A DNA stretch of 64,000 nt from Curvularia clavata (GCA_023920165.1 CP089277.1:2728001-2792000); one strand, 5' to 3'. Positions 1 to 64,000 are shown, counted from the stretch's first letter. Translations and numbers: made by a program. The notes: a model not told the origin generated them from the letters alone.

Positions 1-445
1 GTGGAGGGGGATTTGGTGGCAGCGCGGGTATCTCGGCGGGCTGTTGTGCTGGTAGCTGCACAGCTGATTGTTGTTTCAAATACCAGGGAACGGAGGCACC
101 GTGAGTCGGAGATTGCGGAGCGGAGTGGGTGCTTTCGGTCGTGGCCTCTGGCGTACTATTTTCTACATGCTTGACGGAGATTGCGGCGGGATCTTTTGAT
201 TCGGGATCGGTAGTAGCGTGGGTATCATTGTCGCGAAGGAAGGTAAACTCTGGGTCTTCGTTCGAGGGGTTGTCTTTTTGCAGTTCTCGAGATGTGCTCG
301 TGCTGAAGGCGCATCGTGAAAGTCTCAGAGGCGAGGGCTGGGATGGTATGCGTCGAGGTCTTGGTAATGTTACCGATGGACGCGCATTGATTTTGAGACA
401 GGAACTGCAGATTGATCTCGAAGGGACAGCTCTTGAAAACGACAT
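1..445 (-). CDS. ATP25: Mitochondrial ATPase synthesis protein 25, 5' part (runs off window edge)
   Basis: Manual translation from ATG at 445: MSFSRAVPSRSICSSCLK... (Arg/Ser-rich presequence)...SVPWYLKQQ...AEIPALPPNPPP, open to position 1. PWYL and IPxLPxNPPP are typical of fungal Atp25 N-termini. Not in the ORF track because there is no stop in the window. Confidence 0.7.
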   Translation of the reverse strand, partial: MSFSRAVPSRSICSSCLKINARPSVTLPRPRRIPSQPSPLRLSRCAFSTSTSRELQKDNPSNEDPEFTFLRDNDTHATTDPESKDPAAISVKHVENSTPEATTESTHSAPQSPTHGASVPWYLKQQSAVQLPAQQPAEIPALPPNPPP

Positions 446-995
446 GTTGAGGTACGATTCGGTGTCGTTGCGCGAGTAGTATCAAAGTTCGCACATTTCT
501 TAATGACATCGGTCTTTTGCGGACCCCTGCTAGCGTACGGAGCAAATATTTGGTGCGAGGCTGCGGCGGCTGGGTCACTGCTGGGTACAGTATATACTGT
601 GCATATTGGAATATGTGAAGCAGCACGGTCTTGTTGCATCAACCCAGCAGCGAATATCCAAGAATGCCACCAAATTGCCCTCACAACTTCAAACGTCGGA
701 ATATTGCAATTGGAGAATGCTCTTCTCCGATGCATTTTACTGGATGGTGGCAAGCGCCACACTAAGCTACACACGTGACGATAAGACCCTTATCAAACAC
801 GCGCCAGAAGCGGGCAGGAAATTTTGGCGGGGTCCGAATGGAGGGTGAATTTCCAAGCATTTTCGCCACACTTTTCGACTCATAATCACTACACGCCTTT
901 CTGTCTGTTTTATAACCGGACTGTTTTCCCTCTGAAGACGTTGAGGGACCCGAATCAACACGACTAGACAACCACTCGCGGAACCCATCGCCCAA

Positions 996-2540
996 ATGGA
1001 CGGCACAATGGCGGATGCTCAGCGCTCCTTTGCGCCCGAGCCCAAGAACGCAGCCACGATTCTCTGCGCTGACTGTGGCGCCCCCGTCGACGGCACACTC
1101 TCCGGAGCCTTCTGCTACGACTGCATAAAACTCAAGACCGATGTCACTGGCGGCATTCAGCGTGAAGCAATTCTGCTCATGTGCCGTGACTGCGACCGAT
1201 GGCTTTCCCCACCTTCGACCTGGGTGGTTGCCCCTCCAGAGTCGCGCGAACTGCTCGCTCTGTGCCTTAGGAAATTGCGTGGACTGAACAAGTTGAGGAT
1301 TATCGATGCGGGTTTCATCTGGACCGAGCCCCATAGCAGGAGGATAAAGGTCAAGATCACAGTGCAGTCGGAACTGAACGAGGGTGCCATTATGCAGCAG
1401 ACCTTCGAGGTCGAGTACACACAAAACTACAACCAGTGCCCTGACTGCGCAAAGAGCTACACGCACAACACATGGAGGGCTTGTGTACAGGTACGACAAA
1501 AGGTGCCGCACAAGAGGACCTTTTTGTACCTGGAGCAGCTGATCCTCAAGCATGGCGCACACAAAGACACCATCAATATCAAAGAAGTACATGACGGCAT
1601 TGACTTCTTCTTCGCGCAGAGAAACCACGCGGTGGCCTTTTGCGACTTTTTGAAGGCCGTCATCCCAGTCAACATCAAGAGGTCTGAGGAACTAATCTCA
1701 CACGACATCCACACCTCGACCAAGAACTACAAGTTTTCTTTCTCGTGCGAGATTGTGCCCATCTGTAAAGATGACCTTGTGGTGCTTCCTATTCCGTTGG
1801 CCAAGAAGATTGGCAACATCTCCCCTCTTACACTCTGCTCCCGCATTGGCACCTCCGTTCAGCTGCTCGACCCCGCAACACTGCAGACTGCCGATGTTGC
1901 CACAGATATCTATTGGCGGACGCCATTCCGCCCACTGGCGGACGTGCAGGAGCTGACTGAGTTCATCGTCCTGGATATCGAGCCTCTGGGCAAGCAATCG
2001 GGCCGCCACTTCCTAGCTGAAGCAACCGTAGCTCGCGCATCTGACATGGGCGCCAATGACACAACATACTACTGCCGAACGCATCTTGGAGGCATTCTCC
2101 ATGTTGGCGACTCAGTAATGGGCTACCTGCTTGCTAATACAAACTTCAACAACGAGCTGTTTGATGTGCTTGAGCAGAACAACAAATATGCGTCGGCGAT
2201 TCCGGATGTTGTGCTTGTTAAGAAGTTCTACCAGCGATCGAGGAAGAGCAAGAACAAGCGCAACTGGCGCGTCAAGCGCTTGAACAAGGACGAGGGCGAG
2301 ATGCTGCCTCGCAAGCAGGATCAGGAGAAGATGGAGCGCGACTTTGAGATGTTCTTGCAGGATGTCGAGGAGGATCAGGAGCTGCGACAGACAATGGCCC
2401 TGTATAAGGCTCAGCAGCAGCAACGGGACACCGACGCGATGGAGACGGAAAGTAGTCTCGGCGACGACGAAGACGAAGGCATCCAGATTCCAATGGATCA
2501 GCTGCTGGATGACTTTGAGGACATGAAAATGGAGGACTAG
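996..2540 (+). CDS. NMD3: 60S ribosomal export protein Nmd3
   Basis: Intronless 514-aa ORF. Zn knuckles CADCG/CYDC/CRDC/CPDC; motifs WTEPHSRRIKVK and VQVRQKVPHKRTFLYLEQLILKH; acidic C-terminus with NES-like LLDDFEDMKM. Confidence 0.97.
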   Translation: MDGTMADAQRSFAPEPKNAATILCADCGAPVDGTLSGAFCYDCIKLKTDVTGGIQREAILLMCRDCDRWLSPPSTWVVAPPESRELLALCLRKLRGLNKLRIIDAGFIWTEPHSRRIKVKITVQSELNEGAIMQQTFEVEYTQNYNQCPDCAKSYTHNTWRACVQVRQKVPHKRTFLYLEQLILKHGAHKDTINIKEVHDGIDFFFAQRNHAVAFCDFLKAVIPVNIKRSEELISHDIHTSTKNYKFSFSCEIVPICKDDLVVLPIPLAKKIGNISPLTLCSRIGTSVQLLDPATLQTADVATDIYWRTPFRPLADVQELTEFIVLDIEPLGKQSGRHFLAEATVARASDMGANDTTYYCRTHLGGILHVGDSVMGYLLANTNFNNELFDVLEQNNKYASAIPDVVLVKKFYQRSRKSKNKRNWRVKRLNKDEGEMLPRKQDQEKMERDFEMFLQDVEEDQELRQTMALYKAQQQQRDTDAMETESSLGDDEDEGIQIPMDQLLDDFEDMKMED

Positions 2541-3848
2541 AGGCGCAAATCCTCAGGGGTTTGCACATCCTCAGGGGTGGACCAGACGATCATCCTGGCG
2601 TTATCTCGATGCATTTCAAGGCGTTTGTTGGTTGTGGGAAAAGTAGGGTACGTACTGGCGCTTTGCCAAGGATCGGAAAATTCCAGAAAGCCGTGGCTGT
2701 GAAATTGAGATGGGCCTAGTAGACGGGCTTGATTCCCTAGTATGTGTGTATGCATCCACTATTTGCCGCCAGTCTGTGCGAAAACGACGCGGCCCCCCAA
2801 TCGCGCCATCTCTTGACTCGACTGGCAGCAACGTGCTTGTCATATCATTGCAAGACCCAAAAAGGAAGTTAACGGCAAACGTGTGTGGATTGAGGCGTCG
2901 GTCTGGGCGTGGCTGCGAGTCATGACCTCGGTACGTACCATGTCATGTGACGGCCATTTTGCTCAAAATATGGCGTCGAGGAGTATACCTTTGGCCCATG
3001 ATGATGACCAAAAGCCACATTCTTACGGTGTAGTGGTATGTAGTAATACAAGATATGCAGCCTGCACATCTCCACGTGGATCGGTCCTTCACATGTGCGC
3101 TTTCAGCAAAGCTCAAACTATGTCATGTATCGGCGAAAAACTAGTGGCGTAAAATGTGAAGCCACCGTCAGTCTGGTATCGTGCTAACAGCTTGACAGCG
3201 GCTGAGACCCTTGGCAACCATGCGGGCATTTTGTCGCGTCTGCCGGCATTGTCGTGAAGGGAACTGCCAGTTTGCTCTGCAAAGAATTGGAGACAGTTCT
3301 AGAAGGACCAATTGACTGGATAGCAATATCGACCAGAAGACAGTCGTAAAGTAGTTGTTCAGATCTGTGAGCTAAGACCCTGGCCCTCTAAGGATACGAG
3401 TGAGATCTAGGCTTACAGTATCTACATTGCATGGTCATGTGCACGTCGCACCATTGCGGCAACAGCACCCTTGCTAGGCAAGCCATCCCGGTCCGGCTTC
3501 ACAAAGTTCGCCTGTGCCTGTTGCGTGCATGCCGAACGGCCTGGGGGAATTACGAAGGATCTTCAGATCGCAGGCCAGTACCATGGCATCCTTCTCTTTC
3601 TTGCAGTACTCAAGAGTCAGTGCCATCTTACCATCCTACTCGTGCCCTGGGGGATATATGCATGTCATCGGCAAACTTTGCACGAAGACTGGTTCCTCTG
3701 CAAGTCTAATATCCAGCGCCTGGTGCTGCGTAACGAAAAAGCGACATCACTGATGACAATTGCTCCACCTTCGGTCCCAAACCTCGAGTAGCGCACCTAC
3801 TGCTACATAGCAGCCTTATCTTTACGACTACACGTCGCTCCGACTGGC

Positions 3849-5232
3849 ATGGCTGGGCAGGCATCCGCCTCGTCTGATGAATTCACGGCCGTCATCGGGC
3901 TGTTGCTGCAAAACCCTCCAGATCCAAACGAACCTGCTCCTGTGTGGAACCGAAAAGGAACCGTCTATGGCATCACTATCACCCTACAGGTATATTCACC
4001 ATCCAACACGATCGACTGATCGTCCAGCTCACAGCTACAGGTGCTCTCATGGCTTTTCGTCGCTACCCGCCTCCACACGCGGATAAGAGTAGTCCGCGAA
4101 CCTGGTCTAGATGATGTCTTCGTCGTGTTGGCAGCTCTATTTAACCTCGTATCCCTCATCGCCTTTCTCTGCAGTATGTAGTTCCCCGCTACTTATCTCC
4201 AATGACGTCCCTAACCATTGTTCCAAAGGCATGAACTATGGCATGGGCCATCACATCATCTATATCTTCCCAGTACTGGAAAAAACCATGATGTTCCTTT
4301 ACCTAACCAATGCCGGATACCACACCACCACGGTTATGATCAAGATTTCTCTTCTCTTGCAGTATTTGAGAATGTTCCGCAATGGCACTCGTCGCATCGT
4401 TTCCATCGTCCTCCTCGGTGTAGTCGTGGTCTGGGGCCTAGTTTTCATCTTCATGGCTTGGTTTCCCTGCTTTCCCGTCGCTGGGTTTTGGAACAAGACT
4501 TTGGGCGCAAAGTGTTACGGCTTTGGATACCGTACTGCCGACGAGGCCAAGATCTCGGTTCTTGCGTTTGCGGGGTCAAACATGATGTTTGATATTGCCG
4601 TCTTTGCTATTCCGCTCACGGAGTACTTCAGAAAAGATCTCAGGCGCAAGGAGCTGATGGCAATGACGGGTCTGTTCACTTTTGGTGCTATGTGAGTCCC
4701 CCTTGTTTGGACTTTGTAGATGCCAGCTAACAGAAATAGTGCTGTTTTGATGGCTATTCTCCGCCTGTGGACTACCTTTAGGCACAACAAGGAGTCGCTT
4801 CAGAGTTTCGACTTTGTATTGTAAGTTTCGCTCCATCGCTTCTAAACTTGTCTTTGGCTGACAAAGTGATCGCACAGCTGGTACCCCGAAGTCCTCATCA
4901 TATCCTTCCTCGAAGTCAGCTTCGCCATCATGTGCGCCTCGATGCCCATCTTCTGGCCTACCATTGTCGCCTCCTTCGGCCAGATCTTCGTCACCAACGA
5001 AGTCCGCGTCACATCACACGAGCGCCTTGGAAGCGACAGCCAAGAGAATATTGAATTGCGGAGAGCAAGTACGACTAAGAGTATAGAGAGTGCGAAGGGG
5101 TTGACGAGAGTCGAGAGCGAAGAGCGCGATCCGTTTGATAATGTGTATATTACGAAGCCGGCCAGGGGCGATATTTATGCGACTAGGCAGGTCGAGGTAC
5201 AGCCGCTGGCGCAAAAGCCGAGGCAGTTGTGA
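3849..5232 (+). CDS. PTH11-like (fungal rhodopsin-family) integral membrane protein, 5 exons, no CFEM domain
   Basis: Spliced reading MAGQASAS...ITLQ|VLSWLFVATRLHTRIRVVREPGLDD...|GMNYGMGHH...IKISLLLQYLRMF...CFPVAGFW...|...ILRL...|WYPEVLIISFLEVSFAIMCASMP. All four introns are GT-AG. Confidence 0.85.
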
Positions 5233-6137
5233 GAGTAAGAGATGAATAAAATTTACTGGGGTTTTGGGCCCAATTATTGTTTTATGCTGGTTTCAGAGAT
5301 CCTTTGGAGGCGATGAAGACTAAGATACCCACCTTGTAGCTTGTTGTTTATAATGAGTGTTGAACACAAAAGGACAATGAAGAGTCTGATAGAGGATGTT
5401 TAAGGTGTGTTCCTGGTATAACCTCCATTCAGCATCATCCTCTCTTCTTTTTTCTTCTACACCGTCTGGAATCTCAATACCACGGTGTTTGTTTTCTCTT
5501 ACTAAAAATGATACGCTATTCTTCATGAATAAATGCCAGTTATCATAGGTTTGTATATAGTAAGAAAGTTAAGAAAAAAGTGACGAGCCAAGTCGGATCG
5601 GCACAAAAGATTGAGCTACGTTTCTCGCAGTCGTCCGGTTCTGGGCGTGTTCGGCGGGGCAGTTCTGTTCTTGCATTAGCTGTATGCAGGTAGAATCACA
5701 CCCTTCGCAGGACAACAACCATCGGCCGAACGAAACCTTTGTCTCTGGGATATCAAACTGGTCGATTTACGTCTTTACTGTACATATTGTCAACGGCAAC
5801 CTCGTGATGTATTAAACAAAAACCAAAATTCTGGCGTCTTAGGGAAAAGAGCTCTTTAGTGTACCTAGCCAGAAGCTGCGCATCCATGTAGGTAGGCTAA
5901 ACTGCCGTGTAACCATACTGCATACATAATGCATCTTTAGATTACCTTGATTGGTTGTTTCTAGATCACAAATTGGGTCTGCCTGAATCCTAACGATGAC
6001 CCTTACCACCGTGGGTAAATGCATTTATCATCCCATATATCACACTCACGGCCACTTCAACATCACTTCCCTTACTGGACTTCCCATTCTGTCAGTTGAT
6101 CGTTAGAAAAAGCCCTGTTGGGACACCGTTCCAATCA

Positions 6138-8005
6138 ATGGTGCTTTCAAAGTCGACCCTGGCCTTTTTTGCTGGGCTGGGCTTTGCACTCTCGACTAAT
6201 GCAGCGCAGTGTCGGACGCGCGATAGCAGTTTCGACTTTGTGCGTATTCTTGGAACCGCAACTGACAATATCATTTGACTCATACTCGTACTCAGATCAT
6301 AGTTGGAGGTGGCACAGCTGGTGTTTCGTTAGCCACACGGCTCAGTGAAGCCCTTCCAAAGAGTTGCATATTGGTGGTTGAAGCTGGACCAGATGGACGC
6401 GGTGAAGAAAAGATCTACATCCCCGGACTAAGAGGCTCAACCTTTGGATCTGCATATGACTGGAGTCTCCCGACAGTGCCTCAGACCGCAGCGAACAACC
6501 GAAGTATACGTCATAACCGTGGAAAGGTTCTTGGCGGTAGCTCTGCTCTCAATCTTCTTGCCTGGAACCGTGCTACTATCAAGGAATATGATGCTTGGGA
6601 GGAGCTTGGTAACCCAGGCTGGAGCTGGAGTAGAATGTACCCCGCCATGCTCAAAACTGAGAACTTTCAGTGCCAGAATGGCTCACCACAATATGGTGCG
6701 GATGGCATAGGCTATGGAGGTCCAGTTCAAGTTGCACTAATCGAGAATCCACCGCCCCATCTTGAGGCATGCGTTCCAACTATGAACAGCCTTGAAGTTG
6801 AAGGAAATCTCGAATCGTTGAACGGAAACAACTTAGGTGTCATGTATCAACCGGCGACGTATCGTGTGTCTAATCACACTCGATCCTACTCGGTGGACTA
6901 TCTCCCTATGGCAGGCGGAAATCTGATATTCATGTTCAACACTACTGTTCATAAGGTGCAACTCAACGGTAACGGGCCCAAAGCTACCGGTGTTATTCTT
7001 ACAGACGGTACCGCTATCAAAGCCTCCAAGGAGGTCATTGTCTCAGCCGGAAGCCTACTGTCCCCCAAGGTACTCGAACTATCCGGTATCGGCCAGAAAG
7101 CCATACTGGAAAAAGCTGGTATAAAGCAAGTTGTCGACCTCTCCGGTGTCGGCGAGAACCTCCAGGACCACCTCCGTATCCAAGCGACGTACGAGCTAAA
7201 GCCTAGTGTATTCGGTGTAGACATATTGAAGTACAATGCAACACGGGCTGCCATCGAGCTGGATTTGTGGAGGCAAAACAGGACTTCACTTTACCAATAT
7301 GCCGGTAGCTGCTATAGTTTCATCAAGTGGAAAGACGTGCTTGGTAGCGACGAGGAACTCGTTCAACTTGCTCGGTCATCCGCTAACATGTCCAATCCGA
7401 TAGACCAGAAAAAGCTCGCTCTCTTGGCTGATCCCAAATCCGGAGCTCCTGATCTGGAAATCATTTTTGCAGATGGGTACACGGGAACAAATGGCTACCC
7501 AAATAATGGGACCAATGGCTATGGGAAGCAATATGCTACACTTCTTGCAGGAGTTCAGCACCCACTCGCTAGAGGGTCCGTTCATATCAACGGCTCTGAT
7601 CCCGCTAATACGCCTTTAATCGATCCTAAGTACTTAGGCACACAGTACGATCTCCAGGCTCTTACCTCAGCAGCAAAGTATTTGCGAGAAGTGGCAAACA
7701 CAGCACCTTTCAAAGACCTCTGGGTGTCTGAATTTGATCCTGGGATGAGTACCCAAACGGACATGGAGTGGGAGACATATGTCAAAAATAACGTGTTTAC
7801 CTTCTATCACCCATTAGGAACTTGTGCAATGTTGCCGAAAAAGTACGGCGGTGTGGTGGATCCACAGCTTAGGGTGTACGGCGTGAAGAATCTGAGGGTT
7901 GTGGATGCGAGTGTCATCCCGATGATCATTTCTGCCCACATTCAGACTGCAGTATATGGAATTGCGGAGCGAGCAGCTGAGATGATAATAGCCGAGTATC
8001 GTTGA
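6138..8005 (+). CDS. Secreted GMC oxidoreductase (AA3_2, glucose dehydrogenase/aryl-alcohol oxidase-like)
   Basis: Signal peptide MVLSKSTLAFFAGLGFALS, one intron ~6240-6295, then IIVGGGTAG, GKVLGGSSALN, GVGENLQDH, YHPLGTC, LRVVDAS and AHIQ (His/His catalytic pair). Confidence 0.93.
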
Positions 8006-8613
8006 CAAACAGAGAAGATAAAGGCGCTATAGCTGTCTTAGGGCAATGATTGCATCACTTCGATACCAACTCGTAGCACGTCTTCTCAAATACAAGCGAA
8101 TTCAATCAAAGCCCTTTTTAGAATTACATGTGGCAATTTTGGTCCCCATAATTCCCCAATCGCAGCCAGGTATCACCTTTCAATTTTTTGACGCGGTAAA
8201 TTGAACGCCTGAACCGTATCCTCCCTGACCAGCGAATCATCGAAAAAAGTGCAAAAGAATTCTCCACGCCTGCTACATCACATCCAAAGGCGTACTTAAG
8301 GTATCCTGAATACTTCTCTTGAAGACCCCCGCAGCGCAAACTGCCCAGAATCCCATGAGATACCGGTGATCTCAAAGTGTTTTTATTTTTGCATATGTAT
8401 TTTTGGAATTTCGAAATGCATGCCGTGAGCACCGGAGCTGTGCAAACTTTTGGTATCTGAGACCGAGACGAGATATTCCGTTTAGGAAGACTAAGACTTC
8501 TTCTTGCCAGGTGCAGTATTGCCCTGGGGTGCAGGAAGATTCTCGTACCTACGGTCTACCATTTAAGTAAAGCGACATCAGTTATCGAGTAAGCAGAAAC
8601 TCCCATATCGTTC

Positions 8614-9213
8614 TTACTCACCGCACGTAAAACACTGATATGGTGTGCCGTGCTCGAGGCAGTAGCCCTCTCGACCGTACCAGTGCGGATAGCGACCCGA
8701 GGTCCTAGGAGGCATCACGGGAGGGCGAGCCTGCTGATGGTACATCGGATATGTCTGAAGCTGGGTGGTGACGCGCAGCTGGGCGATTGCACGCTGGTGG
8801 TGACTCATGGTAGTGATGATCTGAGTGTTGCACAAGCCCAGCATGCCCTCGGCGTCGTCTGGCTGGATGTCGACAGCACGCATTTGAAACGCGTTGTCTG
8901 CGTCCAGATGAAGGGTACGGAGGTTGGACAGCAGTGTCACCAGCTCCTTACGACGTACCGTCAGCAATTCCTTGTGCTGCTCGAGGTTTTCGACGCGCAC
9001 GACAAGGTCGGTGATCTTGACTTCCAGATTTTCCTTAAGCTTTGCGTTTTCGGACTCGAGGATGGCAATGCGTTCGGCCTGCTCGCGTTGAGTCTGCTGG
9101 ACAGCTCGGAGTTGAGCAGCGAAACCCAGGGGCACGCCGATGGCGAGTTGCTCCGGCTGAGGCATTCCAGTTGCTTCTACGGCACTCTCGTGGGAGGGCG
9201 TTGTGGATCCCAT
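8614..9213 (-). CDS. Hypothetical coiled-coil protein
   Basis: Open frame from ATG 9213 (MGSTTPSHES...) with a heptad-rich segment ERIAILESENAKLKENLE...LEQHKELL and a C-terminal CLEH...CFTC. No family recognised. Confidence 0.55.
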   Translation of the reverse strand: MGSTTPSHESAVEATGMPQPEQLAIGVPLGFAAQLRAVQQTQREQAERIAILESENAKLKENLEVKITDLVVRVENLEQHKELLTVRRKELVTLLSNLRTLHLDADNAFQMRAVDIQPDDAEGMLGLCNTQIITTMSHHQRAIAQLRVTTQLQTYPMYHQQARPPVMPPRTSGRYPHWYGREGYCLEHGTPYQCFTCGE

Positions 9214-9832
9214 GTCCGTTTTTATCTTGGAATCTTGAAGCAAACCTGAGTGTTTTCGTGCTTGTATACTCAATTTGTCGCCGAGAAGTATTGTCTTCGT
9301 AGTTGTTTCGTCAGTGACTCCGCGAAGAGTAGCGAATGAGCATACAGAAGAATTTGGGAGAAGATGAGATTGTTTTGATAGAGGAGCAATGAGTAGCGGG
9401 TGATGTGTTCGGCAAACCCAATTGGCTTCAGATGTAGGGAAATTATGTCATAACACTGGTGAGAAAGGATAGAGGAAACTAGCTTTAGGTCGCGCTAATG
9501 TAGCAAACAATGCTGCGTAGGCAAACAAGCCTGTCGGCTCGACTAGTCTAAGGTGCAAACGGAGTGGTGGGTCGCGCCACGTGGGCGCGTGTCGGATGTG
9601 TTTGCATAGCGTGGGGACTGCGGATGGAGGGGCGACGTTCTTTTTTGCAAATTCTAGAAGAATATTTTTGAGAGGGATCCATGGGCTTCAGTCGCTACTG
9701 GCCTTTCTCAGTCGAGTGAATAGGCATCAGTATCCTTACTACCAACAGATACATGTTCATTTCGTTTGCCATGTGCTATTATGCAACTATACACTCACAA
9801 AATGACAGTGATATATGAAGCCTTCCTCAAAT

Positions 9833-11333
9833 CTATTCCAAGAAGAAAGTCGTCAGACTCCTCGGCTTCACGCTCGCCAGGAACTTCTTCCCCTGAACCT
9901 GTACGGTACCCACCATTGTATTGTTATGGTCATTATCCGCCAGATACGCTGTTGCTTTTCCAAAAGCTTTGTGGTTACCGTTCAGACTCACCTCGACCTG
10001 CCTCTCAAAATGGGCTTCATTGATGACAGGAATAGCCAGCGTGCCATTGATATTCTCAAAGGCAGTCACTTTGAGGTTTTCGGCAGGGCTCTGTGCACCA
10101 ATACGGACAGATCCTGGGCGTGCAAAGCGGAAATAACCAGCAAAAGCCCAAAGACGGCGGGATACTTCAAAAGTATTTCCTTGAAGGCGGACCAGGATGG
10201 CATCGCTGCCTGAGGTGTTGCCGGGGTTGTCTTGAGCGCACCACCAGTGCAGATATCCGGATGTGTGACTGAGAACAAAGGCTTGGTGCCTGATGCTGTG
10301 TTAGCCTGCCCGCACTGCGTCACATAAGGGTTGTAACTTACATGTAGATAGCCCATTGTAGTCCCTCTGCGAGCTGTCCCGTAGTATCCCACGTGGTATT
10401 GAAGGTACCACTTCCATCGGACCACTCGGTCTCCAAGTTAGGCTGACCTTGTGTGTTGAAAGGCATCTCCGGCATACTTTGATAATTATGCCAAGTGGCG
10501 ACATCGTACAACTTCCCGCCACCAGCTTGTTCCAGCTCGTAAAGCATCGTACGTTGTTGGCGCGCACCTGTAGCGTCACAGCATCATACCTGCAGGTCTT
10601 TTCGGTACTTCTTGACGGTCGGGTACATGACCTCCAGGAAGTCCTTTGCTTCATATCCATCCGAATCCATGCTGGCGTAATATACCGGATTGAAGTCCGG
10701 CTCGTTGTAAGCACCAATCATGCTGACGTTGATGCCTTTCTCTTCGTACAGCTTGACATATTTCACTAAGTAATCGGCGTATGCTTGACGCCAATCATGA
10801 GTACAGTTGGTTCCACGTACGCCACAGATAAGACCACCGTTGGTATCTGTACCACCAGTCTTGAAGCATCCTGGAGCTGACCATGCATCGGCATAGATGA
10901 AAAGTTCTGGGTTGGCTTTTAGTGCTTGCTGAGACAGCTTCAGTTGACAGCTATCAGCAGTTGCATCGTTGGCCCCTAGACCGGTATAGTTGAATGTGGA
11001 GGATGGTGTCGTGGGACATGTTCCGAGTATGCCATCCGTAGGGCTTGACCCTACCCGATTTCGAAGAATCGAAAGGCCTCCGATGTTTTCACTGAATAGG
11101 TAGTCGCTGACTAGCTGTTGGTTCGAAGCTGAAAGACCTTTAGACCCGGTCTGATCGCATGCAACACCGAAGGCTCCTGAGCAGCCACCACCGATCATAG
11201 TCTGGTATCTGGTTGTCGCATCCACAGTGACTTTGACTGGAGGCTCTTTTTGGGTATACGCCCATGGTTGTGGAACCAATTGAGCGGTCGCGCCACCCAG
11301 TGCGATGAATGAAAGAAGAATAGACGTGGCCAT
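9833..11333 (-). pseudogene. GH30_7 xylanase (Trichoderma XYN IV-like) with a single in-frame TGA
   Basis: Signal peptide; YQTMIGGGCSGAFG, AWSAPG and NEPD (acid/base); TGA at 10584-10586; the same frame continues CCDATGARQ...WHNYQS...TEW (nucleophile). Intron 10341-10290. Exon 2 reads HWWC...SRRLWAFAGYFRFARPGSVR...LTTFFLE*. Confidence 0.85.
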
Positions 11334-12215
11334 TGCAGCTTTTGGATCGGATGAACATTCGCAGTGGATGGCGTGTTCACTACCTTTTATTCATTCTAAG
11401 TCCTCCCAGTCTCAGTTGCAGAACAGCAATGTTGGCTCTACATGACGAAACAATAATTTCCGAATGCATCAATTTATCCTGACACCGCGGAGAGTACGGA
11501 AGCTAGGATAAAGGGAGAATAGGTTTCCTCTCTTTCAGGCCGTGGACCTGCAGAGCCACTAAACATTCTCGGTAATCGTACGTTAGCGATCTACTAGTGT
11601 CAACCCCAGGGCCAAGCGCTTGGGTAAGATCTCATGAGGTGGGGCCGAAGTCAAGCTTTCTGCAGAATGATTAGCGGAAATGATCATTGAACAAGCATTC
11701 ACCGGCTATAACCCCATCTCCTCGTACCTATTAGCCGGCTGACTTCATCCGTCTGCTTGTCACTACACTGATGGAGGCTATCGTTGCGATATTTGAACCA
11801 GGTTACTGGAAAGTTTGCTTAAAGTGTTAATGCAATGACTGTTTGTCCTTCAATATCAAATCTGTAATTATCCAACCCGCTCTCTTCCCGTTGGCTGACA
11901 CAATGAGCGTAGCGCAATGACCCGCTATCTCCCAGCCTCAAGCTTTAACCCAAATCAACTAAGAACTTAGTTATATTGCTTTCGAAAGCTTAAAAGGAGA
12001 CGGGGTCGATGCTGTGGTAATGCGAACTATTCGCTAAGCTCTGCATCTATTAGCTGGAAACAACTAAATCGAAGAGTATCTCGGTATTCACAAGAAGTAG
12101 ATATCTCTCGGAAATACGCGTTAAAATGCGTCTTGCCGTTGTAAGTCTCTTGTGCTTGGAGCCATCAACTAAACCGAATGAATTCCCCGTCTATTTCCGT
12201 CTTTCTGAGGGTGTA

Positions 12216-14456
12216 TCAACAAAATGTCAAGATTTGTGTCGCACACTGTCCAGCTTCTAGTGCTGCAATTGCCTCTCCATCCATGAGACCCTGCACGTAA
12301 GCCTCGCCCAGGACTTGGTAACAGTCGCCGAAGGGGCGTATCACGAGAGGTGTGCTGCATCCAAATACTATAGCAACAAGATCGCCTTCTCGTGTTTGCT
12401 CATCGGAACCGCCGTAGATGTTATCTGGTGCCCAACCCAGATAACCTCTGTGCGTCGTCATGAACCGCCGTTTTTTGCAGCTGCGATCAAAGCAAGAATA
12501 AGCTTCGGTATAAACGAACTCGGAAGCGTCTGGAGGAATCTCTTCTGAAAAGAAGTCATCGAACCGGTCTTCTCCAAGAGGGAAATCTCGCATGCCAGCT
12601 CGAAATTGTTCCCAGCGAAAGTAGTATCCCTCCTGGCTGGAGAGAAAATCCCACCCCCGCTCTTTGAATTGCGGGCCTCCGATAGCAAACGTAGATGGGA
12701 GACTGAAGATGGCAGCGTGCTGAGGCCCTGATCTCTTACCATATGCAACTCTGTCGCAGGTCAGAGTACGATACAAAGCCTCTGCTGTGGCATTGCGATT
12801 GCCATATGCACTCTTCCAAATTCGAGGAAACACGATGCTGTCTTTACAACGCGAAAAATATCCTACCCCACGAGCGGACAGACCGGAAACGGCGTCTACA
12901 ACAATACCAGTGCATCTTAGCCAGGATGTTTTGTCATCGAATACGGCGTCATGCTTTCGGTCGCCACTTGCACGGTACGCTGAGTCGTGTCTACACCCAG
13001 GATCACGTGAAAACAGATACGCAGGGCCCCATATCTGTTGATCATGGCGAGTCCATCGTAGCCTACCACTCCATGACCAATCTGCTGCCCAGGAAAGGCC
13101 TCGGGCAGGACCCCACGGATTTCCTTCTTGAAGGGCATCCAAGCTGTTATCGAAATGCATGAAAGCCCTTGCCGCGTCCCGATAGACTTCGCATTCGGGC
13201 AAAGTATAATCTGGACGTAAAATATTTGCGACGGCAGGAGCCATTAGACCAACCAAGGCATACACCTTATCTCTCTTGTCCGTACAATCACCGGAATTCG
13301 CAAGGTCCAACAGTCTCTCAAAGCTGAAGCCTGCAGCTCTTTGCGCATCCCGCATGCTGAGAACAGAGAGATCTTGGTATACAAGATGTAAGCTGCCAGT
13401 CTGCCACGTATGTTCAGTATGGAAACCCATGTTCCAGGCAGCTGTTTGGAGGCAACGATCTTTAATGATCCATAGATACTCTTGTAACACAGCAACGCCG
13501 CTACAGAATGTGGTCCAAGATAGTGTAATTTTGCCACATCGGATCCAGGTGGCGGTAGAGCCCATGATTACTTCTTGGATAATCCATAATCGAAACCAGT
13601 ATGGACGGTTCATCAATTCTTGAAGCCCTATCCATTGGTTTCCGCGATAAAGCATGGGATCTGCTTTCATCTGGGCGGCAAACTGATCGATACATCCACT
13701 CGCCTTAATCTCGGCAAGGTCGTGTACGAGTTGTATCGCTGCGCTGCTTGAGTCGCTTTCCTCGCCTAACCACGCAATAACTGACCACGCACTTCCGTAA
13801 ATGTCGCGCATCATCTTGATTTGGGAAGATCGCTCTTCGAGATCGTCTTGATTGATACAAAGTGCATCGACCCATAGCTTGAACTTATCATTGAACTCAC
13901 ATCCTCTACGAAACATCCTTAGAGCCGCTTCTAAATTTGCAGTTACAAGCACTTCATGGCCGTTGAGCAGTACAGTCCGCTTGTCGCTTTGATCCCCCCA
14001 GACGTACGAAAGCGCAGCGAAGTCTCCCCAGTTGAAGCGATAGAGACTGGGGCAAGGCTGAGTACTGTGCATCCGTCGTAGAGACGCTAGATTTGCTAGT
14101 TGAGGAGAAATTCGATTGCTTGCCCAGTCTTGCATGGTGGGCGAAATAGAATCTTGTGTAAATTTGAGGTAATCAGTAGTATGGTCGTCAAGAGAATAGA
14201 CTTGCATGCGACAGCGAACAGGTTGAGAAGCATCTTCAACTCCAGGCACAACAGTGAGAAGCCTTATCTCGCGATTCGAATGAGAGAGCCTTCGATAGAC
14301 CGGCTCATTTGACGAGTTTTCATAGCCTGTAAGAGGCGCCAACCAGTCCGTAGGAAATGTATACAAGCCTGAAGGGGGTCCTTGGGATGTTATCTCCATG
14401 TCATCGACATCATCGGCTCGAGGTGGGATGGAAATATGTGGATCCGGGGTATCCAT
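12216..14456 (-). CDS. HET-domain (heterokaryon incompatibility, HET-6-like) protein
   Basis: EIRLL, ALSYVWG, LWVDALCINQDD..ERSSQIKMMRDIY, YWFRLWIIQE, DKVYAL and C-terminal GEAYVQGLMDGE. Start placed at MDTPDP (14456); the upstream ATG at 14615 is also possible. Confidence 0.93.
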   Translation of the reverse strand: MDTPDPHISIPPRADDVDDMEITSQGPPSGLYTFPTDWLAPLTGYENSSNEPVYRRLSHSNREIRLLTVVPGVEDASQPVRCRMQVYSLDDHTTDYLKFTQDSISPTMQDWASNRISPQLANLASLRRMHSTQPCPSLYRFNWGDFAALSYVWGDQSDKRTVLLNGHEVLVTANLEAALRMFRRGCEFNDKFKLWVDALCINQDDLEERSSQIKMMRDIYGSAWSVIAWLGEESDSSSAAIQLVHDLAEIKASGCIDQFAAQMKADPMLYRGNQWIGLQELMNRPYWFRLWIIQEVIMGSTATWIRCGKITLSWTTFCSGVAVLQEYLWIIKDRCLQTAAWNMGFHTEHTWQTGSLHLVYQDLSVLSMRDAQRAAGFSFERLLDLANSGDCTDKRDKVYALVGLMAPAVANILRPDYTLPECEVYRDAARAFMHFDNSLDALQEGNPWGPARGLSWAADWSWSGRLRWTRHDQQIWGPAYLFSRDPGCRHDSAYRASGDRKHDAVFDDKTSWLRCTGIVVDAVSGLSARGVGYFSRCKDSIVFPRIWKSAYGNRNATAEALYRTLTCDRVAYGKRSGPQHAAIFSLPSTFAIGGPQFKERGWDFLSSQEGYYFRWEQFRAGMRDFPLGEDRFDDFFSEEIPPDASEFVYTEAYSCFDRSCKKRRFMTTHRGYLGWAPDNIYGGSDEQTREGDLVAIVFGCSTPLVIRPFGDCYQVLGEAYVQGLMDGEAIAALEAGQCATQILTFC

Positions 14457-14733
14457 GATATAATGAAAAGGTATATATGTGAAGGCTACATTACATAAAA
14501 CAATCTCGTAGATATTCCAGCTGCCTAAACGACCTGTTCGGCTGAAGACTTGGCAGGCATCTGCCAACCACCACTTCAGGCATTGGTATCGACAAATCAG
14601 TAGCTGAGAATTCATGGTTTAGCTGCAAACAAAAAAAGAACATGGTCGAGGTGAACGTGAGTTCATGCACTATTATGGAACTTTACATGGCGGTGCGGGC
14701 CCCATCGGACCCTAAAAAACCACCGAATTCGTG

Positions 14734-14750
14734 CCTCGGAACAGCCTCGG
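14734..14750 (+). promoter_or_regulatory. Two tandem CCTCGG (FarA/Ctf1-type) motifs
   Basis: CCTCGG at 14734-14739 and 14745-14750, ~180 bp upstream of a gene whose product ends in PTS1 -AKL. Confidence 0.5.
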
Positions 14751-14925
14751 GAAGTCGCGTCATCGTGGGTTCAACCTTATACATACACATCCGCTCCCAC
14801 CACCACACTCCTTAGCCAATGTACCCATTTGAAATTTGAAATTCGGTGCATCTCAAAACCTTGTGCTAGAGCTTCATTTCTGCAATTGCCTTTGTCATTA
14901 GCGCAGACTGCGAAGACTGCCCGCC

Positions 14926-15829
14926 ATGTCCAAGCTATCACCATCGCTCAAGTCACTTATCAATGCTGCACACTCACGACCCGGCCCTGTACCTGCGCCC
15001 TCAGGAATCCAAGCTATCTACAACAGGATAGAAAGAGAGGCTACAGAGCGCAAGCTTGGGCGCCCATCATGGCTAAGCATATCCACGGCCGCAACTATGA
15101 CGATGAATTCGCCCGAATCCATGATCGCCCTCTACCACACCTCGAGCAAGTCGCGCCCAGAAAGTGAAGGCGTCGCAATTGCAGAGTTTATGCGCGAAAT
15201 AGGCCTCAAGTGTATAGGTTTCAATGGCGTATGCAATCCACTCACACGAGGAACACCACCATGCTAACACCGCTCACAAGATCCCCCGCACAATCAACAT
15301 GCTAAACGCCTTCCGCGCTTCTCTCCCTCCAAATATCGTATCATCGCTGAACACAAAGCCCACGCGCTTCCCCGACCCCTCCAACATCGAGCAGATTAAC
15401 AAGCGCGGCCGCGCCCTCTGGGACGCAATCTACCGTCCTCTCGAAACAAAACTCGAGCACAAGCTCGGCGAAGCGCACCCAGACCTGCCTGTGTTCATTA
15501 TAAACAGCGAGTATGGAGGCCTCTTCACTGATCCTCCGCGTAGCGAAGGAGCAACCGTCGGGCGTATCACGACAAGCTTGATTGCAATTACGTGCTTGAG
15601 GGCGCAACAGGGTGTTGGTCCGCAGGTGCTGAGTCATGTTTTTGGGCTGAGGAAGTCATGGGAAGATGGAACGTGGAAGCAAGAGCCTGAGGCTGGTGAG
15701 GAAGAGGGAATTAAGTGGTTGGTCAGTGATGAGGGGTGCACCTGGGTGCTGGAGAAGGTGGATGAGCTGGTGCAGGCGCTGGGAGGCGGACAGGGAAGTA
15801 CTTTTGCGCCGGTAAAGGCTAAGCTATGA
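14926..15829 (+). CDS. AhpD/carboxymuconolactone-decarboxylase-like peroxisomal protein (Pxp2-like)
   Basis: Two exons (intron 15229-15280) giving [21 protein letters not shown]...[10 protein letters not shown]...HPDL...YGGL...CLRAQ...SHVFGL. C-terminal AKL. Confidence 0.75.
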
Positions 15830-16173
15830 GGGCAGGTTAGAGAAAGTGACGGATTGGAATATACCCAGATATTATTGTGTTCACTGTAAGTGCATACAAG
15901 AAATATGATAGAGAATACCGAAGTTTGACATCAAAATTGAGCGCTGATGAATTTGCTTCATCTTTTCTTCATCATTTACTTGGATACTTTATTTCGAGGC
16001 GAGCAGTTGGGTGTCGCCCATGTTCTCCTTAGAACTTGATAAAATAGAACACTTGAAAATATTGATATAACAGAAAAAAGGTCCGAGAAGAGTACGATAA
16101 ACACGCGACAACATCGTCCCCCATGTAATGGATCCCAAACTTTGGGTACCGATTAATGAATATTCTTCTGTAT

Positions 16174-16766
16174 TTATTTGCTGCCAGAAATCGTAGCATC
16201 AAAAGGCTCAGCAATAGAAGTCTGGCCCGCAGCCTTGGTATCCAACGCAATGTTGTTGTTCAATTTCTTCGTTTCATCCGCAAGTTTAGCCGCCACGTCC
16301 TGGCCTTGGGCCTGCTGAGCCTGGAGTTTGATGACTGTGGCCATGAGTTTGAGAACTTTGTTCTTAATCTTGCCGTTCTAGTGGAGAACAAGTCAGTAAA
16401 CTAAGAAAACTCGTGGTATTTGGAAACGGAGGAGCATACTTGAATCTGTGTAGCCTCGTCACCGGAAGCGGCCGCTACAGCTGTGTTGAAAGCTGATTTC
16501 TCAGCATCGTTGGCGACTTGGTTGACATTGTTCAAGAAAGTCAGGTCCGCAGGGTCGATGTTCTCCGGGTTCTGGAGATCGAGAGCAGAGAAGACAGCGG
16601 TTGCTTCAGCCTTTGCATTTCCGGCTTTGCCGCCAGAGATGGAGATGGCGTTGTATGTGGTGTCCTTGAGCACTGCTGCGCGGGCTACGAGTCCGCGCTT
16701 GTCAGGTGTAGGCGCGGCGATGCTGAGGGCTCCAAGAGCAAGGATGGTGAGAGTCTTCATGTACAT
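16174..16766 (-). CDS. Small secreted Cys-free protein
   Basis: Signal peptide plus KR propeptide site. YNAISISGGKAGNAKAEA...ANDAEKSAFN...IQ|intron|NGKIKNKVLKL...KKLNNNIALD...ISGSK*. Exon 2 is missing from the ORF track. Confidence 0.85.
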
Positions 16767-17587
16767 CTTGAAAGTGATAGGTATGTAGAAAAAGTTACGT
16801 ATAAGTGAAATATGAAAAAGAAGTTGTTATAACAGCACAGCTGAAGCTAAAAGGTACAAGAAACAAAAGGTTTGCAGCATCAAGCTAGCAGATGTTTCAA
16901 AGTAGGCAGAAGAAAGAAGACGAAATGTATGAACGGCTCAATGATAGTAAGAAACTTAAGACACCGGGTTGTGAGTGCGTTTTTGTATGCACCACCTAAG
17001 GACACACATCTAACCCATGACCCACGAGTAAGATACCAAACCTCAGGTCCTCGTTAATGCCGCCAAATTGGGGCGTTGTGTCCGGCCTGAGCGCCTCTCC
17101 AAACACCACCTCAGACGCGGGTCATATCATCGGAACTTCTGCCTCACATCGTGACAGCGCGTGGCGCCGATGGCGGTTCGCGAATTTTACCACGAAAGAA
17201 GGCACTAAGGCTGCGTCCACAAAACACCATATGTCGCCAGTGGATGGAGCGAGCATTCCTGCATGGCCTGAAATAGGCGGAGTCCGTCCCCGTTGCAAGG
17301 CTGTGAAACTGTTCAGACGTCAGAGTTTGTAACCATGCCGTGTCGCCATGCATAGGCTTGGCAAAAGCTTAACTCGCCAGAAATACCTTGAATGGTTCAA
17401 GACAGTCTGGTTCCTGAATTGAGAGTCGTGGAGAAACTCTGAAATCCCACACGACACTGAAATTTGCGTTTGAGGTGGTGCATTTTTATGGAGAAGAAGA
17501 TACACGGGTGAGTTGTTATCACAGGGTTTCGGCCATTCATTGGATTACTTAATTACATCATAAGTCACATTACGAGGAACATATTCC

Positions 17588-18699
17588 TTATGCTGCTCCA
17601 TCTCGTCCGGTCAACATGGCACCTCTCTTGCGCATGCGTTCCTCGACCATTCTCTTACTGTACCGCGTCGCATTATCGCTGGAGCTGAACAGACCTCCCG
17701 CCTTTGCATAGACAGCATCTGTGTAACTAATGTCTGGAGCAGACCAATCCATAGTGAAAGCGCTCACGCTGATGGCACCACCAGCAACAACCCATGTCTC
17801 ATCAGGAAGGCTGGTGTCGCCATTGTACTGAGCGTTGATTCCAGCAGCCAAGGGGTCCACGTTGTCCCAGGTGAACAAGCCAGTTGTCTCGTTGTACACG
17901 GCAACATCAGTGTTGGCGTTGCCATTAAGCCTGGCCTTGACAACGGGAGGCATGGTGCCATTGACAAGCTCGGGAATGTTGATATTGACTCCATAGCCGA
18001 GAGGAAGCACCTTCTGGTCCTTGGGAGTGTTTTTGATGAACTCATTAACCACCTCGAAAGTGACCTTGGCTGCTACGGCAGCAGGGTGCGAGGGACCAGT
18101 GACGTTGAAGTAAGGCACCGCCTTGTTGCTCGCGCTGGTCGCAATTCCAGGAACCGATCGCGAAATGGCAGCAAAGGTCGATCCCACAGTGCCGCTCAAG
18201 GCCATAACGAAGGGACCGAGATTTGTGCCGTAATTCGGACCGGCAATAAACAGATCGGCGGTCTGCTTCCACTCGGGGTAGTAACGCGGAAGCACGTAGT
18301 CGAGCGCTACGAAGGTACACGCCGCAGGCGTACCGTCGTAATACCAAATGTTCTTGTCAGAGGGATCGCGGCCCACCGACGGCGCGCCCGCTGGGACGAT
18401 GTTGTACTGCGATGGTGTGGTGAGGTTTGCTGATTCTGCCCAGATAACGGTCGTGCCTTTACCAGACTGCTGCTGAGCGGGTGCAACGATGAGTACTACG
18501 CTGGAGTTAGTATTAACGGCAATACCAATGAACAAGACGCAAACCCACCATCATGTCCTGCATCAACGAGCAATTTATACAGCTCTCTGAGGTTTCCACT
18601 ACCAAATCCATCATCATTGCCCATAAGAATCCTGAGCGCATCCGCAGACGACGCAAGACCCAGCGCTGCCGTCAGCGCTGTGCTAAGTTGGAACCGCAT
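17588..18699 (-). CDS. Secreted SurE-family 5'/3'-nucleotidase / acid phosphatase
   Basis: Signal peptide and RILMGNDDG; intron ~18495-18550; then VAPAQQQSGKG, DGTPAAC, GPNYGTN, SGTVG and NINIP. Confidence 0.9.
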
Positions 18700-19502
18700 A
18701 TCGGACAATTACAACCCTCGCTTTTCAACAAAGAAACAAAAGCAACACGCCCAATCGTGAAGAAAGAGCCGGTACAAGCAGCGTGACAAGCAGACGACGA
18801 GCCATGCTTGGCCTTATATCTTCTTCTACCAGCCTCCCCTTTCCGCTAGATCCGATCCCCATATATCTGCATACCTACGCCAGAAACATACTGGCGGGCG
18901 TACCATGCTGATAATCGCTGCAGGAACACAGAAACGCGGGCTCGGAATCCCCGATACCGCGGAAGACATTCTCACCTGCGCTGGCTGAGCAATGTGATTC
19001 GGTGGTGATAGAGTGTACAGGGCCGGCTTCTGGGCAGTCTAGCACGGATCCGGCAGGAGCATGCATGTGGCGGGGGATAGACTCGTGGCGAGCCCATCGG
19101 GAGTCGGCGAGAGAGACAGATTGGGTGGAGTAAGCAGATTATAACGGCATGGGATATGGATGACGGCGTGTCTAATGAATGCTGTTTTGTTGATAGTTCC
19201 CGAGATCAAAGCCGGGAACCTGGTCTAGTTGTAAGGTGAAGATAGCGGTAAGGTGCGCCCCAACCAGGAGAATGACATCAGGCTCTTCTCAAAAATATCT
19301 GAAATCAAAATGTTGATAAGTCCATAGATGTTTTCCTATACTAAGCCAATAGAATCCATTTGTCGAATAGTTAAATTTGGGTATCTCCCCCACAACGAAA
19401 ACTAAACTGCACACTCTTCTTGAGCGTCAATGCTTTTGCGGAATGCCCTTCATGCCGCGCTGTACAGTGTCATCAAAACTAGGAACAAACGCCAGCCTTT
19501 TG

Positions 19503-21568
19503 CTAAAATGTAAAGTTATTGTTGCCTCCGTACTCCATACCTGCCTCGTCACCTAAATGGTCCACGTGCATGAATTCATCGATAGAAAACGGGTCTCCCA
19601 TGCCATTGTTCATAGGAATATCCATCCCATCATGCGATTGCTGTGGCTGACTCAACGGTTGAGTCGGTGGGTCCATGCCTTCGATGATGCGTGTACCCTT
19701 TGGCACCGAGGCTCCGAAAGCGCCAATACGATCGGGTTGCGATATTATGGTCCCTCTGCCCTTGCCGGTTGCATCCCCACGAGCATTCATCCAGATGCCA
19801 TTACCTCCTTCACCATTCTTGACCGCTTTGGTAAATGGTTCTTGGAAGATAAGACTAGTTTCGTACCATCGACCTTTGACATCATCGATGTCTAGCTTGT
19901 ACGAGGGCTGTATGAGTTTCCACCAAGCAGCCGTACGGGTAACGGGCACGAGCAAGCGATTTCGCCACACCATGTCATGGACCATGCGAGAGGGTATGTT
20001 AACGTTTTGTTGTGGTGGCTTCGGGGGAAGATTGGGGTCCGGAGCGTCCATGGTCGCGTAGCTATAGACATCGCCGATGACAATCACCTTTATATGTGGC
20101 TGATTAGAAGAGGGATTGGTGAAAACCTGTTCGACAATGTCGGTGATAACCATCAAATCACTTCCAGAAGCGCCTATGCGTAGGCGAACAGGCTCACCCC
20201 TCCAAATCTTCTCGGCACCCAGGTATATGCCATTGTATTGGCGGAACTCGTTTCCTTTGTCATCCTTTGAGGTATGGAGGCGTTCGAAGAGTGTATATGT
20301 GGTATCAATGGCTTTGGCTGCCAGAATAGACGCATCAACGGAAGCGATACCTTCACCACCCTGCCCGTTGATGAGTGCTCTCCAGTCAGTGTTGCCATAC
20401 TCGAACTGTGGATTTTGCTGTAGGAAAGGAAACGTGCAGCTAGGCGCGGACCAAGCAAGCCACGGTTTAATGTGCTCGTCTGTATGTATAATCTCCTGCG
20501 GAAGGGACTCGAAGGGATGTGACAGTGGCTGGATCAGATACGACCTGTTCATAGGGTTCTCTACCATAGCCCATCTTCGTACAACAAGTCCAAGACCCCA
20601 AGCCGATGTCTTTGGCCGGAAGAACCACACCACTTCCCCGGTTCGACAAAGAAACTTGTTGTAAGTGAGGTCAACCTGCTGCTCGAGCGATCGTAGTTGA
20701 GGGAGAGGCGTCGACTGTAAAGTGGGAGGAGGCCGGATCTGCGGTGCACCAGGAGTCGATGTTGAAGCAGGAACAGGTGTAGCTGGCTTGATGATGGGAC
20801 TCGGAACTGGCGCGGTCATTGAGGGTTGGCGGGCAGGTATCTGCACTACAGGATTGCGGCTGACAACGACATTATTGTTCTGTGTATTGGTGTTGTTGTC
20901 GTTGTTTGGAGCAATCCCACTGGTACTGTTTTCTCGTTTGAGAGACACTGGCTGTTCTTGTTTAGCTTCGGCTTTGGCCTGGGGCTTCTCAACGTCGCCC
21001 GCTGGAGAGCACATTTTACATGTGCAGTTGATCATATCGCTGTTCTCGTCGGTGCACAGCCATAAAAGGTGCGGGAAAAATTCGACGGGGCTCCTGAAGC
21101 GCTTCTTGGGTCCCTTGGGGTAGCCATATAGATAGGCATCCTGCCGGTCGTGTCCACCACCCGAGTGATTCTTCACCGTCTTCACTTGTCCATCCGCTTT
21201 GGTTTTGATGTGCTCGTACAGGACGTAATTATCAGGTAGCTCCCAGAGAATACATTGCTGCCATTTGTCTGCCAAAAGTCAGCTTTGCATCATCGAGCTC
21301 GCTAGGCCCGTTACTTACCCTCGTACTGCTTGCCGCCAATCTCGCGAAGAAGCATCCCGCCCAGCTTCTTCCGCCAGTCCTGGTGCTTGGGGTCATCCTT
21401 CTCAATCAGACGGTAGAAGTCGCGCTGGCCCTGATCGTTGGGCGACATGTTGAGCTGCTCTTCGGTCGGCCCGTTCCGTATAGGTCGGCCTTTGATGTTG
21501 ACAACATGCTGGCCGTCTGACTTGGATGCGAATATGGGCCAAAACTGTGTCATGGGCTGCTGCGCCAT
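19503..21568 (-). CDS. clr2: Cryptic loci regulator 2 (Clr2, SHREC/heterochromatin silencing)
   Basis: Two exons (intron ~21271-21318). WRKKLGGML, LPDNYVLYEH, DRQDAYLYGYP..KRFRSP.EFFPHLLWL..CTCKMC (Clr2 N domain); R.GEVVWF, GIYLGAEKIW.GEPVRL and VKGRWY (Clr2 C domain). Confidence 0.88.
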
Positions 21569-21953
21569 GGTGAGCGACGGTGGTGCGCCGACTGCGCAGA
21601 ACTTGGGAGAGCTTCTTTGCTAGACGTGTGCAAAGGGTTTCGCGACCACATGCGAAGGCGCTTCGGACTTACTCGGCGTTATGGACAGGCGCGCTAGGAC
21701 GCGTCTCAGCCCTGAAAGTCGCCGCCAAAAGCATCGGGATATGAGACGTCATTTTTTGGTTATGCCCTTCATGCGTAGACTCACTCTTCACCACTCATGG
21801 CCTTATGTGGGATTCTAGGCCCTTTGCTCTATGAGCCTTGTGACGTCAGGCTGTTTGATCAAATGAAATCGATCCCTCCCTACACTTTTCTTACCCTAAA
21901 CACTTGTTCACTCTAAAGCTAAGCAATCTGCATAATCAACTGCTTTCGCCATC

Positions 21954-24900
21954 ATGGCAAGGCAGCCTGTTATCACACTGGGGTCTCCTCAGCCGATCAC
22001 TCCGCCACGTAGACAGCGACGCGGTGGCCAACTACAAGATCTTTTAGCGCAATTTGGATCACAGAGCTCAGTCGAGTCCGCGACCAAGAAACGGCGGCTG
22101 CTTTCGCAGCAGAAGGACGAACAAATGTCGCCAATCCCTGACTGCGACACCGGACGCAAACGCAGTCTGCGGAGGCAAACAGCGGGACACCATGCGGCAT
22201 TGGATTCAAACACAGAAGACGAGCCCCTTCACTCCTCCAAAAAAGATACACGACCCGAGTCAATCCCAGCAGGCCCGAGTCCAGAAGACAGCGAAGACGA
22301 ACTCGCGCCATCCGCTCGTCCCGGCAAGACAAGCAACAGGATCGCAGCATACAAAGAAGAGCTCAAGATGGAGAAGCGCAAAAGAGAAAGGGCAAACACA
22401 GAGGGCCTGCGGCGGAGCACTCGTGGAAGGAGAAGCATAATCCTGGAATCTGACACTATGCCTACTCCGTCGTTAAGGCAGCAGAAAGCAGCGCCTTCTC
22501 CCAAACTCAACACCATTCGTAACCGCCTTCGCGATGACATAGCCAAAGGAGCCAAGGCGAGAGCAAACAACTTTCTTGTTGCTAACAAGGATTTCTTTCT
22601 GCCGCTGCTACCGAAGAACAACAAGGTAGCAAAACTAGTTGCCGAAGGGAAGGCGCAGCCTATTATCGAATACGAAGAAATCAAAGAGCAGCCCAAGGGA
22701 GTAACAGCCGTCATGAAGCCTTATCAGCTGTCCGGTCTATCGTTTCTCGTGCACCTGTATAACAATGGTTTCTCTGGCATACTCGGCGATGAAATGGGTC
22801 TTGGAAAGACGCTACAGACTCTTTCTCTCTTTCAGTATCTTGAGGAGCTCGATCAGCAAAAAGGCGTCGTATCTGAAGAGCCTCGCCCCTACCTCATCAT
22901 CTGCCCGCTGAGCGTCCTCAACTCTTGGGTCACCGAGGCCGAGAGGTGGGTGCCAGAGCTTGGCGTAATGCGTTTCCATGGCGCTATGAGCGAGCGAACT
23001 CGTCTCAAGCGAGTCGCGGCAGGTTTAGAAGACATGAAAGGGAACGAAACTTCTCGTGCGCGGCATCGAAAGCAGTTGCGCAAAGCTGGTCAGAAACTCT
23101 CCAACATGCCTGCTCGCGCCCCGTCAGACTCTTTCAAGATCGTTGTCACGACTTATGAAACTTTCCAAGCTGAGCAAGCCTGGTTCAAGCACTCCTTTGC
23201 CTGGCGCTATGTTGTTCTAGATGAGGGACACAAGATCAAAAACAGCAGTGCACAGATATCTACCGCATTAAAGAGTGTGAGTGCAGAGTACAGGCTCATC
23301 TTGACTGGCACACCACTCCAAAACAACATGTTAGAGATGTGGTCTCTTTTGACCTGGCTATATCCCAATGTCTTTGATGCAAGGACTGAAACACTGTTCC
23401 GGGAATCGTTCGATCTCAGCAAAGGCAAGGCAAACAAGCAGACCATGACAGATGCACGACGCTTGCTCGAGCTCATCATGCTTCGCAGAATGAAAGACTC
23501 CCCGTCAGTCAATCTCGGTCTACCACCTAAGGAAGAGGTGCTCCTTTACGTGCCTCTCACACCAATGCAGAGATTTTGGTACACACGTCTCCTAACTCGT
23601 ATCGATGATGGAGTGCTGAACGAAGTCTTCGCTGGTGGAAAGGAGAAAGAGAAGGTGTCTATTGAACATGAAATGAAAGAAACTCAGTTGTTGCATAAGC
23701 TCGAAGAGATGGACCAAGCGATCAGTGCTGGCAACATTGGTGATGAGTGGGCGGAGACTGCAAAGATTCTGCAAGAAGCTGTAGCGAAGGAAGAGACCGA
23801 CACAAGTGCGTCGAAAGGAGCTTGGAAGAAACTTATGAATCTTGTCATGCAGTTGCGGAAGTGCTGCTCACACCCATACCTGCTTCCAGGAGTTGGCCCA
23901 GATCCGTACTACCTTGGCGACCATGTTATCCGTGCTTCCGGTAAGTTTATACTACTGGAAAAGCTGCTCAAACATACTGTCCTTGACCAAGGCAAGAAAG
24001 TTCTTATCTTCTCGAGCTTTACCTCCACACTCGATTGTTGTGAGGACCTCTTGTCCCTTGTCAGCAACCATGGCGAGCGATTCAAGTATCTTCGCCTTGA
24101 TGGAAGTACGGCAAGAGCTCGCCGAAACTTGGATATTCGCCTTTTCAACCAGGCGGACTCAGACTACAACGTCATGCTTGTTTCCACTCGTGCAGGTGGT
24201 TTAGGTATCAACCTTACCAGCGCTCAGGATGTCATATTCTTGGACGAAGATTGGAACCCACAGATCACCCTACAAGCCGAAGCTCGGGCTCATCGTATTG
24301 GTCAAACCAAGAAGGTGACCATCTACAAGCTCTGTACTCAGGGAACTGTCGAGGAGCAGATGATGGGTCGCATCCGGAAAAAGCTTTATTTGTCGGCAAA
24401 AATCACTGAATCTATGCAAAACATACATGGCAACCAATCGACTGGAAATAAAAAAGCCTCCATTGACGAAGATATGCCACAAATGAACACATCACAGCTG
24501 ATGACACTTGTGCGACGAGGTGCACAGACGCTCTCTCATCCTGAGATCGATGTCAAGGAAATGGTTTCTTGGGATCTCGACACAATGATGAAGAGATGTC
24601 GTGACCAGTCCGCTGACTTGACTGATGTTGCGGCAAATACTGAGGTGGACGAAGATAAGTGGCTTTCAACCATGGAACGCATTGAATGCGCCGTGTTCGA
24701 AGGCAAGCGTCATCAACGCAATACCGACGACTCATACGCGGGCACTTCCTCTCGTAACATCCTTCCGGAAACGGTCACCAGAGACGACCGCCGCAAGAAC
24801 AAGAATACCACAGTCATGGTGAATGGATTTGCCATTAGTAAAGAGTCTATGGGCTGTGGCGAGTGGGAAGCGGTGCCGACTCTTGCTGGCAAAGATCCCC

Positions 24901-25631
24901 GTCTCGCTGAACCAGTCCGAGAGAAACGACGCGAGTTTGACCACGAAGACCATTGTCTTGAATGCTTTGAAGAAGCCGGTGATGGAAAGATGGTGGAATG
25001 TAAAGGCTGCCCCCGCGCCTATCACTTCGATTGTCTCGATCCCCACTACCAGGCCAAGGCCAAGAATGCCTTCGGCAACTTCCATTGCTCTCAACACAAC
25101 TGCTGGGATTGCGGAAAGTCAACGACCGACGCTGGGGGCCTCATGTTCCGTTGCCGCTGGTGCCCTCAGGGCTTTTGCGAGGATTGTCTTGACTGGGACA
25201 AGACTGAGCTCATCGGCGAGAATCTACCTGAATTCGAAGTCTTGGATGAAGAGGCCATGCCTACCGGCTTCTATATCAAGTGCCCATCTTGCATCAAATT
25301 GGCAGAGAAGGACAAAGACCACAAGGCTTGGATCGAGGAAATGGAGAAGATGTACTACGACGAGCGTGTGGCCTGGCTGCAGGAACGTGAAAAGAAGCAA
25401 CATGAGTTAAATGAGCGTCATGCGAGCGTCAAGCTTGAAGACGATGACGAAGCAGATTCACTACCAGCACTTACAGACACTTCTCGCTCGACTCGCTCGA
25501 TTGGCGGTTCTGGTGTCGCTACGCCGAAGGACCCTGAGCAGCCAACGTTAGGGAACAGCATTAAGTCCAACAAAAGGAGCTTTGTGTTTGGCGAGATCAA
25601 TGAGGCTAAGAAGGCCAAAATTACCAGATAA
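21954..25631 (+). CDS. SNF2-family (ISWI-related) chromatin remodelling ATPase with C-terminal PHD/Cys-His zinc fingers
   Basis: Intronless 1225 aa. GILGDEMGLGKT, DEGH, TGTPLQNN, QLRKCCSHPY, SGK, RLDG, STRAGGLGINL, DWNPQ..QAEARAHRIGQ. C-terminal CLEC..CKGCPRAYHFDCL..CSQHNCWDC..CRWCP..FCEDC..CPSC. Confidence 0.93.
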   Translation: MARQPVITLGSPQPITPPRRQRRGGQLQDLLAQFGSQSSVESATKKRRLLSQQKDEQMSPIPDCDTGRKRSLRRQTAGHHAALDSNTEDEPLHSSKKDTRPESIPAGPSPEDSEDELAPSARPGKTSNRIAAYKEELKMEKRKRERANTEGLRRSTRGRRSIILESDTMPTPSLRQQKAAPSPKLNTIRNRLRDDIAKGAKARANNFLVANKDFFLPLLPKNNKVAKLVAEGKAQPIIEYEEIKEQPKGVTAVMKPYQLSGLSFLVHLYNNGFSGILGDEMGLGKTLQTLSLFQYLEELDQQKGVVSEEPRPYLIICPLSVLNSWVTEAERWVPELGVMRFHGAMSERTRLKRVAAGLEDMKGNETSRARHRKQLRKAGQKLSNMPARAPSDSFKIVVTTYETFQAEQAWFKHSFAWRYVVLDEGHKIKNSSAQISTALKSVSAEYRLILTGTPLQNNMLEMWSLLTWLYPNVFDARTETLFRESFDLSKGKANKQTMTDARRLLELIMLRRMKDSPSVNLGLPPKEEVLLYVPLTPMQRFWYTRLLTRIDDGVLNEVFAGGKEKEKVSIEHEMKETQLLHKLEEMDQAISAGNIGDEWAETAKILQEAVAKEETDTSASKGAWKKLMNLVMQLRKCCSHPYLLPGVGPDPYYLGDHVIRASGKFILLEKLLKHTVLDQGKKVLIFSSFTSTLDCCEDLLSLVSNHGERFKYLRLDGSTARARRNLDIRLFNQADSDYNVMLVSTRAGGLGINLTSAQDVIFLDEDWNPQITLQAEARAHRIGQTKKVTIYKLCTQGTVEEQMMGRIRKKLYLSAKITESMQNIHGNQSTGNKKASIDEDMPQMNTSQLMTLVRRGAQTLSHPEIDVKEMVSWDLDTMMKRCRDQSADLTDVAANTEVDEDKWLSTMERIECAVFEGKRHQRNTDDSYAGTSSRNILPETVTRDDRRKNKNTTVMVNGFAISKESMGCGEWEAVPTLAGKDPRLAEPVREKRREFDHEDHCLECFEEAGDGKMVECKGCPRAYHFDCLDPHYQAKAKNAFGNFHCSQHNCWDCGKSTTDAGGLMFRCRWCPQGFCEDCLDWDKTELIGENLPEFEVLDEEAMPTGFYIKCPSCIKLAEKDKDHKAWIEEMEKMYYDERVAWLQEREKKQHELNERHASVKLEDDDEADSLPALTDTSRSTRSIGGSGVATPKDPEQPTLGNSIKSNKRSFVFGEINEAKKAKITR

Positions 25632-26188
25632 AGCTGGCCTGTCAGCAACGCACCACTGGCGACGGTGACACAATGTGTTGCAGACACAGCTGGTTTTGTA
25701 CTCAGACTGAAAGATTTCAATAGCCATCTCACAGTTGCAGGCGGTCGTACCACATTTGATTCATATACCCATACCCCTTCGATTACTTCTTTGTTTGTTC
25801 TGCTACGACTCTCTGACACGATGAGCCGTTTGTCTACTACAGTAAATAGTTTCAGTTTAGGATAAGCGACTGCCCTCAACGTCAGGAGAGCCATTCAAGG
25901 CCAGAGATTTGCGATATGTACGATAAATATGAAGATGAAATACTGTATAACCGTCTTTATAGCGTATAATGCATTACCGTGACTTTATTCGTTTTTCACA
26001 AGCGCACCATTCAATATTAAAACTTATAGTCGACTTTTGCTTGTGTCACTAACACTGCTTAGTAGTCTGTCACGTAAGTGTCTTTTCGCCAATACCTACT
26101 TTCACTTCTTTTCTTCAGGATCGTCTTTCGCACCTGAACACCGTCAGGCTTCGACAATGTATTATAGTCCCAACTGGGAGAAATTGCA

Positions 26189-26766
26189 CTAACCAAACAT
26201 GCTGCCTCCACCTCCGCCCTTTCTCCCTCCTCTCTGCGCTTCCTTGACCAGCCACTCCCTTAAGAAATCCTTGTTCCGCATCTCCTCCGGCCGCGTCAAT
26301 CGTGTATCAAACTGCGCTTCCTGCCTGCTAAAAGCAAGTAACGTCGGCATACTGCTTATCTGCCCAAACATATCAGCTCCCATTGCCGGAAAAAAAGTAC
26401 TCAATTACCTACCCTATACCGTATCGGCAGATCCTCAAGCAGCGTCGAATCCATCAGCACTTCCACAAATCCCAAGCCTCCTTCTTGCTCCCCCACTTTC
26501 TCTTCTTCGATCAGTTTTCGAATCAAGGGCTTGATGGTCTGGCACGTTTGGCACCATGATGCGGTCCAGAAGGTTATGAGGGTGCGGTTGTCGGCTGCAT
26601 TGAGGAGTGTGAGGGTGTGTAGGTCGTTGGGTTGGCGGACAGGATCAAAGATGCGGTTTTGGTGGGAACGGGCGGAGGAGGGGAAGAGGGAAAATGCGCG
26701 GTGGGTGGAGGTTGTGGGGATGGGCTTGCCGAGGACGCGGAAGAGAGATATTGTAGGGCGTAACAT
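26189..26766 (-). CDS. Mitochondrial thioredoxin-like protein
   Basis: Basic presequence MLRPTISLFR..., TFWTASWCQTCQTIKP (CxxC), intron ~26352-26409, exon 2 ISSMPTLLAFSRQEAQ. Confidence 0.82.
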
Positions 26767-27476
26767 TGTGAAATTGGTGTTATCAAAGGTTGTTTGTGGT
26801 ATGGATTTGGAGAATTGGACGTGCTGGGGATCGACGCGTGAAGCTGGAGAGCGACGTCATCGCGTGCCAAGCTTTGGGGATGGAGTCGCGTCTTCATGTG
26901 CTGAGGTCACCTACTGCGAAGCGAGAGACACTAGGTAGCGAGACAAATGCCTACTAAAATCAAAATCTAGTCCTTCTATGAAATCTCCAAGCTCTACAAG
27001 TTGTAAAATGATTCAGTAGTGTTTACTCGTCTGACGAATCCATTTTCAATAGAGATTGCGCAGTTGTTGCTGATTCTGTTGATCATTTCGTTGATGCCAT
27101 TTTGGCCCCGTCTACCTTCCGACTCCTGCTGCATTATTTCTACGACATCTTAAGGTACTTCGGTATGTTGCTTGGACAGCTAAAAGAACGAAAATGTTGA
27201 TCTTCGGGTCTCATCACGATTGGCAGCAAGGAACAGTCTTTCCAGCAATTTCTCCGTGTCCATGCAGTGGTGGAGCTATCTAGCAGTATTTTGTGCGGTA
27301 GAGAAGGAACAATATGATCAGGTCTTTGTCACAGCTAAGCCTTATTCGAATAATTCCATTCACAGCTGTGGCTCATTGTTCTTCCATCCCTTTCTGAGCT
27401 GGGTGTCCTTTAGCCGCGTGAACTGCACTCCTCCAGCCATCACCGTCATCACCATCAACACGTTAATAGTACAACG

Positions 27477-28905
27477 ATAGACAAGACAATTCGTACGCTG
27501 GCAGAAGGAGTCCCGAAGGGTGTTCGTTTCTCTTTCAGTGCTCTCGCCGACCACATAGGAGTCTCACACTCATCAGCCCATCATCGTTCCAAGGGCTGGC
27601 GATCGTTAGAACAAAAGACTCAAGGCCAGCGGTATCTTACCCCGTGAGAAGACGAAGAAGAAGAAGAAGAAGAAGAAGAAGAAGAAGAAGAAGAAGAAGA
27701 AGAAGAAGAAGAAGAAGAAGAAGAAGAAGAACCACCACTTATTAATTCCATCCTCCAGATATTTGACTTGGGCTATCCTATGCGGATCAAATTCATACCA
27801 TCCCTAGCTTAACACCTTACATTACAGCGACCTCCGTTCGCCCGACCGACCAAGCCTTCATATCTAAACTAAACAAGGGCATTCATACAGTGCCATTCAA
27901 GGCTGTAGGCAAGAATCGTCGAGGGCATAGATTAGAATCGTCATGAGAAGAATATATACCCAAAGAGCGCACACTAGTTTAAGGTGATCGGACCAGTATT
28001 ACAGGAAGGTACGTTCTTACCAGAGAATACATGTAATCTGGACGAGACCAGAGTCATGCTTTCTATACTTGGCTCATTGAAAGTCCTTATAAGAATAACC
28101 AGTGGTCCTATAGGGGTGCCCAGATAAAGCATACAACTATTACTACTATAGAGTACATAAGCGCTGATGTTAGGTATCTAAACCCTATAATCATTTAGCC
28201 GGCTACTACTCACCGAAGTAATCAGACCACATACCCCACGCCTGGTTAGCAGTCCGCATGCTATAACTCAGGCTACACTGATTCCTATACTACTGTACAA
28301 TGGCCGATACGGATATTCGATCCTGTAATTAAGGAACAAGCCAATGGCAAGCCTCGAGTCTTAATCTGCGACGGCTTTAGAACTCATAAAATACTTAAAA
28401 TTCTTGAGTTCTGTCTCTAAAATAATATCCTCTCATAAGCTCCAACCTCAGGCCAGTGACTCCAGTAACCACGCAAGGATTAGCATCGCTGCAGAACATC
28501 ATGGTTAAACAAGTCACCAAGATTCTTAGCCCAAGCACGCAGTGTAATCTCCAAAAGTACGTTCAGAAGCTATCGAAGGCTGGCCATATAGCAATTTCTA
28601 TAGGTTTCCTCCAGCGCGACCGAATCCAATTCTTAACAAGGATCAACGAAGAGGCGAAAATTCAACGATCAGCTGAAGCAGATATGCTTGGAAAGGCGAA
28701 AGTAATGGGTTACAATAAACTTGAGGAAGCTCGAACAAAGCGTGGCAAGAAGGAGGCGGCTAAAGCAGCTAAACGTTAACAGAAACTCAAGATTACAAGA
28801 GTAGGAGAAGAGTCACAGGCTAAGAAAGCGAGTCAGGGCGAAGTACAGGTTGAACAGGCTGATTTGGCATGCAGAGCACCTGAGGCGCCGATGGTCCACA
28901 ATAGA
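27477..28905 (+). mobile_element. Degenerate pogo/Fot1-type (CENP-B HTH + DDE) transposase relic, RIP-mutated and internally deleted
   Basis: Readable fragments IDKTIRTLAEGVP...SAHHR...QRYLTP*EDE(n)...DLGYPMRIKFIPSLA*; ID*NRHEKNIYPK.AH*F...ENTCNLDETRVMLSILGSLKVL; IEYISAD...NPIII*PATTHRSN...SGYTDS...KPRVLICDGFRTH; C-terminal PVTPVT...INEEAK...LGKAKVMGY...RAP. No TIRs recognised. Confidence 0.88.
27654..27731 (+). repeat. (GAA)26 perfect microsatellite
   Basis: Direct count: 78 nt of uninterrupted GAA. Confidence 0.97.
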
Positions 28906-29738
28906 ACATTCTAATGTCGTTTGTCATTACGATAGTAGAGAGGCAATTGATGGACGATAGTATAGCCACTATCAAATGTAGCTTCATTCCTATGCGCTCT
29001 TGCAACAACGATTCCATCGGTGTGCCAATAAGGTTCTATAGCCACACTTGCTACAACGGGTGGCGAGCCTTGGCTTTGCAGATCACGCCCGGCAAAATGA
29101 TAGACAGTTTCAGATCTTTCACTAGCAACGGATCATATAGAGGGACACTGCGCCATCCGCTTCATCTGCTGCAATTTCTCTTAGAATAGCGCCAAATATA
29201 TCTACTAGAAGCTAATATCATACATTGTATAGTGATATAGTATTAGACGTGGAAATAAATCAGTAAATCTAGCTTCGCTTCGGAAGGGGATTGCAATACA
29301 GCTTGGCATCCCACTTACTCTAGGTCGTTAGGCGCCCACGTCCTTGACACAAACGTTGCTGCCTATTTTATCGTAAACAGGGCTCAGGCGGCTAGCCGAC
29401 CAGTAAGGCGACAGCAAGCACAAAAGAGCACTGCCACCTTTGCGTTTCGTCAATTCTGCCTCGCCCTCGACAGACAGAGCACTGCCACCTTTACTCTTCA
29501 TCAACTTGCCTCATCCTCAACAGCAATCAATGTTAGATAAGAGTAGCCTCGGCTGGACTGCGTATTGCTCCGTGTATCTTGAATGTTACCACCCAGTTGA
29601 ACCTCAAATCTCTAAATCACCGCATTGCCGCATCACGAGCTGAGTACGGTGGCACGTATGATGGCGTCAAGCTCCGCGTATGATGCGAAGAATTCCCCGG
29701 AACGACTTCGTCAACGAATTGTTAACCCGGCATATTCT

Positions 29739-30936
29739 ATGCCTGGTAAGTCAAGGTATCTAAAGTGGCCAACGATCTAGTATTGTTTAACGCGACGTAG
29801 GGTTGAAGACTCCAAGGATTGTGATGTCTGACCGATATGGATCTAGACCTGCACTTAAACCAGCCCTAGTCTCCCTCGCACGGACTTTGGCTCTGTTCGA
29901 CCTTCAACTCGTCCAGCGTGTCCAAAAATTCCACCAAAAATCTTCTTCATCTATAGATGAAACCCGCAAAGCTGCAGCTCTTCTTTTGTTAGAAGATTGC
30001 AATGATATCAGACAGCAGTGGAGAGACATCGACTCAGGCAAATGTCAATTCAGCGAGCTGTACATGACGAGTGATCTCTTGGTTCCCATTTGGGCGGAAG
30101 GCTTGCGCATCATCAAAGACGTCATTAGAAGTAAACAAGTTTCCAGCGAACAGTCAAACAAGCGGAATGTCTTTGCACGCATTCTGTTAGATTACGAGAG
30201 TCTAGCAGGACGCCTGCAGGAACGAATGGTTGATGCTGCTCGTCAGGGTCTTTTCGATCCAGATTTTTTGAACCCAATTCAAGAGCGCTGGTTGCGGCTG
30301 GACGAGACTATAGACCTACATTATAACTTGTGTAATGTTGATGCTGACGAAGACATGCACAGTTTTTGTCGTCAGTCACCCACATGGTAAGTTGCTGATG
30401 CAGAATTGAGATACTGTATAGGATGCGAACGTTGATTAAATTTTAGGTTAGAAGTTCGAAGCTTAGTACAAAAGGAGGCTAGAGGGGCAAAAGATCACGA
30501 CGAGCTTATGCAAAACCAAATTGCTGGCAGGCTCCGGAACACAGCTGAGCCTGGTAAAGCAGCCGGGTCAAAGAGCGTGCGAGCTTGTAGTTCAGTGCTA
30601 GTAGTCTGCAGCTGTGCTATAGCTCCCATTCCGTTGTTCTGTTTTGGATACGCCTCTTCAGATCATCTCCGAGGGACAACAGGCGATGCAGACTTCTGGT
30701 TCCTCATTGCGGCCACCTTGACCCAACTTCAAGGGTTAGGAGCTTCCGCACTTCTTGAACGGGACCGTGGCCGCCTCCCAAAATGGCGCTGGGTTATTCC
30801 TGCTGCAATTGCAGGAGTTTGTTCCATCGTGGCCATCCCCCTTTATCTTTATATACCAACAGAGTGGAGCTCCCTTTTCTCTCTAGTCGCCGGAATACTT
30901 CAAGCCTTCATGATATCGCAGTTTTTTCTTTTCTAG
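29739..30936 (+). CDS. Hypothetical membrane protein with helical N-terminal part and 3-4 C-terminal TM segments
   Basis: ORFs 29803-30390 and 30508-30936 join in frame through a GTAAGT...TTTTAG intron (~30388-30446; SPTW|LEVRSLVQKEARG...). Hydrophobic DADFWFLI...LYLYIPTEWSSLFS. 5' exon uncertain. Confidence 0.6.
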
Positions 30937-32199
30937 GTGTCCTCAATCAGAAAGCCCTCATAGCGATCGGAAACGATGCGTTGCATCCTAGAAAAGAGAG
31001 GGAGCTAACTGTGACAGCGTGAGTAGCGTTTGTCTGAGGCATATGCCAGATAGACAGGAGTGTGTGTGATTTCCTAATTCGAAAATAATCAAGAACAAAT
31101 TCTGTTCCAGTTCCTACCAATGATGTGCACTTCAAATACTCGAAACTTTCAAATTATAAGCTAACTAAAAGAGCTACGACTAGGGAGTTGTGAGCTAGAA
31201 CGAGGACATAAGTCAATCTTCTTGCGTCATGGTACACTACTTGTCTAGTCTACTTGTGCTTAATTAAAGAGTTGCGAGGTGACGCCAAGACACTTGTTCG
31301 TGTGTAGAATAGTTGTGCGGGTGGTAAAACTGGTTTCGCTAGTGGCTATACAGTAACTGAGATCTTGGTAATTGATAACCTCTGTCTGTACACGTGTTTT
31401 TTTTGAACTCGGGAGTAATCAGAGGAAAGAGCTGACACTTGCTTTATCAATAAATAGTCAAGGCTTTCAGCCACATCTGCTGACAACAATTTCTGTCAAG
31501 GCTGTTCTGCAATGTATTATCGTGCTCTGGTCATGTACTCTCCTAACCACTCAAGTTTCAGGTACCGACCAGGGTGGCAATATCGCATAGTCTTGATTCC
31601 TACGCCAGCATTAGGCCTTATGAAAGCTACTAGATGTTATGATAAGAATTATCATTACCAGTAGAACTGTTGCATGTGCCTGAAGTCCCTGTTAAGCTTA
31701 ACTACAATCCCGTAGCCTATGCAGCCTTTGGGCGATGCGTAAAAGCGTCCTCTGGCCTCGTTGTAATACGGTAGGACGCAACGGCAACAGGCTAGATAAC
31801 GGTTCCCAAAAACGGACTCCACGTCATATCGCAAAATGACTGCATAAGGTAAGGTTTTTGTATTAATAATGTAGATCTAGTTCAAGGTATCCTTCCTTTG
31901 TCTCGCTTTGATGTGTCTCACTTCGCAGTCGGTGACGTTAGTACCTGCATTCTTCCTTGTCTTACCTTTGCAATGTGACACTCGTGCGATGAACAACTGG
32001 AAATGAGTTTTGAGAGTTGATAATTGTCCGAATCAGATGTACATTTCAATCGTAAGCGAAGGGGTCGAGTCATTTGGGAAACAATTCTATTACCTAGCTC
32101 CTAAAAGTCGGCAAAAACATGTGCTACATGCGTTGCTTGCGTAACGTGAGATAATAGAATCAAACAAATAAAGAACTAGCAACAATAATGTAAGGTAAA

Positions 32200-35100
32200 T
32201 CAATAAACCTCGAGGAAAGACATATTGTCAAATACGCGCCGCTTCTTCCAAGCAGAACTGCAATTTACCGCGATTTTCTTGACGTCTTCACGGCTGATTT
32301 CATAGCGATCCAGGAAGTCCAGACCGTCGTCTGAGTGTTCACGCGACTTTCTCTTGGTACCTCTGGTACCAAGGAAGTCCAGATCCGCATCGTCAACACT
32401 TCGTTTCAGACTTGGTTCGCCATTCGCGGCGCTTTGCTCTGCAGATTCGGACTCTATGTCCTCGGACTCGCCATAATGGTCTTCGAAAATAAAATTGTTC
32501 GAATAGTCGTATGGATAGACGTATTGATCAAAAGTGCCCAGAGTGTCGTCAACCACTTTATACTGTTCTATCCTGGCTGCAAGATCATTTTCGTTGGTTT
32601 GCCTGAAGGTGTGGCTAAAACGACGATTCAACGGCACATCGCTGAACTTTGTCTCCTTTGTGAGTTTGTGGGAGAAAAACCAAAGTGCCAGCGTTTTCCA
32701 GTCCAGGATACCAGCTACAGCTGCTTGGGAGAGAACGTAGGCCTGATAATATATGTCCCTATTGAATTTCACTTTCTTGTTAAATTGAAGGCCCATGGCG
32801 ATCATCCAGGCGTTGATCAACACATGATGTCCACATGACCAGCGGCTGATCTGCTGCGGAAGTTCGTCTCTAAAATAGAGTGCACCCCCTGTTAGGGGCG
32901 AAACAGGCTCTTTGTCTTCGCGGTGCGTTGACCATCCAATGAGATGAGCTGCGTCTTCAATTTGTTCCCCGAAGAACTCTGCCACTTCTTCGAAGACGCG
33001 GAAATTACTGTCAAGTACATGCATTTCAAGAACAGGCTCGCTTGCGTCCAACTCATCGCTGCACATCTCCTGCACGAGTACAAGGAATGAGTGGCCAATC
33101 TCGCCTCGAGGGGGTTTCCATGATTTTTTATGCTGAGCGGCCCATCGCTGCAATGTTGGCAAGAGTCCATCTATGGATACAACTAGAGGAAACAGCCAAG
33201 CGCGTCGTGGACGCGAAAGCACCTTGTTTTCATCGCCAATCTCATGACTTAGCGCCAGCTGAATCTGAGTGCTAGTTGTCAAAGAGAAACCTCCAGCAAA
33301 AGGCGCATCAGGGTGTACCCTGGCATGGATATCCGTTTGTAAAGCATCAATAGCCTCCAATACGGATGCCATGGTGAGGTTCAGTTCGGAGTCCCATAGC
33401 ATGCGGTTGAACTTATCTGATATAACACGGAGGCCAAGGATCTTCTGAGCCTCGAAGTTCGTCATGATCACTTCGTAGAAATCAATGGTATCATCGACCC
33501 AGTCTTCGGAAGCGCTTAGAAGAGTTGAGTCCATTCCTTCGTATTGGCAGTTGATATCCGCTAGGATGGCTTCTACTAGGTCTTCACGAGACGGCGTTGC
33601 TGATTTCAGCTTCTTCATGCAGTTTTGTAACCGCCATTTCGGCACCCCGGAACACTTCTCCCTCATCTGCTTGTCGTCATCGTTCGGGTCGAGTAGGTGG
33701 AAACGTAACAGTTTTTGCACACGTTCGTCAAATCTCGCATCCCGCTTCCATCCATCGGAAGGGAACTTCGAAGTGTGGGGTTTTCCGACCATGTTCGGCA
33801 CGCGGTTGCAGTTTCTTATCGGCTTCATTCTCTTTTCATCGTAATCACGACCCTTCCAGTATGTTTGCTCAATTTTGCGTTCCTTATCCAGTGCCTCGTC
33901 AAAATCTCCTGCCGTCTTCGTTTCATGCGTGCGAGCGAAACGTCTATTCTCGGGTACAACGCCGTCTCGAACAAAATCGCGGCACCGTAGCAGAGCAAAA
34001 ATGAGCTTCCAATCTGCGCATCCAATACGTGCAAGATGTACGACGTCCAGCACCTGCTGGAAAACTTCATCAGTCCATGTAGTTTTGAGATCCGGATTGA
34101 GTTCTAATCCCAGCGCCAGGCCCCACGCATTCAGTATGGCGAAATATCCACATTCATTGTCGGACTGCTGGAAAGCCACAGGAACCCAGGTTGCGGTGGC
34201 TGGCTTGACCCGACTGAAGTTGGTCTTGTTTGGGAAAAAGTTCCGCCACCAAGATGTATGAAGCAAAAGCTCCCAGGCTGTCTGGTATACCTGGTGACGG
34301 TATTCTGGTTCATAATGCGTTGGCAGAGAATCAAGGATCGAAATCATGGGACGGCCTTCGGCGTTGAACTGTGCAACCAGAACAACGATGTGATGTGCAT
34401 AGACGAATGGAGCAATAAAAGGCCGACCAGGACGAAGGATAGGGGCTACAAGACCTTCTTTCAGAGCGGCTTTAGCTGTTGCAGCTGTTTCAGCCGTCGC
34501 CATAGTATATGATGGAACGATGCTAAATCCCTCTTCCATACCCTGCATCTGGTTGATAGCCATCAAAACAGCGTCGACGGAAAGTGCAACTTCTTCGTCG
34601 TGTAGCCATTTGCCTTTTTGTTGTGTTACGCGTCCCTCTCGCAATACCTTCAATTCTTGTCTTACTCCTTCGTCTGCTAGTAAGGAACTTAGAGTGTCTC
34701 GAAGATACTTGCATGGTTCAAACTCCTCAGCGTGATCCTCATTAAAAGAAACCATAGTGTCGGTAAATTCACTGGGCTGCAGTTCAGAAAACCCCGTGAT
34801 GCCATTTCTCGCATGAACATCGTTCTGAGTCGATTTGCCTTGCTCCTGTTGGTTTCCGCCGGGAGATAACATGCTGTCGGTATGTTCACTAGGCTGCAAT
34901 TCGGAAAACCCCGCGATGCCATCTTCTGGCCAAGATTCGTCCCAATCAATGCTCGCACCAGATTCGCGAATCGAGTCTGACTGGAAGTAGTCATACACGT
35001 TGACATTAGCATCCGTTGAAGCTTTGTTCTTTTTCGACTTCATTTCCGAAATGTACGCATTGTGCTCCCGCGACGGTATAGTATTGACGAATCTTCGCCC

Positions 35101-38014
35101 AGGCGCTGGTGCTTCCGCCGATGCTACATAGTCATGGCAACGTAGCAAAGCCCAAATGTCCAACCAATTCACCTCGTCCTGTAGCGCAGTCTGAATAACC
35201 AAGTACGCGTCGTGTATGAACTTCGGACTCGATTTGAAACCTTGGATATTCAGAGGCAGACCAAACACGATGCTCCATGCATTGAGCACAACGTGATATC
35301 CACTGTGATTCTTGTGCATCTGTTGGGGTCCAGCAATCCAGGGAATTGGCCCAGTAATGGAAAGTTCCTTGCGGAGCTGTTTGCGGATCTTACTTCGGGC
35401 GTCTTGGTTTGTAACGAGAGGCTTTGAGTCTATGACTGTGCAGGAACGGGCACCGTCTGCTGGGCCATGAACCATGACGCAGATCTCGTGGTCATCGCCT
35501 ACTTCGTAGATGAAAACTGAGATGGAATCTTCGTTGCGACCGATAGAGGAATGTACTGCAATTGTTGAATTTAGCGTTTTTGAGGCTTCCGTAGTGAAGC
35601 CAGCTCCAGGAGGGTGACGTAGGTTGACGGCTCGAACTACAGCTGCTATGCTGTCTCGGATGTCTTTCTTAGCCAACCTTGGTATCTCGGCTGCTTGTGG
35701 TGTTTTTTCCTTTGCGTGGTGATGAAATAACTCCTCCTGGCTAACAAAATCATCGAGATGCCCACAAGGATTGAAATTCTTCGGTACAGCAAGTGCATCT
35801 GATTCGGGGTTTTCAGTCAGGGACATATCCGGCGGTGAACCTGCACCAGAGGAAGATTCACTCCCTTCTGCAAGCCTTTCGAGCTTTTGCGTGAACTGCT
35901 GCACCGTATCTTGGAGCCTCCAATTTCCTGCTCGCACAAGTTGAGTAAGCATATCCCGCATCTCTTCAGTGAATGAATCCGCTGCAAAGGCCGCGCTGTG
36001 CAGAATTCCCTTTTCAAGATGCACTGGCAATTGCTCTGGATGTATGTTCTTTCTTGTAGATGCCTCATCTGCACGTGTTTGATCAGCAACAAGAGCTTCA
36101 AAAGAACGCTTGCGCTGGTCAAAGCGGCGGTTTGTCGCAGGCAAATAAGCATCATCGCTGTTCTTGTCTTCTACGGTAGCTGCTAGCTTCACGAATCCAG
36201 TGCAGCGCAAGAATGATAGAAGGACCTTCCATGTTAAAGAGTCGGTTAAGGCCAGATCGAAGATCCTCTCAGCCTTAATAAAGAAAGCTTCGTTGCCATG
36301 GTGACTGGGTGTAAATGTCGGATCAGGCTCTAGACCCAGGACCAAGGCCCACGCATTCAGAATTGTATATGTAAAAGTACCCTCCTGAGTGGGAGTCTGT
36401 GCGCATGGCATCCATTCGATGTCCTTGGGTAGGTGAGCTACCATTTCCTCGTGCGAGTCGAAGGTGTTGCGCAACCAGTCAGTTCTCATGAACCAGTTCC
36501 GCAAGTCGTTGTTGATCTTGTCACGGTGATTTCTTGCGCTTCTCCAGGTCCTGGGATAGAGAGCCCTAATTCTGATGCTGAAGTCTGGTTGGATCTGGCC
36601 TATGACTAGAAGATAGCGGCCACTGTCCGTGAGAGCAGTGACCAGTGTTCTTCCTGGTCTGAAAACAGTGTCTTTATGAACAAAACTGAACCCGGAATGC
36701 TCCGGTTGTCTATCGTTGATAGAGGCAATTACCCGGGGGATTATAGATGCGATCTTGTTGCTGGTGTGCCTTTTAAGACCATGTTGAACGTAGGCGCAAG
36801 GATCCTCTATCGGCTGCCCATCATCTGTGAATGCGTCGGAATATTCAATTTCCTCGGGGCGATGGCCCTCCATCGGCTCATCTCTCGAGACTTGGGGCTG
36901 TCTGGCTTGAACATGTACAACGTCTCGTTCGTCTCCATCTTCATGTTCGACACCATTCAAAAATGGCTCGATCGCTAACCATCTAACCGTCACATTATCG
37001 GCACTAACGTCACCATTCCGGTCGCGACGTTGTAGCTCGTCTTCAGTGACCTTCCTGGTAGTAACCGTATATTTTAAGCTTCCCTCGTGCCTGAAGAAAA
37101 ATGCTGGTTGAGAAAGCAACTCGATTACGGCGTAACCTTGCAGCGGACCAATATAGAAGGGCGTGGGCGAAGTAGCACCATTGTTTGTAAATGTGATGCC
37201 GTTGACGGTAACAGAAATCCCTTGTGGAAGCTCGATGAAATATCCCAGCGCAGGGTCTTCCTCGCCTGCTGATACGCGCCGGATAAAATCGATATGAGCA
37301 GCTTCACCATTGACGGTTCTAGCTAGGGGTTAACAAAGAACACAGACTTCAACTTGACCTTACTTACACTTGTAAACGTCGATCTTCGTCCAGAACTAGC
37401 ACCTCTTGGTTCTCTGCATTTGAGAGTATCACTACAGTATTGCCAGTGCCGGCCTCGAAGTCTTCCGTGAGTGCAGCAATGGTGTGGTGGCCATCCGGTT
37501 CATTTACACTTCGATCCTTGATGTTGTTGTAGAGGTTGCGCAATGCCGCGCTGGATTGATTTGCATCCCCTTCTTGTATATCTTTGCCCCCTTTTCTCAG
37601 ATAGAGTGGCGTCCTTATCTGAGCCTCTGGCAAAGCTGCTTGCACTGGCTGTAGCTCATCTGATTCTCTGTTGTACAATGCGTGGGCGAAGTCATCAATA
37701 TGTTTTTGGTCAGGAACATTACTTCGTTTCGCCTTGGGTATGGCCCAGTTGACTTCCAAGACATCACGTTGGTCATCTCCGGATTTTTTCTTTGGCTTTG
37801 ACTTTTTGGGAGTCTTCGGGGCTGCTGGAACCTTTGTCGGACTTGCTGGAGCTTGCGGATTTGATGCAGCCTTCTTCGGGGTTTGAATGACCACCCTTGG
37901 ACTGTTTTTGCCGGGGGGCTTCCCTTTGGTGACCTTTGAGCTTCTGGTGACCCTTGAACTGCTGGGGGCTGCCTTTCCCCCTTTCTTGTTGTTCTTTCCT
38001 CGTTTCGGGGCCAT
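32200..38014 (-). CDS. ~1921-aa protein with four tandem Ulp1/SENP-like (C48, CE clan) cysteine-protease repeats
   Basis: The 216-aa ORF and 1639-aa ORF join via a 49-nt intron 37367-37319 (GTAAGT...TTAAC...TAG), keeping frame. The repeat signature [H]..hhDS..QQxxxxCG.hhhLNAW.h.hGL...W..h..hLRC..V...P..RRF occurs four times with varying conservation. Confidence 0.8.
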
Positions 38015-39005
38015 TCTAGATCTGTTTGTCTCGTTTAATTGATTCTAGATTACTTGATACTTTGAAAAGACCTGGGCTTTGCAGCGACTATGGCAATTGA
38101 CTTCTTAGAAATGGCAGTTAGTCTGGCAATTCTCATAAGTTTTGCTTCCAATATATAGATACGTGTTGTGTTCTTTCATGTCTTTGTCCTCGTTGGTCGA
38201 GAGCACTAAAGTACGCCGGATTCGTAACTTTTCCAGATGCAGGTTGAAATTGGACAACAAAGAGAACATTGTCCAAGAGCCAAGCTAGCCACAGAAGCAA
38301 AGGCTACTACTGGTTGACTGTAGGGCGAAAGTATCGGGCATCGACGCAGTTAGAAGAAGCCAAAGATATCCTGCTCCGAAACGGACACGTTGTGAGATAC
38401 GGGATTGACTAATGAATTCCGACCGGACAGTGAGATTTTGTGCGACCCATTCCAACGTTGGGACAAACGCTGATAGCGAATAGGGCAACTTCAGTTAGTG
38501 TTTCGTTTTGTCGTACAAGTAAAAAAGTACGGAATAGTATGACAGCAGTAAGCGATTGCAAGAACAGAGAGAAAATGTGGTTGGGTAGTTGGTATCATTC
38601 ATTTTGCGCTGGTGTATGCGCACTGTCTATAGAGATATCGTAATTCTAAAAAGGTTCTGTATGGAAAGTATGATGCTGCCGGACCTGCTATCAATCGATG
38701 GTAAGTGCGGGAAGAAGATCGTACCGTTTCCAAGCGAGATGATCAACGGGGCATAGCAGATGGGTTTCTTTGGCAGAGGTAAGCACTGGTGTGCAGCCTT
38801 TCCTATGGAATACATCGCATGCATCCTAGGGCGAGGCTGGGTATGCAGCTATGCATGTTGGCACGCGTGGAAGCTACAGCTTGAACGTGGCTAAATTTGT
38901 GACTTCTTGTTGGTGTCCGTCCAATAGGGATCTTCTTCTGGTAGGAAGATCTGTTTGCTAGTAGTAACTTGGAGCCGACGTATTCGGGCGGCTCGCGTTC
39001 TGGAG

Positions 39006-40068
39006 TCACATAGCGGTGGGGTGGTGGGAATATCCGTTCATCATGTCCAGAAGCGCCGCATTGTTCATTTGATTGTATTGTCCAGAGTAGCGGTATCCTA
39101 TGCTGTGCTCTAGCTCGGTTCCAGGGTCTGATCGCGCCGTGCTCATGACGTTTGCGGTCTCGATGCATGAAGAGCGGTTGTAGTAATTATATGGGTCTTC
39201 AGGGTAGCCATAGTCGCGTGAGTGAGTCCATGAGCTAGTGTATGGTCGGTTGTAGGGATAGTCATAGGGCACGTCTTCTAACTTGATCTCAGTACCTGGG
39301 GGAGTCGATGGCGCAGCGTAGAAGTTTGTGGAGTAGGAAGGAGGCGGCGTACTTGTGGTCGAGACCATCGATCCAGGGCTGGGAGAATCATCACATCCAA
39401 AATCCGCAGAACGCGGAGGTAGGGTGTTGACAGACTGGGCTGGAGGTGTGTTTCGAGTGATTAAGGCGGGTCTTGTATGCGAAGCCACATATGAAGCTAT
39501 TGATGTGCTCGGATCTGGCTTGGTCTTTCCGTCAAGCATTGCACCCAGCCTGGATGCCGCAGAAGCTTGCTTGTTGTACTGGTCCGGTATGCTCTCCAAA
39601 GCGGCGGTGATCTCTGGTTCGGACACTCCCCGCTCACGCAGGATTGCCTTGAGCTTGCGGTTCTCCTCGAGTACTGTTCTTGCAGCAGTTTGAATCTCTG
39701 ACGAGGCTTCAATACCAATCTGCTCGTAAGTACGCAGCTTTGTCTCGAGCTCGTGCAGGTATTCTTTTCGCCGAGCGCGTGAACGTCCTGTTTCGAACAG
39801 TGTCAGCGTCAATCCTACTGTGCATATCTGACAGGCATCATCTCTGATTGACCAAGACACGTGATCTCCCGTGGACGAAGGAGAAGTAATGTTGAAAATG
39901 GACATAGAAGCTGTCGAAAAAGTGACAGTCTACAGAGAACAGTGACTACTTACGTTGATTGTCTCGAATACGAGCCAGGTGCTGCGCTTTCTGCTGCCGT
40001 AAGTCAGTGATGAACTGTCAGAGGGGCTGTGGGTGGGTACATACTGATAGCCGAGCAGAGTCACTCAT
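39006..40068 (-). CDS. bZIP transcription factor
   Basis: Three exons give MSDSARLS|QKAQHLARIRDNQR|RSRARRKEYLHELETKLR...ARTVLEENRKLKAIL. Canonical GTATGT/GTAAGT donors. Confidence 0.88.
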
Positions 40069-40720
40069 ATTGAGTCGATATAGAAGTGTTTTCGAGATGG
40101 TGAAGAGAGGTTGGCCTGATAGGCAGGATTGTTTGTGTGAGCATTCCGAGTAAGATGTGCTCAGGCATGATGGCATGCAGTCTTAAAGTAGAGTGCATAG
40201 GTACAGGCCGGCGGCCAGTACTCGAAGCACGGAGCAAGCATGACCCTGGCTAGCCGGGGGGGTTTGGAGCAGTGTACTCCATGCATGCGGGAACAGACGT
40301 CGGCGTCCAGCCATGGCTGCAAGCGTGGGGAGAGTCCAAGCGGGGGCCAGGGGTGGGAGGACAGTCCGTTCGTAACATTACGGAGGCACAGGCGGACGGT
40401 ATCGACTTGATCACCACGCGTGTGCCGGATGCGGCCTAGCGCCCTGCGGCTGCTTTAGCCCCCCCTTCTTCGCCCGTCCTGAGTCAGATCGGCGACTGTG
40501 CCCTTTTCAGCTTCAGCCTCGGAAATTGGCCAAATTTTGAGTTTTGTTGGTGCCTTGCGACACCACGTCGCAGCATCACCATCCGAGACCCTCTCACAAC
40601 CATCGCAGATACCGCTGTCCGTTGCTCTTCAAGAAGCACGCAGCTCGTACCGGCGCGTTCCGAAGACTGGGTAGCTGCAGTGGCGCACAAGCAGGGCACC
40701 CGTCGACCCCCATCGTCACC

Positions 40721-41581
40721 ATGGCTATTGGTCACCGAATAACCGCACCCTACGCTGGCCAGTTCGACCCCACGCGGTTTGTTACGTCTTGGGCCCTCCC
40801 ACCCAGCCTTCTGTTTGGCTATCGCGCACTGCTGGCCCTGTACGCCTTCACGACCTTGTTCACCATCTTCGGCTGGAATGGCACCCACGGCAGATCTGAG
40901 GAATCCCGCCACTCCTTCTCCTTTTTCACCAACTTGACGTATTGGGGCCTGGCTTTCTACTATGCCTTTTCTGCAGTCCATACTGCCAGCTACTGGCTTA
41001 CGGGCACCTCGTTCCTGGCGCGCTGGCCCAAGCCACTACAGGTTGCCCACAGCATGTTCTACTCCACAATTGTAGTTTACCCATGGATCGTTACTAGTAA
41101 GTCAAACTCACTTGGCGGCAACTCAACAAGCTAACGACTGATATCAGTTGTCTTCTGGGGTCTCCTTGCAGCTGACTTTCCTACGACATTCTCTGTCTGG
41201 TCCAACACGTCACAGCACGCTCTCAATTCGTTCTATGCGTTTTGCGAGATTGTCTTCCCTCGCACCAACAGACTGCCTTGGCTGGATCTTATTCCCATCA
41301 TTATCCTCTTGGCTCTCTACCTTGCGTTGGCCTACGTTACCCACGCCACCGAAGGCTTTTACGTTTACCCATTTCTGGACCTCCAAAAGCACTCCTCCGG
41401 TGTTGTTGGGGGTTACATTATCGGCATTCTGATCGCGGCAATCATCGTTTTCATCATCATCAGGTATCTTATCGCTCTACGTGTCTGGGTCACTGAGACG
41501 AAGCTCGGAATGAGAGGCAAATTCTCCCCACACGCACCGGCCAACGAAGACATTCCTCTACATCATAACGTTACAAAGTAA
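40721..41581 (+). CDS. FAR-17a/AIG1 (ADTRP-like) membrane protein
   Basis: SFFTNLTYWG, intron ~41097-41147, VFWGLL, SQHALNS, YVYPFLD; multiple TM segments. Confidence 0.82.
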
Positions 41582-44500
41582 CTCATAGCCACTTTTCTAC
41601 GTTCATCTGAATCTCAGCTTTATGAAAAGCCTAGTTGTATTGTTTCTTTACTAGTTTTGGTCAGCGCAACTGTACAATAGCCTATGACGTCCTCCACTGG
41701 ACCATCTCCCAGTTCTGTTCAGGCAGCCACCCCCGTATCCCTTAATAACAATAATTGAATCCACGCCGATAACATGACGTTATCGACAGAAACGATTTCT
41801 GCATTTTCAGGCACCTGCTTGGTCGTGTTCCTAAATTACTGCTTCTATCTCAAACCGTATGCCGTACCGCCATCCCACGTTCCACTGTCTCGGTAAACTG
41901 CAAAACATTTGTTTTTTGTTCTACAGCAGCTGGACGCCATCCTTTCCCGTTGGGCTTGGCTGGTTTTTAGAACGTGTGCTTTTGAATGGGGGCCATTGGT
42001 TGCAGTGCGCCTCAATCAAGTCATGAGGGACTTGTAACCCCACTGAATGCACCCCACAAGTGGATCACACGGGAGGTCGCCTATCAATGTCAAGATGGAT
42101 GCAACCGCAATGGGCGTCGAACATTGACAGGGCTGACGCTCTGTAACCAACAGGTTATGGTATACCTGAGACCCGGATATCCAATGAATTACACACGTGA
42201 GTAGGTGGCGCTCAACGATCGAGACATGAGTAAACGACTGTGAACCCTCTCTGCCAGCGCATGCACTGCCCACTTTGGAAGGTTGGCTTGGGGAACAGCC
42301 ACACAAATCTCTAATCTTGTCGTGTTTGCACTTGGTTACACTGACGTCTGTCGAGTGTATCACAAGCACAGGCAAGGTTCACGCTGATTCGTTGACGACA
42401 CACATTCGCAAAAAGACCCCTGTCTCTAGCGGCTGTCCTTGCTGAGGCTTCACGATACCGTCCCTCTGGGATGGTTAACCAGGGGTCACGTCAGCCGCGT
42501 TGCATCAAGCTGAGGCAAATTGCAGGGCTTAAAACACTGCCTTGTTCTTGGTTTACGGGATTATTCACACTGCCGTCGCACGCGATCGTTTCCTGTACGC
42601 TATCCCATTGCTACTGCTGAGCATGTGCTGTATACGCCGGACTACAGTAGCTACTGTAAGCCCTAGTTTAGCGCCGGCAAGTAGCTTTACTGCTGATTTG
42701 CCTTCGCGTGGCTACCAGGAGTCATTAGCACAGGGCTCTCGCATACCCTTACTCATTATGGTGTAGGTATGCTCGATCATCCCGCGCACGTTGCAATGTC
42801 AGTCTACAATTGGGTCCTCGATTCTTGACAGGGGCATCAGTCCACTGCGACTATCAGCCCACGATTGCTTTTTTACGTTGGTACCAAGTTAGTGGATATC
42901 GTGGGCCTTGTTTAGCCTGTCGATCATTGACAGGTGCTGGACACTTTGCCAGTAGTGAGGCAGTGTCATGTGCCCTTCATACCATCGTCTGAGCGGGAGC
43001 ATATACGTCGTATGGACAGTTATCAAGACATTTTTCCAGTCAACTTTTTGCATGTACGCGCATGATTGCTAAATTTTGTGTCAGCACTCGAAAAGCGCCG
43101 AGCGTATCATCTTCGCTACAATGTCCAGAAGAGTATTTGTTTTCCGGCTCTCGGAACCGCCCGGGACTTCATTCTGACTGCAGCGGTCTAGCTTTTCTCG
43201 AAGCGATCCTCGAAGTTCCCAGCACAATGGAGACGGAAGATAGCCTGGCTTTCTCGAAACGTCGGAAACCATGCTGATCATATGCAAAGTTTGGACATGA
43301 CTCTATTGCTTGCGCTACACGATCCTGCATTTCAACATGTAACATGGACGGCATTGCATCGTTCAGATCGCACGGTAGTTGCGATGATGGATTACTGTGC
43401 CTATATGTGCCACTGAAAATTGGTTCTGAATATGATCCAGTTTTGCGCATGCTGGGATTCTGAGCCATGTGCGGGAGGGTGCCACGTCTCAACAATATGC
43501 TCAGAGCAAATGAGGCGTACTTGAAGGCGGTTAGCAAATCAGCCCAATTGACAAGGCCCCTGGATACCCAATACTCAAGATGTTGGAGGTGTGGGACCCT
43601 TGCCAGTTTCTTCAAAATGCCCACACACTCTATGTCGAGCCATACTTGAGTGTCCTTTTTTTTCGTGTTATTGCAAACCTCATACTTAACTAATCTATCG
43701 GCCCTAGCAAGCTTCTAATTGCTAGCAGTGTCAGCGTACCACTGTTTGTTATTCCGTGAATTACACCGCCACTAGCGATACCGTCCCGCGCCCAAAGGGA
43801 GGCAGCCGCTAATCTCACGTCACTAGGAAGACTTGAGGAAGGGCTTGACGTAGCGTGGATCGAATTAGAGACACCGGTCATTCGATCAAGGCTAAGACCG
43901 TTTTCCGCCAGGGAGAATGTTCCGGCCTCCCTTTCGCAAAGACCCTTGAGAGGTCGATTAAGCTTTCGAACAGCTAAGCGAAATCATGGGCAAACAGTGG
44001 GAGTCAGCAACCAGCAGGGCGAGTGTAAACCCATACAGCCCTGTCAGTACGCTTCGTGCAAGAGCTGGCTCGTTCGAGTAGTATTGCTTTAGCGAATTGG
44101 TATTCCTACAAACATGTCGCATATGAAGCCTGCGCCATCAAATATTAATCCTATCGCCTGGATGTATATGTTCACACGGCTAAGAGCGTGGGATTTACCG
44201 ATTATGGTGGGCATGATGCAGTGTGTGGCTTGCATTGCAAAGCCTCGACTGCCCCCATGCTAATCAATAAAACTGCGCAAATTCCTTCGCACGTGAAGGG
44301 TGGTTGTTTGCTAATGGACGCGTGCTACACACGCATTAGGTGGGTAGTGGCATATGATGGCAAAGGAACGGTCCGATTGTTTCACTTCGCTTGGGCCACC
44401 GCCACCGCCTCCGATCAGAGGAATAACAGATTCGTGCCATTTACCGACATCATCGGGAGTTCCCAGGGCTAGTCCAAGGGGTTTCTGGCCCCCAGGACGA

Positions 44501-44704
44501 AGAGAGCCTCGTACCCCTAGGGCTGAGGTTTTGCAGACAAGCAACTCCGAAGAGGAAAATAGCCGAGGTACAGGGAAACTGGTAGCGAACCTCTCCCTCC
44601 ATCACAGAGTACCTTCGTACGCGTGACACTCACCATTTGCAAAACCCCAAGATTCGTCGTTGCCACTATTCAGAAAGCCTTTCGGAGCAAAGAGATCCGG
44701 GACC

Positions 44705-46128
44705 ATGATAGAAGTCGTTTACATTGTCCGGCATGCAGTACGTATGAAGTTTGGTGTCTTTCTTTTAGCATCCGTCTTGGGGCCATGGTTGCGTCAAACG
44801 CGCCCACGGGCCATTTGAGGGTGTGCTTTGTTTTCTGGAGTTCCTTCCGAACGCCTGGTTTGTCCATGCATCATCCTTTCTCATCCCGCTTCTTTTAACT
44901 TTCGCACGTATCACATGGTGTTACCTTTCAGCCCAATGCTTTCTTTGCCCCAGCTTTGCGCCTTACCATCGCTTTCTCTCTCCGCGTAAATTCTGAACCC
45001 TTTTATTTTCCTTTTTTTCCTAATGAAAATGGTTTCTGACGGTGTATTTGCGGTTGTTCTAGTTCCGGGCAAATTGGTCGGTCGACCCTAAAACGGGTAT
45101 CTACACCGCGTCTATGGCACGGACGCCAACCGGTATACCCACCGATCCGCCTCTGACTGCCAAGGGCGTGGAGCAGAGCAGAGAACTGGCAGAGTACCTC
45201 GCTAGAGTTGAACCGCCGATTGACAGGATCTATTCCAGTCCTTTCTATCGGTGCTTACAAACGTTAAAGCCATTTAGCGATACGTACTTTAATGAGGGCA
45301 AGACAAGGGGAGAGATTAGAGTTGACCGTGGGATAGGGTATGTGTTACTACAACTTCCCAGGGGAAAAACGAGACGTCAGTCCAAGTTCACTAATGCGTT
45401 TCTTGTTTTCACACAAACAGCGAATTCTTTGGACGTGCCCACTTCGAGCATCCCACGCCACCTAGTCTGGAACTCCTGACACCGCACTTCCAGAATCTGG
45501 ACAGCGACTATGTATCCGTGCACATGGCTGGCGCGAATGGCGAGTCGATAGTAGAGTTGCACCAACGCGTCAGGAATGCGCTAGATCACATTATCACGAC
45601 TCTGGACAACGACCCTGAACAGCCTAAAAGCGTTTTACTATGCACCCACGCGGCGACAATGATTGCGGCCGGCAGAGTACTGACTGGTCAAATGCCGGAG
45701 AATCCCGATGAAGATGACTTCAAGTGCTACACGGCCGGCTTATCCAGGTTCCGTCGGAGGTCGACTGATCCCAAAAAGGGTGTCGCGGGCAACTGGGAGT
45801 GTGAGCTGAATTCGGAGACGTCGTATCTGTCTGGTGGAGCAGAGCGCGGCTGGTGAGTGGATCTCTTCTGTTTAGTTCTGATGCGGTTTGCGGAATATCG
45901 TATGATTTGAACACTTCTCATACGGGAAGATATGGTTTTTGCGCGGGCCTGTCTGCTTTTCGGAGTATATTTTCAAATCTTTCTAGGTGTTCAGTTCAAC
46001 AAGTGCCACTGACGATTGTTGACATTCGAGTCACTAACACTGGTGTCACTAGGCATTTCGATGGTGAGGAGAGCTTTGTGGATTTCTCGGATACGGGTAT
46101 GGCAGGTGAAGGAGGATCGAAGCTATAA
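44705..46128 (+). CDS. TFC7: Histidine-phosphatase/phosphoglycerate-mutase family protein, TFIIIC tau55 (Tfc7)-like
   Basis: Four exons (introns 44738-45062, 45338-45420, 45853-46052): MIEVVYIVRHA|FRANW...DPPLTAKGVEQS...IYSSPFYRCLQT...G|EFF...GES...LLCTHAA...YLSGGAERGW|HFDGEESF...SKL*. Confidence 0.8.
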
Positions 46129-47137
46129 GAAGTAGACAAAGGAGGTGTTTCGGTAGTCTTACAACATATTTTTCATGGCAGAACTATTGCGAATAGAAAC
46201 ATAAGCTACGGCACATTTGATGAACATGCCAATCTCCTCTGCAAGATACAATAGAGAAACATCTTGAAAACTTACGACTTGTTCATATTGTTGTACAAAG
46301 TTGCATAAACTATCGTCGTTTAGATCTGTAAGATATACCCGGGTTCTGTATTTGACTTGTTAAGTCTTCATCAAAACAGCACATATATATATAAGGAAAC
46401 CATCTGTATAACCAAACCCGATATATTCAACCCCCATTATGCATGCAAACCCCCCACCGCAACTTGTATTCCCAAGTGGCTCGGCTTGATAATCCGAGTT
46501 CTATCCAATGGCAGCCATTTCAGACCGTGAGACGGCAACGTGCAATGTTGTGGGTTTGAAATCGACGTTGCCGCGCGTCTGACCTGAGCCAATGTTGGCT
46601 GATTTGGCGCCGATTGCATCATGTAGACACAGAGGACTATGATTGGGGAGTTTGTAGACACAGAGGAGAGAGATCGTATAGTAGGGGCGACTCGGTGGTT
46701 CATTGGTGGGGGTATCGGTGGAGAAGAGGGGTATGAAAGACACATCGAAGATAGTAGTCTTGGTACTCTTATTGTTCTGTGCTGTAATGTATTCTCGTTA
46801 TCTAGGTATTCTAGTGGTATCCCTTCGCCACATGATCTTAGCCCAGCACTGTCTCGTGCACTGTCTTATCGGACCTTCCCTTTGCTCTACAACCACTTCC
46901 TCGGTCACTTTGGTCATCCTCGTCAAATACAGCGTTCTGAATATACCACGACTGGACGGAACCCGGGCCGAGAGGAAGAACAGCAACGCGTGATGCTTGC
47001 CATCGCTTTGTTGACGACTCGAGGCAAACAGACCTCGGCTCCATCATCCGGGTTGTCTCATCAACGGTCGCATCGTGTAGTCCCGGGTATCAAGTACTGC
47101 TGCCGCTCACAAGCCAGCACACCATGTCAGCAATCCC

Positions 47138-47635
47138 TCAATCCTTCTTTTCCTCTTCTGTCTTGGTGTCTGCAGCTACTTCCTTATCCCCGTCAAGATG
47201 CATACTCTCCGCAAATCCTACCCACTCCTTCAACCCCCTGACGAACATGTCCTGCCCAGCATCAACTTCTCCACCATGTCCCCAGACTACAACTTCGTCA
47301 AATTCGCCTATTTTTTCTGCAATCTTGACTTCTACCGGTATGCTTTCGCCCTCTTCATCCTCCATAGTCTCATCGCCATCTGGTTGCGCTTGTGCTCTCG
47401 ACTGTGGCAGTTGCTTGTCGGTAACTGTGAGGATGGCGCCGGTATAGTTTTCGGGGAGAGGGAGCACAGTGCCGTGGAGATGTCGTCCGCGGAAATAAGC
47501 ATGCTTTGTGCCGTTCTCGTCGATAGTGGGCTTCCAGTACTGAGATGTGGAGGGTACAGGCCCATTGTGATTTATGCGTGCGGGGAGAAGATTTGGCGTG
47601 CATTTTTGGGGTTTGGAGGGTTGTATGGAAAGCAT
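47138..47635 (-). CDS. RNH203: Ribonuclease H2 subunit C
   Basis: NLLPARINHNGP, AYFRGRHLHG, LPENYTG, EFDEVVVWGH, RGLKEWVGFAESMH. Confidence 0.92.
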   Translation of the reverse strand: MLSIQPSKPQKCTPNLLPARINHNGPVPSTSQYWKPTIDENGTKHAYFRGRHLHGTVLPLPENYTGAILTVTDKQLPQSRAQAQPDGDETMEDEEGESIPVEVKIAEKIGEFDEVVVWGHGGEVDAGQDMFVRGLKEWVGFAESMHLDGDKEVAADTKTEEEKKD

Positions 47636-47749
47636 CTTGAGTTTAGACTAGGGTTTGGCTGCAGGTGTGAGGCGTTCCGTTTGGCAATGTCTGATTGTCT
47701 CAATCGGTGATCTGGTGGTGATTTGGTTGGAAGTGTGTGACCGCGGAGC

Positions 47750-47791
47750 ACGCGTCGACGCGCCATGGCTGTAGCGTGGGCGCGTCGACGC
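47750..47791. promoter_or_regulatory. MCB-like (ACGCGT/CGCG) cluster in a 13-bp inverted repeat upstream of RNH203
   Basis: ACGCGT at 47750-47755. GCGTCGACGCGCC (47752-47764) and GGCGCGTCGACGC (47779-47791) are exact reverse complements. Confidence 0.55.
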
Positions 47792-48875
47792 ACGGACAAT
47801 ATGAGCGCATGCGAAGCTGCTCATCATGACGACTTTTTGACAGGAACCGGATTTTAAAGGCGTTCAAATATAAGTGCTTTCTCCTGCCCTCCGTCTTCCA
47901 TGTTTTCTCTCATCTCTGGTCGACTTTCAGACCCAACATGTCGATCACGAAACACCCCGCAGTCGCTACATGAATACCTTGCGGAATCCGCGGTTGCCGC
48001 CGTTTCGACCCTCTGCCTTGGATACAGTGGACCTTTCGGCCTTACTCGTATATTACAACTCATCGCTGTAGGACATTCTATTATGTGGCACGGTTTGCCG
48101 GCGTCGATTCCCCCCCAGACTCTGATCGCAAGGCCCTCGAGTCTCCAATGACCCGAGACACTAAGGATTGTGCTGTGCATAACTTACCCCTCACCAGGAT
48201 CGGGATATAGAGGTGCTCTGAGACGCTAGACCGCGACCTTGTTACACAGCCAATTGTGCGTTTCAGCACTATTCGCAGTCGTGGTACTCGTCGTCAGCCA
48301 GGCGGAGAGTAAAATGCTGTTCGGACAGTCTTGTGTGCTTCATACGTTTTCCACGTGGTGCCCCGCGTGAAGAAACTCTGTCGCATCGTACTGTTTGGGA
48401 TGTCTAGGCCGGATCCATAGCGTCATCGATCACTCGAAGTGGCAAGGCTTGCTTGGTGATACTGCAAGTCAGATGGATCGCACCGCGCGTAGCTTCGAAA
48501 CGGCAGATGTAAACAATTGCTCCGTGTCGGGCTTCGGCCAGTCCGGCCAGCAGACGGCCAGCTCTTTATGTCGCCGTAACACGAGGCTGCTGCAGCTTTC
48601 GTTGTTCATATTCCTCGCAGCTTTTTCGTTCCAGGCGCTTTCACGATACCACATTGTTCCATTGCTTTTTCGCGCTTTTGTATATTTGTCGCACTGTGCT
48701 GTCTGTCTCAGCCCACCTCAATTGCGACACCGGAGCGTCTTGCTTTGCCCTCCACTCGCACATCTAGCTGCTTTGCACTCGTATTCAGACGCAAAGGTCA
48801 TTCCCGCTGGACCCTACACTCAATTGAGTATTTTGGAGAGGCAGTGTTACTTTAGAACGGGTATAATCTAAGAAC

Positions 48876-50352
48876 ATGGCAATTTACAGTTCCGTGACAG
48901 GAGCTGTGTCTTCAGCATTGAGCCCGGTTACGTCGCAAGCCTGGGGTCCATTGGTCAACCTGTGCAAAAATGGCACACTTGCGCAACTTCAGAATCTAAA
49001 ACATGGCAAGCTCGTGGTGTTCGAAGGTGGCTCCACGAAGTCTTCCGTTGCATTTGGTTCCGACAAAGAAGGCCTTCCAATTGCCTTCCTTGATGTGAAG
49101 GACGAGAAGTTCTGGGTGCGATTGGCTCTCTTTGCAGACATGGTAAGCTGTCAGATGCAACTGGGACTGCACGAGCAATTGCTCACAAATACAGGGCTTC
49201 GCGGAAAGCTACATGCTGGGAGAGGTTTCAACACCAGATCTGACGAAGTTTTTTGAGGTAAGATCTGACAACTGAAGAACGCCCGATTCGCAGATTAGCT
49301 CACAGATGCAGCTCTTCATCCTCAACCGCAACTACCTTTCCAATGGCTCTACAGTCACATCCGCAATCTCCTCCGGCCTTGCTGGTCTAATGAGGGGCAG
49401 CAACAACCTGAAGAATGCACGACTCAACATCTCCGCACACTACGACATTTCGAACGAAATGTTTGCCGCTTTCCTCTCGCAAGATATGACATATTCGTGT
49501 CCGATCTGGCTTCCAAAGTCGAATCCGTTGTCCGCGACCGAAACCCTCTATGACGCACAAATGCGAAAGCTCGACCGCTTCATCGATAACACACACATAA
49601 AGGGGACAGATCACGTCTTGGAGATTGGTACAGGATGGGGAAGTTTCGCTATGCGCGCAGTCGAGCGGACAGGCTGCAGAGTAACTTCCCTCACTCTGTC
49701 CATCGAGCAGAAAGAGCTAGCAGAAGAGCGTATACGGGCAGCAGGCATGTCCGACAAAATCACGGTTCTTCTGTGCGATTACCGTTGTCTTGAAGTCCCA
49801 GAAACAGGACCTTTTGACAAGATTGTGTCAATTGAGATGCTGGAAGCTGTCGGCAAAGAATACCTCGTCACGTATTTCCAGTGCATAGACAAACTTCTCA
49901 AGAAGGAGGGAGGCATCGCATGTTTCCAATGCATCACCATGCCCGATGCGCGCTATGAAGCGTATGCCAAGTCAGACGACTTCATTCGCCGCTACATCTT
50001 CCCCGGAGGCCATCTTCCCGCTGTCTCTGAGCTCGTCGCATCAATCCACACTGGATCAGCTGGGACGCTCGTTGTGGACAGCATAGAAAACATTGGCCCC
50101 CATTACGCCAAAGCGCTGCGGTTGTGGCGCGAAAAGTTCCTGGATAGCTGGGAATCGACCATCAAGCCGCAACTCATTAAGGAGAAGAGCGCAGAGGGCA
50201 TGGATGATGAAGGCGCAGAAATCTTCAAGAGGAAATGGGATTACTACTTTAGGTATTCTGAGGCGGGTTTTTCGACAAAGACGCTGGGAGACGTCATTAT
50301 TACGGTTGGCAGGGAAGGCGCTATGCAAATGATGGAGGAGGTGCCATTGTAA
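48876..50352 (+). CDS. Cyclopropane-fatty-acyl-phospholipid synthase-like SAM methyltransferase
   Basis: Three exons. ADM|GFAESYMLGE, NISAHYDISNEMF, DMTYSC, VLEIGTGWG, SIEMLEAVG, FIRRYIFPGG, HYAKAL, YSEAGF. Confidence 0.92.
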
Positions 50353-50518
50353 ATAGGGTCAGATTTTCGGTAACGGTTTTTGTAAATTGGGGAACTTATG
50401 ATGAATATATACCTTGTCTTTTAGCATGACGCTACGTGTTTCTATTTGTTTCTTTCTACACATTTTGTGCCTATACTATTCCCATAATAAAAAAAATGGT
50501 ACATGCCTAATTTCCCAT

Positions 50519-50675
50519 TCAATGTTCGGCATATCCGTGATCGAAATCTGGTAACTCGGCCTGGTACTCCATGGCTAGGATACTCGAGTCCATAACCGCT
50601 TCCACCGAGTTTCTGCCCACACGCAACACATTGGGATAGTATGCTTCTCTATCATGACCAGTCTCACTCGCCCGC

Positions 50676-50706
<31 letters not shown>

Positions 50707-52782
50707 GCTGCTGCTGCTGGTCCCTCTCAGCTGCAGGCGGCGAACGAGACGCCGAGCGTGATCGTGCCTGTGCTGGCAAAGATAATGGCTGCGGTCGATA
50801 CGCTTTGTATACGGCCAATGGTGCGGGAGTAAGCGGCGGTGAGGCCAACCCGATCTCCTGAGCGTCTTGTGCATGTGGAAACTCGAGGTCATCGTTTATG
50901 GGTTGGCGTTCTCGATTTACTCGTTCTTGCTCGTATTCCTTTTCTGACGGCGGTGTGTATGGTCTTTGGGTGTGCTTATCTCCGTGACCTGCGACGAGGC
51001 TCGTCGGGAGGTCCGTATTTCTGTTAATAGTGTCGGAAGGAGGGGCGGCGCCAGTCAAAGTGGTGAGAGGATTTGAGGTGTTGGTGTAGGGAAACATTGC
51101 GGATTCTATGTCTGCAGAAAGGGAAGCGATGGTGTCGTTGTTTTCGTTGGCTTCGGCTGGCATGGAGTCGAGTTCGTAGATTGGGTGTTGAGGCCCTGGT
51201 GCGGATTTTGTTGCGCGTGTGGGTGCTGCCGGCGGTGGCGGCGGTAGAGGTAAGGTCGGTGGTGGTGAGGATGGTTGATACAAGCCATTTGGTCCGACGA
51301 CTTGCAGTCTTCTCTGCTCTTCCTTCTGGTACTCGCATTGAGTCTCGACGTGCACTGGTGTATGCCTGTATTGTGTTGGTGTTGCTGACATCTCAAACAC
51401 CGCTGTTTGATGCTGCTGTTGTGGGTTTTGAGATTCAATGGCAGGTTTACAAGCCAGTGTTTGGTTGTGTACGTATGACGCGCGTGACCCTGAACGTTTG
51501 GCACCCGACCTCGTTAGAGATCGTCTATTTTGTATACTCAGTGTGGCTGGAAGAGGGCTGAATGGTACAGAGGGTTGGATGTTTGCAACGGGCTGCTGTG
51601 GAGGAGGCGGAGGAGGTACAATATTCTGCAGTGGTGCTGAAATCTTTCGATGTGTGTATGATTCTCCGAAAGGTCCGGCGGACGTGTCAATTCGTAGCTG
51701 CGGACCGCTAGATATCCGTTTGCCATTGTAGGCGCTAATGGGACGATATCTCGCTCTGGAGTCTGCCGATTGAGCTGTGACCTCAGGGGATGTAGAGAAG
51801 CTCGGAGGGCTTCTAGATGGTAGCCCCATGTTAACAGTGTGTCTAATTGATGACTTCTCCTTTTGCATCTGCTGGAGGCTTTCGAAATTGTTCATGCAAT
51901 GCGTTTTGGGTAAGGATGACGAGTGGTTCGAGCTCGGCAGGGAATTTGGTGGCCCGTAAGCAGATTGCGACCATGACTGGCTATTTTGAGGCAAAGAAGG
52001 ATTGATTGGTGTCACAGCCGGTGGTGGTGGCGGTGGTGCCTGCCCCGCCAGTATCTGATAGCATCTGCGTTGTTCGTTAAAAGGCAAGCTGGCGACAAAT
52101 GGCGTGTTCAGAAAGTTATGGTAGGTCGCTTTCTGATCCAACTGGCTTCGGGCTGATTGAACCTGGCCTCCATAGCTTTGGCACAAAAAGAGTACATCAG
52201 CACAAGGATTCCAGCTGAGGTTGCGCAACTTGCAAAGCTCGATGAGTGACTTCACCAGGTACAACATGTTCAAGCCTTTGAAGGTCCTAAGAATACCCCC
52301 GCAGTTGTTGCTCAACAGGACTACGTTATCTTTGAGGGTGCCACTGGGTGGTGTTCCGTATGAGCCTATTGTTTGTTAGTATAGAGTGGCCTTAGATACA
52401 AGAGAGACATCACCTGATGGTAGCAAATATACTTCGACCGTTGCAGGGCTTGAACATCCTACATCCTGAAATGATGGTCCTGTTTGTACTAATATCTTCG
52501 ACGGGGTCAATGGGTTGATACCCTCAGGCGATCGAAGTCTAATGCTGTCAGTAAAATCCATTTCATGAGACTAGTATAAACATACCGTCGATCTGATTCG
52601 ATCTTCTTTCTAATACGATTGAAGTCTTTGTCTTCATATGTGAAGTGGAGATCTGATACTTCGCGCCCATTTCCTAGGCAAAACATTTGGAATCCTCCCA
52701 GGATACTGTAGCTAAGCTTTTTACCCTCGAACATGTGACGGACATAGCTTGCCGCAGCCAAGATGTTTGCCTGAGGTGGCAT
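50519..52782 (-). CDS. Hypothetical protein: N-terminal nucleotidyltransferase-like fold plus long Pro/Gln/Ser-rich disordered tail
   Basis: Three exons join in frame: MPPQANILAAASY...ILGGFQMFCLGNGREVSDLHF...DRR|LRSP...VEVYLLPS|GSYGTP...ADVLFLC, then a low-complexity region. Confidence 0.65.
50675..50719 (-). repeat. Poly-Gln tract (Q15; CAG4-CAA10-CAG)
   Basis: Direct reading inside the 50519-52782 CDS. Confidence 0.9.
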
Positions 52783-53819
52783 CCTGTCTCCGCTTCCTGG
52801 CTGAAGCTTGTTCTCAATGGATTTCTCGACTTTGTAGTGTCCTATGATGTTTGTCGTGTTACGTAAAGTTGGATGCAGGGCTAAGCATTAGCTACAAGGA
52901 AAACATGAATCAGCGCTGGATGGACAGGAAATGTGTTGAGGTGGCGAAGCTTGATAGTTAGGAGTACTGGTCGGCCACAGCAAGAAGAGTATGTCGACGT
53001 GGGATGATTGTTCACTTGGGTGGCAGCACTCTGCTTAAGCCATCGTGGTCCCATCATCTTGGATGACCTCTCGTAAGCCCGTACGCTAGGGCCCGGCGGA
53101 TCCCCTCGTTTCCATTATTGAAAAGCCAATGTCCACAGTGCTGATGATACATCCTTGCTATAGGCCCGAGCCCCAGCAGCCGAATGGCAACAGCGCCGCC
53201 TGGGAGGGCTGAGCTACATAGCTGAGAGACATCCGAACGGCGTAACTGAATCCGGTTTCACATAAATCGCGAGATTTGTTCCTGCGAAAATGCGAAACAA
53301 GTCATGGGGCGAGGGACTGCTCGCTATCGTGATTTTCGTGGGTCTTCGTAGTGTGTAATCGAGGCTGAGTGGGTTAAATTTAGCAACGGGTGGGTCGGCC
53401 AATTGTGGCTATCCAACGGATCCGCGCTGTCCGTATACGAAGGTCGTCTAAAGAAACTTGACCTATGATGAGGTGTATAGAAGGCATTGTCTCCCATTGC
53501 TATAAAAAGCTGTTTGGCTCCGTGTTCAGTCGATATCTAGCACGAGACGCCGGCGCACGACAACGGTCACGTGATGTCAATCAAAGGCATCCCAAGCAAA
53601 TACAAATAATGTTTCTTGCATACAGAACTTTACTATTAGTTTCAGGTCTTTTAGTACATGATTTCGTTGTCAGAAGTGTTTGCGCATGCCCGGGCTGTAT
53701 GAGATGCTGCAGGTATGGTACAACGAGGGAATGAAGCAACCCAAGACTCGATGTGCCCCAAGAATATGAACGCTAGGAGGCTTGACCTTGCCATTGAATT
53801 GTAACCAACACCATTCTGT

Positions 53820-54114
53820 TTAAATACCACCGCCTGTTCTTGGTAATCAGCGTTGAAAGTCATCTGATGGAGCAAGATATGACCCACCGGATCGGTCAAC
53901 GGAGACTCCAAAGTCACCATTGGCACGTACTCTCTGCTTGTCGGCAATGGTGCGTGACTTGAGAGTGAAATAGCCACCTCCAAGTGAGAGGATTGAGAGG
54001 ACTGCCATGTTGCGGGGTCTGGAGAGAAAGGCGGTGTCAGCTAGTCGTTGGGATGCGGAGGTGAGCTGGATAGCCCACTGACTCGACTTACGTGAGAAGT
54101 CGGGAATAGATCAT
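53820..54114 (-). CDS. 55-aa single-TM microprotein, three exons
   Basis: Exons 54114-54092, 54018-53888 and 53833-53820 (23+131+14=168 nt) give MIYSRLLTPRNMAVLSILSLGGGYFTLKSRTIADKQRVRANGDFGVSVDRSGGGI*. Introns GTAAGT..GCTGAC..CAG and GTGGGT..GCTGAT..CAG. Confidence 0.75.
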
Positions 54115-54451
54115 GTTGTACTTTGGGTGTGTCTGTCACTGGTAACTGGTATATTGGGCGGGATGAAGGATGAAGGACAGCTCCAAGGTGGAGTAGATTT
54201 GGGAGGTCCCTTGGCTCCGAGCGGTTCCATCGTCTGATGCGTGATACATTTCCCCTCTCGGCCTGGACTATGACGGCAATGCAACTTTCCCCAGATCGGC
54301 GGCTGGTCCCCACCGCGCCTAGACCCCCGCCCTCATAGCCAATGGGTGCTCGCTGCCGCCGATGCGCGACCGCCCGGCAGAAAAAGTTCGGCAACTTTGG
54401 AATGCGCGCCGCGATGAAAGCTGCTGGCTGCACTTACACCAAAACTGCGCA

Positions 54452-56652
54452 ATGCCTCTTCCAAAGCGACAGCCCTTGCCAAAGAAGGCCGAAAAGGCCG
54501 AAAAGGCCGAAAAGGCCGAAAAGGCCGAAAAGGCTAGTGCGCCTTCTAGTAAGTTCTGCGACGCTGATTTGCGAGAGTCGAATAGTGTGCTTACAATCAA
54601 CTCATAGGCGACTCGCGATTCGCAAATTTCGAGACGGACCCCAAGTTTCGACTGCCCTCCAAGAAACACACCAAGACTAAGCTCGATCCCCGGTTTGCGC
54701 GCATAAAAAGCGACCCAGACTTTTACAACAAGGCCAAGGTCGACAAGTATGGCCGGAAGATTTCCAAGGACGCAGGGAAGAAGGTTGTGGAAAGGCTGTA
54801 TGAGATAGACAGCGATGAAGATGACGAAGACAACGAAGAGGATGATGAGCCCAAACACCCTGCCGGATCGAAGCGGGATAAGGCTGTCATGAAGGAGATG
54901 AAGAGGGTCGAGCAGCAAGGTTTTGATCCAATTCGAGATGGTGGACTCGAGTCTTCATCAGATGAAAGCTCCAGCGATGAAGAGGAAGAAGCCGACATTT
55001 ACGAGCAGGCCGAGCTCGCTGGGGACGGAAACGAGGTCCCGACAGGTGATATTTCGGCGCGCCTGGCTGCGGTCAACATGGACTGGGACAACATCCGCGC
55101 AATCGACATCATGGCCGTAGCGAACTCTTTCGTACCAGCCGATGGAAGAATTCTCAATGTCGTCATATACCCCAGCGAGTTTGGCATGGAACGTCTACAA
55201 CGGGAGGAAATTGAAGGCCCACCCCGCGAGATCTTTGCCTCCACAGCAAACAAGGATAAGAACAACATTGGTGTGTCTGACCATGATTCTGATGCCTCAG
55301 ACACAGACGGCGAAGACCAGGCAAACGCTACTTTACAGACAGAGGAAACTGGCGAAGAGTTCGATTCGACTAAGCTGCGAGCCTATCAGCTTGACCGACT
55401 ACGATACTACTACGCTGTCATTACATGCTCTTCCGCCAACGTCGCAAAGTCCATCTATGACAATCTTGACGGCCGGGAGTATCTCACGAGCGCAAATTTC
55501 TTCGATCTGCGCTTCGTTCCTGACGGCACAACCTTTGATCAGGATCCTCACGACGAATGCTCAAAGTTGCCTGATGGCTACAAGCCAAACGAGTTTTCTA
55601 CGGACGCACTTACTCACTCCAAAGTGAAACTGACCTGGGACGCTGACGATGCCACTCGGAAAGAAGTACAGAAGCGCGCATTCTCGCGCAAGGAAATCGA
55701 TGAAAATGAACTACAGGCATACCTGGGTACAGATTCATCATCCTCTGAGGATGAAGAGGAGGCAGCCAAGGCTGAGAAAGCGGCAAGTCTCCGGGCGGCT
55801 TTAGGCTTAGAGGCTCCTGGCAAAACTTCAAAGTCCAAGAGTAAGTCTTCTGCGAAGAAAGATCGCGACTTCCCAAAGCCGGATAGTGAGATGCAAATCA
55901 CTTTTACGGGCGGGTTATCGAAAGACACTGGCAAGGGCGGTGTATTTGAAAACGATATTCCGGTGCAAGAGACGACCATGGAGCGATACATCCGAAAAGA
56001 GAGGGAAAGGAAAGCAAGACGTAAAGAAAGATTCGCCGCTAGGAAGGCTGGCCTAGATCCCGACGCTCCTGTTGAGCAAGAAGCTGCTAAGCAAACAAAT
56101 GCGGACGAGGATGATCCGTTCAACGACCCATTCTTTGCTTCTGATCCTGAAGAAGCGGCGAAGGCTTCAAAGCAGGAAGCCAAGAAGGCTAAGAAGGCGA
56201 AGAAGGCAGAGCAAGAGCTGCAGGATCAAGCAGCAGCAGCAGAACGTGCAAACCTTGAGCTACTCATGGCCGATGAAGACGACTCGAAAATGCGCCACTT
56301 CGATATGAACGAAATCGTCAAGTCAGAGAAGGCTAAGAAAAAGGGAAAGAAGGCCAAGAAGAACGCTCCAGTTGTGGAAGATAATTTCAAGATCAACACA
56401 GCTGATCCTCGTTTTGCGAAGCTGTACGAGAGCCACGAATTCGCTATCGATCCTACGAACCCTCGGTTCAAAGAAACTGCGGCTATGAAGGCGCTGCTAG
56501 AAGAGGGTCGCAAGAAAAGAAAGCAAGGAAAGGACGGCGATGAGCCCGAGATGGAGCGTGATACTAAGAAGTCAAAGCAAGATATGGTGACTGGGGATGA
56601 CGACATCAAGAAGCTAGCGGCGCGGGTCAAGGCAAAGACGAAGCAGAAGTGA
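54452..56652 (+). CDS. ESF1: Pre-rRNA processing protein Esf1
   Basis: Exon 1 MPLPKRQ...APS, intron ~54549-54608, then DSRFANFETDPKFRLP..KLDPRF, RLAAVNMDWD, YPSEFG, LRAYQLDRLRYYYAV, DLRFVPD, HSKVKLTWD and NUC153 DPRF...FAIDPTNPRFKET. Confidence 0.95.
54485..54534 (+). repeat. Perfect 9-bp tandem repeat (AAGGCCGAA)x5.5 encoding (KAE)n in ESF1 exon 1
   Basis: Direct reading. Confidence 0.92.
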
Positions 56653-57140
56653 AGTGCGTAGACTAGAGTTGTGTTTGATACCCGTAGATTCCGCTTGGAT
56701 GTCCCCAAAAATTATAGTATTTCAATAGTGCAACACTGCTTCATGGTGCCTCGTTATCTCTCTTTCCACACATCTGGTACCGAAATATCTTCTTCCCAAA
56801 CCTTCACTCCTGGACGTCTCATAACCTTTACATCTCACGATGCTTTTTCACAGACTGCATTGCTGCTTTATCCAGTACTCATTTGGCTCATGTCCCTCCG
56901 CGACCCTGTGCTATCTCTGCACTTTCATTTGCTACCAAGGCACAAACATGAACCACTTTCAACAGCACTGAATCTCTTTGCAGAAATTGTGCTAGTGGAA
57001 TTGAGGCAGACGTTGTCAGCATTAACGTGTCAAAGACATGTTTTGACATAAGCGCCCCAGCTTACGGGCGACCTAATCAATTACGTTTCCCTTGGTCATT
57101 GCAAGTTTTCGTAGCAGATCCTATCGTTTTTTCCAAATCC

Positions 57141-59759
57141 TCATGGCTCTTGTTCTTCTATCGCCTCCAGCCTCGTCTGTACCATGCTCGGATTCGACTG
57201 GCCCTGTTCATCAGTCCAACAACGCAAAACCTCTTCCCGCATTATTCTTCGGGGCGCCCTCTTCCCTGTAAACAGTTCAAACTGTGCGAATCCCTGCTCA
57301 GGTAAAAGGTCAAGACCATCCAAACAAATCCAAGAGGCCAATGCTTCTTCCCGGACCTGCTTGGTCAAAGGTGTGTTCAACGTCCGATAGGCGAGCTCAA
57401 TCACAACACCGCCAGAGGGAGATTGCATCCAATGTGTAGGGAGAGTGAACTCAGGTGAAGGCTCGTCGCCCACTGAGTGAGTTGGTATGCAAGACACAAT
57501 GACTGTCGCAGCGCGAAAATCCTTAGGCCATGCTGACTCTCGAGAGGCTAGTATACGGAATGTAGGTTGCGAGTTTTGTACAAAGGATGGAAATAACTTG
57601 GCGGCGGCCGGACTTGCAGCTAGGCTAGAGAAATATGTGACGAGCTTTTGCGCGTTCTCAATTGTCCGGTTGAAGATAGCGATGTTCTTGATGCCGAGGT
57701 GGAGCATGGCGTAGATTGCGGCGCGCGCCATGCCTCCTGCGCCGATTACAAGGGCTGACGTTACAGCAGGTCGTACGGCATTCGCTGGCGATAGACCGCG
57801 TCTGATACATGAGCGGATTCCTATCCAATCGGTATTGTCCCCGTAGAGCGCTCTAACGGGTCCGGACTGATTTCGCTCTTGGAAGAGCTCGTAACTTTCG
57901 GCATCAGGGACGCTACCGTCAGCGTTGAGATGTCTAATAGGAAGAAGCGTGTTGATGGCCCCAATTGCTTGGGCGTGTTTGCTGACGGAGTGTGTAAGAG
58001 CGATAGCTTCGACCTTGAATGGCTGACTGACTGCAGTGCCGCCAAAGTTCGGTTGTCTTAACAGTTGTTGTATCTTGTCGTCTAGCTCTAGAGTCACAAC
58101 TCGATCAAAGCGATGTGGCATGGCGCATGCTCGATACGCCGCGTTGTGCATTGCTGGACTTAGACTGTAACCAACTGCAGCTCCGATGATGTAAAATTGC
58201 ATAGGGTCATATGTGAATGAAGCGTACAAAATATGTGTTGCTTCTGTGACAGTGAGCCATGATGTTTCTGGGTTAGCTCGTGTTCTTTCTGCAAACGTTT
58301 CGCTCTTTCTGAGTTTCTCCGGAATTACTGGTGTGAGAACCTGATTAAAGCAAGCAGAACGGCGCCCTGCTCTTCCGGTATTGTAACATATCATCGGTAT
58401 CCGTTGAGACTTGGCGTATATTGTGTTTCGAAAAGATTGGATAGCGGCGTTATCGTCCATGAAGTTGGCGGGTCGTGTGAAGCGTACAACACTGCAGCCC
58501 AGCCGCATGGCTGTGTCGTACTTCTCAAGCCAAAACACATCGTACCAATCCATTGCGGCGTGGAGATGACCGATAATCTTTGTTGACCCTCGCGATGCGA
58601 CAACGGCTTGTATCAGCTCTTCATCCATGGTTAGATCGATTGTCATGAATTCTGGCGCCATTCGCAGGCCATGCCATAAACAAGCAAGATATGAGGCCGT
58701 AGAATAGGCCGAATTTGTTGAGGTAGGCATGACATGGTAGATGATTGGGGTAACTGTACTCCTCCGGACCTTGGACATGCTTTTACTGATATTCTCAGCA
58801 TGCTCTGCAGTCAGTTGCTTGGGTTCCACAACGATCTCGAATGCGTCGCAACCAAATTCTAATTCTTCAATATCGACATCCTCGGATGTAAGATCTGATA
58901 GCTGCACCTGAACAGCACATGTATAACTTCTCAGCTCCAGATCAACGGAGGATAGCGGAAAGTGGCCGGGATCCAGCGTTGGGACATCGCTTTTTATGCC
59001 ATGGTCTTTATTTCTCGGTGACAAAATCAGAGCCAGAAACTTGAAAAAAGTCCGCTCCGCTCTCTTTAGTGTGAGAAAGGCGGGCACGGAGCGCTGATAT
59101 GCAGGTGCAACTGAAAGATGCGACGCGTCCTTCTCAGAAACATTGTAGAATTCGTAATTGGAGCATCGTCGGAACACAGGCGTGCTGATCGCAATCAATT
59201 CCCTGACCTTGGCTTCATCGGTTTCCAGGTATTCACGCACACTGCGGGAATCCCGAGTGATGTGGATGACGGGATGCGACACTGAGAATTCGCGCAATAG
59301 GGACTGGCAGTTGTTGTCTAAGTGGAAGCTCCCACTACAGACAATAATTGCGCCTTTGTCGTATGTATGGAGTACATCGCGTAGGACCTCGTCTTGGCGA
59401 AGACTGCGATTAGATGACCCGAATTGTTTTCGATACGCTGCTGTTGAGAAGCCGGTGGCAGTGTGAAAGACACTCTCCATGTCAATGACCCTGCGTTGAC
59501 AGGTCACAGAAGCCATCATAGCCAGTGTTGCTTTTCCAGTTCCATGCATTCCAATGAGGACAATTGACGCCCTAGGGTCAAACACTCGTTGAGGCTCATA
59601 CTGAGGAGGCCCTGGTGTAGACCTTGCCGAATTGGGTTGACTTCGTTGCTTGCACACAGGCGGAGACGGTGTTGGGAGTGAAGCGCGCCCATCTCGCGCT
59701 CTGCTATCGGCCTCCATTGTTGCGAACGAGCGTTTTGTACCGACCGTCACAGAAGCCAT
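57141..59759 (-). CDS. qutR: Quinate pathway repressor (QutR/QA-1S; AROM-derived shikimate kinase-, DHQase- and shikimate DH-like domains)
   Basis: SIVLIGMHGTGK, RRCSNYEF, SLSPAMHNAAY, IGAINT, NTDWIGI, LVIGAGGMARAA, LLPEQGFAQFELFTGKRAP. Divergent from a Zn2Cys6 gene. Confidence 0.92.
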   Translation of the reverse strand: MASVTVGTKRSFATMEADSRARDGRASLPTPSPPVCKQRSQPNSARSTPGPPQYEPQRVFDPRASIVLIGMHGTGKATLAMMASVTCQRRVIDMESVFHTATGFSTAAYRKQFGSSNRSLRQDEVLRDVLHTYDKGAIIVCSGSFHLDNNCQSLLREFSVSHPVIHITRDSRSVREYLETDEAKVRELIAISTPVFRRCSNYEFYNVSEKDASHLSVAPAYQRSVPAFLTLKRAERTFFKFLALILSPRNKDHGIKSDVPTLDPGHFPLSSVDLELRSYTCAVQVQLSDLTSEDVDIEELEFGCDAFEIVVEPKQLTAEHAENISKSMSKVRRSTVTPIIYHVMPTSTNSAYSTASYLACLWHGLRMAPEFMTIDLTMDEELIQAVVASRGSTKIIGHLHAAMDWYDVFWLEKYDTAMRLGCSVVRFTRPANFMDDNAAIQSFRNTIYAKSQRIPMICYNTGRAGRRSACFNQVLTPVIPEKLRKSETFAERTRANPETSWLTVTEATHILYASFTYDPMQFYIIGAAVGYSLSPAMHNAAYRACAMPHRFDRVVTLELDDKIQQLLRQPNFGGTAVSQPFKVEAIALTHSVSKHAQAIGAINTLLPIRHLNADGSVPDAESYELFQERNQSGPVRALYGDNTDWIGIRSCIRRGLSPANAVRPAVTSALVIGAGGMARAAIYAMLHLGIKNIAIFNRTIENAQKLVTYFSSLAASPAAAKLFPSFVQNSQPTFRILASRESAWPKDFRAATVIVSCIPTHSVGDEPSPEFTLPTHWMQSPSGGVVIELAYRTLNTPLTKQVREEALASWICLDGLDLLPEQGFAQFELFTGKRAPRRIMREEVLRCWTDEQGQSNPSMVQTRLEAIEEQEP

Positions 59760-59882
59760 GGCTTTTGGAATCGCACTTCCGCTTCTGGTTTCGAAGTATG
59801 GACAGCTCAAGGTCACACATGATGTTGGAAGCCTCCATTGTCTTAGCGAATCACGTGATCGCCACTCTCCCCGCTTTTCCCT

Positions 59883-59898
59883 GGATAAATCCTTACCC
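59883..59898. promoter_or_regulatory. Putative QA-1F/QutA activator binding site
   Basis: GGATAAATCCTTACCC matches the Neurospora QA-1F consensus GGRTAARYRYTTAYCC at 15/16 positions; it lies in the qutR-qutA intergenic region. Confidence 0.65.
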
Positions 59899-60099
59899 TG
59901 CTACGGAACCGCTACCCCAGCTTTCCCCACCCAGCACCACTCGGACATCCACGTACATGGTTTCCTTGGCAAGCGGTCCGAGTAAAGCATGCTATACTCG
60001 GCTCCCGGTCGAGCTCCAATTTTCTCTGCCAGCAAAGTTTCGAGGTGGTACCGCGATACCTGAGCAATCTCTTCGCGACAAGGAGCCAGAGTGGGATTC

Positions 60100-62337
60100 A
60101 TGCCTCCGCAAAACCAGGACAAACGCCGTTTAGTTTCACAAGATGTTCCCATAAAGAGGTTCAGGGTATCGAGAGCTTGCGACCAATGTCGGACCGCCCG
60201 AGAGAAATGTGACGGTAACCAACCTACCTGCTCCCCATGTGTGGACAACAAGCGGACCTGCACCTACACCTCGAACCCAAAGAAGCGAGGATTACAGCCT
60301 GGTTATATACGGGGCCTTGAAACAACCTTAGCATTTGTTTTTCAACAACACCCTGAGGTCGAGACAGCAGTCTATGGCCAATTGGCACAGGAGAACACGA
60401 TATTGCTTGCCCGGGGTACTAAGGAGTCAAATCAATTGTACAAGAGTTGGACTAAGAGCAGATTTTTTCAAGGTCTGACCAAGGCCCTGGCAGGAGAACA
60501 AATAGAGGCCGGAAGAGACAGCTGCCCAACCCCTGATGATGACAGCGACATTGAGACGGAGGATGCAAACTTCAATCAGACGACACCGGGGACCCAATCA
60601 CACCATTCAGTAAGACAAATGAAGATACCAAAACTAAACATGTACTAAGATGAACAGCTTCCTCCCAACAGCGACCCAAGCCATGTATCAGAACAACCAG
60701 CCAGGCCGCCGGTATCGGACCTAGTTTTTCCAGGCTTGCAACAGTCCACCCTTCCCCCAGCACTTACAACCTTACCTGCCGACTCCTGGAAACTATTGGA
60801 AACTTATTGTACATATACACAATGCTGGTTGCCTATTGCTGATAAGTTGGAGATGCTCAAGTTGTCGTACTCGTACCCTGAGCAAGGACTCGAGCTATCT
60901 TGCGATATGCCCAATTCTGGAAGCCACGCTGAAATGTGGAGTTTGTTCGCTGTAGGGTCTCTCCAGAGTGATTCCATAAGCAATAATTTGCAACACGGAT
61001 CGGTATCGAGACTTTACAACGTGGCCAGGCTTCTTATACCTAACGAATTGGGACAGTTTGAGCTTGCCCATGTTAAGGCTTTGCTGAACCTTGCTATATT
61101 CAATATCAGCAAGAAATCTTTCGGCGCCGCCTGGCGTCTTGTTGGAACTGCTTTGCGAATATTTCTCACCATTACGGAGTCACCGGACATGGCTAAAGCA
61201 CAGCGAAAGAATGTTTTATCGGGTTGTTTCATTCTTGACAATCTCTTATCCTCACAATTGAAACTGCGTCCATATATTGATAAAGCTGATCTAGCTTGTA
61301 TGGGGAAAATAGAAGAGGATGGGATGGAAGAGTGGCAACCCTGGAACGGGCAGCTGAGATTAGGACCGGCCCACCAGTTGCCATCACCAATCTTATCACT
61401 GAGTACATTTAACGCTCTTCTGGACCTGGTCGACATCCTTGGAAATGCGGCGCGCCCTCAAAGCGCCCCAAATTTCTTACACGAAATGATTGGCCGATTG
61501 GAGGCTTGGAAGTCTTCACTACCACAAAAGCTCGACTACATTCGGAAAGAATCAACACCTATGACACCGCCAGCACTGCTACTTCGACTCACGTATTGCG
61601 TGACTGCCCTGGCGTTTGTGCCTTCTCATAGCTGGTTTCAGCAAACCTTGGACGTGCTTAGTACAATGCAAGCGCAGCTTGGAGCGGCAAGAGTACCTGC
61701 CATTGTTGGGTGCTTATTGCAAAGTATCAAGAAAAGCAGTTCGAGTCTTGTGCTAGACCACACAGCGCATGCTAAGATGAATGAACTCTTTTCATGTTTT
61801 GGTCAGTCTTTTGGGACAACGGAAGGGGCGCCCACAAACCCCCAAAGCTCATTGGAACGAACAGAAAGCATGCCTAGGACTGTCTCGCAGACTGTGCAGA
61901 CATCTCCTCCATCTTTCATACCGGATATCGGCGAGCCTTTTACTGAGCGATATCCACGACCATCTGATGCTTCGACGCATTTGAGTGGTCTTATGCCTGC
62001 AATGAACACCATCCAAGAGGGTAACAGCCGACAGCCTTTCAATCCGTTTGAATACACTATGAATGTTCTCATGCCTGAACCTCATGATCCTTACGATGCC
62101 CTGATTTCGGGTGACCTGGGCAACTTTCTTGACGATTTCGCTTCAGAGCATGGTGCAAAGAAACTACAGCATCATCCCCAGTTTATGGAGAATCTCGGGT
62201 TTTCTTCCGAGGTGAGCATGGCCGATCTGCTAGCAACAGACCCTACTCGATTCGTGACTACGGATCCGCATCCGGTCCAGGATAACAGCCACAGCTCTTC
62301 ACAGCTTCCATTCAATACGTTTTACGAGACTGGCTAG
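60100..62337 (+). CDS. qutA: Quinate pathway activator, Zn2Cys6 transcription factor (QutA/QA-1F)
   Basis: RVSRACDQCRTAREKCDGNQPTCSPC...CTY...PKKRGLQPGYIR; intron 60610-60657; YTQCWLPI, EEDGMEEW and C-terminal PQFMENLGF. Confidence 0.92.
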
Positions 62338-62520
62338 TATTTTCAATGTTCAGGAATTCGAAAATGACTTTTTAGCTCGGCATCGGGAACAGCTCACGAC
62401 AGACAGGTGCAATCGAAACTAGTTGGGCTGAAGACTGGTTTTCTGCAAATTTATATTGTGGTATTGGTATCTCGATAATGCTGAACTGCCACGGAAAGAC
62501 TAAGCGTAGTCGCTATTGAG

Positions 62521-63630
62521 CTATAAGCGCGAAAAGTTGGCCCCTCGACTGGAGTTGGTAATCTCCAGCTCTACTCTATTCTGCAGACTCGCGGACTTCA
62601 ACAGACCGTGTTGCACGCCCGCAAAAATCTCCAAGTCATGCTGCAACTTTTTCCAAGATATCGCAGCTCGTTCCGCCAGCTCTTCGACAACGGACTCGTC
62701 TGTGCTGTTCATCAAGCGATTGAACAGCTCCATACTGACCCATCCGTCGTACCCAATCTCGTTAATGATGGCGTGGGCGACATCTATGACTGGCATATAC
62801 GCTCCATGTGCTGTTTCTCCATAGAAGAGCCTGCAGTTCCTGCTCCAAGACATCAGAGTTGGTTGATCCGCATTGTAAAATTCATGGCCGGCTATCAGTG
62901 GTCGCTCGAGTCGTTCTCCGTCGGCAACCTGGATAAAGAAGATTTTTTCTCTATGTGGCTTGATCCGGTCAACAAGCCGTTGTATTGATTCGCTCAGTCT
63001 CTTCTCTCCATCTGGATGTTTTCCGGTTGTTGAAGCAGGATCTCCGTACAATGTTCCAAGGATGTGGAAGGTGTCGAGGCAGATGCCAAAGTTAGATCGG
63101 TCGACCTGCGATATGATATCCCAGCAAGTTTCCCACCTATCCACGTGCGTACTCCAGCACAGACTTTCATACGCGATTCGAATGACTGGCGACTGTTGTA
63201 GGCCGAGATCTGCGATTTCCCGAAGGTCACTGACGATAAGTTTTGTGTCGGAAGAGGTTTGATCTGCCGGAAGGAAGGTTGCAGGAACTTGGACTATGTC
63301 CGTTTGTAGGACCTTAGCTAGCTTCATCCAGAGCTTCATCTCTTCGATTCGCTCTTCGTGCTTTTGCCTGTCCAGCAGGCCGTCGTAGTGCAAAAATGGC
63401 TGCAAGCATATGATTGTGAGACCGAGGGAGGAGCAAAGATTTCGGACAGAGGCAGCGCCTTCCAAAAGAGCAGAGGGAGAATCAGAACCAGAGTAGTCGA
63501 CTAGGTCCTCGTAGAAGAGCTCGATGCCTTCTATCCCATGCTTGGCAGCCATGGAAAGCTTGTGTTTGAGGCTGTGGCCAGCATAACACCGGCCTAGCGA
63601 CATGGTCGCGATACCAAGACGGCACGGCAT
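62521..63630 (-). CDS. qutC: 3-dehydroshikimate dehydratase (QutC/QA-4)
   Basis: IATMSLGR..AGH, GIELFYEDL, CLQPF..YDGL, AYESLCW, NFGICLDTFH, QVADGE, MSWSRNCRLF, WVSMELF. Located in the qut cluster. Confidence 0.92.
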   Translation of the reverse strand: MPCRLGIATMSLGRCYAGHSLKHKLSMAAKHGIEGIELFYEDLVDYSGSDSPSALLEGAASVRNLCSSLGLTIICLQPFLHYDGLLDRQKHEERIEEMKLWMKLAKVLQTDIVQVPATFLPADQTSSDTKLIVSDLREIADLGLQQSPVIRIAYESLCWSTHVDRWETCWDIISQVDRSNFGICLDTFHILGTLYGDPASTTGKHPDGEKRLSESIQRLVDRIKPHREKIFFIQVADGERLERPLIAGHEFYNADQPTLMSWSRNCRLFYGETAHGAYMPVIDVAHAIINEIGYDGWVSMELFNRLMNSTDESVVEELAERAAISWKKLQHDLEIFAGVQHGLLKSASLQNRVELEITNSSRGANFSRL

Positions 63631-64000
63631 GTTGATGGGACCTGATTGTAAAAACGCTATTGTTGTGTTGTGAATGTACTGAGAGTAGTAGAAATACTAG
63701 TATATCGATCGTATGGTTGATATAGCGGATTCTCTAGAGAAAATACGAGATGAAGTGATGAATCACGTCTACATAAACAATCTCATGACATGTTACGCAC
63801 ATGATGCACGACCAAATCCTGATAAACATTCCTGCAATCAGAGTCCTGTTCTATGCTGCACATCCTTTCCCTCTTCCTCCCCACACCCAGTAAACATTAA
63901 CCCGCCACCCTCAGTCTTGCTCTTATCCCCGACGGTATCCGATTCATCCAGCACAAAGAAAGGGCTAGACTAGCCTGGCGCATCCGTGGCATACCGTCAC

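What the first reader, a model, noticed from the sequence alone, without database searches (positions are those of the whole stretch)
32200..38014. Giant protein with four tandem Ulp1/SENP-like protease domains, two apparently active and two dead
Seen: four copies of a ~250-aa repeat (D1 ~36780-36100, D2 ~35770-35060, D3 ~34720-33920, D4 ~33420-32590). Each contains (L/I)NAW.h.hGL and ends W...P..RRF; D1-D3 also begin with a PC motif (DPCAY, NPCGH, EPCKY). D3 has WLHDEEV...HHIVVLV...ILDS...QQSDNECG (Cys 34150-34152). D4 has LWDSE...GHSFLVL...VLDS...QQISRWSCG (Cys 32833-32835). D2 keeps H, D and QQ but has Ser at the nucleophile (QQMHKNHSG, 35302-35304). D1 has lost all catalytic residues. Established: the W-L-x-D, His, Asp, Gln, Cys order is the CE-clan/C48 signature (Ulp1, SENP, Den1), and canonical fungal members have one catalytic domain. 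Inference: a tandem active plus pseudo-protease array could bind and trim poly-SUMO/NEDD8/ubiquitin chains, with dead domains acting as binding modules. The Lys-rich N-terminus (MAPKRGKNNKKGGK) suggests a nuclear or chromatin role. I know of no described fungal protein with this architecture.
Basis: partly seen in the sequence, partly recalled or inferred. Interest (0 to 1): 0.82.

Follow-up and report, generated by a model that had tools for sequence, protein, structure and literature searches.

The report
Fungal protease with swappable repeat cassettes
This fungal gene encodes a large protein with four copies of a SUMO-protease-like domain, two dead and two intact, and in related fungi its parts come as very old alternative versions swapped in blocks, a pattern typical of self/non-self recognition or defence genes rather than housekeeping enzymes.

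Summary
Observation confirmed. One spliced, single-copy gene (1,921 aa; intron seen in 3 of 4 runs) carries four CE-clan (Ulp1-fold) repeats. In 34 four-repeat relatives the nucleophile Cys is present in D1 0, D2 1, D3 33 and D4 32 times, and the dead repeats are under purifying selection.

New here: (1) an N-terminal FHA-fold domain, a repeated linker module and a C-terminal LxFL[DE]xY motif; (2) a family with 1-7 repeats in Dothideomycetes and lichen fungi, some with UBA domains; (3) Ulp1 ancestry, but the post-His Trp of SUMO/NEDD8 proteases is lost (2 of 200 domains keep it); (4) in close Alternaria species D1 is 92-96% identical, yet D2 falls into two and D3-D4 into three or more classes 38-51% apart, exchanged as cassettes at a syntenic locus. 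Genus monophyly is rejected for D3 and D4 (AU p=0.001, 0.004).

Best reading: a nuclear protease with dead binding modules, under long-term balancing selection, acting in recognition or conflict. The substrate is untested. No paper on the family turned up in ten searches; databases carry only automatic names.

The parts
37368..38014 (-). Exon 1: Lys/Arg-rich N-terminus (23 K/R in the first 80 aa, three S/T-P-x-K sites, no hydrophobic leader), a conserved stretch (aa about 95-190) and the probable start of the FHA-fold domain
37319..37367 (-). 49-nt GT..AG intron
   Evidence: skipped in contigs of runs X1, X2, X4 (3 of 4 laid; one study); Bipolaris gene models read through the same junction
32200..37318 (-). 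Exon 2, open to the stop codon
37084..37440 (-). FHA-fold domain, probably spanning the intron; only the exon-2 part (37084-37317) was modelled, so the upstream limit is approximate. The S/T-x-N-G-T motif of phospho-Thr-binding FHAs (recalled) was not found
   Evidence: all 20 listed rows covering model residues 1-81 are FHA-domain proteins, Z 4.4-5.5; hhalign to 9 FHA loci of this genome not significant; 93 of 219 stored proteins carry it, 90 of them with a CE repeat; motif in 0 of 52
36088..36810 (-). D1, dead CE repeat (Thr at the nucleophile position, 36376-36378); the part that stays constant among close relatives
   Evidence: dN/dS 0.11-0.16 in three locus pairs
35841..36021 (-). Linker module 1 (G..H...F..D....V..L.R.G), homologous to the modules after D2 and D3; not UBA-like; in Alternaria the D2 cassette boundary maps near here (about 35970)
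   Evidence: hhalign 94-98% among the three modules, 0.2-0.7% to UBA
35068..35784 (-). D2, dead CE repeat: His 35488-35490 and Asp 35428-35430 kept, Ser 35302-35304 at the nucleophile position; two allele classes in Alternaria; missing from some gene models
34747..34922 (-). D2-D3 linker with a 59-nt direct repeat (83% identical, spacing 117); the boundary of the D3-D4 cassette in Alternaria maps here (about 34920)
33913..34734 (-). D3, intact CE repeat: Trp 34606-34608, His 34390-34392, Asp 34330-34332, Gln 34165-34167, Cys 34150-34152
33451..33912 (-). Helical D3-D4 connector with linker module 3 (about 33615-33795); D3+connector+D4 model as one compact unit
   Evidence: pTM 0.85, pLDDT 88
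32578..33450 (-). D4, intact CE repeat: His 33091-33093, Asp 33010-33012, Cys 32833-32835; no Trp at the W-L-x-D position
32203..32392 (-). C-terminal tail with basic clusters and three copies of a short L/M-x-F-L-[D/E/G] motif, the last one ending the protein
   Evidence: motif in the last 110 aa of 34 of 42 proteins, background 0.003 per 110 aa; 23 of 42 end in FL[DE]xY (pattern chosen after looking at these tails)

Best explanation
A nuclear, Ulp1-derived CE-clan cysteine protease that works in a recognition or conflict system. Shown: architecture, intact His-Asp-Gln-Cys in D3 and D4, selection on the dead repeats, cassette-like allele classes. Inferred: the constant front (basic N-terminus, FHA fold, dead D1) docks the protein on a fixed host complex; dead D2, which keeps His and Asp and comes in alternative alleles, binds a partner without cutting it (sensor or decoy); the rigid D3-D4 pair, inherited as one block, cuts a ubiquitin-type conjugate off a specific partner (ubiquitin slightly more likely than SUMO, NEDD8 unlikely). 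Different cassettes would recognise different versions of that partner or evade different inhibitors, and rare-allele advantage would keep them for longer than the age of the genus.
For: Catalytic pattern: Cys in D1 0/34, D2 1/34, D3 33/34, D4 32/34. Dead repeats are as constrained as intact ones: mean identity 0.43, 0.35, 0.43, 0.42; dN/dS 0.11-0.16. Fold. Ulp1 ancestry. UBA fusions in a distant branch. Mosaic alleles: D1 92-96% among five close Alternaria species, D2 classes about 50%, D3 43-51%, D4 38-41% apart, with sharp boundaries in linkers. DNA of loci L037/L042 is 93% identical up to D1, mostly unalignable for about 4.2 kb, then 92% in the next gene. AU tests reject Alternaria monophyly for D3 (p=0.001) and D4 (p=0.004) but not D1 or D2. 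The locus is syntenic: upstream neighbour in 10 of 16, downstream in 8 of 16 loci. D3 and D4 classes travel together and model as one unit. Trans-species polymorphism marks Neurospora recognition loci (PMC4831770, PMC4540973, passages).
Against: No activity, substrate or partner was tested. Mosaicism is seen only in the Alternaria group: 17 of 37 close pairs, all among 21 Alternaria-type pairs, and 0 of 15 Bipolaris pairs. It is between species or unnamed metagenome contigs; polymorphism within one species is not shown, and the four laid runs of this organism match the window at 95% or better. The SH test for D4 is not significant (p=0.066). UBA is absent from the Pleosporales proteins. The post-His Trp is lost, so a Gly-Gly substrate is uncertain. 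No polymorphic partner gene lies next to it. Nuclear location rests on basic motifs only.
Confidence: 0.45

Rival explanations
1. One reading: a housekeeping chain editor. Dead repeats bind successive SUMO or ubiquitin units and the intact repeats trim the chain; the allele classes are a by-product of history.
For: Dead repeats mostly carry small residues at the nucleophile (Ser 89, Ala 43, Thr 16 of 193) and 96 of 193 keep His and Asp, as in substrate-trapping mutants (the trapping analogy is recalled). In 102 proteins with both states the first repeat is dead in 93 and the last has Cys in 89. Single copy, syntenic. UBA in distant relatives.
Against: An invariant substrate does not predict allele classes 40-50% apart, including the motif at the entrance of the D4 cleft. 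The W-L-x-D-x-E motif decays in dead repeats. The genome already has Ulp1-, Ulp2- and Den1-like genes. D1 and D2 are not modelled as a fixed array (pTM 0.47).
Confidence: 0.2
2. A non-Ubl endopeptidase in a recognition or cell-death switch: D3-D4 cut a specific protein (or the protein itself at its linkers), in the way the protease HET-Q2 activates the gasdermin HET-Q1.
For: Post-His Trp in only 2 of 200 intact domains, versus 4 of 4 canonical genes; D4 also lacks the first Trp. PMC4961225 (passages) calls the post-His Trp highly conserved in the clan. Viral CE proteases cut precursor proteins (PMC4822132 passages). Protease-driven allorecognition exists in fungi (PMC8851545 abstract). Allele classes.
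Against: Closest to Ulp1 by sequence and fold; UBA fusions point to ubiquitin; no gasdermin or other effector was identified next to the gene.
Confidence: 0.15
3. The mosaic arises without balancing selection: ancestors had a longer array with several D3/D4 blocks and lineages lost different ones, or blocks were introgressed or transferred. The enzyme is then a fast-evolving deconjugase of ordinary role.
For: Arrays of 5-7 repeats exist; in Byssothecium D3- and D4-type repeats occur more than once. Bipolaris shows no mosaic. One strain per species was compared.
Against: None of the nine named Alternaria proteins has more than four repeats, so many recent parallel losses would be needed. The classes are older than the genus, yet the D2 and D3-D4 cassettes occur in several combinations.
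Confidence: 0.13
4. A YopJ-like Ser/Thr/Lys acetyltransferase that uses the CE fold.
For: Weak Pfam hit of D3 to Acetyltransf_14 (E 0.03); PopP2 high in Foldseek for the D1-D2 model; YopJ enzymes also lack the conserved Trp residues (PMC4961225 passages).
Against: Structural Z to YopJ-family chains is 7.9-9.5 against about 13 for Ulp1/SENP; Asp (97%) and oxyanion Gln (96%) are kept as in proteases (the Asp figure partly reflects how intact domains were defined).
Confidence: 0.05

Closest known systems
Ulp1/SENP SUMO proteases (MEROPS C48, Pfam PF02902), nearest the filamentous-ascomycete Ulp1 (Chaetomium thermophilum 6DG4)
   Same: Fold (Z 13.0, rmsd 3.8, 213 aligned), His-Asp-Gln-Cys order, W-L-x-D in D3, best CE-clan sequence hit in PDB (E 0.015 and 2.6e-4), full-length alignment to this genome's Ulp1-like gene.
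   Different: 1-7 repeats with dead copies, where fungal Ulp1/Ulp2 orthologues have one C48 domain (PMC7691676 passages); no post-His Trp; FHA fold; extra conserved helices ending W...RRF; below the Pfam cut-off in this protein (16 bits against 20.7); cassette polymorphism.
Den1/SENP8/DenA deneddylases
   Same: CE fold (Z 11.1-11.5).
   Different: No profile alignment to the genome's Den1-like gene (0.08% against 77% for Ulp1); the genome has its own Den1-like gene.
Bacterial CE-clan deubiquitinases (SseL, ElaD, ChlaDUB, OtDUB, XopD, NopD, Wolbachia CidB)
   Same: Fold (Z 8-12.8); precedent for a Ulp1-like domain acting on ubiquitin and for an enzyme coupled to dead tandem domains (CidB: four inactive nuclease folds plus a Ulp1 domain that recombine; PMC11342252 passages).
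   Different: This is a resident chromosomal eukaryotic gene; its dead repeats are copies of the protease itself; no secretion signal.
Fungal allorecognition loci (Neurospora doc-1/2/3 and het-e; Podospora het-Q)
   Same: A few deeply divergent allele classes older than species, recombination between classes (het-e), normal flanking genes (PMC4831770, PMC4540973 passages).
   Different: No HET, NLR or gasdermin domain in the gene; probably nuclear; no incompatibility phenotype or within-species polymorphism shown.
FHA domains (SMAD/FHA fold)
   Same: All 20 structural rows for the N-terminal part are FHA proteins.
   Different: Low Z on a truncated model, no sequence-level match, phospho-Thr motif not found.

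Membership tests
CE clan proteases | CE-clan alpha/beta fold | tested here: met
   D2, D3, D4 Z about 13 to Ulp1/SENP; top Foldseek rows are CE-clan proteins. D1 not covered by a listed row.
CE clan proteases | His-Asp-(Gln)-Cys in that order | tested here: met
   D3 and D4; absent in D1 and D2.
CE clan proteases | Triad residues adjacent in three dimensions | not testable with these tools
   Model coordinates are not returned; inferred from the fold match only.
CE clan proteases | Proteolytic activity | not testable with these tools
   Needs enzyme assays.
Ulp1/SENP (C48) | Pfam PF02902 above the curated cut-off | tested here: not met
   16 bits against 20.7; 3 of 40 relatives pass (33.4, 39.6, 27.2 bits).
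Ulp1/SENP (C48) | Trp directly after the catalytic His (PMC4961225) | tested here: not met
   2 of 200 intact domains; 4 of 4 canonical genes of this genome have it.
Ulp1/SENP (C48) | [quoted passage not shown] | tested here: inconclusive
   Present in D3, absent in D4; 70 of 200 intact domains.
Ulp1/SENP (C48) | Aromatic residue equivalent to Ulp1 Phe474 (PMC4822132) | tested here: inconclusive
   An aromatic pair in that region in 4 of 200 domains, but the alignment to Ulp1 is loose there.
Ulp1/SENP (C48) | Single catalytic domain | tested here: not met
   Four repeats here, 1-7 in relatives.
Ulp1/SENP (C48) | Cleaves SUMO | not testable with these tools
   Needs probes or substrates.
Den1/SENP8 | Closest sequence affinity to Den1 | tested here: not met
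   5 bits against 18 for the Ulp1-like gene.
YopJ acetyltransferases | PF03421 above cut-off and closest structural match | tested here: not met
   14.3 bits against 24.4; Z 7.9-9.5 against about 13.
FHA domain | FHA beta-sandwich fold | tested here: inconclusive
   20 of 20 covering rows are FHA, but Z is only 4.4-5.5 on a truncated domain; hhalign no better than shuffles.
FHA domain | Phospho-Thr pocket motifs (G-R, S-x-x-H, N-G; recalled) | tested here: inconclusive
   S/T-x-N-G-T-x-V-N in 0 of 52; the G-R and S-x-x-H counts were not positional.
Allorecognition (het-type) locus | Deep allele classes shared across species, with normal flanks | tested here: met
   Alternaria group; not seen in Bipolaris.
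Allorecognition (het-type) locus | Classes segregate within one species at balanced frequency | not testable with these tools
   No population set could be read; four runs of this organism match the window.
Allorecognition (het-type) locus | Allele mismatch causes incompatibility | not testable with these tools
   Needs genetics.
Transposon-borne Ulp1-like genes (recalled: MULE, Zisupton/KDZ) | Multi-copy, mobile context | tested here: not met
   One match in the 32-Mb genome; conserved neighbours.

The most novel reading that the evidence does not exclude
A new class of fungal self/non-self or immune receptor built wholly from CE-clan protease repeats: dead copies act as allele-specific sensors or decoys, the intact D3-D4 pair is the effector, and the two cassettes recombine to give new specificities. 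If it acts on ubiquitin it would also be a native eukaryotic CE-clan deubiquitinase, whereas PMC4961225 describes the eukaryotic members as SUMO and NEDD8 hydrolases.
Probability: 0.25. Interest if true: 0.92.

Novelty: new variant of a known kind. Interest (0 to 1): 0.78.

Why it matters
Characterised eukaryotic CE-clan enzymes are SUMO or NEDD8 proteases with one catalytic domain. This family, found in Dothideomycetes and lichen fungi, adds tandem dead and intact copies, an FHA fold and, in one branch, UBA domains, so it offers a direct test of whether eukaryotes have native CE-clan deubiquitinases and of what pseudo-proteases of this fold do. The cassette polymorphism gives a concrete candidate recognition or conflict locus in Pleosporales, with natural allele combinations that can be compared directly.

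Tried and rejected
Pfam and PDB sequence searches with the single protein gave only weak or no hits. The Atlas gave C48-like leads at 0.91-0.92 for D3 and nothing for the N-terminal domain. The linker module as a degenerate UBA was rejected (0.2-0.7%). FHA by profile comparison was not significant, and one of the nine FHA sequences used (L010) was badly extracted; the PDB sequence search with the N-domain profile gave only chance hits. A mobile-element origin was rejected. Secretion or membrane anchoring was rejected on hydropathy. My first label 'Mit1' for the SNF2 neighbour was dropped: its PHD is C-terminal. Named relatives 'thioredoxin', 'alpha-glucuronidase' and an MFS-bearing one look like gene models fused with neighbours; only the thioredoxin case is explained by synteny. 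A complex prediction of D3-D4 with ubiquitin was not available, so binding is untested. No run is on record as RNA; contig depth was not used to rank expression. Twelve SNPs in the coding sequence between the window and the laid runs (7 non-synonymous, 5 synonymous) are too few to interpret. The scan's own notes held nothing similar by sequence or place.


Full report
1. The observation. The gene runs 38014-32200 on the minus strand. Removing 37367-37319 gives 1,921 aa with no internal stop. Contigs of 3 of 4 laid runs skip exactly these 49 bases (the three come from one study, and the runs are only guessed to be RNA). The four repeats are homologous (BLAST among the four, E 2e-16 to 5e-4). 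Corrections: the Trp in D4 'LWDSE' is out of register, and D1 keeps a nearly invariant Gln. The 32-Mb genome has one match to this protein and four other C48 genes, which look like Ulp1, Ulp2, Den1 and one more (labels from motifs, recalled).

2. Fold. AlphaFold with 39 sequences models D3+D4 at pLDDT 88, pTM 0.85. With 30 sequences the front part (N-domain, D1, D2) reaches pLDDT 76, pTM 0.47. Foldseek's top rows are CE-clan proteins for both. Structural alignment gives Z about 13 to Ulp1/SENP for D3 or D4 and for D2, 11.1-11.5 to Den1 and 7.9-9.5 to YopJ-type enzymes. No listed row covered D1. Model residues 1-81 matched FHA proteins in all 20 rows that covered them (Z 4.4-5.5). That is modest, the domain was cut at the intron, and a profile comparison was no better than shuffles, so I call it FHA-fold with caution.

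3. Family. A word-based search found 41 relatives, all named ones from Pleosporales, with automatic names only. phmmer with D3 found 215 representatives, 150 listed. A profile run over 177 proteins found 1-7 repeats per protein: Byssothecium 7, Amniculicola 7, Macrophomina 6, Botryosphaeria 4, single-repeat forms with the N-domain such as the Oleoguttula protein, and lichen fungi Toensbergia, Alectoria and Cornicularia (class assignments recalled). In 34 four-repeat proteins (the Botryosphaeria one left out because its order is reversed) Cys is present in D1 0, D2 1, D3 33 and D4 32 times. Of 397 well-covered repeats, 204 have Cys; of the other 193, 148 have Ser, Ala or Thr and 96 keep His and Asp. 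In 102 proteins with both states the first repeat is dead in 93 and the last has Cys in 89. A tree of 160 repeats groups Pleosporales repeats largely by position, so D1 and D2 died long ago. They are as conserved as the intact repeats, with dN/dS 0.11-0.16. A linker module follows D1, D2 and D3, and an LxFL[DE]xY-type motif sits in the tail of 34 of 42 proteins.

4. Substrate clues. The family profile aligns along the genome's Ulp1-like domain (77%, E 2e-6) but not Den1, and the best CE-clan PDB sequence hit is the Chaetomium Ulp1-like protease. That points to Ulp1 ancestry. But the Trp after the catalytic His, described as highly conserved in the clan (PMC4961225, passages) and present in all four canonical genes here, occurs in 2 of 200 intact domains. 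UBA-type hits occur in 7 of 40 scanned relatives, three above the Pfam cut-off, and in 4 of 23 more at E up to 0.12; those placed in the tree group with the lichen sequence Toensbergia, and no Pleosporales protein has one (a profile built mostly from the same sequences). PMC4822132 (passages) warns that Ubl preference is hard to predict for this fold. The substrate is open: ubiquitin or SUMO most likely, NEDD8 least.

5. The unexpected result. The locus is stable: of 16 metagenome loci, 10 keep the upstream and 8 the thioredoxin-like downstream neighbour. In locus L044 five neighbours are 71-85% identical to the window's (the upstream one 45%) while D3-D4 is 33%. Between L037 and L042 the upstream gene is 98%, the FHA part 97% and D1 93% identical, but D2, D3 and D4 are 47, 42 and 42%; the DNA is mostly unalignable over about 4.2 kb and returns to 92% in the next gene. 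L042's domains best match an isolate genome (A. novae-zelandiae for D3 and D4), so this is not an assembly chimera. Among six close Alternaria species (five have D1, 92-96% identical), D2 falls into two classes about 50% apart, D3 into three (43-51%) and D4 into three or more (38-41%). Class A D3 is closer to Bipolaris (57%), and class C to Neocucurbitaria (52-55%), than to each other (44%). Boundaries are sharp and lie in linkers, near window positions 35970 and 34920, defining a D2 cassette and a D3-D4-tail cassette that recombine. AU tests on 15-17 named or window sequences (unnamed proteins, two Bipolaris and one Pyrenophora left out): Alternaria monophyly is accepted for D1 and D2 and rejected for D3 (p=0.001) and D4 (p=0.004; SH 0.066); monophyly of the close species is rejected for D2, D3 and D4. 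The window's D3-D4 sits on the class A side with Bipolaris and Pyrenophora. Against generalising: 17 of 37 pairs with D1 at 80% or more are mosaic, all among 21 Alternaria-type pairs, none among 15 Bipolaris pairs (15 partial or atypical proteins excluded beforehand), and polymorphism within a species is not shown.

6. How it most likely works. Shown: an intact catalytic pair, selected dead repeats, an FHA-fold front, cassette alleles. Inferred (0.45): a nuclear protease whose constant front docks on a host complex, whose dead D2 binds a variable partner, and whose D3-D4 block removes a ubiquitin-type modifier from that partner, with rare alleles favoured. Such allele patterns mark Neurospora doc and het-e (PMC4831770, PMC4540973; passages), and a protease controls het-Q (PMC8851545, abstract). 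Rivals: housekeeping chain trimmer (0.2), non-Ubl endopeptidase (0.15), mosaic by loss or introgression (0.13), acetyltransferase (0.05).

7. Known systems and novelty. It has the CE-clan fold and residues and descends from Ulp1, but fails Ulp1/SENP membership on the post-His Trp, the single domain and the Pfam cut-off. A survey of 41 fungi lists one Ulp1 and one Ulp2 for two Pleosporales and single C48 domains throughout (PMC7691676, passages). Passages of PMC10318531, PMC11986368, PMC10919355 and PMC11342252 did not mention this family; a term search of bioRxiv 10.64898/2026.07.31.741966 found none of five terms. Ten full-text searches, read as listings, showed no paper on it; none covered the polymorphism, subscription papers are mostly missing and no supplements were read. 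Two earlier scan notes on viral CE domains raise the same doubt about Gly-Gly substrates; I did not check them. Verdict: a new variant of a known kind, interest 0.78.

Noticed in passing
window 19503-21278 (-) and 21936-25631 (+): A Clr2 silencing gene lies head to head with a SNF2 ATPase that has a C-terminal PHD finger; both are also present in loci L039 and L044. Two chromatin genes sharing a promoter region.
   Followed up: partly
window about 26900-32150: About 5.3 kb separate the gene from its thioredoxin-like neighbour, which follows within a few hundred bases in L037, L038, L042 and L044; ORFs 29791-30390 and 30436-30936 had no match in the 16 loci and no clear Pfam family. Possibly a lineage-specific insertion.
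   Followed up: partly
window 39006-39929 (-): Upstream neighbour with a basic/zipper-like start (bZIP look is my reading; no Pfam hit), kept in 10 of 16 loci but only 42-50% identical.
   Followed up: partly
window 32203-32392 (-): The repeated tail motif LxFL[DE]xY ends 23 of 42 proteins and survives in all cassette classes; partner unknown. It recalls, from memory only, cyclin-docking LxF motifs.
   Followed up: partly
window 12216-14618 (-): A HET-domain gene (PF06985, E 5e-32) about 17.6 kb from the gene's 3' end; no match in the related loci, whose flanks are mostly too short to reach it.
   Followed up: no
window 34747-34922: A recent 59-nt duplication in the D2-D3 linker replaces part of the linker module and coincides with the cassette boundary seen in Alternaria.
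   Followed up: partly
proteins P0092 and P0109 (Botryosphaeriales): The order is reversed there (intact repeats first, dead ones last), so the array was rebuilt independently.
   Followed up: partly
L004 (G000:C4:846366-846731, -): A fourth C48-type locus with His-Trp and Asp motifs but no Q..CG motif in its main open frame; identity not resolved.
   Followed up: no
window 57141-63696: Shikimate/dehydroquinase multi-domain gene, fungal transcription factor and a xylose-isomerase-like gene side by side, resembling a quinate utilisation cluster (label recalled).
   Followed up: no
loci L043, L046, L049: The orthologue's reading frame is interrupted in these metagenome contigs: errors, extra introns or decayed alleles.
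   Followed up: no
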